A stretch of 64,000 nt of DNA from an uncultured Gemmatimonadales bacterium (GCA_963779755.1 CAVZZO010000001.1:832001-896000), one strand, 5' to 3'; numbered from the stretch's first letter, positions 1-64,000 are shown. Made by a program: numbers and translations. Notes: generated from the letters alone by a model not told the origin.

Positions 1-95
1 CAAGGATACGCGCCGATGGCGGCCGTTCGTCGGACTCGATTTCCAGCTTTAGCCGGATCACCGCCCGTGGAACACCTGGGAGAAAGTAGGCAAGC

Positions 96-1040
96 ATGCT
101 GCCCAACCTTGCAGGCAAGCTCGGCAATCTCTTCAGCCCGCGCTTCGCCGTCAGCTATCTGGCGCCGGCACTGGTAGCGGGCGGCGCTGCCGCGACGGTC
201 GGCGCCATGGAAATCGGCGTGGAGCACGCGATCAACGCGTGGAAGAGAATGCAGGCCTCGTCGTCCATCACCGCGGGTTTGGGGGTGGTGCTCGCGTTGG
301 TCCTGTTCGCGTACCTTCTCCAGGCCGTGACTGCTCCCGTGCTGCAATTGTGGGAGGGTCGCTATCTGCCCGGCTGGCTGGCCCGGCGGTGGTGCGCGGC
401 GCAGACGAGGAGCGCCGCACGACTTGCGGGGGAGATGGACGATCCCGACCGGAGGGCACCGCACCCGCAGCGGTATTTCGGCTTTCCCCATAACCCTCGC
501 AGGCTGCGGCCGACGCGACTGGGAAACGCGATCGCGGCAGCCGAGGAGCACCCGTACGAGGCCTATGGTCTCGACGGCGTTCTCTGGTGGCCGCGGTTGC
601 TGGCCGTGCTCCCGAACTCGCTGCGCGACCAGCTCGACGACGCCAAGGCGCCGCTCGTCGGGCTCATCAACCTGGCAACGTTGCTGGTGGTGGTCACGCT
701 GGGTGCCAGCGTGGTCCTCGCCTTCGCCACGGTGGCATGGCTGCCTTTCTGGCTGCCGCCGGTGCTTGGGCTGCCGGTGGCCTGGTTGTGTTATCGTGGA
801 GCCGTCGGCCAGGCCGTCGGCTTCGGAATGCTCATTCGCGTCGCGTTCGACCTCCACCGGCTGGACATCCTGCGCGGCATGTCCATCCGCCTCCCCGAAA
901 ACTATGAGGTGGAACGCGCCCTCTGGAAACAGCTCAACGGGTGGATGGGCAGGTTCACGCCGCCCGGCGTGGCCTGCGCGACAGAAGCGGAATGGCTGCG
1001 GGCGCCCTTCACCTACGCGATGGGGGCGGGCGGCAAGTAA
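96..1040 (+). CDS. Conserved hypothetical membrane protein
   Basis: 314-aa ORF with several hydrophobic segments and a PTRLGNAIAAAEEHPYEAYGLDGVLWWPRL block that looks like a conserved motif; function unknown. Confidence 0.75.
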   Translation: MLPNLAGKLGNLFSPRFAVSYLAPALVAGGAAATVGAMEIGVEHAINAWKRMQASSSITAGLGVVLALVLFAYLLQAVTAPVLQLWEGRYLPGWLARRWCAAQTRSAARLAGEMDDPDRRAPHPQRYFGFPHNPRRLRPTRLGNAIAAAEEHPYEAYGLDGVLWWPRLLAVLPNSLRDQLDDAKAPLVGLINLATLLVVVTLGASVVLAFATVAWLPFWLPPVLGLPVAWLCYRGAVGQAVGFGMLIRVAFDLHRLDILRGMSIRLPENYEVERALWKQLNGWMGRFTPPGVACATEAEWLRAPFTYAMGAGGK

Positions 1041-1088
1041 CGCCTCCGGGAGTTCGGGAAGCGGACCACGGCGGCGGGTTCCGCCCCC

Positions 1089-1421
1089 CTAGCGTGCCGG
1101 TTTGAGCCGGACGGCCGTCCCGTAGCAGAGCACTTCGGTAGCTGCGCTCCGGTCGCCGCCGACCTCCGAGGACTCGTAGTGCACGCCCACCACCGCGTCT
1201 GCTCCCATGCCGCGCGCGTGCTCGACCATCAGGTCGTAGGCCTGCTGGCGGGCCTGTTCGCACATTTCTCCGTAGGCGCCGACGGTGCCGCCGATGAGCG
1301 TCTTGAGGCCGCCCCGGATTCCCTGGCCGATGGTGGGCGAGCGCACCACGATGCCCCGGGCCAGCCCCTTGTATTCGACAATCTGATAGCCGTCAATGCT
1401 GAACGTGGTGGTGACCTGCAT
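1089..1421 (-). CDS. YbjQ/UPF0145 family putative heavy-metal-binding protein
   Basis: 110 aa, MQVTTT..IDGYQIVEYKG, GADAVVGV, EVLCYGTAV; AGGAGA SD upstream. Confidence 0.9.
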   Translation of the reverse strand: MQVTTTFSIDGYQIVEYKGLARGIVVRSPTIGQGIRGGLKTLIGGTVGAYGEMCEQARQQAYDLMVEHARGMGADAVVGVHYESSEVGGDRSAATEVLCYGTAVRLKPAR

Positions 1422-1577
1422 GGCCGATTCTCTCCTGTGGGGCGTTCCGCCGCTTCGCGGGACCGTCCCGGGGCGGGTACGCCGAAGGCTATACCGCCCG
1501 GGGGCCCCGCGCCATGCGGCACGCGAGGCCCCCGGGCTGTCCGACAGGCGAATCGAGTAGCACCGGCTGGCCGTTCG

Positions 1578-1829
1578 CTACGAGCCTTCGAGCACTTCGA
1601 AAATCTCGTCGGGCATGAGTCCGTGAGCCTCCTGGTGCACCGCGGCGGCGGCTTCCTTGCTCGGCGCTTCAACCAGGCACATGACGGTACCGTCGCGCTC
1701 ATTGAACCAGTAGTGCCGGTAGTTCACGTCGTGCTTCTTCTGCACCTCGAGATCCCGGGCGTGAGCGTCCGCGGCGGCCTGGGCCGTCAGGCCGTCGACG
1801 TGGCGATGGATGTCCATGAAGAGCGGCAT
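1578..1829 (-). CDS. DUF4242 domain protein
   Basis: MPLFMDIH...AHARDLEVQ...YWFNE..GTVMCLVEAP..AVHQEAHGL; AAGGAGG SD before ATG 1829. Confidence 0.85.
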   Translation of the reverse strand: MPLFMDIHRHVDGLTAQAAADAHARDLEVQKKHDVNYRHYWFNERDGTVMCLVEAPSKEAAAAVHQEAHGLMPDEIFEVLEGS

Positions 1830-1975
1830 TTGGATCCTCCTTCCCTGGTTGGACGGCAGATTCTCCGGGCGGAACGGCCGTCCGGATTTCTGTAGGGTTG
1901 AAGCGTGTACCGGAGATGTCAAGGCGGACGTCCCGTTCCGGCCCCTCGCCCCGGTAACATCTTCCCGCTCGGCCC

Positions 1976-2431
1976 TCAGCTCCCGGTCCTCATCGCTTCC
2001 AGCGTCTGCCGCAGGAACCGGCGGAATCGCCACCCCACCCAGAGGTAGCTGCCGCCCCACAGCCACAGCCAGATGATCGCCGCGTGCAGGAGCGCGGCGG
2101 GAAGCTCGACCCGCATCCAGAGCAGCTCGCTGCCGGCCCAGAGTAGTACCAGAATGATCCCGGCAATCAGTGCCCGGCGGAGCGAGATGCGGGACCGCAG
2201 CGATTCACCGGCCTCACCGGCGATGAGGGCCAGCTCCCCGCTGGTGATCGACCAGAGCGGCCCGAATGTGACGGTCCACGGCACGTGGAACACCGCGCGC
2301 GGTCCGTCCTGCGCCAGCCTGTCGGCGCCCTGGTGACTGAGGGCGAGCAGCAGGGCAGCAAGGAGGGTCTTGGACGGGGCTGCCCCGGGGGGCAGCGCGA
2401 GCCGGTGAGTCTGTGAGGCAGGGAACGGCAT
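1976..2431 (-). CDS. Hypothetical membrane protein
   Basis: 151 aa with two C-terminal hydrophobic helices; GGAG SD. Confidence 0.6.
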   Translation of the reverse strand: MPFPASQTHRLALPPGAAPSKTLLAALLLALSHQGADRLAQDGPRAVFHVPWTVTFGPLWSITSGELALIAGEAGESLRSRISLRRALIAGIILVLLWAGSELLWMRVELPAALLHAAIIWLWLWGGSYLWVGWRFRRFLRQTLEAMRTGS

Positions 2432-2564
2432 GACGCAGTCTCCGCCTCAGCGTGTCAGGCGCAGGAAGGGAGGGTCAAATCACCGGGTGGTTGATCGACA
2501 TTCTCGTTGCAGCAAACATAGCGACCCAAACCCGCTGATCCGGCTGGGGGGGGCCGATGGACAA

Positions 2565-2880
2565 TCAGCCGCGCCACTCCGAGGCCAGCAGTCCGTACAC
2601 GCAGTGATCGAGGAACCGGTCGCCGATCCGGTGGGATTGCCGCCGGATGCCCTCCAGCCGGAAGCCCAGCCGTTCCGGCACCGCGGGCGAAATCGGCAAT
2701 GAACGACTCGACGTCTTCCCGTGTTCTGACTGCATTGGACCAGCGGAGCCAGCGATCGAGGTGGGCGCGATTCTCGAGGATCAGCGCGTGTATCTCCGGC
2801 GCATCGGTCGGGGCGAGCGGACGGATCTGGACGCCGCCTTCCAGTTCCCAGAACAGGGCAGGGCCGTCGGTCGGGCGCAT
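2565..2880 (-). pseudogene. RimL/YdaF-like GNAT acetyltransferase pseudogene with internal deletion and frameshift
   Basis: N-terminus (IRPLAPTDAPEIHALILENRAHLDRWLRW) is joined out of frame near 2687 to the family C-terminus (AVPERLGFRLEGIRRQ...FLDHCVYGLLASEWRG*); the central motif region is missing. Confidence 0.8.
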
Positions 2881-2881
2881 G

Positions 2882-3067
2882 CTACGGGGAAATATGGCGA
2901 CGCCGGTATTCACCGAATCTGGTGTCGGCCGCCGGGGTCCGGGACAGCAGCGCATCAACGGCATCCAGCTTGGCACACTCGTAGGAGGACGTGATCACCC
3001 GTGCGCTGTCGGGCCACTCGGCAGCAGCCAGGGTATCGGTCAGCCTCTTTGCTCCGCGGCGGCTCAC
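2882..3067 (-). CDS. Small hypothetical ORF (61 aa), possibly a gene remnant
   Basis: GTG overlaps the upstream TGA (GTGA) and its stop lies 1 nt before the next ATG; no recognisable motif. Confidence 0.35.
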   Translation of the reverse strand: MSRRGAKRLTDTLAAAEWPDSARVITSSYECAKLDAVDALLSRTPAADTRFGEYRRRHISP

Positions 3068-3981
3068 GTGAACTGAAACGCCAGTTCCCGCGTGATTTCC
3101 CCGAGCCCGTGGTGCAGGCTCACGGCCCGTTCCGTGGCCGCCATGTCGATGGTCCAGGCAACGGCTTCCAGGAGATGCCACCGGCGCACGGCGGCCGTCA
3201 GGCCGGCTGATGCCTCCCCGGCGTACCAGGAAACGACCCGGTCGAGCATGTCCGGGCCGAAATCCTCATACAGATAGATGAAATCGCGCGCCGGGTCGCC
3301 CATGGCCACATCGCCGAAATCGATGATGCCGGAGAGGCGTGCCGGGGCCGGGTGGTACAGCAGGTGCCCGGGGGCGAGGTCACAGTGGAGCAGGGCCGGG
3401 GAGCGTTCTCTCTCGCCTGACGAATCCGGCCACTCGATGAGGAACTGCTCCAGGCGGGTCCGGGACGCGGGGTCGAATAGCGGGAGAATCCCCGGTACCT
3501 CCTTCCGCAGCTCCGCGGCCATCGCCGAGCCGTCGAGCCGCGGAACCCCGCAGGCCGCCCCGATCTCCAGCGGCACCGCGTGGAGCGCCCGGAGAAATTC
3601 CGCCAGCTCTCGTGCGGTAGCCTCCCGCGCCGGGCCCGGAAGGCGCTCCCAAGCCTCCCGCGTCATTACTGTGCCGGTGATTTCCCGGTGGATCGTGAAC
3701 GGAGGGCAGGCCGCCGGAGCCCGGTACTCCAGACGGGGCACAGGAAGAGGCAGCATCCCGCTGATCCGTTTCAGCACACAGGCTTCGCGCCGGTGGGCGA
3801 GCGCGGCCCGGGGATGCTTCGCAACCCGGATGATCTCCGGGCCCAGGCGAAAGGCCAGACAGAAATCGCCCTCGCCCACCGTCTCGAGCCGCTCCCCGGC
3901 TGCGGGGAATACGTCTTCCAGCAGCCCCGCGATGCGGCCGGTATCGAGGCCTTGCCAGGGCCAGGTGCCGGCCTCGCTCAC
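3064..3981 (-). CDS. Aminoglycoside phosphotransferase (APH)-family kinase
   Basis: VGEGDFCLAF P-loop, LLHCDLAPGHLL (HxDxxxxN-like), IIDFGD; GTG start overlaps the upstream stop. Confidence 0.85.
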   Translation of the reverse strand: MSEAGTWPWQGLDTGRIAGLLEDVFPAAGERLETVGEGDFCLAFRLGPEIIRVAKHPRAALAHRREACVLKRISGMLPLPVPRLEYRAPAACPPFTIHREITGTVMTREAWERLPGPAREATARELAEFLRALHAVPLEIGAACGVPRLDGSAMAAELRKEVPGILPLFDPASRTRLEQFLIEWPDSSGERERSPALLHCDLAPGHLLYHPAPARLSGIIDFGDVAMGDPARDFIYLYEDFGPDMLDRVVSWYAGEASAGLTAAVRRWHLLEAVAWTIDMAATERAVSLHHGLGEITRELAFQFT

Positions 3982-5051
3982 GTCCCGGCCCGGTGCCGTT
4001 CCCAGTACCGCCGAGCGAGCGAGTCTACCCGGACCAGTTCGGTATGAAACCTTTGCGGTTCTTCGAAGAAGGGGAAATGTGCCGAGCTGTCGAACCACAC
4101 CACCTGTTTCCGCGGGGCGCGGAGTGAATCGAGATAGTGAACGGCGGGAAGCGGTGGCGTGGTGTAGTCGTGCCGTCCCAGGAAGAGAAGCAGGGGGACG
4201 TGAATAGTGCTGCCGGCCGGCGGGAGCGGCGGCCCGGGCGCATCGGCAAAGGTCGCGCTCAGTAGTTGGCTGCCGCGTTGCACATTCCAGGCATCGAGCA
4301 GGGTGTATTCGGGCGCCATGAGGCCGGTCCGGAGCAGCGGCCAGAAGCTGGTGGCGTGCAGCAGCTCGCCGCCGGTGGCGAAGAGGTCGCTCTCCCGGAT
4401 GGGGCTGCCCGGCGCGGACAGCCTGGCGGCGATTGCGGTGTCGCCCAGGCGTCGGGCTTCGGCGAGCACCAGCCGGCGCTGCGCCGCATGTGCCGTGGCC
4501 GTATCGGGTGCCAGCTGGCCCATCCCGACATATGCACGGTACCACTCCGGATGCCGGTTGACAGCGATCAGCCCCAGCCTGGTGCCCCAGGAGTGAGCGA
4601 CCAGAAGGATCCGATCCTGGTGGAAGCGCGCCCGCAGCCAGTTCGTGAGTTGGTAGAGATCGGCCAGCGCCCGCTCGACGGTCAGGGATTCGGCGGGAAT
4701 GCGCGCGCCGTAGGACTTGCCCGTGCCCCGGCGGTCCCACTGCACCATGAGGAAGTCCCGCTCCAGGGGCCGCTGGAAGGCGTGCGCCAGATACATTGCC
4801 GGCATGCCCGGCCCTCCGTGCAGGAAGAGCACGATGGGACGGGTGCTGTCGGCGCCTCGCAGCAGCACCGCCTGGCGGGCGCCGCCCAGGACGACCCAGT
4901 CGAGCTCGGCGATGGCGCGTGATGGGCCGCCCTGCTTGCCGCGGATGGGCGGCGTGCCGCCGCGCAGGGGAAAGAACACGATCGCCAGCACGGTGATCAT
5001 GGCCAGGATCAGGCCGAGTGCTGGGAGCGCGAGCCGCCGGGGACGCCGCAT
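3978..5051 (-). CDS. Alpha/beta hydrolase, proline iminopeptidase-like, with N-terminal anchor
   Basis: FLHGGPG, WDRRGTGKS, AHSWG nucleophile elbow, GRHDYTTP, SAHFPFFEEP. Confidence 0.9.
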   Translation of the reverse strand: MRRPRRLALPALGLILAMITVLAIVFFPLRGGTPPIRGKQGGPSRAIAELDWVVLGGARQAVLLRGADSTRPIVLFLHGGPGMPAMYLAHAFQRPLERDFLMVQWDRRGTGKSYGARIPAESLTVERALADLYQLTNWLRARFHQDRILLVAHSWGTRLGLIAVNRHPEWYRAYVGMGQLAPDTATAHAAQRRLVLAEARRLGDTAIAARLSAPGSPIRESDLFATGGELLHATSFWPLLRTGLMAPEYTLLDAWNVQRGSQLLSATFADAPGPPLPPAGSTIHVPLLLFLGRHDYTTPPLPAVHYLDSLRAPRKQVVWFDSSAHFPFFEEPQRFHTELVRVDSLARRYWERHRAGT

Positions 5052-5111
5052 GGCGTGGCCTCTGGAGCAGGGAACCGACGGTCCACCTACGGCGCTCGCC
5101 GCGGGGGAGTG

Positions 5112-6848
5112 TCAGCGGGTCAGTGCCTTCACGGCCGCGTCCAGTATTTCGTCCCGCCCCGCGCGGACGCCGGCCACAGTGGGGCGCACCAGGATGTCGG
5201 GCTGGATGCCGATGCCGGTAAACTCGGTCCCGTCGGCGAAGCGGTCGTGCTTGGTCCGTACCCGGGCGGCGCCCCCGCCAGGGAGGGGGAAGAACATGGG
5301 CTGGCCGGTATTGCCGCCCGTCGGCTCTCCTACGATGATGCCGCGGCCCATCTGGCGAAAGGCCACGGTGAAATCTTCCGCCGCCGAGAAGGTCGCCGGG
5401 CCCACCAGCAGGGCGACCGGCATGCCGTAGTGAACTTCGGGATGAGGCGTGAGCGTGTCGGGCGGAAACCAGTGCCGGCCGATGCCCATGCCCCAGGCCC
5501 GGATGACAGGGAGATAAGCCCGGGTCCATGCCTCCGAGGTGAGCGAGACGCGATTGCTGAGCCGGCGCACGATCTGATTGCCAGGATCGCTGTTCCCGCC
5601 GCCATTGTGGCGCACATCGATGACCAGCGCCGCGACACCGCCCAGCCTCGACATGGCGGCGTCGAACCAGGGGACGATGCTGTCCTGCTCGAAGTTGTTG
5701 ATCGCGACGTAGCCGACATTCCCCGCCAGCCTGCGCTCCGTTACCCCCGGGGTGCGGACCACGTCCTGATAGGGCGAACGCGGCACCGCGATGACCGCGG
5801 TGCTGCCGCCGGCGTGGCGGACAGTGAGCCGAACCGGCCGGTCGGCCGCTCCCCGCAGCAACTCATACCAGTACTCCCGGACCGCCCGGTCCTGCGGCGT
5901 GGCCGCGCTGACGTAGGGCGCGATACTGTCACGCACGTACTGCTCGACCGGCAGGCCGTCGATTGCGACGATCTCGTCACCAACCCGCAGGCCCAGACCG
6001 CCAATCGAATGACTGGAGAAGCCGAGTACCAGTACCCGGTTTTCTATCAGTGCCGTTTCGATTGGCGGTCTGGTATAGCGGCTGATATACCATGCTCTGG
6101 GGAAATACACGTTGGTATGGGAATCGTGCAGCGTGGCGCAGAAGGCCTGGAGCGTGCGGTAGTAGTCCCAGGCGGACCGGGCGGTCAGCACCCTCGGGAT
6201 GAATGCCCGGTAGGTCGAGTCCCAGTCGAAACCGGGACGGGTATCCAGATCGGGATAGTTGTAACGCACCTCGGCCCAGAAGAGTGAGAGCCCGGCCAGG
6301 CGATCGGCGGCGCTCAGGCTGTCCGGCGAGCCGGGAGCGGCAAAGGCGGAGTCGCTCCAGAGGCGATCGTCTACCTGCCAGCGCGCCAGGACCATCCGGT
6401 AGCGCCGGCTGGTCCGGAGTCGGCGGAACGTGGAATCCTGGGCAAAAAGACGGAGGTATCCCGGGCTGCCGCCGGTATCGAACACCTTCTCCACGGCATC
6501 CAGGGCCGTGGCCGTGTCGCCCCGCAGCGCGGCGGCCAGGGCCACATCATACCACACATTAGCAGTGCGGGCGGCGAGCCAGGGATTACGCTGGGACAGG
6601 TCGGTGAGGAGCGGGCTGCCTAACCAGGCAAGCAATCCCTGGAGCATCTCTGTGCCCGCGGGGTCCTGGCGGGTCCAGAGCGATTCCGCCCGCGCGCGTA
6701 CCGTCTGCACGGTGTCGTAGGCTGCCTGCGCGGACGCCGGCGCGCCGTACTGGGCCGCGGCGGTCCGGGGTGAGGTCAGGTACAGCAGGCTGAGGGCAAG
6801 CGGAAGGCCCCGGTGGATCACCCGGGGGCCCGGCCGGCGGAACGGCAT
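5112..6848 (-). CDS. S41 family secreted peptidase
   Basis: Signal peptide, LHDSHT, PDZ-like GLRVGDEIVAIDG, IDVRHNGGG, TFSAAEDF, VGEPTGG, GIQPDI. Confidence 0.9.
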   Translation of the reverse strand: MPFRRPGPRVIHRGLPLALSLLYLTSPRTAAAQYGAPASAQAAYDTVQTVRARAESLWTRQDPAGTEMLQGLLAWLGSPLLTDLSQRNPWLAARTANVWYDVALAAALRGDTATALDAVEKVFDTGGSPGYLRLFAQDSTFRRLRTSRRYRMVLARWQVDDRLWSDSAFAAPGSPDSLSAADRLAGLSLFWAEVRYNYPDLDTRPGFDWDSTYRAFIPRVLTARSAWDYYRTLQAFCATLHDSHTNVYFPRAWYISRYTRPPIETALIENRVLVLGFSSHSIGGLGLRVGDEIVAIDGLPVEQYVRDSIAPYVSAATPQDRAVREYWYELLRGAADRPVRLTVRHAGGSTAVIAVPRSPYQDVVRTPGVTERRLAGNVGYVAINNFEQDSIVPWFDAAMSRLGGVAALVIDVRHNGGGNSDPGNQIVRRLSNRVSLTSEAWTRAYLPVIRAWGMGIGRHWFPPDTLTPHPEVHYGMPVALLVGPATFSAAEDFTVAFRQMGRGIIVGEPTGGNTGQPMFFPLPGGGAARVRTKHDRFADGTEFTGIGIQPDILVRPTVAGVRAGRDEILDAAVKALTR

Positions 6849-6984
6849 GACGGCTCCAGACTGTGAATGCCCGGGATAGACATACGTCGCGGGCAGATGG
6901 TTGCGGGGTCCGGGGCCCGAACTCGATCAGGGGATTCTGCGAGAAGGGAACCGGCATGGAAGCGGTGCCAGCCGCTTCCGGGCC

Positions 6985-7179
6985 TCAAGGCCTGGTGTGG
7001 ACGTTGAGCAGCCGCCAGGCCCAGATTGCCAGGAAGGCGCCCAGCAGGCCCAGCCCGGCGATGCCGAGGAAATACCCGGGATCGGTGGAAAGGAGGGATC
7101 GCTCCTGGATGAGGCGAAGGAGGTGTGCCACGGCCACGAGACCGAAGAGCGTGCCGCTGATCATGAGGTAGGCTTTCAC
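6985..7179 (-). CDS. Small two-TM membrane protein
   Basis: 64 aa, GGAGG SD before GTG, YLMISGTLFGLVAVAHLLRL. Confidence 0.75.
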   Translation of the reverse strand: MKAYLMISGTLFGLVAVAHLLRLIQERSLLSTDPGYFLGIAGLGLLGAFLAIWAWRLLNVHTRP

Positions 7180-7424
7180 CGTGTCCTCCGAGGATCGGGT
7201 TGGGCCGCCGGTTTCAGTGGATCGCCGGTTACTTGATTGAATTCCCTCCCGTAAGATACAGCGAGTCTCGCGGATTCGGCTGCGGGTTTACCGGCAGGGC
7301 CAAGGCTCCCTGCATGGTGTGACGCCCGACACTGGCCAATTGCAGGCGCCAGTTATTCTGCATACGTAAAACCGGGTATCCCGGAAACGTAAAGAATGAC
7401 AGGCGCTGACATCTGAGGCCGGGA

Positions 7425-7541
7425 ATGACCGCATTTTCCCCGATGCGACCCGGTGCGGAGCCGGCCGCCAAGGCCCCGGCCGACTTCCTCCTGCTTGCGG
7501 CCTGGTTCGGACTGGTCGCCGGCCTGGCCGAGACCGGGGTA
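7425..7541 (+). pseudogene. 5-prime remnant of a membrane-anchored protein (possibly sulfatase-like) cut off by the repeat array
   Basis: MTAFSP...FLLLAAWFGLVAGLAETGV hydrophobic N-terminus runs straight into repeat DNA at 7542; the family guess is from memory only. Confidence 0.35.
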
Positions 7542-8215
7542 TACGCAGATGACTTTCGCCGGGCCTGGCGTCGATACCCAACCCAGGCGCTCACAAAAGA
7601 AGAAAGAGCGGTTGCTCTTTGTGGGTCCGGCAACGCTCCACAACATGCCGCAGGCCTCGGAGCACAAATCTGCGTAATCTGTGTAATCTGTGGATCACGT
7701 AATCGGACCCTGAGCCATCCCCGCCATACCAGGGCCACCGGCAGGGGTGCACCGCGGGTCTGTCAGCCTCCGTGAGCCGGGCAGATCCATCGAGGTAACC
7801 GCAGATTACGCCGATGTACGCAGATGACTTTCGCCGGCTTGGCGTCGATACCCAACCCAGGCGCCCACAAAAGAAGAAAAAGCGGTTGCTCTTTGTGGGC
7901 CCCGCAACGCTTCACAACGTGCCGCAGGCCTCGGAGCACAACTCTGCGTAATCTGCGTAATCTGTGGATCACAGAGGCTGACCTGAGCCATCCCCGCCAT
8001 ACCAGGGCCGCCGGCAGGGGTGCACAGCGGGTCTGTCGAGGTAACCGCAGATTACGCCGATGTACGCAGATGACTTTCGCCGGGCCTGGAGTCGATACCC
8101 AGCCCAGGCACCCACAAAGAAGAGAGAGCGGTTGCTCTTTGTGGGTCCGGCAACGCTCCACAACATGCAGGTCTCGAAGCACAAATCTGCGTAATCTGCG
8201 TAATCTGTGGATCAC
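7542..8215. repeat. Tandem array of three ~180-bp inverted-repeat-bounded elements with conserved linkers
   Basis: Cores at 7542-7698 (5-prime truncated), 7791-7972 and 8037-8215; ends CCGCAGATTACGCCGATGTACGCAGAT / ATCTGCGTAATCTGCGTAATCTGTGG; periods 275 and 246 bp. Confidence 0.95.
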
Positions 8216-8280
8216 ATAAACGGACCGGTGCCAACCGGGTTGGACCAGTCTCGCCCTCGGGAGGACGAGCCTGGCTCCTA

Positions 8281-9387
8281 GTGGACTGTACCAGTTGAAC
8301 GTTAAGCGACGTGGATGCGGTGAGCGGGATCATCGTACTTCCACCGAATCGGTCGCGGGTCGCGGTTGTACTGCCGAATGTACTTCCTGATGCGGCGGGC
8401 GAGGTCTTTGGTGGAGGTGAAGACGCCCCGATGAATCAGATCGCGTTCGATTTTGGCGAACCAGAGCTCCACTTGATTCAACCAAGAGCTGTAGGTCGGA
8501 GTGAAGTGCAACTGCACGCGCGGATGCTCGGCCAGGAATTCCGCGACGCGTTGCGTTTTATGCACCGACAAGTTGTCGCAGATGATGTGCACCTCACGCC
8601 GCGCCGGCACGCGCGTCAGGAGATCGGCCAGAAACGCAATGAAGGCCTGGCTCGTGTGGCGCTCGGCAGTCTGGCCGATCACCAGGCCCGTCCGCGTCTC
8701 GAGGGCGGCGAACAGCGACAGCGTGCCGTGGCGGACGTATTCAAACCCATGGCGTTCCGCGCGGCCGGGCGACAGCGGCAGCATCGGATCCTTGCGCTCG
8801 AGGGCCTGGATCGCCGTCTTCTCATCCACACAGAAAACGGCGGCATGCTGCGGCGGATGCAAGTAGAGCCCGATCACATCCGCCGCTTTGGTCTCGAAGT
8901 CGGGATCGTTCGACGCCATATAACGCTCCATCCGGTGCGGCTGAATCCCGTGCTTCCTCCAGACCCGTGCGACCGTCATGTGCGGCAGCTTGAGGCGCTT
9001 CGCCAGTCGCCGGGTGCTCCAATGCGTCGACCCGTCCGGCGGGGCCGTGCGCGTCGCATCGAGAATGCGTGCTTCCAGCTGGGGAGTCCGGACTCGGACG
9101 GGACGCCCCGCGTGCCGCACGTACAGCCCGGCCAGGCGCGCCTCCACAAACCGGCGCTTCCACTTACTGATGAACGGTTCCGAGCGCCCCGTGCGTGCGG
9201 CGATGTCGCGGTAGGTCAGGCCCGCCGCCAACAGCAGCAACACACGCGCGACCATAGCATCCTGGGCGCGCCCCGTCCGACTGCGCGTCCGACGCTCCAA
9301 CTCGGCGCGCTCGGCGGGGGTCAGCACGAGTGGTTGAGTTTCCATGCCCACCAATCTAACACTAAACACTTATCTGGTACAGTCCAC
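8281..9387 (-). mobile_element. IS630-family insertion sequence, apparently intact (1107 bp)
   Basis: Perfect 14-bp terminal IR GTGGACTGTACCAG / CTGGTACAGTCCAC; TA on both flanks (8279-8280, 9388-9389) in a CTAG context. Confidence 0.95.
8302..9345 (-). CDS. IS630 family transposase
   Basis: HTH N-terminus, HWSTRRLA, DDE motifs VFCVDEK / ICDNLSVH / WLNQVELWF; single ORF. Confidence 0.95.
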   Translation of the reverse strand: METQPLVLTPAERAELERRTRSRTGRAQDAMVARVLLLLAAGLTYRDIAARTGRSEPFISKWKRRFVEARLAGLYVRHAGRPVRVRTPQLEARILDATRTAPPDGSTHWSTRRLAKRLKLPHMTVARVWRKHGIQPHRMERYMASNDPDFETKAADVIGLYLHPPQHAAVFCVDEKTAIQALERKDPMLPLSPGRAERHGFEYVRHGTLSLFAALETRTGLVIGQTAERHTSQAFIAFLADLLTRVPARREVHIICDNLSVHKTQRVAEFLAEHPRVQLHFTPTYSSWLNQVELWFAKIERDLIHRGVFTSTKDLARRIRKYIRQYNRDPRPIRWKYDDPAHRIHVA

Positions 9388-9659
9388 TAGTACTCCGCCA
9401 TCACATCGTCCGGATAGCAGTACAGCCACCGTTCACCCGGCTGCGCCGAGGCAATGACCGGATGGCCGGTGGCATGGGCGTGTTTGCTGGCGTGCCGGTT
9501 GGGGGAGCTGTCGCAGCAGAGCGTGACGCCGCACTCCTGACAGGTGCGCAGGTGCACCCAGCGGCTGCCGGTCTTGACGCACTCCTCGCATTCCAGGCGC
9601 CGGGGCTGCTTCAGATCCGTCAGCGCGCCGATGTGTTCGCAGGCACCCTGGATGTGCAT
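9387..9659 (-). CDS. UBP-type zinc finger protein
   Basis: CEH...CEEC...WVHLRTCQECG..LCCDSSPNRHASKH...HPVI..GERWLYCY; GGAGG SD. Confidence 0.9.
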   Translation of the reverse strand: MHIQGACEHIGALTDLKQPRRLECEECVKTGSRWVHLRTCQECGVTLCCDSSPNRHASKHAHATGHPVIASAQPGERWLYCYPDDVMAEY

Positions 9660-9679
9660 GGCTCCTCCCTCCACCGGGG

Positions 9680-10240
9680 TCAGTCGAGCGCGGTATGATT
9701 GTCCAGGTGCGATTCCACGAACCAGAGCCACTTGTCCACTCCGCGCGCGACCTCGGTCAGGATGTCGGCGCTGGCGGCATCGCCCAGGTCGTCCATCTCG
9801 TCGATTCCCATCCGTGCCGAGCGGCCGAACTGGCTCAGGGCATCGGACAGGGCGGCCACGTGCTCGGGGCCGCTGATTATGGTCAGCGGGTAGTCCGTCA
9901 GAGTGCTGCGCCGGGCCACGCTCCGGGCCGTCCCCTCCGCCATGCCGCCCAGCTGCACCACGCGCTCGGCGATGAGGTCGACATATTCCTGCGCGGCGGC
10001 ATTGACCTGGTCGAACAGCTCGTGCAGCGCGATGAAGGCGGGACCCTTCACGTTCCAGTGGGCCTGCTTGCACTGGGTCTGCAGGTCGATGGCGTCGGCC
10101 AGGCGCTGATTCAACAGCCCGGCTACCTGACCCCGGATGTCGGCCGGAAGATCGTTCTTGGTGGGGAGGAGACGAGCCTGGTTGCTGGACGAGCCGTTGC
10201 CGGTAGGCGCGGGCGCTGGTTTCCGGGTTGCAGTTGCCAT
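9680..10240 (-). CDS. dps: DNA starvation/stationary phase protection protein Dps
   Basis: LNQRLADAIDL..QCKQAHWNVKGPAFIALHELFD, DLIAERVVQLGG, DKWLWFVESH; AAGGAG SD. Confidence 0.95.
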   Translation of the reverse strand: MATATRKPAPAPTGNGSSSNQARLLPTKNDLPADIRGQVAGLLNQRLADAIDLQTQCKQAHWNVKGPAFIALHELFDQVNAAAQEYVDLIAERVVQLGGMAEGTARSVARRSTLTDYPLTIISGPEHVAALSDALSQFGRSARMGIDEMDDLGDAASADILTEVARGVDKWLWFVESHLDNHTALD

Positions 10241-10397
10241 CTTGACTGCTCCTTGCTGGATGCTGCGATTGTGACTGCGAACCTCGAGCCCCCCCTGCCC
10301 CTGCACCGGTCGGGAGGCGTGAGGGGGTGGGGGAGGGTCGAGGCCTGACTGGTGCTGTAGATCATACACCAGTCCGTATGAATGCACTCCCCTGTTC

Positions 10398-10413
10398 AAT
10401 GATAATCCTCATT
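10398..10413. promoter_or_regulatory. Fur/PerR-box-like palindrome upstream of dps
   Basis: AATGATAATCCTCATT (AATGA-N6-TCATT, contains GATAAT); AT-rich patch in high-GC DNA ~160 bp upstream of dps. Confidence 0.4.
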
Positions 10414-10543
10414 TCGCCCCGGAGCCCGGTAAGGCCGCCGCCGCCCGAGTCGGGGCCATGGCCATCCGAAGCTCGGGCGTGCCGCGGCACATGCGGCCGA
10501 AGTGCTTCAGGGCCGCTCGGCGGTCAGGGCCATGCCGCCGTCC

Positions 10544-12043
10544 CTACTCGCTCGCCGGAGCGTCCACCGCACAATAGCGGCGCCGGGCCAGGCGCTGCCG
10601 GCTGCATGCCGGCCGCCCGTCGGGAAGCCGGTCACGAATGAGCAGCCAGGCCAGCGCGCCGCCCGACGCCACCGCTGCCGCGGAGAGCTCGAGCGCCGTC
10701 CGGTACCCCGCGGCAAACACGGCGGGATGCTGGAAGGCATCGCCGGTGATCCCGGCCGCGAGCGGCAGGATGGCGACGGCCACCAGCCCTGCGGTGCGTG
10801 CCACGGCGTTGTTTACGCCCGACGCGACGCCGGAGAGCCGCTGGTCGGCCGAGGCGAGCACTGTGGCGGTGAGCGGGGCCACTGTGGCCGAGAGCCCGAG
10901 ACCGAAGATGACCGTTCCCGGCAGGACACCGGTGAGCCAGGACGATTGTGCATCCAGCCGGGAGAGCAGGAGCATACCGGCCGCCATCAGCAGGGGGCCG
11001 GCGGTCATGGGGCGGCGGGGGCCGATCCGTTCCGACAGCGCGCCCGCGCGAGACGAGAGCCCCAGCATCAGCACCGTGATGGGCAGGAGCGCCAGCCCGG
11101 CGGAGACGGGCGAATAGCCGGCAACCTGCTGCAGGAAGACCACCAGCAGGAAGAACAGCCCCGCCATGCCGCCGTAGACCACGAAGGTGACGAGGTTGAC
11201 CCCGGAGAACTGCCGCGAAGCGAAGAGGGTGAGCGGCACCAGCGGCGAGCGCGCAGTCCGTTCGATCGCCAGGAAGGCGAGCAGGCCCAGCAGGCCGGCG
11301 CCCCCCGCTCCCAGTACCGCGGTCGAGGCGCCGCGATCGCCGGCCGCGATGAGAGCCCAGGTGAGCGCGCCGAGCCCCAGGACGCCGGTGGCCGCGCCGG
11401 CCAGGTCGAAGCGCCCTCCGGCCTGGTCCGGCAGGCCGCCCCGGCTTTCTGGCACATGGCGCGCCGTGATCCAGATGACCAGGACGGCCACCGGGAGATT
11501 GATCCAGAAGATGGCGCGCCAGGATACCGTCTCCACCAGCCAGCCGCCCAGCAGGGGGCCTACCGCCGCGGCGATGCCGCCCAGGCCGGACCAGGCGCCT
11601 ACCGCACGGCCGCGATCGCCCTCGCCGAAGGAGGCCTGCAGGATCGCCAGGCTGCCCGGCGTCAGGAGCGCGCCACCGATGCCCTGCAGCGCCCGCGCCA
11701 TCCACAGCAGCTCGATCGTGGGCGCGGCGGCCGAGGCCAGCGATGCCAGCGCGAACCATACGATCCCGATGAGGAAGAGCCGCCGCCGGCCGTAGCGGTC
11801 GGCCAGGGAGCCGGCGAGCAGGATGAGCGAGGCGAGAGGCAGGGTATAGGCGTTGATGATCCACTGCAGCCCGGCGACGGAGGCCCGCAAATCGCGGCCG
11901 ATGGCGGGCAGGGCCACGTTCGTCGTGGTGGAATCCAGCATGGCCATGGCCGACGCTCCCACCGTGGCCGCCACGATCCACCGCGCCCGGGACGTGCCCC
12001 AGGCGATGGACCCCGCTGAACGGTCCGCCGTCGCGTCAGCCAA
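10544..12043 (-). CDS. MFS transporter, DHA2 (EmrB/QacA) type
   Basis: LDSTTTNVALPAI, GSLADRYGRRR, GPLLGGWL, WRAIFWINLPV; ~14 TM segments. Confidence 0.92.
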   Translation of the reverse strand: MADATADRSAGSIAWGTSRARWIVAATVGASAMAMLDSTTTNVALPAIGRDLRASVAGLQWIINAYTLPLASLILLAGSLADRYGRRRLFLIGIVWFALASLASAAAPTIELLWMARALQGIGGALLTPGSLAILQASFGEGDRGRAVGAWSGLGGIAAAVGPLLGGWLVETVSWRAIFWINLPVAVLVIWITARHVPESRGGLPDQAGGRFDLAGAATGVLGLGALTWALIAAGDRGASTAVLGAGGAGLLGLLAFLAIERTARSPLVPLTLFASRQFSGVNLVTFVVYGGMAGLFFLLVVFLQQVAGYSPVSAGLALLPITVLMLGLSSRAGALSERIGPRRPMTAGPLLMAAGMLLLSRLDAQSSWLTGVLPGTVIFGLGLSATVAPLTATVLASADQRLSGVASGVNNAVARTAGLVAVAILPLAAGITGDAFQHPAVFAAGYRTALELSAAAVASGGALAWLLIRDRLPDGRPACSRQRLARRRYCAVDAPASE

Positions 12044-12572
12044 GCATGGCCTGCAGCTTCAGCACCGTATTCCAGTTCCTCGCGGTTCCCGGTCCCAGCG
12101 CCTTGTCCAGCCTCGCGGTGGTCAGCTTCGACCGTCCCTGGCCGTCGGGGTAGTAGATGTATGCCTCACGCTCCCCTGCCTTCACCACCTCGCGGCCGGC
12201 GATGGTGGCCTGAAGCTCCCGGACCCGGCCGGCCGGGATCTTCTCCTTGAGCAGCAGCAGCACCAGCCGGGCGGGATCGGTGCGCGCTTCGCCGGGGAAG
12301 GGATTGGCCGTAATGATTCTGGACCACTCCGTGGCGGTGCGTACGTAGAAGAGCGTATCCATGCCGAGTCGGGTCCGGGCCTCACGCTCCAGCAGCGCCT
12401 CGAGCCTGCCGGGCGGGCCGCCGGGCGCCGGGAAGACGATGTTGCCGGTCTGCAGCAGTGTCCCGACGTTTTTGAACCCCAGCCCCGACATGAAGTCGCG
12501 CAGGTCCGCCATGGAAATCTTGCGGTTCCCGCCGACATTGATGCCGCGGAGCAGGGCGGTGCACTGGGGCAT
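12036..12572 (-). CDS. DUF1697 domain protein
   Basis: ALLRGINVGG...MADLR..GFKNVGTLLQTGNIVF...TARNWNTV. Confidence 0.92.
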   Translation of the reverse strand: MPQCTALLRGINVGGNRKISMADLRDFMSGLGFKNVGTLLQTGNIVFPAPGGPPGRLEALLEREARTRLGMDTLFYVRTATEWSRIITANPFPGEARTDPARLVLLLLKEKIPAGRVRELQATIAGREVVKAGEREAYIYYPDGQGRSKLTTARLDKALGPGTARNWNTVLKLQAMLG

Positions 12573-12627
12573 GGGAGAAACGTAAGGCGTCGGGGAGAAT
12601 GGAGAACAGGGAAGCGGGAAAGAGGGA

Positions 12628-13296
12628 TCAGTAATGCGGCGGCAGCTGGACGGTCGTGCCGATCCCGTGCAGCACCGCCGCCAGGTGCATGATGGTGTGA
12701 GCCAGGATGGGGGCGAGCACGCTGCCGGACAGCAGATAGCTCAGGGTAATGATGGCGTTCCCGATGAGGGGCTGAAGCAGGGCCGGTCCCTGGAACTCGC
12801 GGAACCCCAGATGATAGGCCGCCGTCACCAGCAGACTGCCCGCCAGCGCAAGGAGCGCCAGGCGCAGGCGCGGCCCGGCGCTTTGTCGCTGCACCGCCGG
12901 CCGGGCGCCATAGAGCGCCATCACCGGCAGGACGTTCAGGATCAGTGCGTCCACCACACCGTAGGCCAGGCCGTAGCCCAGGAGAGCGGCAACGAGCCCC
13001 GCTCCGCCGGGGATTGCTCCGGCCGGCTGCCGGGCTACGGTGCGCGCGAGCAGCAGTCCGAAGAGGAGGCCGACGATGAGGCCCGCGAGCCACCGGCGCC
13101 TCAATTGCGCGACGAAGTCGATGCCGCCCAAGCGCAGATAGGCCAGCATCAGGCCCAGGGCTGCCAGACCCCAGAGCGCCACAAAGGCGGCCCGGGGCCA
13201 TTGGAGCAGTCCCGAGAAGATGCCCGATCCGCTGAATCCAAGGACCGCCGCAAGGATGACCCAGTGCCAACCGGCGGCTCTGTGCTGTTTCACCAC
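12628..13296 (-). CDS. Hypothetical multi-pass membrane protein (CPBP/Abi-like)
   Basis: Multiple TM helices with AAYHLGF and AHTIMH motifs; GGAGG SD before GTG. Confidence 0.7.
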   Translation of the reverse strand: MVKQHRAAGWHWVILAAVLGFSGSGIFSGLLQWPRAAFVALWGLAALGLMLAYLRLGGIDFVAQLRRRWLAGLIVGLLFGLLLARTVARQPAGAIPGGAGLVAALLGYGLAYGVVDALILNVLPVMALYGARPAVQRQSAGPRLRLALLALAGSLLVTAAYHLGFREFQGPALLQPLIGNAIITLSYLLSGSVLAPILAHTIMHLAAVLHGIGTTVQLPPHY

Positions 13297-13448
13297 TGTT
13301 GCTATCCTCCGGTGGAAACTGCTGCCCGCAACCTGGCCTGCCGGGGGTGTAGCGAGCGTGAAGAAACATCGAAGAGAGGCGACGCCGGTCACGGACAATG
13401 GCCGGTCGGGATACTATCCAGGAGTGTCGCCTGCTGTCGAGAATCGCC

Positions 13449-14090
13449 ATGTCGAAACGCTACAAGATCGTTCGCCGCCGGCCCGAGGAGCATGATGGCG
13501 CCGGGAATCACCCTGACGAGTCGCCCGGCTTCTCCCGGCTCGGGGCCCTGGCCCTGGCCGGCGCCGCCGCCTTTGCGCTGACCCGGCTGACCGCCGCCCG
13601 GGAGCCGCCGGGACGATTCCGCAATCTGGTGCTGACCGGCATGCTGTTCCGTGGCGCGCGCTTGCTGCGCCGGAGCTACTTCCCGGCCCGCTGGCTGGGG
13701 TTTGGACTCTGGTCGCTGGAGGTGGTAGCGCTCACCAGCCGGCCCGATCTCTACCTCCGGGCCCGGCAGTTTCTCCGCGACCCCGGTGGGGAGTTGATTG
13801 CGGCAGGCGAGGCAATCCGGCAGCCGCCGCGCCGCGTCCTCCGGCGCCGGGCGGAGGCCGGCGTGCTCAAACCGCTGGTGGTCTTCGGCCTCGGCGTGGC
13901 CGCTACCTGGCTGGCCGGCAAGGCACTCCGGCGGATGGCCGGACCGGGGCCCATGACGCAGGCGACCGTGCCGGTCAATCCCGCCGACGATGATCTGGGC
14001 AACCCGGGAGAAAACATTCAGCAGCGCCTGGACGAAGCCATCGAGGAAACCTTTCCGGGAAGTGATCCGGTTTCGATGCAGATCGAATAG
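13449..14090 (+). CDS. Hypothetical membrane protein with C-terminal LDEAIEETFPGSDP motif
   Basis: ORF with hydrophobic segments and a short acidic terminal motif. Confidence 0.65.
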   Translation: MSKRYKIVRRRPEEHDGAGNHPDESPGFSRLGALALAGAAAFALTRLTAAREPPGRFRNLVLTGMLFRGARLLRRSYFPARWLGFGLWSLEVVALTSRPDLYLRARQFLRDPGGELIAAGEAIRQPPRRVLRRRAEAGVLKPLVVFGLGVAATWLAGKALRRMAGPGPMTQATVPVNPADDDLGNPGENIQQRLDEAIEETFPGSDPVSMQIE

Positions 14091-14103
14091 GCCGGGGGCA
14101 GCA

Positions 14104-15459
14104 TCAGGTTCTCATCGCCCGCACCATGCTCTCCAGGCTTCGCTCGATATCCTCGTCCGTTGTGGCCCACCCGCTCACGCTGATGCGCATGGCGGTCCGG
14201 CCCTGCCATTCGGTGCCGCCGCACCAGCAAGTGCCGTCCTGCTGGATCCGCCCCATTACCGCTCGGGTGCGTTCCGGACTGCCGAAGGACACCAGAACCT
14301 GATTGAGTACAACCTCATTGAGAATCTCAGCGCCGGCCCCGGTGAGTCCCTCCGCCAGGCGCCGCGCGTGCCGGCAGCAGCGCTCGATTATGCCGGCGAC
14401 GCCCTCCCGGCCCAGCGAGCGCAGAGCGGCCCACACCTCGATCCCCCGCGCCCGGCGGGAGAGCTCCGGCGTATAGTCGGCCGGTTCACGCCGGCCGCTG
14501 CTGGGGAGGTACGACGTGGAAAAGGACATGGCCTGCCGGAGGGCGGCCGGATCGCGCACCAGCGCAACCCCGCTGTCGTAGGGAACGTTGAGCCATTTGT
14601 GCGCGTCAATGGCCCAGGAATCGGCCTGGTCCGCCCCGGCCAGGAGCGGGCGCGTGGCCGGCGCGGCCCGGGCCCACAGGCCGAAGGCGCCGTCGATGTG
14701 CACCCAGGCGCCGGCCCGGTGTGCCCAGGCGATCAGTTCCGGCAGCGGATCGACCGCCCCGGTATTCAGGTTGCCCGCCTGCAGGGATACGATGGCCGGG
14801 CCATGGAGTGACGGCAATGCAGCGGTACGCATGCGCCCCTGCCGGTCCACCGGCACCTGCACCACGCGCTCCCGGCCGAGTCCCAGCAGGGCGAGCGCCT
14901 GCAGCAGCGTGGCATGCACCTCCGCTCCTGTCACTACCGTTATCGGAGGCGCGCCGAAGAGGCCGCGCGCCGTGACATCCCAGCCCTGGCGCAACAGGAC
15001 GGCGCCCCGCGCCGCCGCCAGCCCGCAAAAGTTGGCCATGGTGGCGCCGGTGACGAACCCGGCGCCGGTGCCCGCGGGCAGCTCGAGCAGATCCACCAGC
15101 CAGTCCTGCGCCATCTGCTCCAGTTTCGCGGCTGCCGGGCTGGTGGCCCAGAGCGCCGCGTTCTGGTCCCACGCGCCGGCGAGCCAGTTGGCGGCGAGCG
15201 CTGCAGGAGTGCTGCCCCCGATGACGAATCCGAAGAAGCGGCCGCCCGCGCTGGCTACGGTGGCCGGGGAGCCGGCCTCGTCCAGCAGGCGCAGGGTATC
15301 GGCCGGATCGCCGGGCCCGTCGGGCAGCGCCTCGTCGAAGCGGTTCAGGCCGCGCAACGCGGCCTCATCGGGGGCCACCCGCCGGTGCTCGAGGCCCTGA
15401 AGGTAGGCGGCGGCTCGCACCGCGGCGTCGTGCAGAAGGGTAGGGGGTGTGGGGCGCAT
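14104..15459 (-). CDS. Group II PLP-dependent amino acid decarboxylase
   Basis: RFFGFVIGG, WDQNA, FVTGATMANF, WVHIDGAFG, DAHKWLNVPYD (PLP lysine). Confidence 0.92.
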   Translation of the reverse strand: MRPTPPTLLHDAAVRAAAYLQGLEHRRVAPDEAALRGLNRFDEALPDGPGDPADTLRLLDEAGSPATVASAGGRFFGFVIGGSTPAALAANWLAGAWDQNAALWATSPAAAKLEQMAQDWLVDLLELPAGTGAGFVTGATMANFCGLAAARGAVLLRQGWDVTARGLFGAPPITVVTGAEVHATLLQALALLGLGRERVVQVPVDRQGRMRTAALPSLHGPAIVSLQAGNLNTGAVDPLPELIAWAHRAGAWVHIDGAFGLWARAAPATRPLLAGADQADSWAIDAHKWLNVPYDSGVALVRDPAALRQAMSFSTSYLPSSGRREPADYTPELSRRARGIEVWAALRSLGREGVAGIIERCCRHARRLAEGLTGAGAEILNEVVLNQVLVSFGSPERTRAVMGRIQQDGTCWCGGTEWQGRTAMRISVSGWATTDEDIERSLESMVRAMRT

Positions 15460-15556
15460 ATGTGGTGAACTGGTTCAATGGGAAGGAGAACAGGGAAACA
15501 CAGGGCGTAGCCCTTGTTCTATTCCCGTTTCACCTGTTCCCTGTCCCATCGCCGGC

Positions 15557-15720
15557 TATTCGGCGGTTGACGGGTCGGTGGTCGCGTTCTCCTCGGTCAA
15601 GCGATTGGCGGGGAAGCCGCCCCGGACAGGCTCCGTTCACCACCGCGCGCAGGTGGCGCAGGATGGGGCGACCGAACTCTGGCCCCTTCTGATGCAGGCG
15701 GCTGGACGCGGATCGCGCAT
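15557..15720 (-). pseudogene. Frameshifted 5-prime remnant of a YdeI/OmpD-associated (DUF1801-like) gene
   Basis: MRDPRPAACI, then a frameshift to KGPEFGRPILRHLRAVVNGACP, resembling the family N-terminus RDPRxDAYI..FARPIL.HLR.VVH.ACP; the 3-prime limit is approximate. Confidence 0.55.
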
Positions 15721-15750
15721 GGTGAATCTGCCCTGCGAGGGATCGGAGCA

Positions 15751-16101
15751 CTAGAGCACCCAGCGGGGACCAAGCAACCAGAAGAAGATCGCGAGAGCGG
15801 CGGCGGCCACCAGCAGCGTTCCCAGCCCCGCCAGTGCCGCCTGGAGGAGGGCGATGGCCCGTCCGGGGTGGTCCTCCGCCCGGTGCGCCAGCAGGCCCCA
15901 GAGCGCGACGGTGGCGGCCGCCCCGCCTAGCGCCGAAAGCGGCCACAGCCAGACCGAGATGACGACCAGAATCAGGGCTTCCAGCAGAGCGGAGCCCAGG
16001 AGGACCAGGAGAACTCGTGTGGACGCGCCCGCGGCCCGGCGTTCCACGAACGCGTAGATGGATTCCTGGGGGAGAGCGGTCTGGTTGGATCCGGGTGTCA
16101 T
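15751..16101 (-). CDS. Hypothetical membrane protein
   Basis: 116 aa, 3 TM segments, ATGA overlap with upstream gene. Confidence 0.7.
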   Translation of the reverse strand: MTPGSNQTALPQESIYAFVERRAAGASTRVLLVLLGSALLEALILVVISVWLWPLSALGGAAATVALWGLLAHRAEDHPGRAIALLQAALAGLGTLLVAAAALAIFFWLLGPRWVL

Positions 16102-16883
16102 CCCTGGTTGCTCCTGTTGCTGCAGAATGGGGGATCAGGGCCGGCCGGCAGTCCTGCCTGGCGCTCCCGGACGGCCGCCTCCACCAGCGCGCGCGCGAGC
16201 GGCGGCACCTGTCCTTTCAGCGCGGCGCGTTCCGGCTGAAACAGGGTCAGCACATAAAAGGGATGCCCCCACAACTCGACGGCCCGGATATCGCCATCGC
16301 TGTCCCAGGCGGCGGGCCGCAGCGGCCCCTCGGCAAGGCGCCCGAGGTACGCCGGGTTCAGCCCGTAGCGGCAATGATAGCCCTCGATCGCGCGAGCGTC
16401 GCCGTAGAGCATCGCCAGCCGCGACCCGGGCGGGAAGTGCACCTCGCCCTGTTCTTCTACCAGGGAACAGGCGAGCGGGGCGATCAGCGGGTCGGGCGCG
16501 GCAGGATCCAGCTCGGCGTGCGTGGCCGACGCCAGGCCCCATACGTTGCGGGCGTATTCCAGCAGGGCATGCTGAAAGCCGCCGCAGGTGCCGATGAAGG
16601 GGCGGCTCCGTTCCCGGGCAAAGCGGGCGGCGGCGAGGGCGGCATCCGTGCTGGCGTAGGGACTGGCCGGCACGAGCCAGAGCGCGTCATATCGTTCCAG
16701 CCGGGCAGCGGTATCCGATGCACCCAATTCCGCCGTATGCAGCCATTCCCAGGCGATCTCGACCCTGGCGGCAGCCCCTGCCAGCCGCAGCGCCTCGGGA
16801 ATGGCCCGGTGGGCAAGGACTGCGGGATCGTGATCGCCGATCAGGCCGATGCTGAGGCGGGATTCAGGTGACAGTGTGGTCAT
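16098..16883 (-). CDS. Stand-alone CTP synthase C-terminal (class I glutamine amidotransferase-like) protein
   Basis: IGLIGD, WLVPASPY, GTCGGFQH, YHCRYGLN, HPFYVLTLFQPE; no synthetase domain. Confidence 0.88.
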   Translation of the reverse strand: MTTLSPESRLSIGLIGDHDPAVLAHRAIPEALRLAGAAARVEIAWEWLHTAELGASDTAARLERYDALWLVPASPYASTDAALAAARFARERSRPFIGTCGGFQHALLEYARNVWGLASATHAELDPAAPDPLIAPLACSLVEEQGEVHFPPGSRLAMLYGDARAIEGYHCRYGLNPAYLGRLAEGPLRPAAWDSDGDIRAVELWGHPFYVLTLFQPERAALKGQVPPLARALVEAAVRERQAGLPAGPDPPFCSNRSNQG

Positions 16884-17040
16884 CGCGCCTGCGGGCAGAA
16901 GGAGAGCCAGGCCGGCGCCCTGGCCGGACCGGGACCCCTGGTATCACCGCCTGGTCCTCGAGCGGCCGGGTGTCGCGCTTTTTTTTCGCTGCAGACAGGC
17001 AGAGCGGTGATCGTGCGACAGCCTCTGCCGTCCTGCCGTC

Positions 17041-17358
17041 CTACTTCCCTCTTCTTCCTTTCTTCTTCCTGTCCGCTTTTCCCTTCCCGTACAAGTCACG
17101 CAACTCATCCTTGGCCGCTTCCAGCCGTCGTCGCTGAGCCCCGGAGAGCTGCTTTCCCGCCCGGTTGATATAGAAGGTGAGCATGCTCATGGCCGAGCGG
17201 AACGGGCTCGATTTGCGGCGCCGGCTGCGATCCGCCGAGCGTTTGAGCGACCGGGCGATGGCCCGGGGATCGCGCTTCGCGAAAACGCCCTCTTCCAGGT
17301 CGAGCGCGTTACTGCGGCGGGTCACCCGCCCGGACCAGCGGCTGGACTTCCTTGCCAT
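17041..17358 (-). CDS. DUF3175 domain protein
   Basis: SNALDLEEGVF...IARSLKRSA..SRRRKSSPFRSAMSMLTFYINRAG; GGAGG SD. Confidence 0.9.
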   Translation of the reverse strand: MARKSSRWSGRVTRRSNALDLEEGVFAKRDPRAIARSLKRSADRSRRRKSSPFRSAMSMLTFYINRAGKQLSGAQRRRLEAAKDELRDLYGKGKADRKKKGRRGK

Positions 17359-17426
17359 CCGCGCCTCCCTCTGCCGACCCTCCTCCGTGCGACTCCCGTG
17401 CTTCTCCCGTCTTCTTCGCGTCCTCC

Positions 17427-18074
17427 TCACGGCCCCTGTTTTGAATACACCGAGTCCAGAGTGCGTTTGTACGCCGCCAGCGGCGGCAGCCCCAGGCGGG
17501 CGCGCCGGGCATCCACCTCCGCGGAGTCTTCGATGGGATCGATAATCACCGTCCCGTTCCGGATGGTGGCCTGGGTCCCGTAGCGCTGCGGCTTGCCCTG
17601 GGCCTTGGCCACGCGATCGGTCAGCATGGCGAGCGACTCGCCATCGATGTTGCCGGCGGTATATGCCGAGTTGAGTCGCGGCAGCACCGAGGCCTGGAAT
17701 GCCGTGTCCTGGTCGGCGTGCTGCACCAGCAGAAACGCCGCCTCGACGCCGTCCCGTCCGACGGCGGCAACGGTCGGCCAGCCGAGCTGCCGGATCAGCG
17801 GCTTGAGCCAGGCCGTGTTGGACGAATCTACCGCGCGCATGCGTCGCGCGACCGGCTGGGTAATGGTACCGGTGGAGCGAAGCTGGGCCGCGAAGGTGTC
17901 GCGAATGGCCTGGTCCAACCGGACCCGCTGCAGCAGCTCCGGCCGCTTCCCGCGCCAGCCGGCGGCGCTGGAGTCCTGGCCCGGGAGCCCGGGCGGCATC
18001 AGGGTGGAGGCTCCCAGGAACACCAGCAGCGGGACCAGCAGGCGGCGGATTTGCCGGGGAGTGTTGTGCGTCAT
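17427..18074 (-). CDS. DUF6624-like exported protein
   Basis: Signal peptide, DQAIR, GWP, AAFLLVQHAD, AMLTDRV...PQRYGTQ, VDARRARLGLPPL. Confidence 0.8.
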   Translation of the reverse strand: MTHNTPRQIRRLLVPLLVFLGASTLMPPGLPGQDSSAAGWRGKRPELLQRVRLDQAIRDTFAAQLRSTGTITQPVARRMRAVDSSNTAWLKPLIRQLGWPTVAAVGRDGVEAAFLLVQHADQDTAFQASVLPRLNSAYTAGNIDGESLAMLTDRVAKAQGKPQRYGTQATIRNGTVIIDPIEDSAEVDARRARLGLPPLAAYKRTLDSVYSKQGP

Positions 18075-18171
18075 CGCTCGCCGTGTCGGGGCCGGGTTGC
18101 ACAATGGCATACTGTCGCGCGGTTGTCCATTGGCGGGCAGGTGGGGGAAGAGCCTCGGGAGCGGCCAGGTG

Positions 18172-18588
18172 CTATGGCCGGCTCCGGGCCATCACGGCGT
18201 CCAGCGAGATCGGGCCTGCGCCTCGCGCGGCGAAGAAGAGCCAGATGAAGGCATACAACACCGGCAGTTCCCCCCGGTTTTCCCACCACCAGAGATGGCC
18301 GCTGCCCCCCAGGTGAATCCAGAAATAGGCCACGGCCATTTCGCCCGACGCGATGATCGCGACGATGCGGGTAAAGAGGCCAAGCACGATGCAGAGGCCC
18401 GCGACAGTCTCGATGGCGCCGGCAGCGCCGAACCGGGTGAGGAACTCCGCGTGCTGGCCGGGGCCGCCGAAGCCGCCGAACCAGCCCAGCAGCTTTGCCG
18501 CGCCATGGGAAAAGAAGGCCAGCCCGGCCGCGATGCGGAGGGCGGTGAGTGCTAGGGTCACCTCGCGGCGTTCCAGGGGATAGTTCAC
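18172..18588 (-). CDS. DoxX family membrane protein
   Basis: LRIAAGLAFFSHGAAKL, GLFTR, SGEMAVAYF, N.GE, GAGPISLD. Confidence 0.92.
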   Translation of the reverse strand: MNYPLERREVTLALTALRIAAGLAFFSHGAAKLLGWFGGFGGPGQHAEFLTRFGAAGAIETVAGLCIVLGLFTRIVAIIASGEMAVAYFWIHLGGSGHLWWWENRGELPVLYAFIWLFFAARGAGPISLDAVMARSRP

Positions 18589-19553
18589 CGGGCTCGGGCT
18601 CCTGTAATAGCAGAATCGACAGGCCGGCCTTCGGCGAAGGCAATGATCTGGTCGAAGGCCTGGCCGAAATAAGCTTCGTAACTGTCCTTCTCAACGTAAC
18701 CGAGGTGGGGAGTACAGATCGCGTTTTCCAGCGCGAGCAGGGGATGTGTCGCTCCCAGTACCGGTTCCTCTTCGAATACATCGACCGCGGCGAATCCGGG
18801 ACGGCCGCTCCGGAGTGCGGAGACCAGCGCGCCCGGCTGGATCAGCTCGGCCCGGCTGGTGTTGACCAGCAGAGCATCGGGCCGCATGCGTGCCAGATCT
18901 GACGGGCCGATGCCGCCCCGGGTTTCCGGCCCCAGCTTGAGGTGCAGCGAGAGCACATCGGTGCGCTCGAGCAGCGCCTCCCGGCCCGCCGCCGCCGCGA
19001 TACCCGCCTCACGGGCGCGCGCCAGCGAACCTTCACGGCCCCACGCCAGGACCTCCATGCCGAAGGCGGCCCCGAAACCGGCGACCAGCGCGCCGATCCG
19101 GCCGTAGCCCCAGATCCCGAGCGTGCGGCCGCGCAGCCCGCGGCCCAGGCGGGACTGCCAGCCCCCGGCGCGCAGACGCTCGATCTCGGTGGGCAGGTGC
19201 CGCATGGCGGCCAGGATCAGCGCCCAGGTCAGCTCGGCGGGCGCGTGAGGCGATCCGGTTCCGGCTGTAACCTGCACGCCACGGCGGGCGCAGGCAGCGA
19301 GATCGATATGGCCGGTGCCGCGCCCGGTCTGGGCGATCAGGCGCAGCCGGGGCAGCCGTTCCAGCAGGGGCGCGGTGATCGCCGTCCGCTCCCGGATGAG
19401 TACCAGGGCTTCGGTGGGCGCAAAGCGGCGCGCCAGCTCGTCGAGATCGCGAGTGGTATCGTTGTAGATGGTGACGTCGTGTCCACGCAGGCGGGCGAAA
19501 CATTCGAGCCCGCGCACGGCATCCTGGTAGTCATCGGGAATGACGATGTGCAT
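18585..19553 (-). CDS. D-2-hydroxyacid dehydrogenase family protein
   Basis: DDYQ, IRERT, GYGRIG, LVNTSRA, DVFEEEP, TPHLGY. Confidence 0.92.
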   Translation of the reverse strand: MHIVIPDDYQDAVRGLECFARLRGHDVTIYNDTTRDLDELARRFAPTEALVLIRERTAITAPLLERLPRLRLIAQTGRGTGHIDLAACARRGVQVTAGTGSPHAPAELTWALILAAMRHLPTEIERLRAGGWQSRLGRGLRGRTLGIWGYGRIGALVAGFGAAFGMEVLAWGREGSLARAREAGIAAAAGREALLERTDVLSLHLKLGPETRGGIGPSDLARMRPDALLVNTSRAELIQPGALVSALRSGRPGFAAVDVFEEEPVLGATHPLLALENAICTPHLGYVEKDSYEAYFGQAFDQIIAFAEGRPVDSAITGARAR

Positions 19554-19593
19554 GGCTCCGAATGTAAGGGGGAGCGGAGATCGCCGTCTCGGA

Positions 19594-19959
19594 TCACGGC
19601 GGCAGCAGCGGCTGCAGCCGTTTCGGTGCGGTAAGCCGCCAGGCGTCGCGCAGCAGGTCTTCCAGTTCTGCCCAGCCGGTCTCTCCATCAAGCCAGACGC
19701 CGATCCAGCCGCTGGGCCCGACATAGGGCGGCTTGAAGAACCGGGACGGCGCGGCCCGGACCATCAACGCCTGGTTAGCCGGCAGCGCCTTGACCCAGGC
19801 CGCTTCCCGTCCCTGGCCGTGATGGCTGTCCTTCGAGGCATAGGTGGCGAACAGTTTGTTGCGAACCCGGAATGTCGGTTCGCCCCACGCTTCCACTTCA
19901 TGCGCCTCAGGGAGACGAAGACAGAGACGGCGGAGGCGGGTCAGCGGGCGTAAGGACAT
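19594..19959 (-). CDS. MmcQ/YjbR family protein
   Basis: LCLRLPEA..AWGEPTFRVRNKLFA...FFKPPYVGPSGWIGV...AWRLTAPK. Confidence 0.9.
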   Translation of the reverse strand: MSLRPLTRLRRLCLRLPEAHEVEAWGEPTFRVRNKLFATYASKDSHHGQGREAAWVKALPANQALMVRAAPSRFFKPPYVGPSGWIGVWLDGETGWAELEDLLRDAWRLTAPKRLQPLLPP

Positions 19960-20070
19960 GGCGTGCTCCGGTCGGGAGAAAGCCGACAGGCCCGGAAACG
20001 TGAGCCGGCTCGCGGCCCGGGCGCCGGGAGCCTCCTAACGTGGGACGGACTCGCGCCCCGGAGGCCTGAC

Positions 20071-20427
20071 ATGCAGCTTCAGCGGACGGCCGCACTCGCC
20101 GCCCTTCTTCTCCTCCCCGTTGCCGGCTGTGCCAACCCGCAGGCGAACCCGGCGGTGAGCCCCGCCACGGCTCCCCGCCTGGTGGTGAAGAACCGCTCGG
20201 CGTTCGATATGGACATCTATCTCAACAGCCGGGGTCAGCGGATCCGGCTGGGCATCGCCTCGGCGGACACCACCACGCAGTTCTCTCTCCCCCAGGACCA
20301 GGTGGTGGGTGCGGGGCTCGTCACCTTTCAGGCAGTGCCCATCACCGGCGGCGGCGAATCGTCTTCCACCGAGCCAACCAATGTGCCGCCCGGGGGAGAG
20401 ATTACGCTGGATATCCCGCCTCCGTAG
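20071..20427 (+). CDS. Putative lipoprotein
   Basis: GGAGG SD, signal peptide with VAGC lipobox. Confidence 0.75.
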   Translation: MQLQRTAALAALLLLPVAGCANPQANPAVSPATAPRLVVKNRSAFDMDIYLNSRGQRIRLGIASADTTTQFSLPQDQVVGAGLVTFQAVPITGGGESSSTEPTNVPPGGEITLDIPPP

Positions 20428-20430
20428 CTC

Positions 20431-21003
20431 TCAGTCCTCTCGGCGCGCCCGGCCCTCTCGGTCCTCTCGACCGGTCGAAAGGGTCGAGGGCCGCTCGAGC
20501 AGATATGACGGATGCTGCAGCCCGGTCGGGGGGTAGAATTCTGTCCCGACGCACTGGAAGCCGAGCCTGAGGAGGAGTCGGCGGGAGGCCTCGTTGGCCG
20601 GATGGTGGCCGGCGGAGATCTTTCGCGCGCCCAGATGCTCGAATCCAAACCGCAGCACGGCGCTGCCGGCTTCAGTCCCGAAGCCCTGTCCCCAGCAGCC
20701 CGGCAGCAGCTGTATCCCGAACTCGGGGATCTGCCCGGCAGGCCGGTAGGGACGCAATCCACAACACCCGAGAAACTCCCCGGAGTCCAGCCGGAAGAGC
20801 GGCCAGTACTGCATGCCATATTCCTGCTGCCAGGCGAGTTCTGCCTGCAGCCGTTGTTCGATCTCTTCCGGTGAAAAGACGCCGCGCGCGTGCAGGAGGC
20901 GGGTCACGGCCGGATTGCCCCAGAGGCGTTGCGCCAGCATCCGGTCCTCCGGCTGCCAGCAGCGGAAGCCCAGCCGCGGAGTGCGGAGCAGGAAGGTGCT
21001 CAG
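20431..21003 (-). CDS. RimJ/RimL-like GNAT acetyltransferase (probable CTG start)
   Basis: FLLRTPRLGFRCW N-terminus, FLGCCGL, WGQGFGTEA, HHPANEASRRLL; first canonical ATG is at 20940. Confidence 0.8.
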   Translation of the reverse strand: MSTFLLRTPRLGFRCWQPEDRMLAQRLWGNPAVTRLLHARGVFSPEEIEQRLQAELAWQQEYGMQYWPLFRLDSGEFLGCCGLRPYRPAGQIPEFGIQLLPGCWGQGFGTEAGSAVLRFGFEHLGARKISAGHHPANEASRRLLLRLGFQCVGTEFYPPTGLQHPSYLLERPSTLSTGREDREGRARRED

Positions 21004-21791
21004 CGGCGGACCCGTTCGAAGGCGCCCACGTCCTTATGGTACTGCTGCACCACGGTGGGCTGGGCCGGGTTGGTGTACACCTCGGCGACGGGGTGGGCGA
21101 TCACCTCGGCGATGACGTCGGCAACCTGATCAGCCGTCTGGGCCTGGAGCGGAGTGCCGCCCGGACGGATGACCGGGGCCGGCCCCGAGCCGGGCCCACC
21201 GGCGTTGCGGGCGAATTCGGTCGTCACTACCCCCGGCATCACGATGGTGACATGGACGCCGGGTGCGGTGGACTGGAGATCCATTCGCAGATTGGCGGTG
21301 AGAGAGTTGAGCGCCGCCTTGGCCGCGCTGTACGCCGAGCGGTAGGACGCCAGGGGGATGCGGGCGAGAAAGGACGAGATGTTGATCAGGTGCCCCCGGC
21401 CCTCTCTGACAAAATGCGGCGTCACGGCCTGCATGCCGTAGAGGGCGGACTTGACGTTGACCGCGATCATGTCGTCCAGATCGCGGTCGGTGAGCTCCAG
21501 GACCTGCCGGACGATGCCCCGGCCCGCGTTGTTGATCCACACATCGATGCGGCCGAACGCCTCGAGAGCGGCGTCGCGCAGGCGCTCCACTTCTTCCCGG
21601 CTGGTTACGTCGGTGACCACCGCGCGGGCCCGCGACTCGCCGCCCAGTTCGGTCGCCAGCCGCTCCAGTTCCTTCCGCCGGCGGGCGGCCAGCGCGATGC
21701 GGAATCCCTCGCGGCCCAGCCGCCGGGCGGCGGCCGCCCCGATGCCCGCGCTGGCGCCGGTGATGACGGCGACAGGCGCTTCTCCGGTCAT
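21000..21791 (-). CDS. SDR family oxidoreductase
   Basis: ITGASAGIG, NNAG, NISS, YSAAK; GAGGAG SD. Confidence 0.92.
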   Translation of the reverse strand: MTGEAPVAVITGASAGIGAAAARRLGREGFRIALAARRRKELERLATELGGESRARAVVTDVTSREEVERLRDAALEAFGRIDVWINNAGRGIVRQVLELTDRDLDDMIAVNVKSALYGMQAVTPHFVREGRGHLINISSFLARIPLASYRSAYSAAKAALNSLTANLRMDLQSTAPGVHVTIVMPGVVTTEFARNAGGPGSGPAPVIRPGGTPLQAQTADQVADVIAEVIAHPVAEVYTNPAQPTVVQQYHKDVGAFERVRR

Positions 21792-22015
21792 GGTGTTCTC
21801 CTCGCCCTCCTCGACCGCTCGAGAGAGCCGAGAGGGCTCATTCTCCCTGGCTTCATGACGCACCCTCCTGACCTTCGAAGGTAGTCGAGCTGGGTGTGAC
21901 GGTCGAGCGAATCGGGAGGGGCTACTTGTCGCCGGAGGAAAATTGCGTCGCCTGATCGGTGCGGCCCAGCGCGGTGTATTCGGCGGCGAAGTCTACGGCA
22001 GATGGGAGCAGTCGT

Positions 22016-23773
22016 TCATGTGTAATCGCTGCGGGGAGGTGTTCGTCCCGGCGGCAGGATCTTCCGCGCCAGGGCCCGGCCGATGAACCGCAGGCGGTCG
22101 GGCCAGGCGAACCGCAGCAGGTTGGTCTTCACCACCCCGCGGGTGAACCAGGTGCGGGCTGAGTAATCGATGGCCACATCCACGGCGACCGGCCGCCCCG
22201 CATCCAGGGAGGCCTTGACCTGCTCCAGGATGTCGGGAATCTCGCCGTCGTGCCGCAGCAGCAGGCATTCGAGCCCCACGCCGCGGCAGATCGCGCCCAG
22301 GTCGTAGTCGGGCAGTACGCTCGAGGTCTTCCGGTTCATGGCCGTTTCCTGGAACTGGGCGATCTGCGCCAGCTCCTGGTCACGCAGTACCAACACGGCC
22401 ACCGGCACGCCGTTAACCGCCGCGGTGAGCAGCTCCAGCCCCGTCATCAGGAACGCCCCGTCGCCCGCCAGCGCCGCCACCGGGGTGCCCGGCCGCGCCA
22501 GCGCGGCCCCGATCGCCGCGGGCACGCTGTAGCCCATGCAGGAGTAGTCTACCGGGGCCAGAAAGCGGCCCGGGGCATCGAGCCGCAGCAGCTCCATCGC
22601 CAGGAAGGTGCCGTTGCCGCTGTCGCTGGTGAAGATGGTCTCGGGGCCGAGCCGCTCCTGCAGCGCCGCCAGCAGCCTGGCGGGAGTCACCCGCTGCCTG
22701 GAGGCGTTTTCCTCCCATTCGCGCCGGACTGCGCGGTGTCCCATGGCGATGCGCTCCCGCAGGCGGCTGTCGGGCCGCCGGCGCTCCAGCCGGGGCAGCA
22801 GGGCCGAGACGAACGCGGCCGCGTCGGCGGTCACGGCCAGGGCGGCAGGGTAGTTGGCGCCCGGCACCGCCGGGTCGATATCCACGTGAATCAGGGGCTG
22901 GGGCGGTTCCATGCCGTAGCTGGCAGTGGCCACCTCGCCGAAGCGGCAGCCGATGGCCAGGGTGGCGTCGCAGTCTCCCGCGATTTCCCGGGCGAAGGGC
23001 GGCGCCGCGGCCCCGAAGCCCGGCCACAGGGCCAGCGGGTGCGATTCCGGAAAGACCCCCTTCCCCTGGAAGGTGGTGGCGACCGGCGCATCCAGCAGAT
23101 CGGCCAGGGCGATCAGGTCTCTGCCCGCGCCGGCCGCGCCCAGACCCAGGTAGAGCAGGGGGCGGCGGCTGGCCTGAAGCAGCCGCGCCGCCTCCAGGAC
23201 CTGGGCGTTGCCGGGGGCCGGCGGGGTGATGGGAGCGGGCGGCTCGAGGTCCGCGTCGCTCATCTGGTGCGCGAAGAGGTAGAAGTCGGCGGGGATCTCC
23301 ACCATGACCGGCCCGGGGGCGCCCTCTCGCGCCAGCCGGCAGGCCCTGCGGATGGTGGTGTAGATTTCCGCTCCCCGTTCCGGCCGGAGCTGCGCCTTGG
23401 TGACCGGCCGGGCCATGGCGAGCTGGTCGACATCGTGCAGCTGGTACCGTCGGTCGGTGTCGCGCCGGATGCCGCAGCCCAGCACCAGCATGGGCACGGT
23501 ATCCATGAATGCCTCGGCGATGCCCGACATGGCATGGGTGAGCCCGGCGCCGGGAACGATATTGGCGCAGCCCAGGCGGCCGCTGGCACGCCAGACTGCA
23601 TCGGCCATGAACGAGGCGCTCTGTTCATCGGTGACCAGGATGGGCCGTACGGACTTCGATTCCGCCAGCCCGTCGTAGAGCTCGATGTTGTGGGTGCCCG
23701 GAATGCCGAAGGTGAAGGGAATGCCTTCGTCCTCCAGGGCGCGGACGACCAGCTGGGCTCCGGTGAGTTTCAT
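22016..23773 (-). CDS. Thiamine-pyrophosphate-binding protein (acetolactate synthase-like)
   Basis: FGIPGTHN, DEQSASFMAD, GDGAFLM TPP motif. Confidence 0.92.
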   Translation of the reverse strand: MKLTGAQLVVRALEDEGIPFTFGIPGTHNIELYDGLAESKSVRPILVTDEQSASFMADAVWRASGRLGCANIVPGAGLTHAMSGIAEAFMDTVPMLVLGCGIRRDTDRRYQLHDVDQLAMARPVTKAQLRPERGAEIYTTIRRACRLAREGAPGPVMVEIPADFYLFAHQMSDADLEPPAPITPPAPGNAQVLEAARLLQASRRPLLYLGLGAAGAGRDLIALADLLDAPVATTFQGKGVFPESHPLALWPGFGAAAPPFAREIAGDCDATLAIGCRFGEVATASYGMEPPQPLIHVDIDPAVPGANYPAALAVTADAAAFVSALLPRLERRRPDSRLRERIAMGHRAVRREWEENASRQRVTPARLLAALQERLGPETIFTSDSGNGTFLAMELLRLDAPGRFLAPVDYSCMGYSVPAAIGAALARPGTPVAALAGDGAFLMTGLELLTAAVNGVPVAVLVLRDQELAQIAQFQETAMNRKTSSVLPDYDLGAICRGVGLECLLLRHDGEIPDILEQVKASLDAGRPVAVDVAIDYSARTWFTRGVVKTNLLRFAWPDRLRFIGRALARKILPPGRTPPRSDYT

Positions 23774-23789
23774 GCGGGTCCTCGGCTCA

Positions 23790-23857
23790 CTCGACCCCCT
23801 CAGCCCCCTCGACCTTCTCGACCGGTCGAGGGGGTCGAGGGGGTCGAGAGGGTCGAA
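23790..23857. repeat. 9-mer-based palindrome (CTCGACCCC / GGGGTCGAG family)
   Basis: Tandem 9-mers inverted about CTCGACCGGTCGAG; related copies at ~20428-20490 and ~25351-25400. Confidence 0.85.
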
Positions 23858-25344
23858 TAGTCTTCCAGCACACGTTGAGCCACCCGGTCCGCCAGCGCCA
23901 TCACGGTGAGATACGGATTGATCTCCAGGGAGTCGGGGAACAGGCTCGCGTCCGCCACCCGGAGCCAGGGCAGCCGGTGCACCCGGCCCCAGGCATCGGT
24001 GACCGAGTCGGCGGGACCGGCTCCCATACCGCAGCCGCCCATCAGGTGCGCGGCGGAGATGGAGATCCTGCCGGTCCGGAAGTGTCGCTCCTGGATGAGC
24101 TCGTCGACCCGACCGGCATCGCGCCGCTCGATGAGCGGCGGGTTGGCCGAGGGCGCGTGGACCCGCTCCGCGCCGGCGGCGAAAAAGATCCGGGCGGATG
24201 TCCGGGTGGCCCGCACCAGGGAGGTCACGACTTCGGGCGTAAATCGATAGTGCACCACCGGGTTCCCGGACCGATCGACGCCGACGCGGTTGCCGGGCAC
24301 GGCCTTGTCGCAGGCCAGCACGAGGATCATCTGCAGCCGGGAGAACGATCGCATGAGCGCGCTGTGGTCCGCCCCGAATCCCGTCAGGTTCTTGGCGGTG
24401 GTGAAGGGGAAGTACATGCAGGTCTCGAGCACGTAACCTTCCTCCTCCGCCCGGTCGAGGAAAAACGACTTGGGATGCCCCACGTCGTTGGTAATCGGGT
24501 GGGCATGTTGCGCGACCAGGATGTGCGCCGGGTGAACGGTGAAGCCCTCGCCCACGTGCTCCAGTGCGGCGCTCACCGGCGACCGCAGCAGGAGTGCCGG
24601 CGTTCCCACCGCCCCCGCCGCCACGACGATCACCGGCGCCCGGACGCGGTAGTCTCCCGGTTCCCACTCCGAGGGCCCGCCTTTGGCTCCGGGCGGCCGC
24701 GGGGACACCCGGACGAAGGCCTCCCGCTCGCCCAGGCGCAGCACCTCGGCGCGGGTGACGACCTCCACCCCTTCCCGCTCTGCCGCCGGGAGCTGCACCC
24801 GGTTGGTTCCCATCTTGGCGGCATTGGGGCAGCCCAGATTGCAGAGGCTGCTGCCGCGGCAGCCGCGCACGTTGATGGGGAACTGTTCTGCCGGGAGTCC
24901 CAGGGTCCGGCAGCCTTCGAGAAACAGGCGGTTGTTGTCGTTGATTTCCTGCGGCGGCAGGAGATGGACGTTATTGTCCCGCATGAAGCGGCGGCTTCGC
25001 GCCGCCAGGTCGGCGTGCTCCAGGCCCGGCACGTTCCAGTGGCGGATCACCCGCTCGGGAGCGATGAGCGATGTTCCGGTATAGACCACGGTGCTGCCGC
25101 CGTAGGCCCGGCCGAAGGCGAGCGTCATGGTGCCATCGGCGGTGAGGAACCCGCCGGCGTCCTGGTACAGCGCGTCGGCCATGTCCTGCTCGCGGCCGGT
25201 AAATTCGTCGTCCCCGAGCCGCGGCCCCTGCTCCAGCACCAGCACGCGTTTTCCCTGGCGGGCCAGCGGCGCCAGCGCCGCGGCGACAGTCCCGCCCCCC
25301 GCGCCGGAGCCGACAATGAGAACGTCGCACGTGGCCTGGATCAT
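23800..25344 (-). CDS. GMC family oxidoreductase
   Basis: VGSGAGG, GGSTVV, C..CNLGC, AAGAVGTP, AHLMGGC, ADASLFP...NP.LT. Confidence 0.92.
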   Translation of the reverse strand: MIQATCDVLIVGSGAGGGTVAAALAPLARQGKRVLVLEQGPRLGDDEFTGREQDMADALYQDAGGFLTADGTMTLAFGRAYGGSTVVYTGTSLIAPERVIRHWNVPGLEHADLAARSRRFMRDNNVHLLPPQEINDNNRLFLEGCRTLGLPAEQFPINVRGCRGSSLCNLGCPNAAKMGTNRVQLPAAEREGVEVVTRAEVLRLGEREAFVRVSPRPPGAKGGPSEWEPGDYRVRAPVIVVAAGAVGTPALLLRSPVSAALEHVGEGFTVHPAHILVAQHAHPITNDVGHPKSFFLDRAEEEGYVLETCMYFPFTTAKNLTGFGADHSALMRSFSRLQMILVLACDKAVPGNRVGVDRSGNPVVHYRFTPEVVTSLVRATRTSARIFFAAGAERVHAPSANPPLIERRDAGRVDELIQERHFRTGRISISAAHLMGGCGMGAGPADSVTDAWGRVHRLPWLRVADASLFPDSLEINPYLTVMALADRVAQRVLEDYSTLSTPSTPSTGREGRGG

Positions 25345-25351
25345 GCCACCC

Positions 25352-25777
25352 TCAACCGTCCTGATTCTCTCGACCGCCCGGGCTGGTCGAGGGGGTCGGG
25401 CGCGCGCTCCATCCCTTGGGCGACGCGCGGTATCCTATCTCTTCTCCCGCGGCCGGACGGGCGTAGTATCCCATAAAGATCAACGTTCGCAATCCCCAGA
25501 AGCCCCGGCGCAGGAGCAGCAGAGGTGATTCCTGGAGGCCGGTGAGCAGCCGGGTGCGCCGTCTGCCGTCGAGTGCCGCGAAGGGGCGGCCGTAGCGCGC
25601 CAGCGGCAGCAGCCCGATGGCCCGGATGAAGAGGCGGAGCTGGCGCCGGAGCGCGGGCGGCCGGCTCGCCAGTGCCTGTTCCACCACGGCCTCCAGCTCG
25701 CGCCAGCCGGCCTCATCCAGCCGGCTGGCTTCCGGGACAACGGTCCGGGCAATCGTGCGGAACGGTCTGGGCAGCAT
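25352..25777 (-). CDS. Gluconate 2-dehydrogenase subunit 3-like partner of the GMC enzyme
   Basis: IARTVVP...FAALD..RR..LL...LRTLIFMGYY...IGY; directly upstream of the GMC gene; start uncertain. Confidence 0.7.
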   Translation of the reverse strand: MLPRPFRTIARTVVPEASRLDEAGWRELEAVVEQALASRPPALRRQLRLFIRAIGLLPLARYGRPFAALDGRRRTRLLTGLQESPLLLLRRGFWGLRTLIFMGYYARPAAGEEIGYRASPKGWSARPTPSTSPGGRENQDG

Positions 25778-26030
25778 GCGGTGGCTGGAAAGGTGATGTT
25801 CAGTACCGGTGCTGTCTAATAATAGAGGCGGGAGGGGCAGGACGGGACGAGGGGCGGGGGAGTGATCCAGGTCACCGGCGCAACGCGATGCCGGCCGGCG
25901 CACCGGGCCGGGGATTCTCCCAGATTCCAGCCGTTCAAGGGGCAATGACAACACTCACTCGATGGGTTCAGGGTTCATGGCACTACTGCTGCCGGGCCGG
26001 CTGCATCCGCAACACCAGCGGCGCGCGCTC

Positions 26031-27233
26031 ATGAAGGACCGGCTGCTGGTGGTGGGGGGCGGGCTGGTGGGGTTGGCAACTGCCTGGCAGTACCTGCGCA
26101 CCTTTCCGTCGGGTTCGGTGACGGTGCTGGAGAAGGAACCGGACGTGGCCCGGCACCAGAGCGGCCATAACAGCGGAGTCCTGCACACCGGGCTCTCCTA
26201 CCGGCCGGATTCCCTGAAGGCGCGCCTGGCGGTTACCGGGCTGCGGCGCATGCTGGCGTTCTGCCGCCGCCACGACATCCCTCACGAGGTGTGCGGTAAG
26301 CTGGTGGTGGCCACCCGGAAGTCCGAGCTGCCCCGCCTGCAGGAGCTGCAGTCGCGGGGGCTGCGGAACGGCCTGCGCGGTCTCGAGATCCTTTCCCCTG
26401 AGCGGATCGCCGAATTCGAGCCTCACGCGGGCGGCATTGCCGCCTTGCTGGTGCCGGAGGAGGGCGTGGTGGAATTTCCCGCGGTGGCCCAGGTGCTGAA
26501 GCGCCAGATCGTGGCCCTGGGCGGTGAGGTCGTGACCAGCGCCCCGGTGCTGCGGTTGCAGGGCGGGGCAGGCTGGGTGGCGGAAACCACGGCGGGCAGC
26601 TACCGAGGCACTTTCCTGGTAAACTGCGCCGGCCTGCAGGCCGATCGGGTGGCCCGGCTGGCCGGCGAGCGGCCGCGGATACGGATCGTGCCCTTCCGGG
26701 GCGAATTTTACCGCCTCAGTGGACCCAGCGCGCGCCTGGTCCGGCATCTCATCTATCCGGTCGGGCTTCCCGGCTTTCCATTTCTGGGTGTGCACCTGAC
26801 GCGGCGAGCCGACGGAACGGTCCTGGCCGGACCGAACGCGGTGCTCGCGCTGGCACGGGAAGGGTACCGGCCGGGATCGCTGGTGCTGAAGGACCTGCTC
26901 GAAATGGCCCGGTTCCCGGGCCTCTACCGGTTCGTGCTGGCGCACCCCCGGATGGTATGGCATGAGCTGGTGCAGTCGGCCAGCCGCGATCTCTTTGCCC
27001 GGGCGGTCCGGCGGCTGGTCCCCGAGGTACGGCACGAAGACCTCGCACCCGGGGGCACCGGGGTCAGGGCGCAGGCCATGACGCCGCGGGGAACCCTGGT
27101 GCAGGATTTTGTGCTGCTCAGGCGGTCCGATGCGCTGCACGTGCTCAACGCGCCCAGCCCCGCCGCTACGGCCTCGCTGTCGATCGCGCGCGAGATCGTC
27201 CGGCATATCGCGCTGCTCGCTTCCGCCTCATGA
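26031..27233 (+). CDS. lhgO: L-2-hydroxyglutarate oxidase
   Basis: GGGLVGLA, HQSGHNSGVLHTG, CGKLVVA, NCAGLQADR, PFRGE, FPFLGVHLT, GVRAQA, NAPSPAATAS. Confidence 0.9.
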   Translation: MKDRLLVVGGGLVGLATAWQYLRTFPSGSVTVLEKEPDVARHQSGHNSGVLHTGLSYRPDSLKARLAVTGLRRMLAFCRRHDIPHEVCGKLVVATRKSELPRLQELQSRGLRNGLRGLEILSPERIAEFEPHAGGIAALLVPEEGVVEFPAVAQVLKRQIVALGGEVVTSAPVLRLQGGAGWVAETTAGSYRGTFLVNCAGLQADRVARLAGERPRIRIVPFRGEFYRLSGPSARLVRHLIYPVGLPGFPFLGVHLTRRADGTVLAGPNAVLALAREGYRPGSLVLKDLLEMARFPGLYRFVLAHPRMVWHELVQSASRDLFARAVRRLVPEVRHEDLAPGGTGVRAQAMTPRGTLVQDFVLLRRSDALHVLNAPSPAATASLSIAREIVRHIALLASAS

Positions 27234-29011
27234 CGGCCGCCCGGCCGGATCCGGAACTCGCCGCGATGCGCCGCCGGGTATGCGGCGGCATCATGCTGGC
27301 CTCCCTGGCGGCGCTGGGCGCCGGCGCCGTGTCGGCTCACGTGTTCCGGCGCGACACCCGGCTGCTCAGCCAGGCCGCGGTGCCGGTCAGCGGCGAGCGG
27401 CTGGTGGGAGCCGATTCCATCGAGAGCGACTGGTCCATGTACGGGCGCACCTACGGGAACACCCGCTATTCCCCCCTGGACCAGGTGACTATTGCCACAC
27501 TGCCGCGCGTCCAGGTGGCCTGGTCGCGCGCGCTGCCCGGCATGGAGCATGGGCCCGGCCATGTGAAGGAGGAAAGCACGCCGCTCGCGGTCGATGGAGT
27601 CCTCTACGTGTCCGGCTCCGGGAACCGGGTCTGGGCGGTGGATGCAGCCACCGGCCTGGTACTCTGGCGCTACCAGCACCAGATGATCTCCTGGCCGCCG
27701 CTCTGCTGCGGCACGCCCAATCGCGGAGTCGCCGTCTACCAGGACAAGGTGTTTCTCGCCACGCTGGACGCGCGGCTCATCGCTCTGGACAAGCGCACCG
27801 GCCGCAAGGTATGGGAGCGGCAGATCGACGACCCCGGCCTGGGCTATTCCGAGACCATGGCGCCCCTGGTGGCCGGGGGCAAGGTGATCGTCGGTGCGAG
27901 CGGGGCGGAATTCGGCATCCGCGGCTTCGTGGATGCCTACGATGCCGCAACCGGCAGGCGGCTCTGGCGCTGGTGGACGGTTCCCTCTCCCGCCGAAGGC
28001 GGGTGGTGGGGTGCCTGGACTCCGGTGACGCCCGACGGGGACAGCCTCCCGCGCGATCTCGCCGCCGAGCATGCCGACAGCGCAAGCCATGCCGGCAGCT
28101 GGCGTCACGGCGGCGGCTCCGTCTGGGCCACTCCGGCATACGACCCCGCCACCGGCACGCTGTTCGTCGGGGTCAGTAATCCCTCACCTACGGTGGATGA
28201 CCGGGAGCGTCCGGGGGATAACCTCTACACCTGCTCGCTGGTGGCGCTCGACCTGGCCACGGGACACCTGCGCTGGTACTACCAGATGGTGCCACACGAC
28301 ATGTGGGACACCGATGCGGGAAGCCCCATCGTGCTGTTCCCGGTGCAGCTGGGCGACTCCACCATTCCGGCGCTGGCGCACGCCAGCAAGGACGGCTGGG
28401 TCTATATCCTCGACCGCCGTACGGGCCGCCTGCTGTACCGCTCCGAGCCGTTCGTGCCGCAGAAGAACATGTTCCATCGCCCCGGCCTGCACGGGGACGT
28501 GGGTTATCCCGTGGCCCACGGTGGCAATCCCTGGGCGCCGCCCGCCTGGTCTCCCGCCACCGGGTTGCTCTACGTGTTGGGCAAGCACACCCCCACCTGG
28601 TTCCGGGTGGAGCCCGACAGTTATCAGGAGGGGGAGAGCAGCGTGGGCGGTGAGCTGGCGAACGCACACAAGCTGCAGGGGCTGCATGAGTGGGGTACCA
28701 TGACCGCTATCAATCCCGCCACCGGACGGATCGTCTGGCAGGATACCACCAGCTCACCGCTCAGCTACAGTGGCGCCCTGGTGACGGCCGGCGGTCTGCT
28801 GTTCTTCGGCGACAAACACGGCCTGCACACACTGGATGCGGCCACCGGCGAGCTGCTGCGGGCGTTCCCGCTCCACGCCCGGGTCACCGGCCCGCCGATC
28901 AGTTACGCGGTGGCCGGCCACCAGTATATCGCGGTCATGACCCTGAATGGGCTCTCGGCCCTGATGGTGGGCCCCGCCAGGGGCTCGTACGCGTCACTGG
29001 CACCCGAGTGA
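27230..29011 (+). CDS. PQQ-dependent dehydrogenase, methanol/ethanol family-like, exported
   Basis: RYSPLDQ, vicinal PLCCGTPNRG, GAEFGIRG, SNPSP, GDNLYT, HDMWDTD; ATGA overlap with lhgO. Confidence 0.88.
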   Translation: MTAARPDPELAAMRRRVCGGIMLASLAALGAGAVSAHVFRRDTRLLSQAAVPVSGERLVGADSIESDWSMYGRTYGNTRYSPLDQVTIATLPRVQVAWSRALPGMEHGPGHVKEESTPLAVDGVLYVSGSGNRVWAVDAATGLVLWRYQHQMISWPPLCCGTPNRGVAVYQDKVFLATLDARLIALDKRTGRKVWERQIDDPGLGYSETMAPLVAGGKVIVGASGAEFGIRGFVDAYDAATGRRLWRWWTVPSPAEGGWWGAWTPVTPDGDSLPRDLAAEHADSASHAGSWRHGGGSVWATPAYDPATGTLFVGVSNPSPTVDDRERPGDNLYTCSLVALDLATGHLRWYYQMVPHDMWDTDAGSPIVLFPVQLGDSTIPALAHASKDGWVYILDRRTGRLLYRSEPFVPQKNMFHRPGLHGDVGYPVAHGGNPWAPPAWSPATGLLYVLGKHTPTWFRVEPDSYQEGESSVGGELANAHKLQGLHEWGTMTAINPATGRIVWQDTTSSPLSYSGALVTAGGLLFFGDKHGLHTLDAATGELLRAFPLHARVTGPPISYAVAGHQYIAVMTLNGLSALMVGPARGSYASLAPE

Positions 29012-29081
29012 CGAGCCGGGAGGGGCGCAATCTGCGGGCCGGGCACGGACCGCGCTCTCAGAACCCCCCGGGGCGCCGGGG

Positions 29082-30182
29082 TCATCGATGGCCCGCGAAG
29101 CTGACCCGCGCACCAGCGGGGCCCAGGCTGGAGCCGCGCCTGCCGGTGTCGGAAACGAAGGCCCGCGCCAGCTGAGTGGTGAACCGCGCCGCTCCCAGCG
29201 GGCTCATGTGGTGATAATCGCTGAACCAGCGCTCGTCGCACCAGGTGGCGGGATCCCCATGGGTCACGTCGATGAACCGGATATGCTCCGCCGCGGCGAA
29301 GGCGCGGAGTACCCGGAGATATCCCTGATACCGCTCCCGGCCGTCGGGCGCGTCCAGGAACCGGCCGCACTGCTCCGGCATATTGACCAGCACGTAGTCG
29401 GCCCCCTGGGAATGGGCCAGTCGCACGCTGCGCCGCAGGGCAGCGAGCCCGGTGGCGAAGTCCTCCGGGCCATAGGGGCTGTCATAGACGGGGGGTGAAC
29501 CGTCGAGCCGTCCCCGGGCCACCGCCTGGCGCAGGGTCAGCTCGGTTGCCCCGTACCCGCGGCGATCCACCGGGAAGTCGTGCACCCGGTCGGCGGGCGA
29601 CCAGCCGCTCACCAGCCACTCCGTGACGGTCCCCTGGTAATACAGCAGCCTGGTATGCCCGATGAGCTGGGCGACCGTGCCCGAGAGCAGGCCGTGCGAG
29701 ATCCAGCGTTTCTCCAGGTGGCCCGACTTGAACCGGTACCAGTTCTCGGCGGTGACGTCGGAGTGCATCTCCTCGTAGCGGACCGCTTGCACGATCAGGT
29801 CCGGGTGGACGTGGGGAAACCAGAAGTGCTGCAGGTAGAGGCGGACCGGGTCGGGAACCAGGGCCGACATGCCTCCATTGAAGCTTACCAGGCGGACCCC
29901 GGTCCGGGAGCGCATCAGCGAGTCGAAGCGAAGCGGCTGGATGTTGGTCCGCACCACCGAGCTGCCCACAAACAGAACATCGACGTGGTGGCGGCGGGCC
30001 AGCAGCGTGTCCAGCACCTGCAGCCGGGTCTCGACCCCGATGTCATAGTAGGGGTCCGGCTCGGGCAGGTGGTTCTCCACGGTCGGGCTCCGCAGCGACA
30101 GCTCCGCCAGCAGCAAGAGCGCCAGCGGCAGCAGCAGGACGGGCGAGCCCCAGTGTATGCGAAAGCGGCGGGTGGTGGTCAC
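29082..30182 (-). CDS. SGNH/GDSL-like membrane-anchored protein (partner of MBOAT O-acyltransferase)
   Basis: N-terminal TM, LFVGSS block I, FSDYHHM (DxxH) block V. Confidence 0.75.
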   Translation of the reverse strand: MTTTRRFRIHWGSPVLLLPLALLLLAELSLRSPTVENHLPEPDPYYDIGVETRLQVLDTLLARRHHVDVLFVGSSVVRTNIQPLRFDSLMRSRTGVRLVSFNGGMSALVPDPVRLYLQHFWFPHVHPDLIVQAVRYEEMHSDVTAENWYRFKSGHLEKRWISHGLLSGTVAQLIGHTRLLYYQGTVTEWLVSGWSPADRVHDFPVDRRGYGATELTLRQAVARGRLDGSPPVYDSPYGPEDFATGLAALRRSVRLAHSQGADYVLVNMPEQCGRFLDAPDGRERYQGYLRVLRAFAAAEHIRFIDVTHGDPATWCDERWFSDYHHMSPLGAARFTTQLARAFVSDTGRRGSSLGPAGARVSFAGHR

Positions 30183-30188
30183 GCGGCC

Positions 30189-31628
30189 TCAGAACTGGAA
30201 GTAGATGAAGGGGACGGCCGCGCTGCCGCTCAGCGCGATCAGCAGCACGGCGGTACCCGCCAGTGCCGCCCGGCGCCACTCGCCCATGTGCAGGAAGCAG
30301 TACTCGTCGTCCGTAATCGCCTGGGGCAGGTCGATGGCCAGGGTGAGCCCGGTGAGCAGTCCCAGCGCCAGGAAACCGCGCCAGGCGTCGAGCGGCGGAT
30401 GCAGCCACCCGGAGAGGGAGGCCAGGCCCGTGAGGTAGGCGCTGGTGGTGGCCATATCGTGCGAGCGGAAGAAGAGCCAGGTGAAGACCACCAGCAGCAG
30501 CGTGACGGCGATTCCCGCCGCCGTGCCGATCCGGGATGTGCGCGCCGGCTCCGTCCGGTTCCAGAACGGGATCCGCCGCCGCAGCGCCTGATACCCCGCC
30601 AGGTAGAGCCCGTGCAGCCCGCCCCAGAGCACGAAGTTCCAGCTGGCGCCGTGCCACAGCCCGCCCAGCAGCATAGTGAGCATCAGGTTGATGTAGGTCC
30701 GCCGCCGGCCTTTCCGGTTCCCTCCCAGCGGGATATACAGGTAATCGCGCAGCCAGGTGGACAGCGAGATATGCCAGCGGCGCCAGAAGTCGGACACGTT
30801 CCGGGCAAAGTAGGGGTGCCGGAAGTTCCGCATCAGGTCGAACCCGAGCAGCTGCGCCGATCCGCGGGCGATGTTGCTGTAGCCCGAGAAATCGCCGTAG
30901 ATCTGCAGCGCGTAGAAGAACAGGCCCGCCGCCAGCTGCGGCGAGGTCATCAGCCCCGGGTGGGCAAAGGTCCGGTCGGCGAAGACCGCCGCGGTATCGG
31001 CGATGACCATCTTCCGCACCAGGCCGATCAGAATGAGGTACAACCCCCGTCGCCAGCGTTCCTGATCCACCACCCGCGGCTGCTCGATCTGGGGCAGGAG
31101 GTTGGTGGCCCGCTCGATCGGCCCCGCCACCAGTTGGGGGAAGAAGGCCACGTAGAGCGCAAAATCATCCAGCCGGCGCACCGGCTTCAGGGTCCCCCGG
31201 TAGACGTCGATGGTATACGACAGCGTCTGGAAGGTGTAGAACGAGATGCCCACCGGCAGCACGATATGCAGCAGGGGCCAGCTGGCGGTAAGGCCAACCC
31301 TTCCGAGCAGGGCCTCAGCCGAAGCGGTGAAGAAGTTGAAGTACTTGAAGAAGCCCAGGATGCCGAGATTGGCGGTGAGGCTGAGCCCCATGGCGGCCCG
31401 CATGCCCCGACGGTCGCCCCGCTCGCGCGAGCGCTCGATCCAGTGCGAGGCGGCGTAGTCCACCAGGGTGGAGATCCAGAGCAGGGCGAGGAACCGGTAG
31501 TCCCAGGCGCCGTAGAAGACGTAGCTGGCCAGCAGCAGGAAGATGTTCTGCGACCGCAGGCCCATGCGATAGTAGATCAGCAGGACCAGCGCCAGGAAGA
31601 CGGCGTATTCCGGAGTATTGAAGAGCAC
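30189..31628 (-). CDS. MBOAT family O-acyltransferase (AlgI/PatA-like)
   Basis: LPVGISFYTFQ, FFPQLVAGPI, QIYGDFSGYS, FWRRWHISLS, GLWHGA, FIYFQF terminus. Confidence 0.95.
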   Translation of the reverse strand: MLFNTPEYAVFLALVLLIYYRMGLRSQNIFLLLASYVFYGAWDYRFLALLWISTLVDYAASHWIERSRERGDRRGMRAAMGLSLTANLGILGFFKYFNFFTASAEALLGRVGLTASWPLLHIVLPVGISFYTFQTLSYTIDVYRGTLKPVRRLDDFALYVAFFPQLVAGPIERATNLLPQIEQPRVVDQERWRRGLYLILIGLVRKMVIADTAAVFADRTFAHPGLMTSPQLAAGLFFYALQIYGDFSGYSNIARGSAQLLGFDLMRNFRHPYFARNVSDFWRRWHISLSTWLRDYLYIPLGGNRKGRRRTYINLMLTMLLGGLWHGASWNFVLWGGLHGLYLAGYQALRRRIPFWNRTEPARTSRIGTAAGIAVTLLLVVFTWLFFRSHDMATTSAYLTGLASLSGWLHPPLDAWRGFLALGLLTGLTLAIDLPQAITDDEYCFLHMGEWRRAALAGTAVLLIALSGSAAVPFIYFQF

Positions 31629-31630
31629 GG

Positions 31631-32731
31631 CTACTCCTCCGGCGCCGCGGGATCGAAAAAGGTGAACCGATCGTCGCGCTTCACCAGCGCCTCGAACACC
31701 CGGGCCACACGGCGCGGATAGAGCGCGCGGAAACCACCCCGGTCGCTCCGGATGACCCAGAACCGGGTGGCGGGCTGGTCGAACAGTGCCAGGTTGAGCA
31801 GCGCGCTGGAGCGGAACGACACGATGTTGCCGTACGGGCGGCGCAGGCAGTCGAGTTCCAGCGGCTCGTCCTGCTCCAGCGGCTCGTAGCCCATGGCCCG
31901 GATGCGCTCCCGCTTCTCCGGCGAGTCCAGCGGATGGAACTTGATGCGGATGCTGCTGGGGCGGAACCGGCGGGCCAGCGCCTTGCGTACGCCGGCGACC
32001 ATGCCCAGCTCCTCTGCCAGCGTCACGTGGCCCGCCTCGCTGAAGTTGCCGCTCACGTAGAGCCACTCGACCGGTCCGCCGTTCCCGTTGCCGCCGTTCT
32101 CGTTGCCGCCGTGCCCCGCCAGGGTCGACGCTACGCACCGGTACGCATCGGCCGTCGGCAGCACGTCGACGTCGGTTCGCTGCAGCAGCCAGGGATGGTT
32201 GCAGGCGACCCGCCGGATGCTCCGGTTCCGGGAATAGTCCCGGAACCGCAGCTGCAGCGACGGCCGGCGCAGGAGCCGCAGGTTCACCAGCGCCTTTTCC
32301 AGATAGCGCCGGGTGCCGATGTAGAGCCCGAGTCCCTCTTCGTAGAGCACCACGTTGCGCCAGCGGGCACGGGTCTCCTGCAGCACCAGGCGGAAGAAGA
32401 TCTGGTTGTCGTTGCCGGCGTAGATATCCGTGGTGCGGGGCGGCGTCTTGCCCAGCACTCGCCGGATGCAGGCCCGGGCCGGACGCAGCTCATCGATCCC
32501 CCCCGGCAGCCAGGGCTTGAGCCGGCGGAACCCGGCGCAATCGTCCGGTTCGATTCCCCCGGCCAGGACCAGCCGGTCGAGCGTATCCAGCGGCCGGTCG
32601 CCGTGCCAGAGCACCCGCACCTCCGGATAGCGCGGACGGATCAGCCGGGCCACCGCCTGGGCCATCACCAGCTGGTGATAGGTGCCGCAGAGCACGACGG
32701 CCCGCGTGGCGCGCTCGGTCCGGCGGCTCAC
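31631..32731 (-). CDS. Bacterial sialyltransferase-like glycosyltransferase
   Basis: TYHQL, YEEG (D/E-D/E-G), KFHP (HP) and SSAL motifs of CMP-nonulosonate transferases; GTGA overlap. Confidence 0.75.
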   Translation of the reverse strand: MSRRTERATRAVVLCGTYHQLVMAQAVARLIRPRYPEVRVLWHGDRPLDTLDRLVLAGGIEPDDCAGFRRLKPWLPGGIDELRPARACIRRVLGKTPPRTTDIYAGNDNQIFFRLVLQETRARWRNVVLYEEGLGLYIGTRRYLEKALVNLRLLRRPSLQLRFRDYSRNRSIRRVACNHPWLLQRTDVDVLPTADAYRCVASTLAGHGGNENGGNGNGGPVEWLYVSGNFSEAGHVTLAEELGMVAGVRKALARRFRPSSIRIKFHPLDSPEKRERIRAMGYEPLEQDEPLELDCLRRPYGNIVSFRSSALLNLALFDQPATRFWVIRSDRGGFRALYPRRVARVFEALVKRDDRFTFFDPAAPEE

Positions 32732-34062
32732 GAGCTCACCGCCCCGGCCGCCGGCGCGACCGGCGCCGGTGCACGCCGGAGAATGCGGTGGGTGGCGCTC
32801 CAGAGCATCGCGACGTACACCATCTGGGTGATGAGCGTCGCGCCCGCCACGCCGGTAATGCCGTAGCCCGCGCGCAGGGCGAGCCAGTTGAGCACGAAAT
32901 CCAGCGCGAGGGCGCATACCTGCAGGCCCAGGTAAAGGCGCTGCCGGTTCACCGTATTGAGGAAGTTCCCGAACGTCCCCATGAACGAGAGGAAGAACAC
33001 CGCTACCAGGGTGAGCCGGAACGCCGGGATGCCCGGGGTGTACTGCGGCAGGAACCAGGCGATGAGCGGCGGGCCGGCCAACCACGCCAGCAGCAGCAGC
33101 GGCGTCATGACCGCAAAGAGCAGCCCCACCGGCCGGTAGACCAGCCGGCGCAGCGACGCCGCCGTGCCGGTGCGGCCGTACTCCCGGGCCATCCGGGGGT
33201 AGATCATCTGGGAGACGCTGCGGGGGATCAGCATCATGGTGCCGTAGGCCATGAACGCGAGACTGTAGAAGCCCAGCGCCTCCTTGCCCAGGAACCCGAT
33301 CACCATGAACCGGTCGAGGCTGGTCAGCATGCCGTAGGCGAACCCCACGGCCATGATGGGAAAGCCGATCTGCGCCAGGTCCACCATGCGGCGCCAGTCC
33401 CAGCGCAGCCGCGGCCGCACCGGCGCCAGCCGCATCAGCACCAGCGCTACGATGCCGTAGGTGGCGATCTGCCCCCAGAGAAAGCCCCGGAACCCGCCCA
33501 GGATGGTGAGCCCGATGACCACGGTGAGCAGCAGGAACGAGAGCAGGCCCTGCTCCAGCGCGATGGCCCGGAAGCGGGTATGCGAGCGCAGGACCAGCTC
33601 GTAGAAGACCTGGACCTGCTGCAGCAGGATGAGCAGCGCCAGCAGCCGCAGGCCCGCCGCTTCGGCGGGATCCCACGAGCCCGCCAGGCTCGCCGCCAGG
33701 CAGGCCGCCGCCAGCAGTCCCGAGCTGATGAGCGCAGTCGTGAAGCTCACATCGATGATGGCGCGGTTCTCCGCCTCTTCCCCCCGGCCGTGGTTGTAGG
33801 GGATCTCGCGGTTCATGGCGTTGAGCACCCCCAGGTGCCCGTAGCTCACCCCGTTGCTCAGAATCAGCAGCAAACCGTTCCACAGGCCGTAGAGCGTCGG
33901 CCCCAGCAGGCGCGCCACGACCAGGTAAGCGGCGAATCGCGCGCCCTGGTAGAGCACGTTGCCGCTCATGAAAGCGGCGGCGTCCACCGCCGTTTCCCGC
34001 GCGATGGACGCTCGCCGGAGACCGGCCCGGCCCAGGTCCTGTAACCAGCCGATGGCGCTCAT
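32728..34062 (-). CDS. Wzx-type oligosaccharide flippase
   Basis: ARLLGP..YG, LDRFMV..LG..LGFYS, ~12 TM segments. Confidence 0.88.
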   Translation of the reverse strand: MSAIGWLQDLGRAGLRRASIARETAVDAAAFMSGNVLYQGARFAAYLVVARLLGPTLYGLWNGLLLILSNGVSYGHLGVLNAMNREIPYNHGRGEEAENRAIIDVSFTTALISSGLLAAACLAASLAGSWDPAEAAGLRLLALLILLQQVQVFYELVLRSHTRFRAIALEQGLLSFLLLTVVIGLTILGGFRGFLWGQIATYGIVALVLMRLAPVRPRLRWDWRRMVDLAQIGFPIMAVGFAYGMLTSLDRFMVIGFLGKEALGFYSLAFMAYGTMMLIPRSVSQMIYPRMAREYGRTGTAASLRRLVYRPVGLLFAVMTPLLLLAWLAGPPLIAWFLPQYTPGIPAFRLTLVAVFFLSFMGTFGNFLNTVNRQRLYLGLQVCALALDFVLNWLALRAGYGITGVAGATLITQMVYVAMLWSATHRILRRAPAPVAPAAGAVSS

Positions 34063-34922
34063 GGCCCGTGCGGCGGAGGCACCACGTGGCGGGCCGGCTC
34101 CAGAAAGGCGAAGACGGTACACTTGCCGCTGGGCTCGTGCAGCCGCCCCAGCTCCAGTACCTCGAGCCGGGCGAGGCTCGCCAGCCGGCGCACCGCCTCC
34201 GGGTGATACACGGCGCAATGTTCGGCGAAGAATTCCTGCCGGTGGGTAAGGTCCCCGTGCTCCCGGGCCAGATCGCCGTCGGGCAGCTCGACATAGAGGA
34301 AGCCCCCCGGCGCCAGCAGGCGGCGGCCCTGCTCCAGCAACCGCAGCGGATCGGGGACGTGCTCCAGTACCTTGTTGAAGGCGACCACGTCGAAGCGGTG
34401 CGTATCGGGAAAGGTGTCCAGCGTGCCGGCGTGGCCCCATTCGACACCGGCGTGCTCCCGCGCATGCCGCACCGCTGCGGGGTCGGGATCGACGCAGACG
34501 CAGCGGCAGCCGTGCCGGCCCAGCTCCGCCAGGAAGACGCACAGGCCGCTTCCCACGTCCAGCACATCGGCCTCGGCCGGATCCAGTTCCCGCCGGCGCA
34601 TGAAGGCGAGCACCCGCGCCACCCGCCGCCGGTTGTCCGACTGGTCGTCCGGCAGCGAAAGGATGCGGGTGAACGGCGTGAGAAAGTCCCGCTGCCAGCT
34701 GGCCTGGTTATAGTCGCCGGTGTAGTAATCCGGGGAGAGCAGGGCATGCGCGTTCAGGTAGAGACCGCACTCCCGGCACTGGTAGATGGATCGCCGGTAC
34801 TGGCCCGGGGCCACGCCGTAGTCCTTCTCTCCGGCCGGCGGGCGGTCCAGCGAGGCGAGTAGCGCGGGATCACCGGCGCCGCAGAGCGGGCAGCGGGGTG
34901 GGGCGGCAACCGGTGCGGTCAT
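34059..34922 (-). CDS. Class I SAM-dependent methyltransferase with N-terminal Zn motif
   Basis: CPLC...CRECG, VLDVGSG, VLEHVPDP, LAPGG..YVELP. Confidence 0.88.
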   Translation of the reverse strand: MTAPVAAPPRCPLCGAGDPALLASLDRPPAGEKDYGVAPGQYRRSIYQCRECGLYLNAHALLSPDYYTGDYNQASWQRDFLTPFTRILSLPDDQSDNRRRVARVLAFMRRRELDPAEADVLDVGSGLCVFLAELGRHGCRCVCVDPDPAAVRHAREHAGVEWGHAGTLDTFPDTHRFDVVAFNKVLEHVPDPLRLLEQGRRLLAPGGFLYVELPDGDLAREHGDLTHRQEFFAEHCAVYHPEAVRRLASLARLEVLELGRLHEPSGKCTVFAFLEPARHVVPPPHGP

Positions 34923-35950
34923 GGGATGGCTCCCTCCGCTGCCGGGGCCAGGTCCTCCAGCCGGATGGGGCGCCCCCGGGCGACGGCGTGGCGCAGGGTC
35001 CGGCCCAGCAACTCGTCCTCCCGGCCGGGCGCGAGCCCGGTGCGCGGGCGCAGCCAGTCGAGATCCTCCCAGGCCACGCGCGCGCCCGCGGGTAGGTCGT
35101 GCCGCGCCACGATCGAGCGGCGTGCGGCCCCGGCCGCGGCGGCCTCCGCCGGCTGGACCCGCTTTCCCTCCTGGCCCAGCATCTGTTCCGCCTCCCGCAC
35201 CCGGCGCACCAGTTCCGCCAGCTCCGGCGGGTCGGCCGAGAGCTGGTGGTCGCGGAAACCGGACTGCTGCTTGTTCAGCGTGAAATGCTTTTCGATGATG
35301 CGGGCCCCCAGCGCTACCGCCAGCGGCGCCGCGGCCGGTCCGATGGTATGGTCGGAATAGCCCACCGTCTCCCCCAGGGAGGCCAGCGCCGGGATTCCCC
35401 GCAGGCTCGCCGCCTCGGGCGGGGTAGGATAGCTCACCACGCAGTGGAGCAGCGCCAGTTCCCCCCGCCGTCCCAGCTCCCGCCAGGTCTGGCGCAACGT
35501 GTCGCGCGAGCGGCGAATCAGATCCAGATCGGCCAGGCCGGCCGAGAGGAGGACCGGCTTCCCGGTGGCCGCCACGGCCCGCAGGAGCGGAAAGAAGTCG
35601 TTGTCGCCCGAGGCGATCTTGAAGGCGGGCACCAGCCGGTCCAGCCAGGCCACACTGTCGATGTCGAAAGGGGTGGAGAGGAAGAGCACGCCGGCCTCCG
35701 CGGCGGCGCGGCTCAGGCGCTCGAAGTCTTCCGGCGAGAGACGGAAGCGCTCCAGCTGGCGCAGCCGGTCGGTCTGGTCGGGCGCGACCAGGCGCTCGGG
35801 GACGATGGTCTGGAACTTCACGGCGTCGGCCCCCGCCTCGGCTGCCCGGCCGATCATCTCCCGCGCCAGCCGCACGTCTCCCTCGTGATTGTTACCGATC
35901 TCGGCCACAATCAGTACCCGCCGGCTGGTGTCGAACTCTCCGATCCTGAT
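34919..35950 (-). CDS. neuB: N-acetylneuraminate/nonulosonate synthase family (NeuB/SpsE) with SAF domain; probable ATC start
   Basis: AEIGNNHEG, GADAVKFQ, STPFD, KIASGD, LHCVVSYP, GYSDHT, IEKHFT, ARRSIVA. Confidence 0.92.
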   Translation of the reverse strand: MRIGEFDTSRRVLIVAEIGNNHEGDVRLAREMIGRAAEAGADAVKFQTIVPERLVAPDQTDRLRQLERFRLSPEDFERLSRAAAEAGVLFLSTPFDIDSVAWLDRLVPAFKIASGDNDFFPLLRAVAATGKPVLLSAGLADLDLIRRSRDTLRQTWRELGRRGELALLHCVVSYPTPPEAASLRGIPALASLGETVGYSDHTIGPAAAPLAVALGARIIEKHFTLNKQQSGFRDHQLSADPPELAELVRRVREAEQMLGQEGKRVQPAEAAAAGAARRSIVARHDLPAGARVAWEDLDWLRPRTGLAPGREDELLGRTLRHAVARGRPIRLEDLAPAAEGAIP

Positions 35951-35966
35951 GGCCTGCTCCTTTCAA

Positions 35967-36992
35967 TTACCGTTCGAGGGTGACCCGGCCTTCCTGGTCG
36001 ATGGACACCCGGCCCACCTGGCGCGCCGGGTTGCCCTGCATCACGCTGTAGGGCGCCACATCGGAGGTCACCACCGTGTTGGCGCCGATGAGGCAATGGT
36101 CCCCGATGGTGACCCCCTTGGTGACGACGGCGTTGGCGCCGAGGAAGCAGCAGTGCCCGACGCGGGTGGGCGAATGGGTGATGGAGGCGCGATGGCCGCT
36201 CAGCGCCCGGGCAATGGTGTCGTGGCTGTAGATGTGCACCCCGGCGGCGATGCTGCAATAATCACCGATCTCCAGCCCACCGCTCCCATCCAGCACCGTG
36301 AACGGCCCGATGAACGTCTGCCGGCCCACCCTGACGTCGCCGAAGACGTAGGAGAGATGGGAGATATTGCTGCCCGCGCCGAACCCGAGACGCTCGGCCG
36401 CGGCCCAGCGGTCGAAGAGAATGTCCGGTGTGGGGATGGTCCGGTGCCAGCGCCGGCTGTAGGTCTCCTGTAGCCAGGCGAGGGCCTGCTTCAGGCCGGC
36501 GGCCTCGCCCGCACCCGCCCCGCCGGGGTTGTCGTCGCGCATGATGGCATGCAGCGCCTCCCAGTCCGGGTCCGGCACTTCTTCCTCATGCCGCTCCCGC
36601 CGCAACCACTCCTCCACTTCGGCTGCCCGGAGGACTCCCCGCTGCCGGATCCGGGTGGCCTCGAGGCCGTGCCGGTCCAGCAGCTCCTGCGCCTTGCGGG
36701 TCGGAGTCACCTCGGCGCTGACGGCGCTGCCAGCATCCGGCAGCGCCGCCGGATCGATCGGCTTGGCATCCAGGAACCCGATGACCTGGCCCACGCTCAC
36801 CCGGTCGCCGGGGCCCACCACCATCCAGACATGGCCCTCCTCCTCCGCATCGAGCGAGAAGGTGGCCTTGGTGGACTGCAGCAGGCAGAGGGTTTCGCCC
36901 GCGCTGCAGCGCACGTTGTTCCGGGCCCGGATCTCCACCACCTCGACCACGTCTTCGTTGGCGGTGATGCGGGGAACGGCCAGCGGTCTCAT
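35967..36992 (-). CDS. Lipoyl domain - peripheral subunit-binding domain - hexapeptide (LbH) acyltransferase fusion
   Basis: LQSTKATFSLDAEEEG...GDRVSVGQVIG; PTRKAQELLDRHGL...LRAAEVEEWL; IGDYCSI..YSHD..VTIGDHCLIGANTVVTSDV..GNPAR. Confidence 0.85.
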   Translation of the reverse strand: MRPLAVPRITANEDVVEVVEIRARNNVRCSAGETLCLLQSTKATFSLDAEEEGHVWMVVGPGDRVSVGQVIGFLDAKPIDPAALPDAGSAVSAEVTPTRKAQELLDRHGLEATRIRQRGVLRAAEVEEWLRRERHEEEVPDPDWEALHAIMRDDNPGGAGAGEAAGLKQALAWLQETYSRRWHRTIPTPDILFDRWAAAERLGFGAGSNISHLSYVFGDVRVGRQTFIGPFTVLDGSGGLEIGDYCSIAAGVHIYSHDTIARALSGHRASITHSPTRVGHCCFLGANAVVTKGVTIGDHCLIGANTVVTSDVAPYSVMQGNPARQVGRVSIDQEGRVTLER

Positions 36993-37996
36993 AGCAGCTC
37001 CCGTGCGGCACGCAGGATGTCGGTGACCCCCGGCAGATGCGCCTGCTCCACCGGCGGGCTGGCGGGGATGGGCGCGAAGGCCGGGCCCACCATCCGAACC
37101 CGGTCGAGCGGCAGGCCGCAGCCCGCCTCGGCCAGACGTCCCAGGAGATAGGGTCCCCAGCCGGCCGCGGCGTATCCCTCCTCCACCGACACCAGCCCGC
37201 GGGCGCCGCCGGCGCAACGGGCGATGGGCGCCACGTCCAGCGGCGAGATGAGCGACGGGATGCAGAGGGTGACGGTCGCCTCGTCTTCAATGAGCAGTCG
37301 GTAGGCCGCCTCCAGGGCGTGCGCGGCCATCCCCCCATAGCAGCAGAGAACCAGATCGGCCGTTTCGGCGGGACGGGCGGTGTGAAGCAGGGTGAGCGGG
37401 AGGGCGCCGGGCTCGACTTCGCGCCGGAACCCGCGATCGGCCAGTGCCGCGTCGGTCCAGGGCTCCGCCGGGTAGTCGCTCTTGTTCTCGATGAAGAACT
37501 TGACTGCCGCGGGATGGGCGAAGGCCGCCTGCAGCAACGCCCGGGGGCTCAGGGCCAGGCTGGGCGCAATGACGGCCACCTCGGGCCAGCCGAAGTAGAG
37601 TTTCTCCAGGCTCTGGCTGTGGATAGGCCCATAGCCGCGGCGACCGCCCATGGGTGTCCGGATCAGAACCGACCCGCCGGACGTCTTGCCGCGAAGCCAG
37701 GGAAACTTGGCCGCCCCGTTGATCACGGCGTCCGCCACCAGGGTAACGAAATCGCCGAACATGATCTCGACGATGGGTCGCTGGCCGACATAGGCCAGGC
37801 CGGCCGCCAGCCCCGTGAACCCCGCTTCGGATACCGGCGTCTGCAGCACCTGGCCGGGGAACCGGGTGGAGAGTCCCTCGGTGGCCTTGAAGGCGCCGCC
37901 GTAAGGGTCGCAGATATCCTCGCCCAGGAGCAGGCTGTCGCTGTCCCGCTCCAGGATGTCGGCCAGGCCGGCGCGGATCTCCTCGACGCACCTCAT
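36989..37996 (-). CDS. 2-oxoacid dehydrogenase E1 beta-like subunit
   Basis: LGEDICDPYGGAFKAT.GL, TPVSE, EIMFGDF, GYGPIHSQSLE. Confidence 0.92.
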   Translation of the reverse strand: MRCVEEIRAGLADILERDSDSLLLGEDICDPYGGAFKATEGLSTRFPGQVLQTPVSEAGFTGLAAGLAYVGQRPIVEIMFGDFVTLVADAVINGAAKFPWLRGKTSGGSVLIRTPMGGRRGYGPIHSQSLEKLYFGWPEVAVIAPSLALSPRALLQAAFAHPAAVKFFIENKSDYPAEPWTDAALADRGFRREVEPGALPLTLLHTARPAETADLVLCCYGGMAAHALEAAYRLLIEDEATVTLCIPSLISPLDVAPIARCAGGARGLVSVEEGYAAAGWGPYLLGRLAEAGCGLPLDRVRMVGPAFAPIPASPPVEQAHLPGVTDILRAARELL

Positions 37997-38910
37997 GGCA
38001 CTTCTCCGATTCCCAGGCGCCGGACCGTCTGTTCCGCCTCCCGCCGGATGGCCGCGAACTCGGGGATCTGGCGCTCCAGCAGCAGCATCGGATCCCGGGT
38101 ACGGGCCAGAGCCAACTCCTCCTGATTGCGGCTGTCGTCTCCCTTGCTGTGGGCGCAGAGCCGCGCCGCTTCGACCACGAGTGCGGCCGGCCCCCGGCCG
38201 GAGCGGACCCGGCCCACCAGCGCCCCGGCGAGATCCAGGATCTCGAACACATCGGTGCTGTCGAGCTGCACCACCGGTATGCCCACCGCTTCGAACCGGC
38301 CGGCCGGCAGGCCGGCCAGCACCGTTTCCGTCGCCGCCGACTGGACCAGGTGGTTGTACTCCACGACAAAGAGGAGAGGCAGCGACCAGAGGGAAGCCAG
38401 GTTCAGCGCCTCATAGGCGGCGCCCTCGCACAGGGCGCCGTCGCCGGCAAAGCAGACGACGCAGGCATTCTCCTTGCGGCGCCGGAGCCCGAGCGCGATG
38501 CCCGCCGCCACCGGCAGGGTGGAGCCGAGAATGCCGTTCGACAGGAAGTGGTCGGTGGCCAGCACCTGGCTGCCGCCCCGGCCCCCGGTGACGCCCTCGG
38601 CCAGGCCCCGGAGCTCGGCATGGAGACCGGCGAGATCGCCGGTGAAGGCCAGGTAGTGCCCGTGATTGCGGTGGTTACTGACCACGAAATCGCGGCCGGG
38701 GTCGAGATGCCAGGTTACCCCCACGGCCGTGGCCTCCTGGCCGATACAGCGGTGATAGGTCCCCGCGATCTGCCCCAGCCGGAAGAGCGGGTCCAGCGAT
38801 TCCTCGAACGCGCGGATGAGAGCCACACGGCGCGCCACCGCCGCGCGTTGCAGGGGGGGCAGCGGCGCCGGGGCCGGACGGCCGGCGAGAATCGGATCGG
38901 GGAACACCAC
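37993..38910 (-). CDS. 2-oxoacid dehydrogenase E1 alpha-like subunit (TPP)
   Basis: GTYHRCIGQEA, SNHRNHGH, GRGGS, GDGA...N, RLCAHSKGD. Confidence 0.92.
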   Translation of the reverse strand: MVFPDPILAGRPAPAPLPPLQRAAVARRVALIRAFEESLDPLFRLGQIAGTYHRCIGQEATAVGVTWHLDPGRDFVVSNHRNHGHYLAFTGDLAGLHAELRGLAEGVTGGRGGSQVLATDHFLSNGILGSTLPVAAGIALGLRRRKENACVVCFAGDGALCEGAAYEALNLASLWSLPLLFVVEYNHLVQSAATETVLAGLPAGRFEAVGIPVVQLDSTDVFEILDLAGALVGRVRSGRGPAALVVEAARLCAHSKGDDSRNQEELALARTRDPMLLLERQIPEFAAIRREAEQTVRRLGIGEVP

Positions 38911-38913
38911 GGC

Positions 38914-39948
38914 TCAGGCCCCCGCCGGGGCCGGGTCCCACACCGACCGGTACCAGTTGATGTATTCCACGAAGCCTCGTTCCAGCGGCCAGTTCGGCTG
39001 GTAGCCGATGAGGCGGCGCGCCTTGTCCACCGACAGCGTGCCCCGCCGCGGCATCAGCTGGTCGCGGGGCTGGTACTGGATCGTGGCGTCGGGGAAGTGC
39101 TCCTTGAGGACGGCCGCCATCTGGGCGATGCTGCGCGACTCGCCGTAGGTGAGGTTGAAGATCTGGTCGCGCGCTTCCTCCCGGCGCAGCACCTGGGCGA
39201 CCCCGTGCACCAGGTCGCGGATGTAGGTGAAGTCGAGCCGTTCGTCGCCATCGCCCCTGATGGTGATGGGGTCGCCGCGCAGGGCGTTCTCGATGAAGAT
39301 CTGGCCCACCCGGCGGCTGATGCAGCGCTCGCCGTAGAGCGCGCTGGGCCGCACGATGGTGTATGGGAGCCCGAACACCTGGCCGTAGGCAATGACCAGC
39401 TTCTCGCCTGCGAACTTGAGCGCGCCGTAGATCCCCAAAGGATCGCAGCGCGTGTCCTCCGTGACCTCACCGTCGGTGAAGTTGCCGTAGACCATGCTGC
39501 TGGAGAAATAGACGAAGTGCCGGATCCTGAGCTTCCTGGAGCGGGAGACATCCAGCGCGTTCTCCAGGGTGCGCAGGCTGTGGTCGAAGGTGCTGTGCGG
39601 ATCCTTGTTGGAGCGGTCGGCATGGGCCACCGCGGCCAGATGGACCAGCGCGTCCGGATTGAAGTCGGCCACGGTCTGGCTCAGCAGGTGGTAGTCCCGC
39701 GAGTCCTGGACGAACAGCGGGATGTCCCGCTCCCGAAGCAGCTCCAGCCGCTGCTGGATGACCCGCAGGTACAGCTCCGGATCGATTTTGTCGGCCGTAT
39801 CCCGCCTGACGCTGTAATAGTTGTTTACCGCCAGGCTGTCGATGACGGCCACCTCGGCGCCGGCCTGCTTCAGCGCCAGCGCCAGGTGGTGTCCGATGAA
39901 CCCGGCCCCCCCGACCAGGACGATGCGGCGGTTGGTGAGGTCAGGCAT
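38914..39948 (-). CDS. NAD-dependent nucleotide-sugar epimerase/dehydratase
   Basis: GGAGFIG, HLAA, SSSMVYG, YGALK, RPSALYG, DFTYI. Confidence 0.92.
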   Translation of the reverse strand: MPDLTNRRIVLVGGAGFIGHHLALALKQAGAEVAVIDSLAVNNYYSVRRDTADKIDPELYLRVIQQRLELLRERDIPLFVQDSRDYHLLSQTVADFNPDALVHLAAVAHADRSNKDPHSTFDHSLRTLENALDVSRSRKLRIRHFVYFSSSMVYGNFTDGEVTEDTRCDPLGIYGALKFAGEKLVIAYGQVFGLPYTIVRPSALYGERCISRRVGQIFIENALRGDPITIRGDGDERLDFTYIRDLVHGVAQVLRREEARDQIFNLTYGESRSIAQMAAVLKEHFPDATIQYQPRDQLMPRRGTLSVDKARRLIGYQPNWPLERGFVEYINWYRSVWDPAPAGA

Positions 39949-41104
39949 GCTGCGTCACCTCCTGAATGGCGCCCTCCAGCGATTGGGCGATGAAGGCCAT
40001 GTCGTCGGGGTCGAGGTGCGGCCCCACCGGAAGGGCGATGGACGAATTACAGAGGCGGGATGCCACCGGGAAATCGCTTTCGGTGCCGCCGTAGCGCTCG
40101 CGGTAGAAGGGCATGAGTGGCACCGGGTGGGGGTAGTAGATGCTGGTCTGTACCCCGCGGCGGGTCAGCTCGCGCATGATGTCCACCCGCCGCGCCGCCA
40201 GCGCCGGCGCCAGGATGGCGGAGTGGCAGTAGTAGCTGCTCTGGAAGTCGCCGCCGCCGCCCGAAAGCAGGCTCACATCCTCCAGCTCCCGCAGGGCCGC
40301 GGTCAGCACTTCGTAGTTCTCTTTGCGGCGTGCCAGGAAGTCCGGCAGCCGGCGCATCTGCTCCACACCCAGCGCGGCGCCCAGCTCGTTCAAGCGGTAG
40401 TTGAAACCCAGCTCCTCCACTTCGTACAGGCCCGGAACCTTGCGCTCCTCCGGGACATTCCGGTCGATCCCGAAGGCCCGTTCCCGGGCAATACCGTCGG
40501 CGATAGCCTGGTCGCGGGTAATCAGCATGCCGCCCTCGGCGGTGGTGATGTGCTTCACCGGGTAGAAGGAAAAACACCCCACGTCGCCCCAGAGGCCGGT
40601 GTGCACGTCGCGGTAGGCGGCGCCGAGGGAGAGGGCGCAGTCCTCCACCACAAAGAGCCCGTGACGCTCGGCTAGCGCGCGCACCCGGCCCATGTCCACG
40701 GGCAGTCCCAGGTAATGCACCACCGAGATGCCCCTGGTCCGCGGCGTGATGAGCCCCTCGGCCTGGGTCAGGTCGAGATTGCCGGTCTCCGGCTCGGCAT
40801 CCACGAAGACGGGCGTGGCACCGCAGTATTCCACCGCATGAGCAGTGGCGGTGTGGGTCACCGCCGGGACCAGGACCTCGTCGCCGGGGCCGATGCCCCG
40901 GTGGAACCAGGCCAGATGCAGCGCGGCGGTGCAGGAGGCCAGCGCCACGGCACGGGGCGCCCCGGTGAAGGCGGCGAACGCCGATTCGAATTCCCGGACA
41001 ACCGGCCCGTGCGTCAGGACCGAGCCGTTCAGCACGGCGAGCACCGCCCGGCGCTCCTCCTCGCCGATCATGGGCCGGCCGAATGCGATGGTGCGCTGGG
41101 TCAT
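39941..41104 (-). CDS. DegT/DnrJ/EryC1/StrS sugar aminotransferase
   Basis: SCTAALHL, VEDCA, FSFYPVKHITTAEGG, GFNYRL. Confidence 0.93.
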   Translation of the reverse strand: MTQRTIAFGRPMIGEEERRAVLAVLNGSVLTHGPVVREFESAFAAFTGAPRAVALASCTAALHLAWFHRGIGPGDEVLVPAVTHTATAHAVEYCGATPVFVDAEPETGNLDLTQAEGLITPRTRGISVVHYLGLPVDMGRVRALAERHGLFVVEDCALSLGAAYRDVHTGLWGDVGCFSFYPVKHITTAEGGMLITRDQAIADGIARERAFGIDRNVPEERKVPGLYEVEELGFNYRLNELGAALGVEQMRRLPDFLARRKENYEVLTAALRELEDVSLLSGGGGDFQSSYYCHSAILAPALAARRVDIMRELTRRGVQTSIYYPHPVPLMPFYRERYGGTESDFPVASRLCNSSIALPVGPHLDPDDMAFIAQSLEGAIQEVTQHA

Positions 41105-42141
41105 GCCTTCGCCTCTCCCTTTCCCGCGCCCGCCGGAGCCTGAACCGCGACGGGCGCGCCGCCCTGCTCGAGCGAATCCTCGATCGCAAAGCAGACGTCC
41201 AGCGTCTGGAAGACATCGGTCTCAGTGACGGGCGGCTCGGTACCGCGATGCAGGGCATCCACGAAGTCGCGGGCCAGCTCGGTCTTGTGGACGCCGGGAT
41301 AGGCGGCGGTGACCGGCCGGCCTACGGCCTGCCCCTCCCGCCGCTCGATGAGCGTACCTTCCGCCGGGCCGTTCACGAAGGTGGCCCGGGTACCATAGAC
41401 GGTGAGGCCGTGGAAGTGGGGATGGACGCATCCCATATTGGCCGTCACCTTGCCGATCATGCCGCTCTCGAACCGGAGCAGTGCCGCGACATAATCGGGA
41501 TAGTGGAACGCCGAATCCCGCGTCGCGATCCGGTTGCCGAAGGCGGTTACTTCCGTCACCCGGTCGCCCGTGAGCCAGAGGAGCAGGTCGACCAGGTGCA
41601 CCGCGCCGCCCAGCACGACGGAGTACCAGGGCAGCCGCCCGCGCCAGCCGTCGGTCAGCTTGTGCAGCCGGCCGTAGTTGTACTCGCCGTCGGCCGCGAA
41701 CAGCTGGCCCAGCGTGCCGCCGGCGATTTCCTCCCGCAGCCAGCGGAACCGGGGGGCGCACCGGAGGATCAGGTTGCTGCAGAGCCGCTGGCCCGGATGC
41801 CGGGCCAGCGCCGCGCGGATATCCTCGGCCTCCGCCCGGCTCTGGCAGAGCGGCTTCTCCACGAAGACGTGCTTACCCTGTTCCAGCGCCCGGACGACCT
41901 GGTCGTGATGGGCGTCGTCCCAGCTGGCCACGGAAACGAGGTCGATGCCGGGATCGTCCAGCAGGTCTTCCGCCCGGGTGGTGCGGCGCGCATCCGGGTA
42001 CTTCTCGCCCACCTCCCGCAGAACCCGGGGCGACTGGTCGCAGATCGCGACCAGCCTGGAGTGGGGGCTTCCGGCGTAGGCCTCCGCATGCCGGGCGCCC
42101 ACGCCCAGGCCGATGACCGCGGCCCGGATCGGCGCGTTCAT
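41101..42141 (-). CDS. Gfo/Idh/MocA oxidoreductase
   Basis: AAVIGLG, GKHVFVEKP, GAVHLVD. Confidence 0.92.
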   Translation of the reverse strand: MNAPIRAAVIGLGVGARHAEAYAGSPHSRLVAICDQSPRVLREVGEKYPDARRTTRAEDLLDDPGIDLVSVASWDDAHHDQVVRALEQGKHVFVEKPLCQSRAEAEDIRAALARHPGQRLCSNLILRCAPRFRWLREEIAGGTLGQLFAADGEYNYGRLHKLTDGWRGRLPWYSVVLGGAVHLVDLLLWLTGDRVTEVTAFGNRIATRDSAFHYPDYVAALLRFESGMIGKVTANMGCVHPHFHGLTVYGTRATFVNGPAEGTLIERREGQAVGRPVTAAYPGVHKTELARDFVDALHRGTEPPVTETDVFQTLDVCFAIEDSLEQGGAPVAVQAPAGAGKGEAKA

Positions 42142-42836
42142 CGCGCCACCATCCCGGCGGCGAGGGCCTCGTCCGCCAGGCTCAGGATCTCGCGCCACCC
42201 GTATTCCCAGTGGGGACGGGTCATCCGCTCCACCACCGCTTCGAACCGGGCCACATCCTCATCGGTGTCCACGGAGAGCTGCCGGGCCGAAAAGTCTCCC
42301 GGCGCGTGGAATTCGAGAACACGGTAGGGACGCCGGTAGAAGTAGCGGGTGACGTGTTCCCGGTCGGCCGGGTCGGTCATCAGGGGCAGGGCCTCGCGGA
42401 AGATGCTGGAGCCGAACACCTCGACCGACTGGCCCCGGGGGAAGCTGCGGTGCCGCACGTTGCTCACCGCCTCGGGCTGCTCGCTCCGGAAGAGGGTCAC
42501 CGCGTGGCTCACCAGCCGCTGGTCCAGCAGGGGCGCGTCGCCCGTCACCCGCACAAAGGCGTCGAAGCCGAAGCGGTCGACGACGTCGAGAAACCGCCGG
42601 GCCACGTCGTCCAGCGGCCCCCGGTGCCAGGGTATGCCCCGATCGCGGCAGAACTGCTCGATGGCGTCGTCGTCCGACTCGACCGAGGTGGCCACCACGA
42701 TGCCGTCCAGGTCGCGCGCGCGCCCCAGCCGTTCGAGCAGCCAGGCCAGCAGCGGCTGGCCGCGTACCTGATGCAGCACTTTTCCGGGGCGGCGGGTGGA
42801 GCTCATCCGCGCCTGGACGATGGCGCCGATCTTCAT
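42138..42836 (-). CDS. SpsF-like cytidylyltransferase (CMP-sugar synthetase family)
   Basis: IVQARMSSTRRPGKVL, VVATS, DDVARRF, VRVTGDAP, REHVT, SVDTDED. Confidence 0.9.
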   Translation of the reverse strand: MKIGAIVQARMSSTRRPGKVLHQVRGQPLLAWLLERLGRARDLDGIVVATSVESDDDAIEQFCRDRGIPWHRGPLDDVARRFLDVVDRFGFDAFVRVTGDAPLLDQRLVSHAVTLFRSEQPEAVSNVRHRSFPRGQSVEVFGSSIFREALPLMTDPADREHVTRYFYRRPYRVLEFHAPGDFSARQLSVDTDEDVARFEAVVERMTRPHWEYGWREILSLADEALAAGMVAR

Positions 42837-44233
42837 CGTTTGCCTCCCGTGCCGCGGGCGTGCCGCGCGTGCTGCAGGGTGCGCCGGTACAGGCGCTCCA
42901 GGCTCGAGGTATAGTGCTCCACGGAAAAGCGTTGCCGCTCCTCGCGGCATCCCTGCCGCAGCTGTTCCAGGATCTGCGGCTCCTCCAGCAGGCGCCGGAG
43001 GGCACCGGCCAGCGCGCCGGCGTCGCCGGGAGGGACCAGCAGGCCGCTGCGACCCTCCCTCACCACCTCGGGCAATCCACCTTCGCGTGAGGCGACCACC
43101 GGAACCGCGGCGGCCACCCCTTCGATGGCCGAGTTGCCCAGGGCCTCTTCGATGGACGGCACGACACAGATGGTGCTGAGCGCCAGGTGAGTCACGACGT
43201 CGCGCTGGAAGCCGGCGAAGATCACCCGGTCGGAGACCCCCAGCGCGCGGGCCTGAGCGTCCAGTTCGTCGCGCAGCGGCCCGTCGCCCACCAGCAGCAG
43301 GCGCGCCTTCGGGAAGCGGTCGCTGATCCCGGCGAAGGCCGAAATCAGGAAGCGGATGCCCTTGGCGGGGTAGAAGCGGGTGATGGCGGTGATGACCGGG
43401 GTACCCTTCGGCAGGCCGTAGGCAGCGCGAAGCTTTGCGACCGCGTCGGGATCGGCGGGACGGAGCAGGTCGTCGGGTACCGGGTTGTGCAGGGTATGGA
43501 TCAGGGACGAAGGGAAGCCCATCTGCTGCATGGCGAAGCGGCGGGTGCTCTCCGAGTTGGCCACCACCGCGCTGGTATAACGAGCCAGACGACGGTAGGC
43601 GAACGCCACGTAGCTCGGATACCCGCGGCGCTGGTGCTCGCTGTGGTGGGAGCGCACATGGACCACGGCCGGAGTGCCCGTCAGGATGGCCGCCAGCCGC
43701 CCATAGGTGCAGGCGCCGAAATCCCACAGGTGCAGCAGATGAGGGCGGTGGCGGCGGATCAGTCGTACCAGGGCGAGGATCTGCAGGGGATTGAACCGAT
43801 GGTAGCCCAGGAACCGGACCGGGTTGCCTTCCGAGCGGACCGAGCGGCCCAGCGCCCCTTCCTTCTGCAGCACGACCGGGATGATCTGCACCCGGCTCGG
43901 GTCGAAGGCGGTGGCCATGGCGACCATCATGCGCCCGCTGCCGTGCAGCCGCTCGTCGTAGCCGATATGATCGCAGAGCAGCAGGACCCGCACCGGTTCC
44001 GCCGGCGCGCGCATGGGCCGCTGCTCCGGGACGGCACGCGGGACGGCGGTGGGCGGAACGGCGGCGGTGGCAAGGGTCAGGGGCGATGGCACGGCGACCT
44101 GCAGCTGAGCGGAACTGTGGCGGCGACGGCTGGACGGCGACAGCGCGGGGAGGTGGGCAAGCAGATGGTGTGCCAACCCATGGCCGTGGCGGCCGTGACG
44201 CGGATGGTCAGGCAGCAGCACCTTGATGGTCAT
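42833..44233 (-). CDS. GT4 glycosyltransferase (start at 44233 or 44014)
   Basis: RFYPAKG, LVGDGP, PSIEEALGNSAIEG, GGLPEVV, G.LVPPGD. Confidence 0.88.
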   Translation of the reverse strand: MTIKVLLPDHPRHGRHGHGLAHHLLAHLPALSPSSRRRHSSAQLQVAVPSPLTLATAAVPPTAVPRAVPEQRPMRAPAEPVRVLLLCDHIGYDERLHGSGRMMVAMATAFDPSRVQIIPVVLQKEGALGRSVRSEGNPVRFLGYHRFNPLQILALVRLIRRHRPHLLHLWDFGACTYGRLAAILTGTPAVVHVRSHHSEHQRRGYPSYVAFAYRRLARYTSAVVANSESTRRFAMQQMGFPSSLIHTLHNPVPDDLLRPADPDAVAKLRAAYGLPKGTPVITAITRFYPAKGIRFLISAFAGISDRFPKARLLLVGDGPLRDELDAQARALGVSDRVIFAGFQRDVVTHLALSTICVVPSIEEALGNSAIEGVAAAVPVVASREGGLPEVVREGRSGLLVPPGDAGALAGALRRLLEEPQILEQLRQGCREERQRFSVEHYTSSLERLYRRTLQHARHARGTGGKR

Positions 44234-44407
44234 CTCCCCCCCGCCGAGATCGGGTCCACCTGTGGCAGTCGTGAGAGTCTGGTGTTGCACTCGTCCTGTG
44301 ACGAACGTCACCGGGGGGCGCCGGTTGCGGCGCCAGGATAGACTTATGCTACTGAGGCGGGGTACAACACACCGTGATGTGGGGCACGGGAGGGTGGGAA
44401 GGTGGAG

Positions 44408-44474
44408 GAGAGGAAAGAGAAAAGGACTGAGAGGAAGGCTTGCCCTTTCCTCTCAGTCCTTTTCTCTCAGTCCT
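44408..44474. repeat. Purine/pyrimidine-skewed inverted repeat (AGGACTGAGAGGAA / TTCCTCTCAGTCCT), possible terminator of the desaturase gene
   Basis: AGGACTGAGAGGAA-ggcttgccct-TTCCTCTCAGTCCT with a duplicated CTCTCAGTCCT. Confidence 0.75.
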
Positions 44475-44478
44475 GTCT

Positions 44479-45501
44479 TTATGCGCGGCGCGCGTGCCGG
44501 AAACCGACCAGTTTCCGCTCGCGCTCATCCCATAGCGCGAGGCTGATACAGCGCAGGCTCTGCCACCAGGTTATCCGGGTGACGCGGTGCAGTTCGGGGT
44601 TGCTGTCCAGCACTTCCTGCAGCCGGTAGTTGGGGATGCGGGCGTTGAGATGATGGATGTGGTGCAGCCCGATATTGCCGGTGAGCCACTGCAGCGGCCG
44701 CGGGAGATGATACCAGGAACTGCCTTCCAGCGCGGCCGCCTCGTACTGCCACTGGTCGTTGTGCTCCCAGTAGGTGGGCTCGAACTGATGCTGCACGTAG
44801 AAGAGCCACACGCCGATGGAGCAGGCCAGGACGGTATAGGGAGCCTGCACCAGCAGGAACTCGCGCCAGCCCACCAGCGTGCCGAGCAGCAGCACCACCG
44901 CGGCGAGTCCCAGGTTGGTGCCCATGATGCTCCAGCGCTCACGGGTCCAGCTTCGGGGGACGATGGTCGGCAGACGGTGCACCACCACGAAGTGCGCCAC
45001 GGCACCCACCCCGAAGAGCACAAGGGGATTGCGGTAGACCCGGTACTTGAACCGGCCCCAGGCGGAGAGCTTCCGGTATTCCTCGACCGTCAGCGTGTCG
45101 ATGTCGCCGAACCCGCGATGCTCCAGGTTGCCGCTGGTGGCATGGTGCATCGCGTGGGTCTTCTTCCAGTAGTGGTAGGGCGTCAGGGTAATGACCCCGA
45201 GGACCGATCCGACCAGGTCGGCGGCGCGGTTGGAACGGAAGAACGACCCGTGCCCGCAATCGTGCTGGATGATGAACAGCCGGATCATGAAGAAGGCGGT
45301 GGGCAGCGCCAGCGCCAGCGTGAGCCAGTAGGAAACCCGCAGGCTCAGGTACATCAGGGTCCAGGCCGCCACGAACAGGAGGGCGGTGCTGGCCAGCTGC
45401 CAGATGCTGCTCCGGAGACTCGGGTCCCGGTAGCGGGACAGGCGCGCGCTCAGGGGCTTGGTGCGGCTGACTGGCTCCAATGTGGCGGTATCCCCGCTCA
45501 T
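44479..45501 (-). CDS. Fatty acid desaturase (Bacillus Des-like)
   Basis: His boxes HDCGH, HAMHH, HHIHH; FYVQHQFE. Confidence 0.93.
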   Translation of the reverse strand: MSGDTATLEPVSRTKPLSARLSRYRDPSLRSSIWQLASTALLFVAAWTLMYLSLRVSYWLTLALALPTAFFMIRLFIIQHDCGHGSFFRSNRAADLVGSVLGVITLTPYHYWKKTHAMHHATSGNLEHRGFGDIDTLTVEEYRKLSAWGRFKYRVYRNPLVLFGVGAVAHFVVVHRLPTIVPRSWTRERWSIMGTNLGLAAVVLLLGTLVGWREFLLVQAPYTVLACSIGVWLFYVQHQFEPTYWEHNDQWQYEAAALEGSSWYHLPRPLQWLTGNIGLHHIHHLNARIPNYRLQEVLDSNPELHRVTRITWWQSLRCISLALWDERERKLVGFRHARRA

Positions 45502-45569
45502 TCCGGCTCCTCGGTATGGGTCGATGCGAACACCGGAAAGATAGTCGACCGGTATGGGCTTCTCGACCC

Positions 45570-46187
45570 TCAGACAGGTTGGCCGGGTCCGGATGGGCGA
45601 AATCCCAGTACCTGGACCACCGCCGACTTCCCCCGGTGGTACGTCCCTTCGGCCACCTCGCGCTCCACCTCGCGGGCAATGGCGAGATCCAGGCCGGCCA
45701 GCTCTTCCCGCAGGGCCGGGAGAGTCATCAGCAGTTCAGCAACCGGCGGGCCACCGGTCCCGAACGTCAGCTGGCGCGGCGTATAGGCTTCCAGGACGAA
45801 GGCTCCGCCGGGGCGAAGCCCTTCCACCGCATGGCGATGTACCTGCCGCCGGAGGTCCGGCGGCAGGTGGGCGAAGATGGCCACGATACCCGCCCAGTGG
45901 TTCCGCTCGATGGCGAAATGCTCGAGATCGGCGACCTCTGTGTGAAGTCTGACTCCCCGGGCAGCCCCCAGTTCCCTGGCCCGGGCCATACCAACCGGTG
46001 ACTGATCGACCGCCGTCACTTCATGCCCCAACCGCGCCAGGAACACTGCATTGCGGCCCTGGCCCTCCGCCAGGCAGAGGACCGGACCGGCGGGAATCCG
46101 GTCCGCAACCGATGCGAGAAAGGCGTTCGGCTCGGTGCCGTAGGCATACTCCGGCGCCGCGTAGCGTTCGTCCCAGTGAGTAGGCAT
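45570..46187 (-). CDS. Class I SAM-dependent methyltransferase (TehB-like)
   Basis: WDERY..YAYGTEPNAFL, LCLAEGQGRNA, LRPGG..LEAY, GTGGP. Confidence 0.9.
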   Translation of the reverse strand: MPTHWDERYAAPEYAYGTEPNAFLASVADRIPAGPVLCLAEGQGRNAVFLARLGHEVTAVDQSPVGMARARELGAARGVRLHTEVADLEHFAIERNHWAGIVAIFAHLPPDLRRQVHRHAVEGLRPGGAFVLEAYTPRQLTFGTGGPPVAELLMTLPALREELAGLDLAIAREVEREVAEGTYHRGKSAVVQVLGFRPSGPGQPV

Positions 46188-46286
46188 GTCCGAAATTGGT
46201 GAGTTCTCGATTCCCTCGACGCTATCGATCAACCCGTGCCTCCTTTCCGGTGAATATGGCGCCGCAACGGGGTTGCGCCAGACAGT

Positions 46287-46600
46287 CCCCCACCGCTCTC
46301 CCCACCACCCGTCGAGCCGCTCCGCCCTTCCTCTCCCCCGGTCGAGCCCCCCACACCCCTCCCCGCCCGGTCGAACCCTTCACCGCCGCCGCTCCCCGCG
46401 GTTGAAGGTCGAGCGGGCATTGCTCGAGCCGCTTGACCCGCGATGCGAGGTGGAGGCGGGGGCGCGGTTTGACCGGGGGATGGGCGGTGCGGGGCGGTTC
46501 GACCGGTGAGGTGCGGTTGGGAGGAGGGGCTCGACTGGTGGGGGGGAGGGAGTGAGGGGAGGGCTCCACCGGCGGCGGGGCGGAAGGGAAGGGCCAACCG
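46287..46600. repeat. ~300-bp imperfect inverted repeat with ~30-bp periodic GTCGA cores
   Basis: C-rich arm with GTCGAGCC/GTCGAACC at 46311, 46341, 46370; G-rich arm with GGTTTGACC, GGTTCGACC, GGCTCGACT, GGCTCCACC at ~46466, 46496, 46528, 46562. Confidence 0.7.
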
Positions 46601-46601
46601 C

Positions 46602-46629
46602 AAAACCGCCCGGCAGCGGCCGGGCGGTT
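46602..46629 (-). terminator. Rho-independent terminator after the KamA operon
   Basis: Minus strand AACCGCCCGGC-CGCT-GCCGGGCGGTT-TT, ~25 nt after the stop. Confidence 0.75.
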
Positions 46630-46653
46630 GTCCTGCACACCTTCGCAGCTCGA

Positions 46654-47820
46654 TCAGGCGGACTTCCGCTTCGCTGACTTCGATCGCTTCGACCGCTTCT
46701 TGAGCTCGAAGGTCGGCTGGAAGAGGTACTCGGGGTCGAGCCGCTCGGCGGCCACCCCCACCTCTTCCCGCGGCTGCCGGTAGGTATAGCGCTCGCCGCG
46801 GAAGTTCCGGAGTACCACCTCGTCCTCGTTATAGCTCTCCACGTATTCCGGCAACAGCGGGATCTTGCCGCCGCCGCCCGGGGCGTCGATGACGAAATAG
46901 GGGATGGCCAGCCCGCTGGTCCAGCCCCGCAGCGCTTTCATGATCTTGAGGCCTGTTTCCACCGAGGTGCGGAAGTGCTCCGCCCCGGCCACCTGGTCGG
47001 CCATATAGATGTAGTAGGGCCGGACCCGGGCCAGCAGCAGGCGGTGCATCAGCTCCATCATCACCTTGGGCGTGTCGTTGACGCCCTTGAGCAGCACCGT
47101 CTGGCAGCCCAGCGGGATGCCGGCATCGGCCAGCATGCCCAGGGCCTTCATCGCCGCCGGCGTCAGCTCGTCGGGGTGATTGAAATGGGTGTTGATGAAG
47201 AGCGGGTGGAACTCATGCAGCATGGCCGTGAGCTCCGGCGTCACCCGCTCCGGCAGATGGCAGGGCACCCGGCTTCCGATCCGCAGGATCTGGAGGTGCT
47301 TGATGCCCCGCAGCCGGGTGAGGATTTCCTTCAGCCGGCGGTCGGACAGCAGGAGCGGATCGCCGCCCGACATGATGACGTCGCGGATCTCGGTATGCGA
47401 TTCGAGATACTTGAAGGCCGACTCGAACTGCGACATCGGGATCTTTTCGGGGTCGCCCACTTTGCGCCGCCGGGTGCAGAAGCGGCAGTAGCTGGCGCAG
47501 ACCGGGGAGACCAGGAACAGCGCCCGGTCGGGATAGCGGTGGGTGATGTTGGGCACCGGGCTGTCGGCGTCTTCGCCCAGCGAGTCCACAATGCCGTCGA
47601 CCACCTCCAGCTCCTGTAACGTGGGGACGTACTGGCGCCAGATCGGGTCGCCCGGCTCCTTGATCAGATCCACCATCGCGGGCGAGATGCGGAACTCGAA
47701 GTTCTCGGCAGCCTGCCGCAGCTGGTCGATATGCTCGACATGCTCCGGCCCGAAGCGCTGTGCCAGCGCCTCCAGGCTGCGGATGGAGTTCTGCTTGAGC
47801 AGTTCTTGCCACGTCGCCAT
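46654..47820 (-). CDS. kamA: KamA family radical SAM protein (lysine 2,3-aminomutase-like)
   Basis: HRYPDR, CASYCRFCTRRR, SGGDPL, HFNHP, QTVLLKGVND, DAPGGGGKIP (PLP lysine). Confidence 0.9.
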   Translation of the reverse strand: MATWQELLKQNSIRSLEALAQRFGPEHVEHIDQLRQAAENFEFRISPAMVDLIKEPGDPIWRQYVPTLQELEVVDGIVDSLGEDADSPVPNITHRYPDRALFLVSPVCASYCRFCTRRRKVGDPEKIPMSQFESAFKYLESHTEIRDVIMSGGDPLLLSDRRLKEILTRLRGIKHLQILRIGSRVPCHLPERVTPELTAMLHEFHPLFINTHFNHPDELTPAAMKALGMLADAGIPLGCQTVLLKGVNDTPKVMMELMHRLLLARVRPYYIYMADQVAGAEHFRTSVETGLKIMKALRGWTSGLAIPYFVIDAPGGGGKIPLLPEYVESYNEDEVVLRNFRGERYTYRQPREEVGVAAERLDPEYLFQPTFELKKRSKRSKSAKRKSA

Positions 47821-47823
47821 GAG

Positions 47824-48342
47824 CTACCTGCCTTGTGGACCGGCGGAAGAGGGACCGAGCGGCTTCGTATAGACGATCTGGTGATCGCCCGGGGCGTAGA
47901 AATCCGGAATCCGGGCCACGGCGGTGTAGCCGCAGGACCGGTAGAACGCCTGGGTGGGCGCGTAGAGGTCGCGTCCGCCCGTTTCCACCACGAGCATCCG
48001 CGCCCGGCCTGCCAGGCGGCGTTCCATCTGGGCGATGAGGGCGCGGCCCACCCCGGCACGCTGCGCGGCGGGATCCACCACGATCCAGTAGAGATCGTAG
48101 GTGCCCTCGGTGCAGGGCGTCGGCCCCCAGCAGATCCAGCCCGCCAGCGCGCCGTCGACCACGGCGCCCAGCGTCTCGTAATCCCGCTGCCCCGCCACCA
48201 GCGAGGCATCGAATACCTCCAGCGCCACCAGGACTTCCTCCTCGCGGAAGAAGCTGGTCGCCCGGACCATCCGTTCCACTGCGGGGCGATCGGCCGCGGT
48301 GAGCGGCCGCAACCCGGGCTTCAGTTCGGCGCGTGCGGTCAT
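47824..48342 (-). CDS. GNAT N-acetyltransferase
   Basis: GPTPCTEGTYDLYWIVV, QRAGVGRAL, VETGG..Y.PT..FY..GY, DFYAPGD. Confidence 0.9.
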   Translation of the reverse strand: MTARAELKPGLRPLTAADRPAVERMVRATSFFREEEVLVALEVFDASLVAGQRDYETLGAVVDGALAGWICWGPTPCTEGTYDLYWIVVDPAAQRAGVGRALIAQMERRLAGRARMLVVETGGRDLYAPTQAFYRSCGYTAVARIPDFYAPGDHQIVYTKPLGPSSAGPQGR

Positions 48343-49343
48343 GCGCGGGGCTCCGTCAGGGTGGTGGCGGCCTGGCGCGAGGCGGCGCGGTCGAGCGTCT
48401 CCCGGATCACCTGCGCCAGCAGCTCCTCGTAATCCCAGCTCTCGGCCTGGGCCATTCGGGCCAGGCCGGCATCGACTGAAAGATCCGCGTTGGGATTTAC
48501 CTCGAGCACGAACGGCCGCCCCGCCTCGTCCACCCGCAGATCCACCCGGCCGTAACCCTCGCAATTCGTCAGCAATTCCCAGGCCCGCCGGGCCGCATCC
48601 GCAAGCCGGGCTTGGAGATCGGGGTCGATCCGCGCGGGGCAGATGGGAATGGTGCCGCGGTCTTCTTCGCTGCCCTCTTCCCACTTGGCGGAGTAGGTGA
48701 CGATGGGCCATCGGCTCGCCGGCATGGCGGCGAAATCGATTTCCGAGATGGGAAGCATCTTCCGGCCGACGAAGCCCACGTTGAATTCCCGCCCCGCCAC
48801 ATACTCCTGCACCAGCACGTCCTCCCACTGCTCGGCCATCCGGGCCACCCGGTCACGCAGCCCTTCGGCGGTGGTGCAGACCGCCCCCACGTCCACGCCC
48901 AGGCTGGCGTCTTCCGCCGCCGGCTTGACGATTGCCGGCAGGCCGACCCCGTCGGGAATGGTGTTGCCTCTCGCCAGTCCGAAGGGCGGGACCGGGATGT
49001 TTTCCGACTGAAGCAGGGCGTTCGCCACGTGTTTCCGGTGGCAGATCGCGGTGGCCCAGGCGCGGCAGCCGGTGAAGGGCACGCCGCACAGCTCCAGGGT
49101 GCCGACCACCCAGTCCTCGAACCGCGAATGGCCGTCCAGCCCCTCACAGAGGTTGAAGATCACGTCGGCCCTCCGGACGGCGGTGAGCCAGCGCCAGTCG
49201 CCCGGACGGATCGGCACCAGGGTGCAGGCGTGGCCCCGCCGGCGGAGGCAGGTCTGCACGATGCGGACGCTTTCCACCGCCGCGGCGATGTCGCGCTGAT
49301 CCCAGTGCACGCCGCCCGGATCGAACAGAATGGCGACCTTCAC
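48339..49343 (-). CDS. D-Ala-D-Ala ligase-like ATP-grasp enzyme (copy 2)
   Basis: FNLCEG, PFTG, VKPAAEDASLG, EYVAGREFNV, GRVDLR, LEVNPN; GTGA overlap. Confidence 0.9.
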   Translation of the reverse strand: MKVAILFDPGGVHWDQRDIAAAVESVRIVQTCLRRRGHACTLVPIRPGDWRWLTAVRRADVIFNLCEGLDGHSRFEDWVVGTLELCGVPFTGCRAWATAICHRKHVANALLQSENIPVPPFGLARGNTIPDGVGLPAIVKPAAEDASLGVDVGAVCTTAEGLRDRVARMAEQWEDVLVQEYVAGREFNVGFVGRKMLPISEIDFAAMPASRWPIVTYSAKWEEGSEEDRGTIPICPARIDPDLQARLADAARRAWELLTNCEGYGRVDLRVDEAGRPFVLEVNPNADLSVDAGLARMAQAESWDYEELLAQVIRETLDRAASRQAATTLTEPRA

Positions 49344-50449
49344 GGCGCCACTCCGGCCCCGAGCGGCCGGCCGCTGATCCGCCGCCAGGCGATATCGGCG
49401 ACGGCCTGAATCAGTTCCTCGTAGCTCATCCCCGCCGCGCGCGCGGCCTTGGGGAAGCAGGAATTGTCCCTGGGGTCTGGCAGAATGCCCGGAAGCGGAT
49501 TGAGCTCCACCACCATCGGGTGCCCCGTGCCGTCGCAGCGGATGTCCACCCGGCACCAGTCGCGGCAGCCCAGGGTGCGGTAGCCGGCCAGCGCGGCGGA
49601 GCGGATCTCCGCTGCCAGCGGCTCGGGAATCCGCGCCGGGCACTCGAAGATCTCCAGCGGATTGTCCAGCGTGTCCCAGAGCCACTTCGCCTCGTAGCCG
49701 TAGACCGGAGGCGCGCCGGGCGGCAGGCAGTCGAAATTGAATCCCACCAGGGGGAGACAGCGGGCCTCGTCGCCATTGCCGATGATCGCCACGGTGAACT
49801 CGGGGCCGGGCAGCCAGGCCTCGATCAGCACCGGCTGGCTGTAAGTGGCGAGCAGATACTCCACCCGGGCCACCAGCTCGGCTCGGTTCGCGCACAGGTT
49901 GCTGATGGCGATCCCCTTGCCCGAGCCCTCCGCCACCGGCTTTACGAACAGCGGGAACGGCAGGGAGACGTTGCGGGCGTCGGCCACCGAGCGCGCCACC
50001 AGGAAGGGAGCGGTGGGCACGCCGTGGAAGCTCAGGATCTCCTTGGTCCGCCCCTTGTCCAGGGTCAGCGCCAGGGCCAGCGGGTCGGAGGCGGAGTAGG
50101 GGATGCCGAAGAACTCGCAGATGGCGGGGACGTGGCCCTCGCGGTTGGGCCCGTAGAGGCCCTCGGCGATGTTGAAGACGAAATCGGGCCGCGCCTGTGC
50201 CAGCCGGGCGGGAAACTCCCTGGTGGCTTCCAGGCGGATCACCTCGCCCACACCCAGCAGCGCCTGCTCGACCGCGGCAATGGTGGCGGGTTCGTCCCAC
50301 TCGGCGTAGAGATCGGGTTGCTCGAGATCGGTGCGGAGCGCGCGTTGCGGCGAGAGGCCGGCGGATAGAGGAGAGGACAAGTCCGCCCCGGTCGGAGTGA
50401 CCGGCGCCTCTGGCTTCTGGTTGTAGGCGAGACCTATTCGGACGCCCAA
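49340..50449 (-). CDS. D-Ala-D-Ala ligase-like ATP-grasp enzyme (copy 1)
   Basis: AEWD, FNIAEG, LDKGRTK, VKPVAEGSGKG, RVDIR, ELNPLPG; TTG start after AAGGGG. Confidence 0.9.
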   Translation of the reverse strand: MGVRIGLAYNQKPEAPVTPTGADLSSPLSAGLSPQRALRTDLEQPDLYAEWDEPATIAAVEQALLGVGEVIRLEATREFPARLAQARPDFVFNIAEGLYGPNREGHVPAICEFFGIPYSASDPLALALTLDKGRTKEILSFHGVPTAPFLVARSVADARNVSLPFPLFVKPVAEGSGKGIAISNLCANRAELVARVEYLLATYSQPVLIEAWLPGPEFTVAIIGNGDEARCLPLVGFNFDCLPPGAPPVYGYEAKWLWDTLDNPLEIFECPARIPEPLAAEIRSAALAGYRTLGCRDWCRVDIRCDGTGHPMVVELNPLPGILPDPRDNSCFPKAARAAGMSYEELIQAVADIAWRRISGRPLGAGVAP

Positions 50450-50454
50450 ACGGT

Positions 50455-50541
50455 CCCCTTTAAAAAAAGGTCGCCTCCTGCAGTGAGGCGCGGATCGTTG
50501 TTTGGCGCCAACAAATTAAGAAAAAGCCGACGCGGACACAA
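50455..50541 (-). promoter_or_regulatory. Putative sigma70 promoter, palindrome and terminator-like leader of the ATP-grasp/KamA operon
   Basis: TTGTGT-17-TAATTT; near-palindrome TTGTTGGCGCCAAACAA; CGCCTC-N7-GAGGCG-ACC-T7 abutting the SD. Confidence 0.4.
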
Positions 50542-50595
50542 TAGATTTTTCGAAAGAGTTTTCCGGATCGGGCCGGAGAGCGATCCTCAGTCCTC

Positions 50596-51102
50596 TCAGC
50601 TTTCTCTGCCTCGTCGGATGCGCTCGTAGGTGCGGAACGAAAGGTCCCATGCATTCTGCGCGTCCGCCGGATGCCGCTCTTCCGCCACCAGCCGCCAGTG
50701 ATCGGGGTTCCACTGGGGGAAATAGACCGTCCCGGGGATTTCCGCCTCGACGATGGTCAGCACCATCCGGTCGGCGCGGGGCAGGGCCAGGCGGAAGATC
50801 TCCGCCCCGCCCAGCACGAAGACCTCCGGCGCGCCCTGGACGCGCGCCAGCGCCTCCTCCAGCGAACCCGCCGTTTCGGCGCCGGGAGCGGAGAAGACCG
50901 CATCCCGGGATATGACGATGTTCTGACGCCGGGGCAGCGGCTTCCGCTCGATCGAGTCGAAGGTCCTCCGGCCCATGATGACGGGATGGCCGGTGGTGAG
51001 CTGCTTGAAATGCCGGAGATCGGCGGGGAGGTGCCAGGGGAGCTGATTGTCCCGGCCGATCACCCGGTTCCGGGCCATGGCGGCCACCAGAGTGACCGTC
51101 AT
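50596..51102 (-). CDS. folA: Dihydrofolate reductase
   Basis: [45 protein letters not shown]. Confidence 0.96.
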
Positions 51103-51893
51103 ACCGCGATGGGCGCGCGGATGCCGGGGTGCGGGTCGTACTGCTCCAGCAGGAAATCCTGATACTGGAAATCAAAGAGCGAGCGGACCTCGGGATTGAG
51201 CCGCATCCGGGGCAGCGCCCGGGGCTCGCGGGTGAGCTGGAGCCGGACCGCGTCCAGGTGGTTCAGGTAGAGATGCGCATCGCCCAGCGCCAGGATGAAC
51301 TCCCCCGCTTCCAGCCCGCTGACCTGGGCGACCATCATCGTGAGCAGGGCGTAGGAGGCGATGTTGAACGGCACCCCCAGGAAGACATCGGCGCTGCGCT
51401 GGTAGAGCTGGCAGGAGAGCCGGCCCTCGCTTACGTAGAACTGGAAGAGGGCGTGGCAGGGGGCCAGCGCCATCCGGGGGATGTCGGCCACATTCCAGGC
51501 GCTCACCACCAGGCGGCGCGAGTCGGGCCGCTCGCGGATTTCCGCCAGTACCTGGCTGATCTGGTCGATGTGCCGGCCATCCGGCGCCGGCCAGGACCGC
51601 CACTGATATCCGTAGACCGGACCCAGCTCGCCTTCGGCGTCCGCCCACTCGTTCCAGATGCTCACCCCCTGCTCGGTGAGATAGCGGATGTTGGTCTCTC
51701 CCCGCAGGAACCAGAGCAGCTCGTAGATGACCGACTTGAGGTGGACCTTCTTGGTGGTGAGGAGCGGAAACCCCGCCTGCAGGTCGAACCGCATCTGATG
51801 GCCGAAGATGCTCAGCGTGCCCGTGCCGGTGCGGTCGCTCTTCTCCCGGCCGTCCTCGAGGATGTGGCGGAGAAGAGAGAGGTAGGTCTGCAT
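51099..51893 (-). CDS. thyA: Thymidylate synthase
   Basis: [38 protein letters not shown]; 264 aa. Confidence 0.97.
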
Positions 51894-51907
51894 GGTTGCT
51901 ACTCTAA

Positions 51908-52036
51908 GGGGAAAGGCAACGGGGGAAAAGGGGACAGGGAAGGGACCAGGAACCAGGATTCGGGATTCAGGGCCTCTCGTCGCTTCCCCCGCTTCCCTGG
52001 CTTCCACCGTTTCCCGGTTCCCTGTTCCCGTTTCCC
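51908..52036. repeat. 7-mer/9-mer purine-pyrimidine inverted repeat
   Basis: GGGGAAA/GGGACAG/GGAACCA/GGATTC-type units on the left and GCTTCCC/GTTTCCC/GTTCCC units on the right. Confidence 0.7.
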
Positions 52037-53667
52037 GCTGGTGTCGCCGCCAGCTCCATCCTCCACCGCGCGTATCCCCCCGTTTTCTCGATCTCCCGCA
52101 GTGCTGCCGCGATATCCTCCGGTAGCGGCGTAGCCCCCCTGCCTACCTTCAGCCGCTCGAACGGCCCCTCGGCACCCGGCAGCTTCACCCCGGGGTTCAT
52201 GATTCCCGCCGGATCGAAGGCCTGTTTGACGCGGCGGAACAGGTCCACGACCTCCCCGCCGTAGAATTTCTCCAGCAGGCCGGGCCGGAGCCGCCCGTCT
52301 CCGTGTTCCCCCGATGCACTGCCGCCGAGTGCCCGGAGCCCCTGGCTCACGGAATGGTAAAGCCCGGCCACCTGCTGTTCCCAGCCTTCCTGCTCCACCG
52401 GCGCCAGCAGGTTGACGTGCAGATTACCGTCGCCCGCGTGACCGAAGATCACCACCGGCAGCCCTCGCTCCCCGGCCGCTTCCCGTACCAGGCGGATGTA
52501 ATCGCCCATGCGCTCCACCGGGACGGTACCGTCCTCGATCACCTGGAGGGAGCGCCGGCCGCGCGGCAGCCCGGCGATGATCGGGCTGGCCGCATGGCGC
52601 AGCGCCCAGAGCCGGCGCTCCTCTTCGGGGGTAACCGCGGTCGCCGTCTCCGCCGCCCAGGGGGCGGTGCGCCGGACCGCGTCGCCCACGGTACCCCGCA
52701 CCGTCTGCTCCGAGGCTCCCTCGAATTCCACCAGCAGCACGGCCTGGGTGTCCGGCGGCAGCCCCTGGAGCGCCGGATGCCCCGCCGGCCGGAGCAGGTC
52801 GAGGAAGGTGCGGTCCAGCAGTTCCAGGGCGCTCGGGTTCAATGGAAGCAAGGCCTCGACGGCGGCGGTCAGGTCGTCCAGCCCGCGGAGCGAGATGCGC
52901 AGTCCGGCGCGCGCGGCGGGGAGGGGGTCGAGCCGCCACTCCGTCCCGGTGATGAAACCCAGGGTGCCCTCCGCGCCGATCACCAGGTCGAGCAGGTCGC
53001 CGCTCTGGAGCCAGGCGTCGAGCGCATAGCCCGAGGAGTTCTTCCGGGTAGCGGGGAAGGCCCGGGCGACCGCCGAGGCACGTTCCCGGATGACGGGCGC
53101 CGCCTCGGATTCGAACCGCTGGACCGCCAGCACGGCCGGGTCCGGAGCGGCGCCGCGGCGCAGCCAGGTGGCCTGACCCTCGGCGGTGAGCAGCGCGCAC
53201 CCGGCCGCCCACGGGCGCACGCTCCCGTAGCGGACCGATCGCGCGCCCGATGCATTGGTAGAGAGTATCCCGCCCAACGTGGCCCAGCCGCCGCTCGAGG
53301 GATCGGGCGGCAGCCGCAACCCATGGCGCGCCGCCTCGGTATCGAGCTCCGCGAGAGTCACCGAAGGTGAGGCGCTGGCGCGCCGCCCCTCCCGGTCGAT
53401 CTCCAGCACGCGGGGCTCCAGCTGGGTCAGGTCCACGACCACGCCAGGCCCGACGCTGCTGCCGGTGACCGCGCTGCCCGCCCCGCGCGGCGTCAGTCCC
53501 GCTCCCGCTTTCGCGGCCCAGCGGACCAGCTCCGCCAGCTGCCCGGTCGTGCGCGGGACGGCCACGGCTTCGGGAATAATCCGGTAGATCCCCGCGCCCT
53601 CCGCATAGGCGGCACGGACGCGCGGGGCGTCATCAAGGAACGAGGCGAGGCTGGCGGGCGGCTTCAT
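51967..53667 (-). CDS. FAD-binding oxidoreductase (GlcD/D-lactate dehydrogenase-like)
   Basis: [50 protein letters not shown]. Confidence 0.9.
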
Positions 53668-53729
53668 ACCTGGAATCTAGGGCCTTTCCCCCTTTCCCAT
53701 TTCCCCTTTCCCCCCACTAAGTTCCCCCC

Positions 53730-54554
53730 ATGGCAGACGGGACCCGCGCTCAGCTCATCCACCTGGAGGTGGACCGCAGGCTGGGGCACGAATGGGACGA
53801 ATGGGACGGCAACCCGCTTCCCAACGCGGGCAACTTCGATTCCCCGCCGTCGCTTTTCTGGCTCTGGTCGGCCGGGGCGCTGGCCGCCGGGCTGGCGCTG
53901 ACCGCGGGCGCGGTCTTCCTTTTGGCGCCCCGGGTCGGCACGCTGCATCCGGCTCTGCCCTCCCTCCTGTGGCTCGGGCTCGGCGCGGTCGCCATTGCGG
54001 CATGGCTCTGGTGGCTACTGCTGTTTCTCTCCTGGCGGCTGGCCCGGCCGATCCTGCCCGAGCGGCTGGCCGAGCGGGGGCCGTTTCTTCGCCTGATGAG
54101 CCTCACCTCCCGCCTGGCCCAGCTCCGTGGCCGGCGCGACTGGGTGGAAAACGCGGCCGTGAAGGTGTACGACGATCTGGCGTCCCGCCGCGGCCGCCGG
54201 GTGGGCAAGGGCGAGTTGCTGCTCCTCATTCCCCGCTGCCTTTCCAAGCAGACTCTGGATGGCGTTCTCAAGATCGCCGGCCGCTACGAAGTGCCCGTCT
54301 TCGTGGCCACCCGGGGGCAGCTGGCACGCCGGGTCATCCGGGAGCGGCGGCCCCGGGCGGTGGTGGCCGTCGCCTGCGAGCGGGACATGGTCACCGGCTT
54401 GCGCGATGTGGCCGGCCGGATCCCCGTCCTCGGCCTCACCATGACGCTTCCGTCGGGGCCGTGCCGCGACGCCGGACTCGACCTGCCCAAGCTGGAGAAC
54501 TGGGTCCGCACCTATCTCGGCAACGGCGACGAGCCCCTGACGCCCCCTTCCTGA
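53730..54554 (+). CDS. DUF116 domain membrane protein
   Basis: Two TM segments, then LLLIPRCL, VAVACERDM, GPCRD. Confidence 0.85.
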   Translation: MADGTRAQLIHLEVDRRLGHEWDEWDGNPLPNAGNFDSPPSLFWLWSAGALAAGLALTAGAVFLLAPRVGTLHPALPSLLWLGLGAVAIAAWLWWLLLFLSWRLARPILPERLAERGPFLRLMSLTSRLAQLRGRRDWVENAAVKVYDDLASRRGRRVGKGELLLLIPRCLSKQTLDGVLKIAGRYEVPVFVATRGQLARRVIRERRPRAVVAVACERDMVTGLRDVAGRIPVLGLTMTLPSGPCRDAGLDLPKLENWVRTYLGNGDEPLTPPS

Positions 54555-54572
54555 TACGTCCGAGGAGCCTGC

Positions 54573-55241
54573 ATGTTTTTCCTGCTCCATGGCGGCGCTG
54601 AAGCTGCCGAGACTTTCCTTGGCTACAATCTCCCCCACTGGCACGCGCTGATCAACGATGCTCCCGCCGCGCTCCTGGTTGCGGCCGTCGGCTTCGAGCT
54701 GCTGGGGCTTGCCACCCGGCGCCGGGATTTCTTCGTCGTCAGTTTCTGGACGCTGGTGGCCGGCGTTCTTGGCGCGGCAGGGGCGGTGATCACCGGCCTC
54801 CTCGCCTCCGACGACATCGATCACGGAGAGGCGATCCACCAGATCATGGAGCGTCACGAGACCTGGGGCATCGTCACGCTCTGTGTGTTCGGGGTGCTGG
54901 CGCTCTGGCGCATATTCCGGGAGCGGAAGATGGGCTCGGGCGAGCGGATCGTCGCTTTCCTGGTCGGCATCGCCGGCACGGTTGTCCTGGTGAATACCGG
55001 ACGCATGGGGGGAGAAATGGTGCTGGATCACGCTGCGGGAACTCCGACCGCGGCATTGGAGCAGGAGGTCAGGAACCGGGCGCTGGGGCATCATCACGAG
55101 GAAGGGGAGGATGCGGACCACGACGAGATGATCCCCGCCCAGGTTCCCGATTCGACCGGTGCGGATTCGGCCAGGGCCGATTCCACCGCCCCGCCCGCCG
55201 GGCACACCCATCCGCCGGGCACGCCGCCGCATCAAGATTAG
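54573..55241 (+). CDS. DUF2231-like membrane protein with His-rich C-terminal tail
   Basis: WHALIND.P, AVITGLLA, ERHE, TGRMGGEMV; GAGGAG SD. Confidence 0.8.
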   Translation: MFFLLHGGAEAAETFLGYNLPHWHALINDAPAALLVAAVGFELLGLATRRRDFFVVSFWTLVAGVLGAAGAVITGLLASDDIDHGEAIHQIMERHETWGIVTLCVFGVLALWRIFRERKMGSGERIVAFLVGIAGTVVLVNTGRMGGEMVLDHAAGTPTAALEQEVRNRALGHHHEEGEDADHDEMIPAQVPDSTGADSARADSTAPPAGHTHPPGTPPHQD

Positions 55242-55318
55242 AGAAAGGGGAAAACAACTGAGGACTGAGCGCGAGTGAGACTCAGTACCTTTCTCTCACT
55301 CCTTTTCTCCTTTCTCTT
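55241..55318. repeat. 7-mer inverted repeat between convergent genes
   Basis: GAGAAAGGGGAAAA..CTGAGGACTGAG / CTCAGTAC..TTTTCTCCTTTCTC. Confidence 0.65.
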
Positions 55319-55793
55319 TCCCATGCCTGGCGGCGAGGGTATCGACGATCTCCCGCACCCGTACCGCCGTCGGATGACCGGGCGGCACATCCCGCTCCAG
55401 TTCGCGCTCGGGCTCCGAGGGATCGGCCAGCGGGCGGTAGACGGTTTCCACGGTGAGATGGCTCTGGCGCGGCGGCCCCGGGTCGGCCCAGCCCCGGACC
55501 TTCACCACGCCGGCCCCGAAATGCTCTCCTCGCGCCTTGCGCTGGGTCGTGGTGTCGAACCAGGCGGTTTCCAGATAGCCGTCCCGGCTCGATGCCAGTG
55601 TTACCGGAAAGCTGTCCCGGCGCAGCGCCTCGGCCAGGAGGTCGATGGCTTCTCCCGGAGAGACCAGCAGGTCGGCCTGAACCGCACCCGGCCGGGGCAG
55701 GAACCCCGGCCGGGTGGTGTTGGGATGGCAGGCAGCAGCCGCCAGCAGCCACGCCACCCCGCCCATTCTGCCGACTCTGCCCATTCTGCCCAC
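55296..55793 (-). CDS. Putative lipoprotein
   Basis: WLLAAAAC lipobox-like, DGYLETAWFD; start uncertain because it lies in a 9-mer repeat. Confidence 0.7.
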   Translation of the reverse strand: MGRMGRVGRMGGVAWLLAAAACHPNTTRPGFLPRPGAVQADLLVSPGEAIDLLAEALRRDSFPVTLASSRDGYLETAWFDTTTQRKARGEHFGAGVVKVRGWADPGPPRQSHLTVETVYRPLADPSEPERELERDVPPGHPTAVRVREIVDTLAARHGKEKGEKE

Positions 55794-55795
55794 TC

Positions 55796-56683
55796 CTAAA
55801 GTCCCAGGCTCGAAGGCACCGGCGGGTTCTTGGAGTAGTCGTAGAACCCCTTGCCGCTCTTCCGCCCGAACATCCCGGCCAGATACATCCGCTTGAGCAG
55901 CGGGGGAGGAGCGTAGCGTGCCTCGCGGTACTCGTTGAACATGATTTCCGCGATGTGATAGGTCGTATCGTTCCCCACGAAGTCCAGCAGCGTGAACGGC
56001 CCCATGGGATAGCCGCAGCCCAGTTTCATCGCGTTGTCGATATCGGGGATGGAACCGACGCCGTGTTCCAGCGCGCGGATTGCGTCCAGCAGGTAGGGCA
56101 CCAGGAGCAGATTGACGATGAATCCGGAATTGTCCTTGGCGGCGACCGCCTCCTTGCCCAGGCTGCGGGCGAAGTTCATCGCCCGCTCGTAGGTCTCGGT
56201 GCTGGTGGTAACGGTGCGGACCACCTCCACCAGTTGCATCAGCGGCACGGGGTTGAAGAAATGCAGCCCCACGAACCGGTCCGCCCGCTTCGTGGCCGCG
56301 GCCATAGCGGCAATGGTGAGGCTCGACGTATTAGATGCAAAGATGGTTCCGGCCGGGCACAGGCCGTCGAGGTCCTGCCACAACCTGTTCTTGACCTCGA
56401 GATCTTCCGTGACCGCCTCGATTATGATGTCGCAGTCCTTCAGCGCGGCCATGTCGGTGACGAACGACAGCCGTTTCAGGGTCGCGTCGCGGTCGCCGGG
56501 GGCCAGCTTGCCCTTCTCCACGAACTTGTCGAGCGATTTGGTGATCGCCGCCTTGCCTTTGTCGAGCGGCGCCTGGGCCACTTCGCGGACGATGGTGGTA
56601 AAACCGGCGGCGGCGCAGACCTGGGCGATCCCGCTGCCCATGAGCCCGCAGCCGAGGACTCCTGCCTTCTGGATTTCAGCCAT
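55796..56683 (-). CDS. hbd: 3-hydroxybutyryl-CoA dehydrogenase
   Basis: GCGLMGSGIA, IEAVTE, ASNTSS, GLHFFNPV, GFIVN, YPMGP..LLDFVG, GRKSGKGFY. Confidence 0.93.
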   Translation of the reverse strand: MAEIQKAGVLGCGLMGSGIAQVCAAAGFTTIVREVAQAPLDKGKAAITKSLDKFVEKGKLAPGDRDATLKRLSFVTDMAALKDCDIIIEAVTEDLEVKNRLWQDLDGLCPAGTIFASNTSSLTIAAMAAATKRADRFVGLHFFNPVPLMQLVEVVRTVTTSTETYERAMNFARSLGKEAVAAKDNSGFIVNLLLVPYLLDAIRALEHGVGSIPDIDNAMKLGCGYPMGPFTLLDFVGNDTTYHIAEIMFNEYREARYAPPPLLKRMYLAGMFGRKSGKGFYDYSKNPPVPSSLGL

Positions 56684-56705
56684 CCTTGATATCTCGCAGT
56701 CCAAT

Positions 56706-57539
56706 TCAGGGGTTCAGGGCTCGCCGGACGCCGTCGGCGATACTGCCGAGCAGCCCGGCCGATCGGTACGGCAACTGGGAGGACGCTCCCGGCGCCCGCC
56801 GTTCCAGGGAGTCCAGTGCCCGTTCCAGGCCGAGCTGGACGCGCTCGGCAATGGGACGATACAGGCGGGAGACCCCCCAGGCGCCGCCGGCCGCCATCGG
56901 GATGGGCGCTACCGCGAAGAACCAGAACGGCGTCATCACGGCCAGGACCGCGGCGGCGGCCAGCCCGATACTCGCCACTGCCGACGCGCCGCCGATGAAC
57001 GACGCGCGCGCCTTCCGCAGGGTGGCGGTGAGGGTAACGTTGCAGTAACCCGGCTCCAGCGGCATCACGGTGGCCGTGACCAGGCCGGCGCGGGACAGCA
57101 TGAATGGACGCCGGCCGCCGCCCAGCGCGGCGGTGGAGCGCCTGATCGCGGCCTGGAACCCGGTGAGCGGCTCCCAGGAAATCCGCCCGCTCAGGTGCCG
57201 CTGGATGGTGAGGATCTCGTGATCGCTCATCCACTGCACCAGCCCCTGCTCGATCTCTTCCTGCGACCGCTGCACTACCCGCTGGGCCATGACCACCGGC
57301 GGACCGAAGGCCCGGTCCAGCAGTCCGTGCGAGTCGGGCAGATCCGCCCGGGAGGTCTCCTCCAGCATGGCCTGGCGGAGGTAGCCCTCGGGGATCCCCA
57401 CTTCCTTGCCCAGCCGGATCACCTCCTCCGGCGTGAGGACGTCCCCGATCTCCCGGCTCCCCGTCTGCAGCTCCGCCGCCCGCTGAATGATGCGGTCGAG
57501 CGCGGCGCGATCGATCCGGGCGGGGAGGCCCTGGGGCAT
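56706..57539 (-). CDS. Hypothetical membrane protein
   Basis: 277 aa, IIQRAAELQ N-terminal block, two C-terminal TM segments; TAATG overlap. Confidence 0.75.
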   Translation of the reverse strand: MPQGLPARIDRAALDRIIQRAAELQTGSREIGDVLTPEEVIRLGKEVGIPEGYLRQAMLEETSRADLPDSHGLLDRAFGPPVVMAQRVVQRSQEEIEQGLVQWMSDHEILTIQRHLSGRISWEPLTGFQAAIRRSTAALGGGRRPFMLSRAGLVTATVMPLEPGYCNVTLTATLRKARASFIGGASAVASIGLAAAAVLAVMTPFWFFAVAPIPMAAGGAWGVSRLYRPIAERVQLGLERALDSLERRAPGASSQLPYRSAGLLGSIADGVRRALNP

Positions 57540-58396
57540 TACTTGTCCTTCCGCGGGACCGGCGCCGTCTCGAAGCGCGGCAGCATGGCCGACATGTCCG
57601 GTGTGCCCTCGGTAAGCGCCGGCGGGGCGTCGCCCTGGGCCCCGGCCCCGCGGTTTTCAAAGGCCCGCATGAAGGGCCGGAACATCTCGATCGGGATGGG
57701 GAAGATGGTGGTGGAGTTGTTTTCCGCCGCGATCTCGGTGACGGTCTGGAGGTAGCGCAGCTGGATCGCACTGGGCTCCTGCGCCAGCGTCCGCGCCGCT
57801 TCGGCCAGCGTCTGCGACGCCTGCAGCTCGCCCTGGGCGGCGATCACCTTGGCCCGCCGCTCGCGCTCGGCTTCGGCCTGACGCGCCATGGCCCGCTTCA
57901 TCTCCGTGGGCAGGTCCACGTCCTTCACTTCTACCGCCGAGACCTCGATGCCCCAGGGGTCGCTGCGCTCGTCGATGATCTTCTTCAGAATCCCGTTGAT
58001 CTTCTCCCGGTCGGCCAGCAGCTCGTCCAGCTCCACCTCGCCCAGCACCGAGCGCAATGTGGTCTGGGCCAGCTGGCTGGTGGCATAGCGGTAGTCTTCG
58101 ATTTCGATCACCGCCCGCGACGGGTCGCTGACCTTCATGTACAACACCGCGTTCACCTTGACCGAGACGTTATCCCGGGTGATGACGTCCTGCGGTGGGA
58201 TATCCAGCGCCATGATCCTGAGCGACACCCGCTTGGCATGGGCCAGGCCGCCGGGAATGAACACCAGTCCCGGGCCCTTGACGCCCCAGTAGCGGCCCAG
58301 AAAAAACGAGACCGCCCGTTCGTATTGCTTCACCACCCGCAGGCTGGCGAAGGAGTAGGCCACCACGACCGCGAGTGCTCCGATCAGGACTTCCAT
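57539..58396 (-). CDS. SPFH/slipin (stomatin-like) protein
   Basis: [48 protein letters not shown]. Confidence 0.95.
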
Positions 58397-58411
58397 GATG
58401 TCCCTCCGTCC

Positions 58412-59617
58412 TCAGGCCGGGAATGCCTCGACGATCACCGCCGCGCCCTGGCCGCCGCCGATGCAGGCGCTGCCCAGGCCGAACCGCTTTCCCGCCTGCC
58501 GCAGCGCATGCAGTAAATGCAGGGTGATCCGGGTTCCGCTGGCCGCGAGCGGATGGCCGATGGCGATGGCACCGCCGTGGATGTTGGTCCGGGCGCGGTC
58601 CAGCCCCAGCTCCCGCTCGACCGCCAGGTACTGGGCCGAGAAGGCCTCGTTGACCTCGACCAGGTCCATCTGATCGAGCTTCATGCCCGCCCTGGCCAGC
58701 GCCTTGCGCGCCGCGGGCACCGGACCGATGCCCATGTACTTCGGCTCGACCCCGGCAATGCCCCAGGCCACCAGACGGCCCAGCGGCTTGGCGCCGGCCT
58801 TGCCGGCCGCGTCCTCGCCCGCCACTACGACGGCGGCGGCGCCGTCGCAGATCCCGGAGGCGTTCCCCGCCGTGACCACGCCGTCCTTCTTGAAGTAGGG
58901 CGGCAGCTTCGACAGGCCCGCCAGCGTGGTCTCCGGCCGCATGTGCTCGTCGGCCGCCCAGGGCTCGTCCTGTTTCGTCTTCCGGTTGCGGATCATCACC
59001 GGCACGACCTCGTCGGCGTATACGCCGGTGTCCCAGGCGGCCTTGGCCGCCTGCTGGCTGCGCAGCGCGTATTCGTCCACATCCTGGCGTGAGATCTGGT
59101 GCTTATCGGCCAGGTTCTCGGCCGTCTCGGCCATGGAAAACCCGCACTGCGGGTCCTTGAGGGATTCCCAGAGCAGATCCTCGAACGGGGGTGCCGGTCC
59201 CAGCCGCAGCCCCCAACGGGCACCCCGCACCACGTGGGGCGCCTGGCTCATGCTCTCCGCTCCGCCCGCCAGCACCACGTTGGATTCACCTAGCAGGATC
59301 TGGTACGCGCCCTGGATGATGGCCTCGAAGCCCGACCCGCAGAGCCGGTTGACGGTCAGAGCCGGCGTTTCGATCGGGAGCCCCGACTTGAGCGCGATAT
59401 GCCGGGCCAGGTAGATCGCGTCGGCCGAGGTCTGCAGCGCATTACCGAAGACGACATGATCGATGGCGGGGTTCCCGGCCCGCTGCAGGGCCTCCTTCGA
59501 CGCCACGACGCCCAGGTCGATGGCGGAGAAGCCCTTGAGTGCCCCGCCGAACCCGCCAAAACCGGTCCGGACCCCGGAGAGAAACACCACGTCCTTCTGC
59601 TGGCCCTGAGTCTTCAT
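58412..59617 (-). CDS. Acetyl-CoA C-acetyltransferase (thiolase)
   Basis: NRLCGSG, TAGNASGICDGA, EVNEAF, GHPLAASG, ACIGGGQG. Confidence 0.95.
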   Translation of the reverse strand: MKTQGQQKDVVFLSGVRTGFGGFGGALKGFSAIDLGVVASKEALQRAGNPAIDHVVFGNALQTSADAIYLARHIALKSGLPIETPALTVNRLCGSGFEAIIQGAYQILLGESNVVLAGGAESMSQAPHVVRGARWGLRLGPAPPFEDLLWESLKDPQCGFSMAETAENLADKHQISRQDVDEYALRSQQAAKAAWDTGVYADEVVPVMIRNRKTKQDEPWAADEHMRPETTLAGLSKLPPYFKKDGVVTAGNASGICDGAAAVVVAGEDAAGKAGAKPLGRLVAWGIAGVEPKYMGIGPVPAARKALARAGMKLDQMDLVEVNEAFSAQYLAVERELGLDRARTNIHGGAIAIGHPLAASGTRITLHLLHALRQAGKRFGLGSACIGGGQGAAVIVEAFPA

Positions 59618-59750
59618 GATCTTTTCTGTCAAGAGTTTACGTGATTGGACGAGTGGGGAATATAAAAGGAAAGGCGGCCGCGGGTGAGCGGGCGTCCGCC
59701 GCGGGTGTCCGGGGGTTCGCAAGGCTCGCCGTGGCAGGCAGCCGCGAAAA

Positions 59751-59808
59751 AAAGGTCAAAGGTCAAAGGTCAGACCGGCTCCGACCTTTGACCTTCGACC
59801 TTTGACCC
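59751..59808. repeat. Heptamer inverted repeat (AAAGGTC)x3 / (GACCTTT)x3
   Basis: AAAGGTCAAAGGTCAAAGGTC-agaccggctcc-GACCTTTGACCTTCGACCTTTGACC; adjacent A8 gives a U-tail on the minus strand, so it is terminator-like. Confidence 0.88.
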
Positions 59809-59827
59809 TGCTTCAGCCGCCGATGGC

Positions 59828-60286
59828 CTACCGCGTCGAGTCCTCCACTTCGCCTTTCTCCTCACCCTTCTTGTGCTGCATCGGCTTCTTCACCGGCTGC
59901 TTCTCCAGCAGGCGCAGGGTGGCCGCGCCGGCCGTGGTGTTCAGCACCTTGATCTGGTAGATCGCCGTGGCGTAGGGGCGAAGCGTGTAGATCTCGCCGC
60001 CGGTGACGGACTGGCCCGGCACCGTCCGCGCGAGATACGGTGCCTGGACCGACCGGTCAATCGGATTGATCTCCAACTGCACCCCGCTCTGGTTCAATTC
60101 GGCGCGATACTGGTGTCCCTTTTCGAGCTTGAGTCGGACGAATTCGTTGGTGCCGCCGACGAAATCGTGGTCGTAGACCGGGACATACGTGCTGTCAACC
60201 TGGGTCAGGTCGGTCTGGCCGGTCTGCTGCGCTGCCAGCACCGGCGGCAGCAGCAGGAACACACCGGCAAGGATCAGTTTCTTCAT
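59828..60286 (-). CDS. Hypothetical exported protein
   Basis: MKKLILAGVFLLLPPVLAAQ signal peptide; AGGAG SD. Confidence 0.75.
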   Translation of the reverse strand: MKKLILAGVFLLLPPVLAAQQTGQTDLTQVDSTYVPVYDHDFVGGTNEFVRLKLEKGHQYRAELNQSGVQLEINPIDRSVQAPYLARTVPGQSVTGGEIYTLRPYATAIYQIKVLNTTAGAATLRLLEKQPVKKPMQHKKGEEKGEVEDSTR

Positions 60287-60306
60287 TGCAACTCCTGGGT
60301 CTGGAA

Positions 60307-61356
60307 CTATGCGGGCCTCCCCTCTACCCTCTCCAGTAATGCCCGGGCGACCTCCTGCGTCGCACCCCGGCCTCCAAGGTCCGGGGTTACCGGCCCGGAG
60401 GCCAGGACCTGGCTCACAGCCGATTCCAGGCGCCGCGCCGCGGCCGGCACGCCCAGGGTTTCCAGCAGCAGGGCGCCGGTCAGCGTCGCGGCCATGGGGT
60501 TGGCCACGCCCTTGCCCGCCAGAGGCGGCGCCGAGCCGTGCACCGGCTCGAACAGCCCGGGCCGGCCAGGATGCAGGTTGGCGCTGGCGGCGACCCCCAG
60601 GCCTCCCACCAGGCCCGCGCCCAGGTCGGAAAGGATGTCGCCGTAGAGATTTCCCGCGACGATCACCTGAAATCGGCCCGGATCCCGGACCATCTCCATC
60701 GCCAGCGCATCGACGTAGCGATGCTCCCGCTCGATCCCGGGAAAGTCTCCTCCTACTTCCTCGAAGATCCGGCCCCAGATCCGCTGAAAGGGGATAGCGT
60801 TGGATTTGTCGGTCATGGTGATCCGGGTGCGGCCGTGCTCCCGGGCCCACTCGAAGGCGGCGCGGATGATGCGCTCCACGCCCTTGCGGGTGTGGACTTC
60901 CTCGGAGACCTGCCGCTCGCCGGGGGTGCCTTCCCCCTCGCTGTGCCCCAGCGCCAGGTACTGGCCTTCGGTGTTCTCCCGGAAAATGGCGATGTCGATC
61001 ACGGGGGCGTGCGCCAGGGGAGTAAGCCGGGGATGAAGCAGGACCACCGGGCGGAAGTTGATGTAGAGGTCGAGCCGGAAGCGAAGTCCCAGCAGGATAT
61101 CGCGCGCATGCTGGTTGCCGGGGACCCGGGGATCACCCAGCGCGCCCAGGAAGATGCCGTCCACCTCGTCCCGCAGGTGGGCGAAGGCGTGGTCCGGGAG
61201 GGTTTCTCCGGTCGCGAGGTAATGCTCGGCCGAGTACGGCAGTCGCTCGCTTTCCAGCGAGACGCCTTCCAGGCTCGCTGCCCGCTCGATCACCGGCCAG
61301 GCGGCGTCCACCACCTCCGGTCCGATCCCATCGCCGGGAATGAGCGCGATCTTCAT
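60307..61356 (-). CDS. Isocitrate/isopropylmalate dehydrogenase family (LeuB-like)
   Basis: IPGDGIGPEV, LRF.LDLYINFRP, FRENTEG, DKSNA, NLYGDILSD, FEPVHGSAP. Confidence 0.92.
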   Translation of the reverse strand: MKIALIPGDGIGPEVVDAAWPVIERAASLEGVSLESERLPYSAEHYLATGETLPDHAFAHLRDEVDGIFLGALGDPRVPGNQHARDILLGLRFRLDLYINFRPVVLLHPRLTPLAHAPVIDIAIFRENTEGQYLALGHSEGEGTPGERQVSEEVHTRKGVERIIRAAFEWAREHGRTRITMTDKSNAIPFQRIWGRIFEEVGGDFPGIEREHRYVDALAMEMVRDPGRFQVIVAGNLYGDILSDLGAGLVGGLGVAASANLHPGRPGLFEPVHGSAPPLAGKGVANPMAATLTGALLLETLGVPAAARRLESAVSQVLASGPVTPDLGGRGATQEVARALLERVEGRPA

Positions 61357-61384
61357 ACTGCCGCTCCTGCCATTCTGCCCATGC

Positions 61385-62080
61385 TCATTCTCCCAGCGGG
61401 TGTCCGCAATTGACGCAGTGCCGCCAGCCGAGCTCCAGTTCGGCCTGGCACTCCGGGCAGCGGATGATTGTCTGGCTTTCGCCGCAGTGCGGGCAGAAAT
61501 TGACGGTCCGCCCGGCGGGGAGCAGGCCCCCGCAGTAGCCGCAACGGCCGCCGCCGTCTTCCATCTCCACCGGCTCGCTGGAGGCGGGTTCCGCATGCGC
61601 CGCGACGGGCTCGATCCGCAACCCGGAGGGTGAGGCTTCAGGCGGGACCGGGGCGGGGGGGATCGGAGGCGCAGGGGGCGGCGGTTCCGGCCGGCTGACG
61701 GTCTCCTCCGGCGGGGCGAATTCTTCCTCGTCGTCCGGGCCCAGCGCATAGGCCAGCGGCTCCGTGGCGAGGATCAGCCGCGCGTCCTTCCACGTCTGCA
61801 GCAGGGTCAGGTCCGGGTTCGTGGACGCGACTTCCTGGCGGAACATCGCCTGCGCCTCGGGTGGGTCGGTCTGGACAAATCCCCCCTCTCCCGCACAGAG
61901 TCGTAGGAGCAGCAGGTCGTAATCTTCCGCGCTGTCCACCTGCAGTGCCCGGCGATTGGCGCGATAGGGGATGATGTTCGCCAGCAGGTCTTCCAGGACG
62001 ACCGGCTGGTGCAGCCGCACCGGATCGATCGCGACGAGGTTGTCCACCAGGCGCCGGAACACGCGTTCGAGATCGGTCAT
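61385..62080 (-). CDS. Double zinc ribbon domain protein
   Basis: C-terminal CGYCG, CPHCG, CPEC, CVNCG after a Pro-rich linker. Confidence 0.85.
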   Translation of the reverse strand: MTDLERVFRRLVDNLVAIDPVRLHQPVVLEDLLANIIPYRANRRALQVDSAEDYDLLLLRLCAGEGGFVQTDPPEAQAMFRQEVASTNPDLTLLQTWKDARLILATEPLAYALGPDDEEEFAPPEETVSRPEPPPPAPPIPPAPVPPEASPSGLRIEPVAAHAEPASSEPVEMEDGGGRCGYCGGLLPAGRTVNFCPHCGESQTIIRCPECQAELELGWRHCVNCGHPLGE

Positions 62081-62161
62081 GGCAGGAACCGGGAATCGGG
62101 AATCAGGGAAATCTGTCCGTCCCCGGCACGCAGGCCAACCCTCAACCGAGACGCGCCCGAT

Positions 62162-62893
62162 ATGCATGCCTTCCCGCCTCCCGAATCACCGCGGTCGTTC
62201 TGGCTCCGATGGGTGTTCGCCAACACCTGGAGCGAGCTGGTGGGATTGGGCGGCACGGCCGCGGTGGCGGTGGCGCTGCATCGCTTCTGGGCCGGCGGCC
62301 CGGCCCCCGGGCGTGCCATCCTGAGCGCGCTCATCGTTCTGGCCTCCGGCGCGCTGCTGGAGGGCGGCCTGGTAGGGGTGGCCCAGTGGAAGGTGCTGCA
62401 ATATCAGCTACCCCTCCTGCCGGCGCTCCCCTGGGTCCGCTCGACCATTGCCGGTGCCGCCCTGGCCTGGGCGCTGGGACTCATTCCCATCATGGCGGCG
62501 CAACTGACGCAGCCCGCGGCCGCGGCTGCTCCGGCGCCGCATGGAGGCGCGGTGCTGGCCCTCGCCCTGGCGATGGGGTTCCTGCTGGGGCCGATCCTCG
62601 CCATTCCGCAGGCCTTTGTGCTGCGGGGCTACGTTTCGGGGGCAGGTTGGTGGATTCCCGCCAACGCCCTGGCCTGGGCGCTCGGCATGGTGGTGATCTT
62701 CGCCGGCGCCTCCAGCATCCCGGCCGGCCTCGGCGTCTGGGCTCTTGCCGGCTGGATCGGCGGCACCTGTCTCGTGGCCGGCCTGGTCGTGGGCGGAGTG
62801 CACGGGGCGGCGATGGTCTGGTTGTTGGGCTCGGGAAAAAGGGAAACGGGAAGGGGTGAAACGGTGGGGTATGACGTGGGACCTGGCGCGTGA
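62162..62893 (+). CDS. Hypothetical multi-pass membrane protein
   Basis: WLRWVFANTWSE, GVAQW.VL, WWIPANALAW internal repeat. Confidence 0.75.
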   Translation: MHAFPPPESPRSFWLRWVFANTWSELVGLGGTAAVAVALHRFWAGGPAPGRAILSALIVLASGALLEGGLVGVAQWKVLQYQLPLLPALPWVRSTIAGAALAWALGLIPIMAAQLTQPAAAAAPAPHGGAVLALALAMGFLLGPILAIPQAFVLRGYVSGAGWWIPANALAWALGMVVIFAGASSIPAGLGVWALAGWIGGTCLVAGLVVGGVHGAAMVWLLGSGKRETGRGETVGYDVGPGA

Positions 62894-62900
62894 GGGGGGT

Positions 62901-63695
62901 GTGAAGGGGGGCCGGAAGCGCGGCTGGAGGCGAACCGTACTGCTGCTCGGGGGCGCCCTGCTCCTGGTTCCGGCGCCGGCCCTCCGGGCCCAGGTCAATA
63001 CGGAGCGGCTGCGCCGGAGCGTCGAGCAGCCGGGGGTCAGCGGGTCGGCCGGGCTCAATGCCCTGGTGCGCACGGGGAACGTCTCGCTGGTGCTTCTCAG
63101 CTCGAATGCCCGGGTGGACTACGATGCCGGCCGGTGGATCGTCTTCCTGGTCGGGACGGGCGACGTGGGATGGCAGGACGGCGAGCGGTTCTCCAATGCC
63201 GGCCTGCTGCACTTCCGGCAGGGCTGGCTGGCCCGCCCCTGGCTACAGCCGGAGACGTTCGAGCAGATCGACTACGATCGCTCGCGTAGCCTGTCGTTCC
63301 GGGCGCTGCTGGGGGGCGGCCCCCGGTTCAACCTTCTCCGCGGGCCGCTCTGGCACCTGTCGCTGGGAACGGCCGTCATGTTCGAGCACGAGGAGCTGGA
63401 TCTGCCTCCGGGATCGGTACATCCGCGGCAGACCGATGTTCTGCGCTGGAGCAATTATCTCACCGCCAGCGCCGGCGAGGGGCGGCGGGTCGCGGCGGTG
63501 TTTACGGTGTATGCCCAGCCGCGGTTCAGCGATTTCGGCGATGTCCACCTCCTGGCCGACGGACGGCTTGCCGTGCAGTTGACGGGGACGCTCTCGCTGA
63601 CCCAGACGCTCAATCTGCGGTACGACAGCCGCCCGCCTGACGCCACCAGGAGTCTGGACACGACCTGGCAGACGGGCCTGGCGGTCGAATGGTAG
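62901..63695 (+). CDS. DUF481-like outer-membrane beta-barrel protein
   Basis: Signal peptide ending LRA-QVNTE, alternating beta-strand pattern, RYDSRPP, C-terminal W. Confidence 0.8.
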   Translation: MKGGRKRGWRRTVLLLGGALLLVPAPALRAQVNTERLRRSVEQPGVSGSAGLNALVRTGNVSLVLLSSNARVDYDAGRWIVFLVGTGDVGWQDGERFSNAGLLHFRQGWLARPWLQPETFEQIDYDRSRSLSFRALLGGGPRFNLLRGPLWHLSLGTAVMFEHEELDLPPGSVHPRQTDVLRWSNYLTASAGEGRRVAAVFTVYAQPRFSDFGDVHLLADGRLAVQLTGTLSLTQTLNLRYDSRPPDATRSLDTTWQTGLAVEW

Positions 63696-63853
63696 ATTTC
63701 CCGAGCCGGGCGCTGCGTTGAACAAAGACCGCATTGCCGGGAGGGGGTATGGCTCACCCGGCTCGTCGAGCTGCTGCTGATGGCGGGGTACGTGTGCTAC
63801 GCGTTCAATCTCATGGCGGCGTGGATGCCGATGCAGGACGCCTTCTTCCCGTC

Positions 63854-64000
63854 CTATTCCCGGATTCCAATCTCCTCGCCCGCTCGGAGCCGCTCTTCCA
63901 GGTGCTGGAACGCGGCGTCGGGATCATAGTCTTCGTACCGGCCTCGGGTGCGCTGCGTTGCGAGCCACGACGCGAAACCCGATTCGATCGCCCCTTCGGA
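63854..64000 (-). CDS. C-terminal end of a CDS running off the window
   Basis: Open frame SEGAIESGFASWLATQRTRGRYEDYDPDAAFQHLEERLRAGEEIGIRE*. Confidence 0.55.
   Translation of the reverse strand, partial: SEGAIESGFASWLATQRTRGRYEDYDPDAAFQHLEERLRAGEEIGIRE

What the first reader, a model, noticed from the sequence alone, without database searches (positions are those of the whole stretch)
35967..38910. Rewired mini 2-oxoacid dehydrogenase: E1alpha/E1beta plus a lipoyl-PSBD-LbH acyltransferase inside a nonulosonate operon
Seen: three translationally coupled genes (ATGA overlaps) between the sugar epimerase and neuB. The third has an E2-type lipoyl domain (STKA lysine) and an E1/E3-binding PSBD-like segment. 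Its C-terminus is a left-handed beta-helix sugar acyltransferase, not the usual CAT-like E2 core. No E3 gene is in the window. Established: in PDH-type complexes E1 loads an acyl group on lipoyl-lysine; LbH proteins (NeuD/PglD/WbbJ types) acylate sugars from acyl-CoA; PDH-like QncN/QncL-type enzymes make glycolyl units from ketose phosphates. Inference: this is a dedicated, possibly CoA-independent channel that builds an acyl group (acetyl, glycolyl or other) on a lipoyl arm and passes it to the amino sugar made by the neighbouring DegT aminotransferase, giving an unusual N/O-acyl nonulosonic acid. Alternative: E1 adds a C2 branch to a keto-sugar, as proposed for AviB1/AviB2. I do not recall this architecture being characterised.
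Basis: partly seen in the sequence, partly recalled or inferred. Interest (0 to 1): 0.85.

Follow-up and report, generated by a model that had tools for sequence, protein, structure and literature searches.

The report
Mini-dehydrogenase that may acylate a sugar
Three coupled genes inside a sialic-acid-like sugar operon encode a stripped-down pyruvate-dehydrogenase-type machine whose swinging lipoyl arm is fused to a sugar acetyltransferase instead of the usual core, a recurring but unstudied design that may explain how bacteria put unusual acyl groups on surface sugars.

Summary
On the minus strand, E1alpha (37993-38910), E1beta (36989-37996) and a 341-aa fusion (35967-36992) are joined by ATGA overlaps. 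They lie between an SDR dehydratase/epimerase and neuB.

The fusion has four parts:
- an E2-type lipoyl domain with invariant K42;
- a flexible linker;
- a peripheral-subunit-binding domain (PSBD);
- a complete left-handed beta-helix (LbH) sugar N-acetyltransferase, 44% identical to Pcryo_0619.

Pfam misses the PSBD. A family profile finds it in E. coli E2p and in PSBD-only chains.

The architecture recurs. I found 36 full-length relatives, two further lipoyl-LbH classes, and the same gene set in a Pelagibacteraceae MAG. Fusion-linked E1beta proteins form one supported clade. A complex model puts the PSBD on E1beta: score 0.71, best control 0.02. This pass may reflect likeness to solved complexes.

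Most likely, E1 loads an acyl group on the lipoyl arm and the LbH trimer passes it to the 4-amino sugar. Lipoylation, CoA-independence and the acyl identity are untested. My searches found no description in print.

Verdict: new variant of a known kind; interest 0.78.

The parts
37993..38910 (-). E1alpha: short (305 aa) ThDP-binding subunit of a heterotetramer-type 2-oxoacid/acetoin dehydrogenase E1
   Evidence: Pfam E1_dh 7.7e-43. NCBIfam PDH_E1_alph_y scores 188 bits, below the equivalog cut-off of 393.85. The best solved relative is human PDH E1alpha at 3.3e-33. The GDG...N motif and the 'HS' of the active-site loop are kept.
36989..37996 (-). E1beta (335 aa), ATGA-coupled to E1alpha
   Evidence: Transket_pyr 6.9e-21 and Transketolase_C 1.5e-10. 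Solved relatives are PDH E1beta chains at 1e-27 to 1e-32. It sits in a starred clade of 42 of 120 E1beta rows that holds all 14 fusion-linked rows.
35967..36992 (-). Whole fusion protein (341 aa): lipoyl domain, linker, PSBD, linker, LbH acyltransferase
   Evidence: (AF2 mean pLDDT 88.3).
36765..36992 (-). Lipoyl domain (aa 1-76). The K42 codon AAG lies at 36867-36869.
   Evidence: Biotin_lipoyl matches 35 of 36 family members. K42 is invariant and lies in the turn between strands 34-39 and 44-48 of the model. E. coli E2p lipoyl domains match at 3.8e-7. Foldseek finds lipoyl domains with TMt 0.7-0.9.
36588..36710 (-). PSBD-like segment (aa 95-135), flanked by low-confidence Ala/Pro- and Glu-rich linkers
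   Evidence: The profile matches PSBD-only chains 1w4i and 1w4j and the E. coli E2p PSBD. The model shows a helix-loop-helix at 99-134. Complex model with E1beta: ipSAE 0.71, best control 0.02. Contacts are T96, T98-K100, R118-V120 and R122-A124. Pfam E3_binding is not met.
35970..36524 (-). Complete LbH sugar N-acetyltransferase domain (aa 157-341). The invariant H257 codon lies at 36222-36224.
   Evidence: phmmer to Pcryo_0619 (8vr6/8vr7/8vrm) gives 5.7e-45. Foldseek gives E 1e-17, 44% identity, TMt 0.86. Free-standing ~190-aa homologues begin at about aa 157.
34919..35950 (-). NeuB-family nonulosonate synthase, probable ATC start at 35950
   Evidence: Pfam NeuB 2e-63 plus SAF. Homologues carry the source names N,N'-diacetyllegionaminate synthase or SpsE. 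For the start codon.
38914..39948 (-). SDR NDP-sugar 4,6-dehydratase/epimerase
   Evidence: Pfam Epimerase 7.7e-47. NCBIfam dTDP-glucose 4,6-dehydratase and LegB score below their cut-offs.
39941..41104 (-). DegT/PseC/LegC-type aminotransferase
   Evidence: DegT_DnrJ_EryC1 9e-107. PseC scores 302 bits and LegC 220 bits, both below cut-off.
41101..42198 (-). Gfo/Idh/MocA oxidoreductase
   Evidence: The same family also sits directly upstream of E1alpha in L001.
42138..42836 (-). CTP_transf_3 cytidylyltransferase (CMP-nonulosonate synthetase-like)
   Evidence: Pfam 1.1e-23. Start confirmed by translation.
34059..34922 (-). SAM methyltransferase, overlapping the neuB stop
   Evidence: Methyltransf_23 3.5e-23.

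Best explanation
The three genes encode a dedicated, minimal 2-oxoacid-dehydrogenase-type complex. In it, the usual CAT-fold E2 core is replaced by a trimeric LbH sugar N-acyltransferase.

Proposed steps:
1. E1alpha2beta2 (ThDP) converts a small 2-oxo acid, or an acetoin- or ketose-type donor, into an acyl group on the oxidised lipoyl-K42 of the fusion (inferred).
2. The PSBD tethers E1 to the LbH trimer. It possibly also tethers a housekeeping E3 encoded elsewhere (binding to E1beta is modelled, not shown).
3. The flexible linkers let the acyl-dihydrolipoyl arm swing into the LbH active site with H257 (inferred).
4. The acyl group is transferred to the amino group installed by the neighbouring SDR dehydratase and DegT aminotransferase. 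That is the position taken by LegH, PseH or PglD in known pathways (inferred).
5. NeuB and the cytidylyltransferase then make a CMP-activated legionaminic/pseudaminic-type nonulosonate carrying that N-acyl group (inferred from the families).

Shown here: domain identities, conservation, synteny and the modelled PSBD-E1beta contact.
For: Architecture. The order is lipoyl domain, Ala/Pro linker, PSBD, linker, trimer-type acyltransferase. This mirrors E2 exactly except for the fold of the core.

Conservation. K42 is invariant in 36 of 36 fusions and H257 in 36 of 36. H257 is also invariant in the 83 free-standing homologues.

E1 competence. ThDP/Mg motif and the active-site His-Ser are present.

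Genetic linkage.
- ATGA coupling in the window.
- The same set in Pelagibacteraceae MAG L001: Gfo, E1alpha, E1beta, fusion, DegT, SDR, NeuB.
- 14 of 36 fusion representatives share their longest-contig length with one of the 33 best E1beta hits.
- All 14 fall in one starred clade of 42 of 120 E1beta rows.

Sugar-acylation role. The fusion is the only acyltransferase in the conserved core set. Its LbH domain is 44% identical to a solved N-acetyltransferase. Free-standing homologues lie within about 7.5 kb of DegT in 4 of 5 loci. In 2 of 5 loci NeuB also lies on the fetched 10-20 kb stretch. None of the 5 has E1.

Independent recurrence. Lipoyl domains are also fused to a ~500-aa LbH class (10 proteins). 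In ESM Atlas clusters they are fused to PglD_N-Hexapep proteins (scores 0.86-0.87, leads only).

PSBD-E1beta model. Score 0.71, best of 3 controls 0.02. That mark was reached by 116 of 157 solved complexes and 2 of 215 mismatched pairs. Runs agree in at least 92% of contacts and partner pLDDT is at least 82. Solved E1-PSBD complexes exist, so this may reflect likeness only.

Functional divergence. Fusion LbH domains differ from free-standing ones at conserved positions: Y211 to S, W227 to F, W262 to R, S209 to N, N309 to T.
Against: - The LbH domain is complete and close to an enzyme crystallised with acetyl-CoA and CoA. Nothing shows that the CoA site is lost.
- The differing residues could not be mapped to the donor or acceptor site.
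- No E3 is in the window, so re-oxidation of the arm is unexplained locally.
- No NeuC/LegG-type 2-epimerase or PseG-type hydrolase was found among the 61 ORFs scanned. The exact acceptor sugar is therefore undefined.
- Pfam E3_binding is not met by any of the 36 fusions listed.
- The modelled PSBD touches only one E1beta copy. From recall, the solved Geobacillus complex sits on the beta2 two-fold axis.
- Lipoylation itself is untested.
- Context could be read in only two loci, the window and L001.
Confidence: 0.55

Rival explanations
1. CoA-relay version. The LbH domain still binds CoA. Either it first moves the acyl group from lipoyl to CoA, doing the job of an E2 core, and then uses acyl-CoA. 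Or it simply uses cellular acetyl-CoA, while E1 and the lipoyl arm supply or regulate a local acyl-CoA pool.
For: The domain is 44% identical to Pcryo_0619, which was solved with acetyl-CoA and CoA. The catalytic His and K292 are shared with the free-standing homologues. Free-standing homologues work in similar sugar loci without E1.
Against: No known LbH enzyme takes acyl groups from lipoamide to CoA (recalled). A dedicated E1 plus tethered arm would be redundant if acetyl-CoA sufficed. Lipoyl-LbH fusion recurs in several LbH classes.
Confidence: 0.2
2. AviB1/AviB2-type C-branching. E1alpha/beta adds a two-carbon (hydroxyethyl or acetyl) branch to a keto-sugar made by the Gfo/Idh/MocA or SDR enzyme. 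The lipoyl-LbH protein acts separately.
For: PDH-like alpha/beta pairs (AviB1/AviB2, Pau11/Pau12; 325 and 345 aa) are assigned to two-carbon branching of 4-keto sugars (PMC4425429, passages read). Keto-sugar-forming enzymes are adjacent.
Against: Those systems are described without a lipoyl partner. Here a lipoyl domain with an invariant lysine and a PSBD is translationally coupled to E1beta and co-inherited with it. The E1alpha His-Ser that aligns with human His263/Ser264, a residue recalled as important for reductive acylation, is kept.
Confidence: 0.06
3. QncN/QncL-like ketose cleavage. E1 is transketolase-like and takes a glycolaldehyde unit from a ketose phosphate, giving glycolyl-lipoyl and hence an N-glycolyl nonulosonate. 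This is a variant of the best explanation that fixes the donor.
For: QncN/QncL/QncM and SclQ1-4 are a ThDP subunit (SclQ2, 305 aa), a Pyr/TK_C subunit (SclQ3, 338 aa) and a lipoyl-acyltransferase. They pass a glycolic-acyl unit to a non-CoA acceptor, an ACP (PMC6335953, passages read). The subunit sizes match the window's 305 and 335 aa. A possibly N-glycolyl Leg is reported, and the genes for N-glyceroyl groups on Pse are reported as unidentified (PMC5378307, passages read).
Against: The best solved and NCBIfam relatives of both subunits are pyruvate dehydrogenases. No Qnc or Scl sequence could be compared here.
Confidence: 0.2
4. Chance neighbourhood or misassembled fusion with no joint function.
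For: None found.
Against: There are 36 full-length fusions at 34-84% identity. Synteny holds in a distant low-GC genome. Overlapping stop and start codons are present.
Confidence: 0.01

Closest known systems
2-oxoacid (pyruvate) dehydrogenase complexes with heterotetrameric E1 and a lipoyl-PSBD-core E2 (Geobacillus/mitochondrial type)
   Same: E1alpha/E1beta domain content, ThDP motif, lipoyl domain with the lysine in a beta-turn, flexible linkers, PSBD, and a trimer-forming acyltransferase at the C-terminus.
   Different: The catalytic core is an LbH sugar N-acetyltransferase, not the CAT-fold 2-oxoacid_dh domain. There is a single lipoyl domain. The PSBD loop is shortened. No E3 lies nearby. 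E1alpha is short (305 aa) and scores below the PDH equivalog cut-offs.
QncN/QncL/QncM and SclQ1-4 glycolic-acyl unit systems of Streptomyces (PMC6335953, passages read)
   Same: A dedicated E1-like pair of about 305 and 338 aa plus a lipoyl-acyltransferase. It delivers the acyl unit to a pathway-specific acceptor rather than to bulk CoA.
   Different: There the acyltransferase is described as an E2-type catalytic domain and the acceptor is an ACP feeding an NRPS. Here the transferase is LbH. No ACP-sized gene fits the overlapping operon. The likely acceptor is an amino sugar. No sequence comparison was possible.
Pcryo_0619 N-acetyltransferase of Psychrobacter cryohalolentis K5 (PDB 8vr6/8vr7/8vrm) and other LbH nucleotide-sugar N-acetyltransferases (PglD, AntD, WlbB)
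   Same: 44% identity over 166 columns, TMt 0.86, E 5.7e-45. Same N-terminal helical cap and catalytic His region.
   Different: Those are free-standing and solved with (acetyl-)CoA. The window protein carries a lipoyl-PSBD arm and differs at several positions conserved in free-standing homologues. No paper on Pcryo_0619 was found in the library. Its substrate is not known to me from any call.
AviB1/AviB2 and Pau11/Pau12 PDH-like proteins (PMC4425429, passages read)
   Same: An E1alpha/E1beta-like pair embedded in a sugar pathway.
   Different: They form a C-C branch on a keto-sugar and are described without a lipoyl protein.
LpxA/LpxD (recalled, not tested)
   Same: LbH acyltransferases that accept a thioester carried on a protein-bound swinging arm (acyl-ACP) rather than on CoA. 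This shows that the fold can use tethered donors.
   Different: The arm is phosphopantetheine on a separate ACP, not lipoyl-lysine on a fused domain.

Membership tests
E2 dihydrolipoamide acyltransferase | N-terminal lipoyl domain with a lipoylatable lysine | tested here: met
   Biotin_lipoyl 23.9 bits against a cut-off of 22.1. It matches 35 of 36 members. K42 is invariant and aligns to the E2p lipoyl-lysine.
E2 dihydrolipoamide acyltransferase | Peripheral-subunit-binding domain | tested here: inconclusive
   Pfam E3_binding gives no hit at E<=10. It is not among the listed families for the 36 members. The family profile hits PSBD-only chains 1w4i and 1w4j at 3.4e-4 and 4.5e-4, and the E. 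coli E2p PSBD. The complex model passes.
E2 dihydrolipoamide acyltransferase | C-terminal CAT-fold 2-oxoacid_dh catalytic domain | tested here: not met
   No 2-oxoacid_dh match was found. The C-terminus is Hexapep/LbH.
Heterotetrameric ThDP E1 (E1_dh plus transketolase-like beta) | E1_dh domain with the GDG...N ThDP/Mg motif; beta subunit with Pyr and C-terminal domains | tested here: met
Pyruvate dehydrogenase E1 (NCBIfam equivalogs) | Score above the equivalog cut-off | tested here: not met
   Alpha scores 188 against 393.85. Beta scores 131 against 321.
LbH nucleotide-sugar N-acetyltransferase (Pcryo_0619-like) | Hexapeptide beta-helix with a catalytic His; close similarity to a solved member | tested here: met
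   H257 is invariant.
LbH nucleotide-sugar N-acetyltransferase (Pcryo_0619-like) | Uses acetyl-CoA as donor | not testable with these tools
   Needs an enzyme assay. One search shows only that some conserved residues differ.
QncN/QncL/QncM-type glycolyl unit system | ACP acceptor and E2-type acyltransferase domain | tested here: not met
   No PP-binding or 2-oxoacid_dh domain was found among the ORFs scanned. The genes overlap, leaving no room for an ACP.
QncN/QncL/QncM-type glycolyl unit system | Sequence relatedness of E1 subunits to QncN/QncL | not tested
   No Qnc or Scl sequence was available through the tools.
AviB1/AviB2-type sugar C-branching E1 | E1alpha/beta acting without a lipoyl partner | tested here: not met
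   A lipoyl partner is coupled and co-inherited.

The most novel reading that the evidence does not exclude
A CoA-free acyl relay. A private E1 builds an acyl group, possibly not acetyl (for example glycolyl from hydroxypyruvate or a ketose phosphate), directly on a lipoyl arm fused to an LbH transferase. The transferase then amidates a nucleotide-amino-sugar. On this reading lipoamide, not CoA or ACP, is the acyl donor in glycan tailoring. The same solution would have arisen several times: in Pcryo_0619-like, ~500-aa and PglD_N-type LbH fusions. It would account for some of the unexplained N-acyl diversity of legionaminic and pseudaminic acids.
Probability: 0.3. Interest if true: 0.9.

Novelty: new variant of a known kind. 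Interest (0 to 1): 0.78.

Why it matters
Nonulosonic acids carry many N-acyl groups. A paper read here states that knowledge of the modifying enzymes is scarce, and that the genes for some N-acyl groups are still unidentified (PMC5378307, passages read).

A lipoyl-armed LbH transferase with its own E1 would be a new way to make and deliver such groups. It would also be the first 2-oxoacid-dehydrogenase-type complex whose product is an acylated sugar rather than acyl-CoA.

The architecture is not rare. Single ESM Atlas clusters hold 77, 232 and 150 members. It also occurs in the abundant marine SAR11 lineage. A single reconstitution would therefore annotate many genes now called 'hypothetical' or 'biotin/lipoyl-containing protein'.

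Tried and rejected
Dropped lead:
- Legionella ORF 8-12. I recalled PDH-like genes beside a neuB-family gene and a methyltransferase. The paper and its supplement list ORF 10-12 only as 'hypothetical conserved protein' (PMC13306086 passage). No sequence was compared, so I dropped it.

Literature searches that found nothing relevant:
- nonulosonic + lipoyl: 0 papers.
- 'pyruvate dehydrogenase E1' + 'legionaminic acid': 0 papers.
- A six-term search gave only an IlvB-type ThDP gene in Shewanella, which is unrelated.
- lipoyl + left-handed + nucleotide sugar + acyltransferase + thiamine: 0 papers.
- lipoyl + PglD/NeuD/WbbJ/LegH/PseH: the only relevant-looking paper uses 'lipoylation' to mean fatty acylation.
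- Pcryo_0619: no paper found.

Other searches with no useful result:
- Plasmid tblastn: 0 of 1311 matching records cover 80% or more of the fusion. Only the LbH half matches, e.g. NodL.
- Promoter/terminator scan: 7 terminator-like sites against 5.8 expected, so uninformative.

Limits on context:
- The genome-contig scan returned only one full-length fusion locus out of 6.
- As a result, the organisms and gene neighbourhoods of the other 34 fusions stayed unchecked beyond contig-length matching.

Slips and limits in my own work:
- Three wrong-frame or wrong-coordinate translations (window:42262-42972). They were corrected.
- Mapping the residues to the donor or acceptor site was not possible, because no model or PDB coordinates were readable.


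Full report
**1. What is there**

The window is about 69% G+C throughout, and the locus is not compositionally distinct. On the minus strand a run of overlapping genes extends from 44311 to 34059:
- GT4 glycosyltransferase, 42833-44311
- CTP_transf_3 cytidylyltransferase, 42138-42836
- Gfo/Idh/MocA oxidoreductase, 41101-42198
- DegT aminotransferase, 39941-41104
- SDR dehydratase/epimerase, 38914-39948
- E1alpha, 37993-38910
- E1beta, 36989-37996
- the fusion, 35967-36992
- NeuB, 34919-35950
- a methyltransferase, 34059-34922

Further downstream on the same strand lie a Wzx-type flippase, a weak alpha-2,8-polysialyltransferase-like ORF and an MBOAT.

**2. Domain identities**

E1alpha matches E1_dh at 7.7e-43. 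E1beta matches Transket_pyr and Transketolase_C. Both score well below NCBIfam's pyruvate-dehydrogenase equivalog cut-offs: 188 against 393.85 and 131 against 321. Their best solved relatives are still PDH E1 subunits: human E1alpha at 3.3e-33, and Pyrobaculum and human E1beta at 1e-32 to 1e-28.

The alignment to human E1alpha keeps GDG...N. It also keeps the His-Ser that aligns with His263/Ser264 (residue numbers recalled).

The fusion divides as follows:
- Residues 1-76 are a lipoyl domain. Pfam scores it above the gathering score. phmmer to E. coli E2p gives 3.8e-7 with K42 on the lipoyl-lysine. K42 sits in a beta-turn of a model with mean pLDDT 88. Foldseek finds lipoyl domains.
- Residues 77-94 and 136-156 are low-confidence Ala/Pro- or Glu-rich linkers.
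- Residues 95-135 fold as helix-loop-helix.
- Residues 157-341 are a complete LbH acetyltransferase. Its closest solved relative is the Pcryo_0619 N-acetyltransferase of Psychrobacter cryohalolentis: phmmer 5.7e-45; Foldseek 1e-17, 44% identity, TMt 0.86. PDB titles mention acetyl-CoA and CoA.

**3. The PSBD question**

Pfam's E3_binding model fails on the window protein. It is not among the 25 (of 43) families listed for the 36 family members.

I therefore built a profile of eight N-terminal regions (A3). It matches E. coli E2p at 5.4e-28, with one stretch running from the third lipoyl domain through the PSBD. It also matches isolated PSBD chains 1w4i and 1w4j at 3.4e-4 and 4.5e-4, over profile positions 93-137 and 93-136. 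A 523-aa relative reaches E3_binding at 23.4 bits, with the cut-off at 23.7. The family version lacks the three-residue 'GTG' loop of canonical PSBDs (alignment).

A complex model of two E1beta chains with residues 90-140 of the fusion scored ipSAE 0.71 (median of three runs). The best of 3 controls scored 0.02. That mark was reached by 116 of 157 solved complexes and 2 of 215 mismatched pairs. The runs agree in at least 92% of contacts, and partner pLDDT is at least 82.

The contacts on the PSBD are T96, T98, R99, K100, R118-V120 and R122-A124. Of these, T98 and G119 are invariant. On E1beta they are 186-189, 206, 208 and 235-239, the last including invariant E239 of an 'IEDE' patch.

E1-PSBD complexes have been solved (e.g. 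3duf, listed). The pass may therefore reflect likeness rather than proof. Only one E1beta copy is touched.

**4. Is it recurrent?**

Yes.
- Of the 120 best hits to the fusion, 36 cover 97% or more of it, at 341-388 aa and 34-84% identity. The other 84 are proteins of 187-228 aa that cover 45-65% of the fusion, all in its C-terminal part.
- A profile search of 1.84 billion representatives gave 219 hits at 1e-30 or better. About 20 of the best 150 are full-length single-stretch fusions. Another 17 have their best stretch in the lipoyl-PSBD part.
- Pfam on 32 of those showed lipoyl plus Hexapep in 20. This includes ten proteins of 484-539 aa with a longer LbH and a C-terminal extension. Two 164- and 170-aa proteins are lipoyl-PSBD only.
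- The ESM Atlas lists a 344-aa lipoyl-Hexapep cluster (77 members, score 0.96) and 520- and 499-aa clusters (232 and 150 members, scores 0.94 and 0.93). At 0.86-0.87, leads only, it lists several Biotin_lipoyl-PglD_N-Hexapep clusters.

**5. Linkage to E1 and to nonulosonate genes**

The one full-length locus found in genome contigs is L001, a Pelagibacteraceae MAG. It reads Gfo/Idh/MocA, E1alpha, E1beta, fusion, DegT, SDR, NeuB, then AsnB, HisH, WbuZ, WbuX and methyltransferases.

Five loci with only the free-standing LbH have no E1. Four of the five have DegT and two have NeuB.

Fourteen of 36 fusion representatives share their longest-contig length with one of the 33 best E1beta hits. I take this to mean they lie on the same contig. 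All 14 lie in one starred clade of 42 of 120 E1beta rows (FastTree). The other 28 rows of that clade have unknown linkage.

For NeuB, 3 of the top 120 hits plus the window share a contig length with a fusion. Sources name these NeuB homologues N,N'-diacetyllegionaminate synthase or SpsE.

**6. Mechanism**

The domain order copies E2, except that one trimeric acyltransferase fold (CAT) is replaced by another (LbH). That both form trimers is recalled, not tested.

The most economical reading has three steps. E1 reductively acylates lipoyl-K42. The PSBD holds E1, and perhaps a housekeeping E3, on the LbH trimer. The arm then delivers the acyl group to the amine made by the SDR and DegT enzymes, at the LegH/PseH/PglD step.

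All three steps are inferred. Against direct transfer stands the intact, CoA-enzyme-like LbH domain. Fusion-specific substitutions at positions conserved in free-standing homologues show divergence, but they could not be placed on a structure: Y211S, W227F, W262R, S209N, N309T, and loss of E197/R198 and G267.

No E3, NeuC/LegG or PseG was found among the 61 ORFs scanned.

The acyl group is open. PDH-like similarity points to acetyl. The QncN/QncL/SclQ systems have matching subunit sizes and a non-CoA acceptor, which keeps glycolyl alive.

**7. Comparison and novelty**

It works like a 2-oxoacid dehydrogenase complex. It fails the E2 membership test because it has no CAT-fold core. It also scores below the PDH equivalog cut-offs. 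The closest functional analogue is QncN/L/M. The AviB1/B2-type branching enzymes lack a lipoyl partner.

Four searches of the held library for this architecture found nothing. Subscription journals are largely outside that library.

I rate it a new variant of a known kind.

Noticed in passing
window 35948-35950 (minus strand): NeuB seems to start at an ATC codon. No ATG, GTG or TTG lies between the in-frame TGA (35963-35965) and the GTG at 35908. An AAGGAG sits 6 nt upstream of the ATC. Five homologues start with M or V exactly at this position, and the next 14 residues align. The database gene call starts at the GTG and is 14 residues shorter.
   Followed up: partly
L001 5736-6697: The Pelagibacteraceae NeuB is matched in two pieces that meet at 5924 and lie in different frames. 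This is either a frameshift or an assembly error in the MAG.
   Followed up: no
proteins P0321, P0332, P0348, P0351, P0352, P0364, P0370, P0372, P0375, P0385: A second class of lipoyl-PSBD-LbH proteins of 484-539 aa. They have a more canonical PSBD motif and a C-terminal extension of about 110 aa with no Pfam match. ESM Atlas clusters of this size are commonest in Actinomycetota.
   Followed up: partly
ESM Atlas clusters: Clusters of 358-387 aa combine Biotin_lipoyl, PglD_N and Hexapep (Chloroflexota, Pseudomonadota). This suggests an independent fusion of a lipoyl domain to PglD-type sugar N-acetyltransferases. Scores are 0.86-0.87, so these are leads only.
   Followed up: no
proteins P0344 (164 aa), P0357 (170 aa): Lipoyl-PSBD proteins without an LbH domain. 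They are either split forms or genes truncated by contig ends.
   Followed up: no
ESM Atlas, E1alpha query: The nearest cluster of short (281-aa) E1alpha proteins has Uroviricota as the commonest phylum among the 9 members with a known phylum. Some phages may therefore carry this E1 type.
   Followed up: no
window 31634-32500 (minus strand): An ORF with a weak alpha-2,8-polysialyltransferase match (PF07388, 5.5e-8). It lies downstream of the flippase and upstream of an MBOAT (30192-32138), which suggests a polymer of the nonulosonate that is also O-acylated.
   Followed up: no
window 46657-48828 (minus strand): Lysine 2,3-aminomutase followed by a GNAT acetyltransferase. From recall, this pair resembles the ablA/ablB genes for N-epsilon-acetyl-beta-lysine.
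   Followed up: no
window 8305-9369 (minus strand): A DDE_3 transposase with HTH domains, i.e. an insertion sequence.
   Followed up: no
window 21003-25344 (minus strand): A second, unrelated ThDP enzyme (TPP_enzyme_N/M/C) beside an SDR and a GMC oxidoreductase, 11 kb from the finding.
   Followed up: no
L001 6704-11024: AsnB-type amidotransferase, HisH, WbuZ and WbuX (the last at 310 bits against a cut-off of 203) follow NeuB. They point to an acetamidino group on the SAR11 sugar.
   Followed up: no
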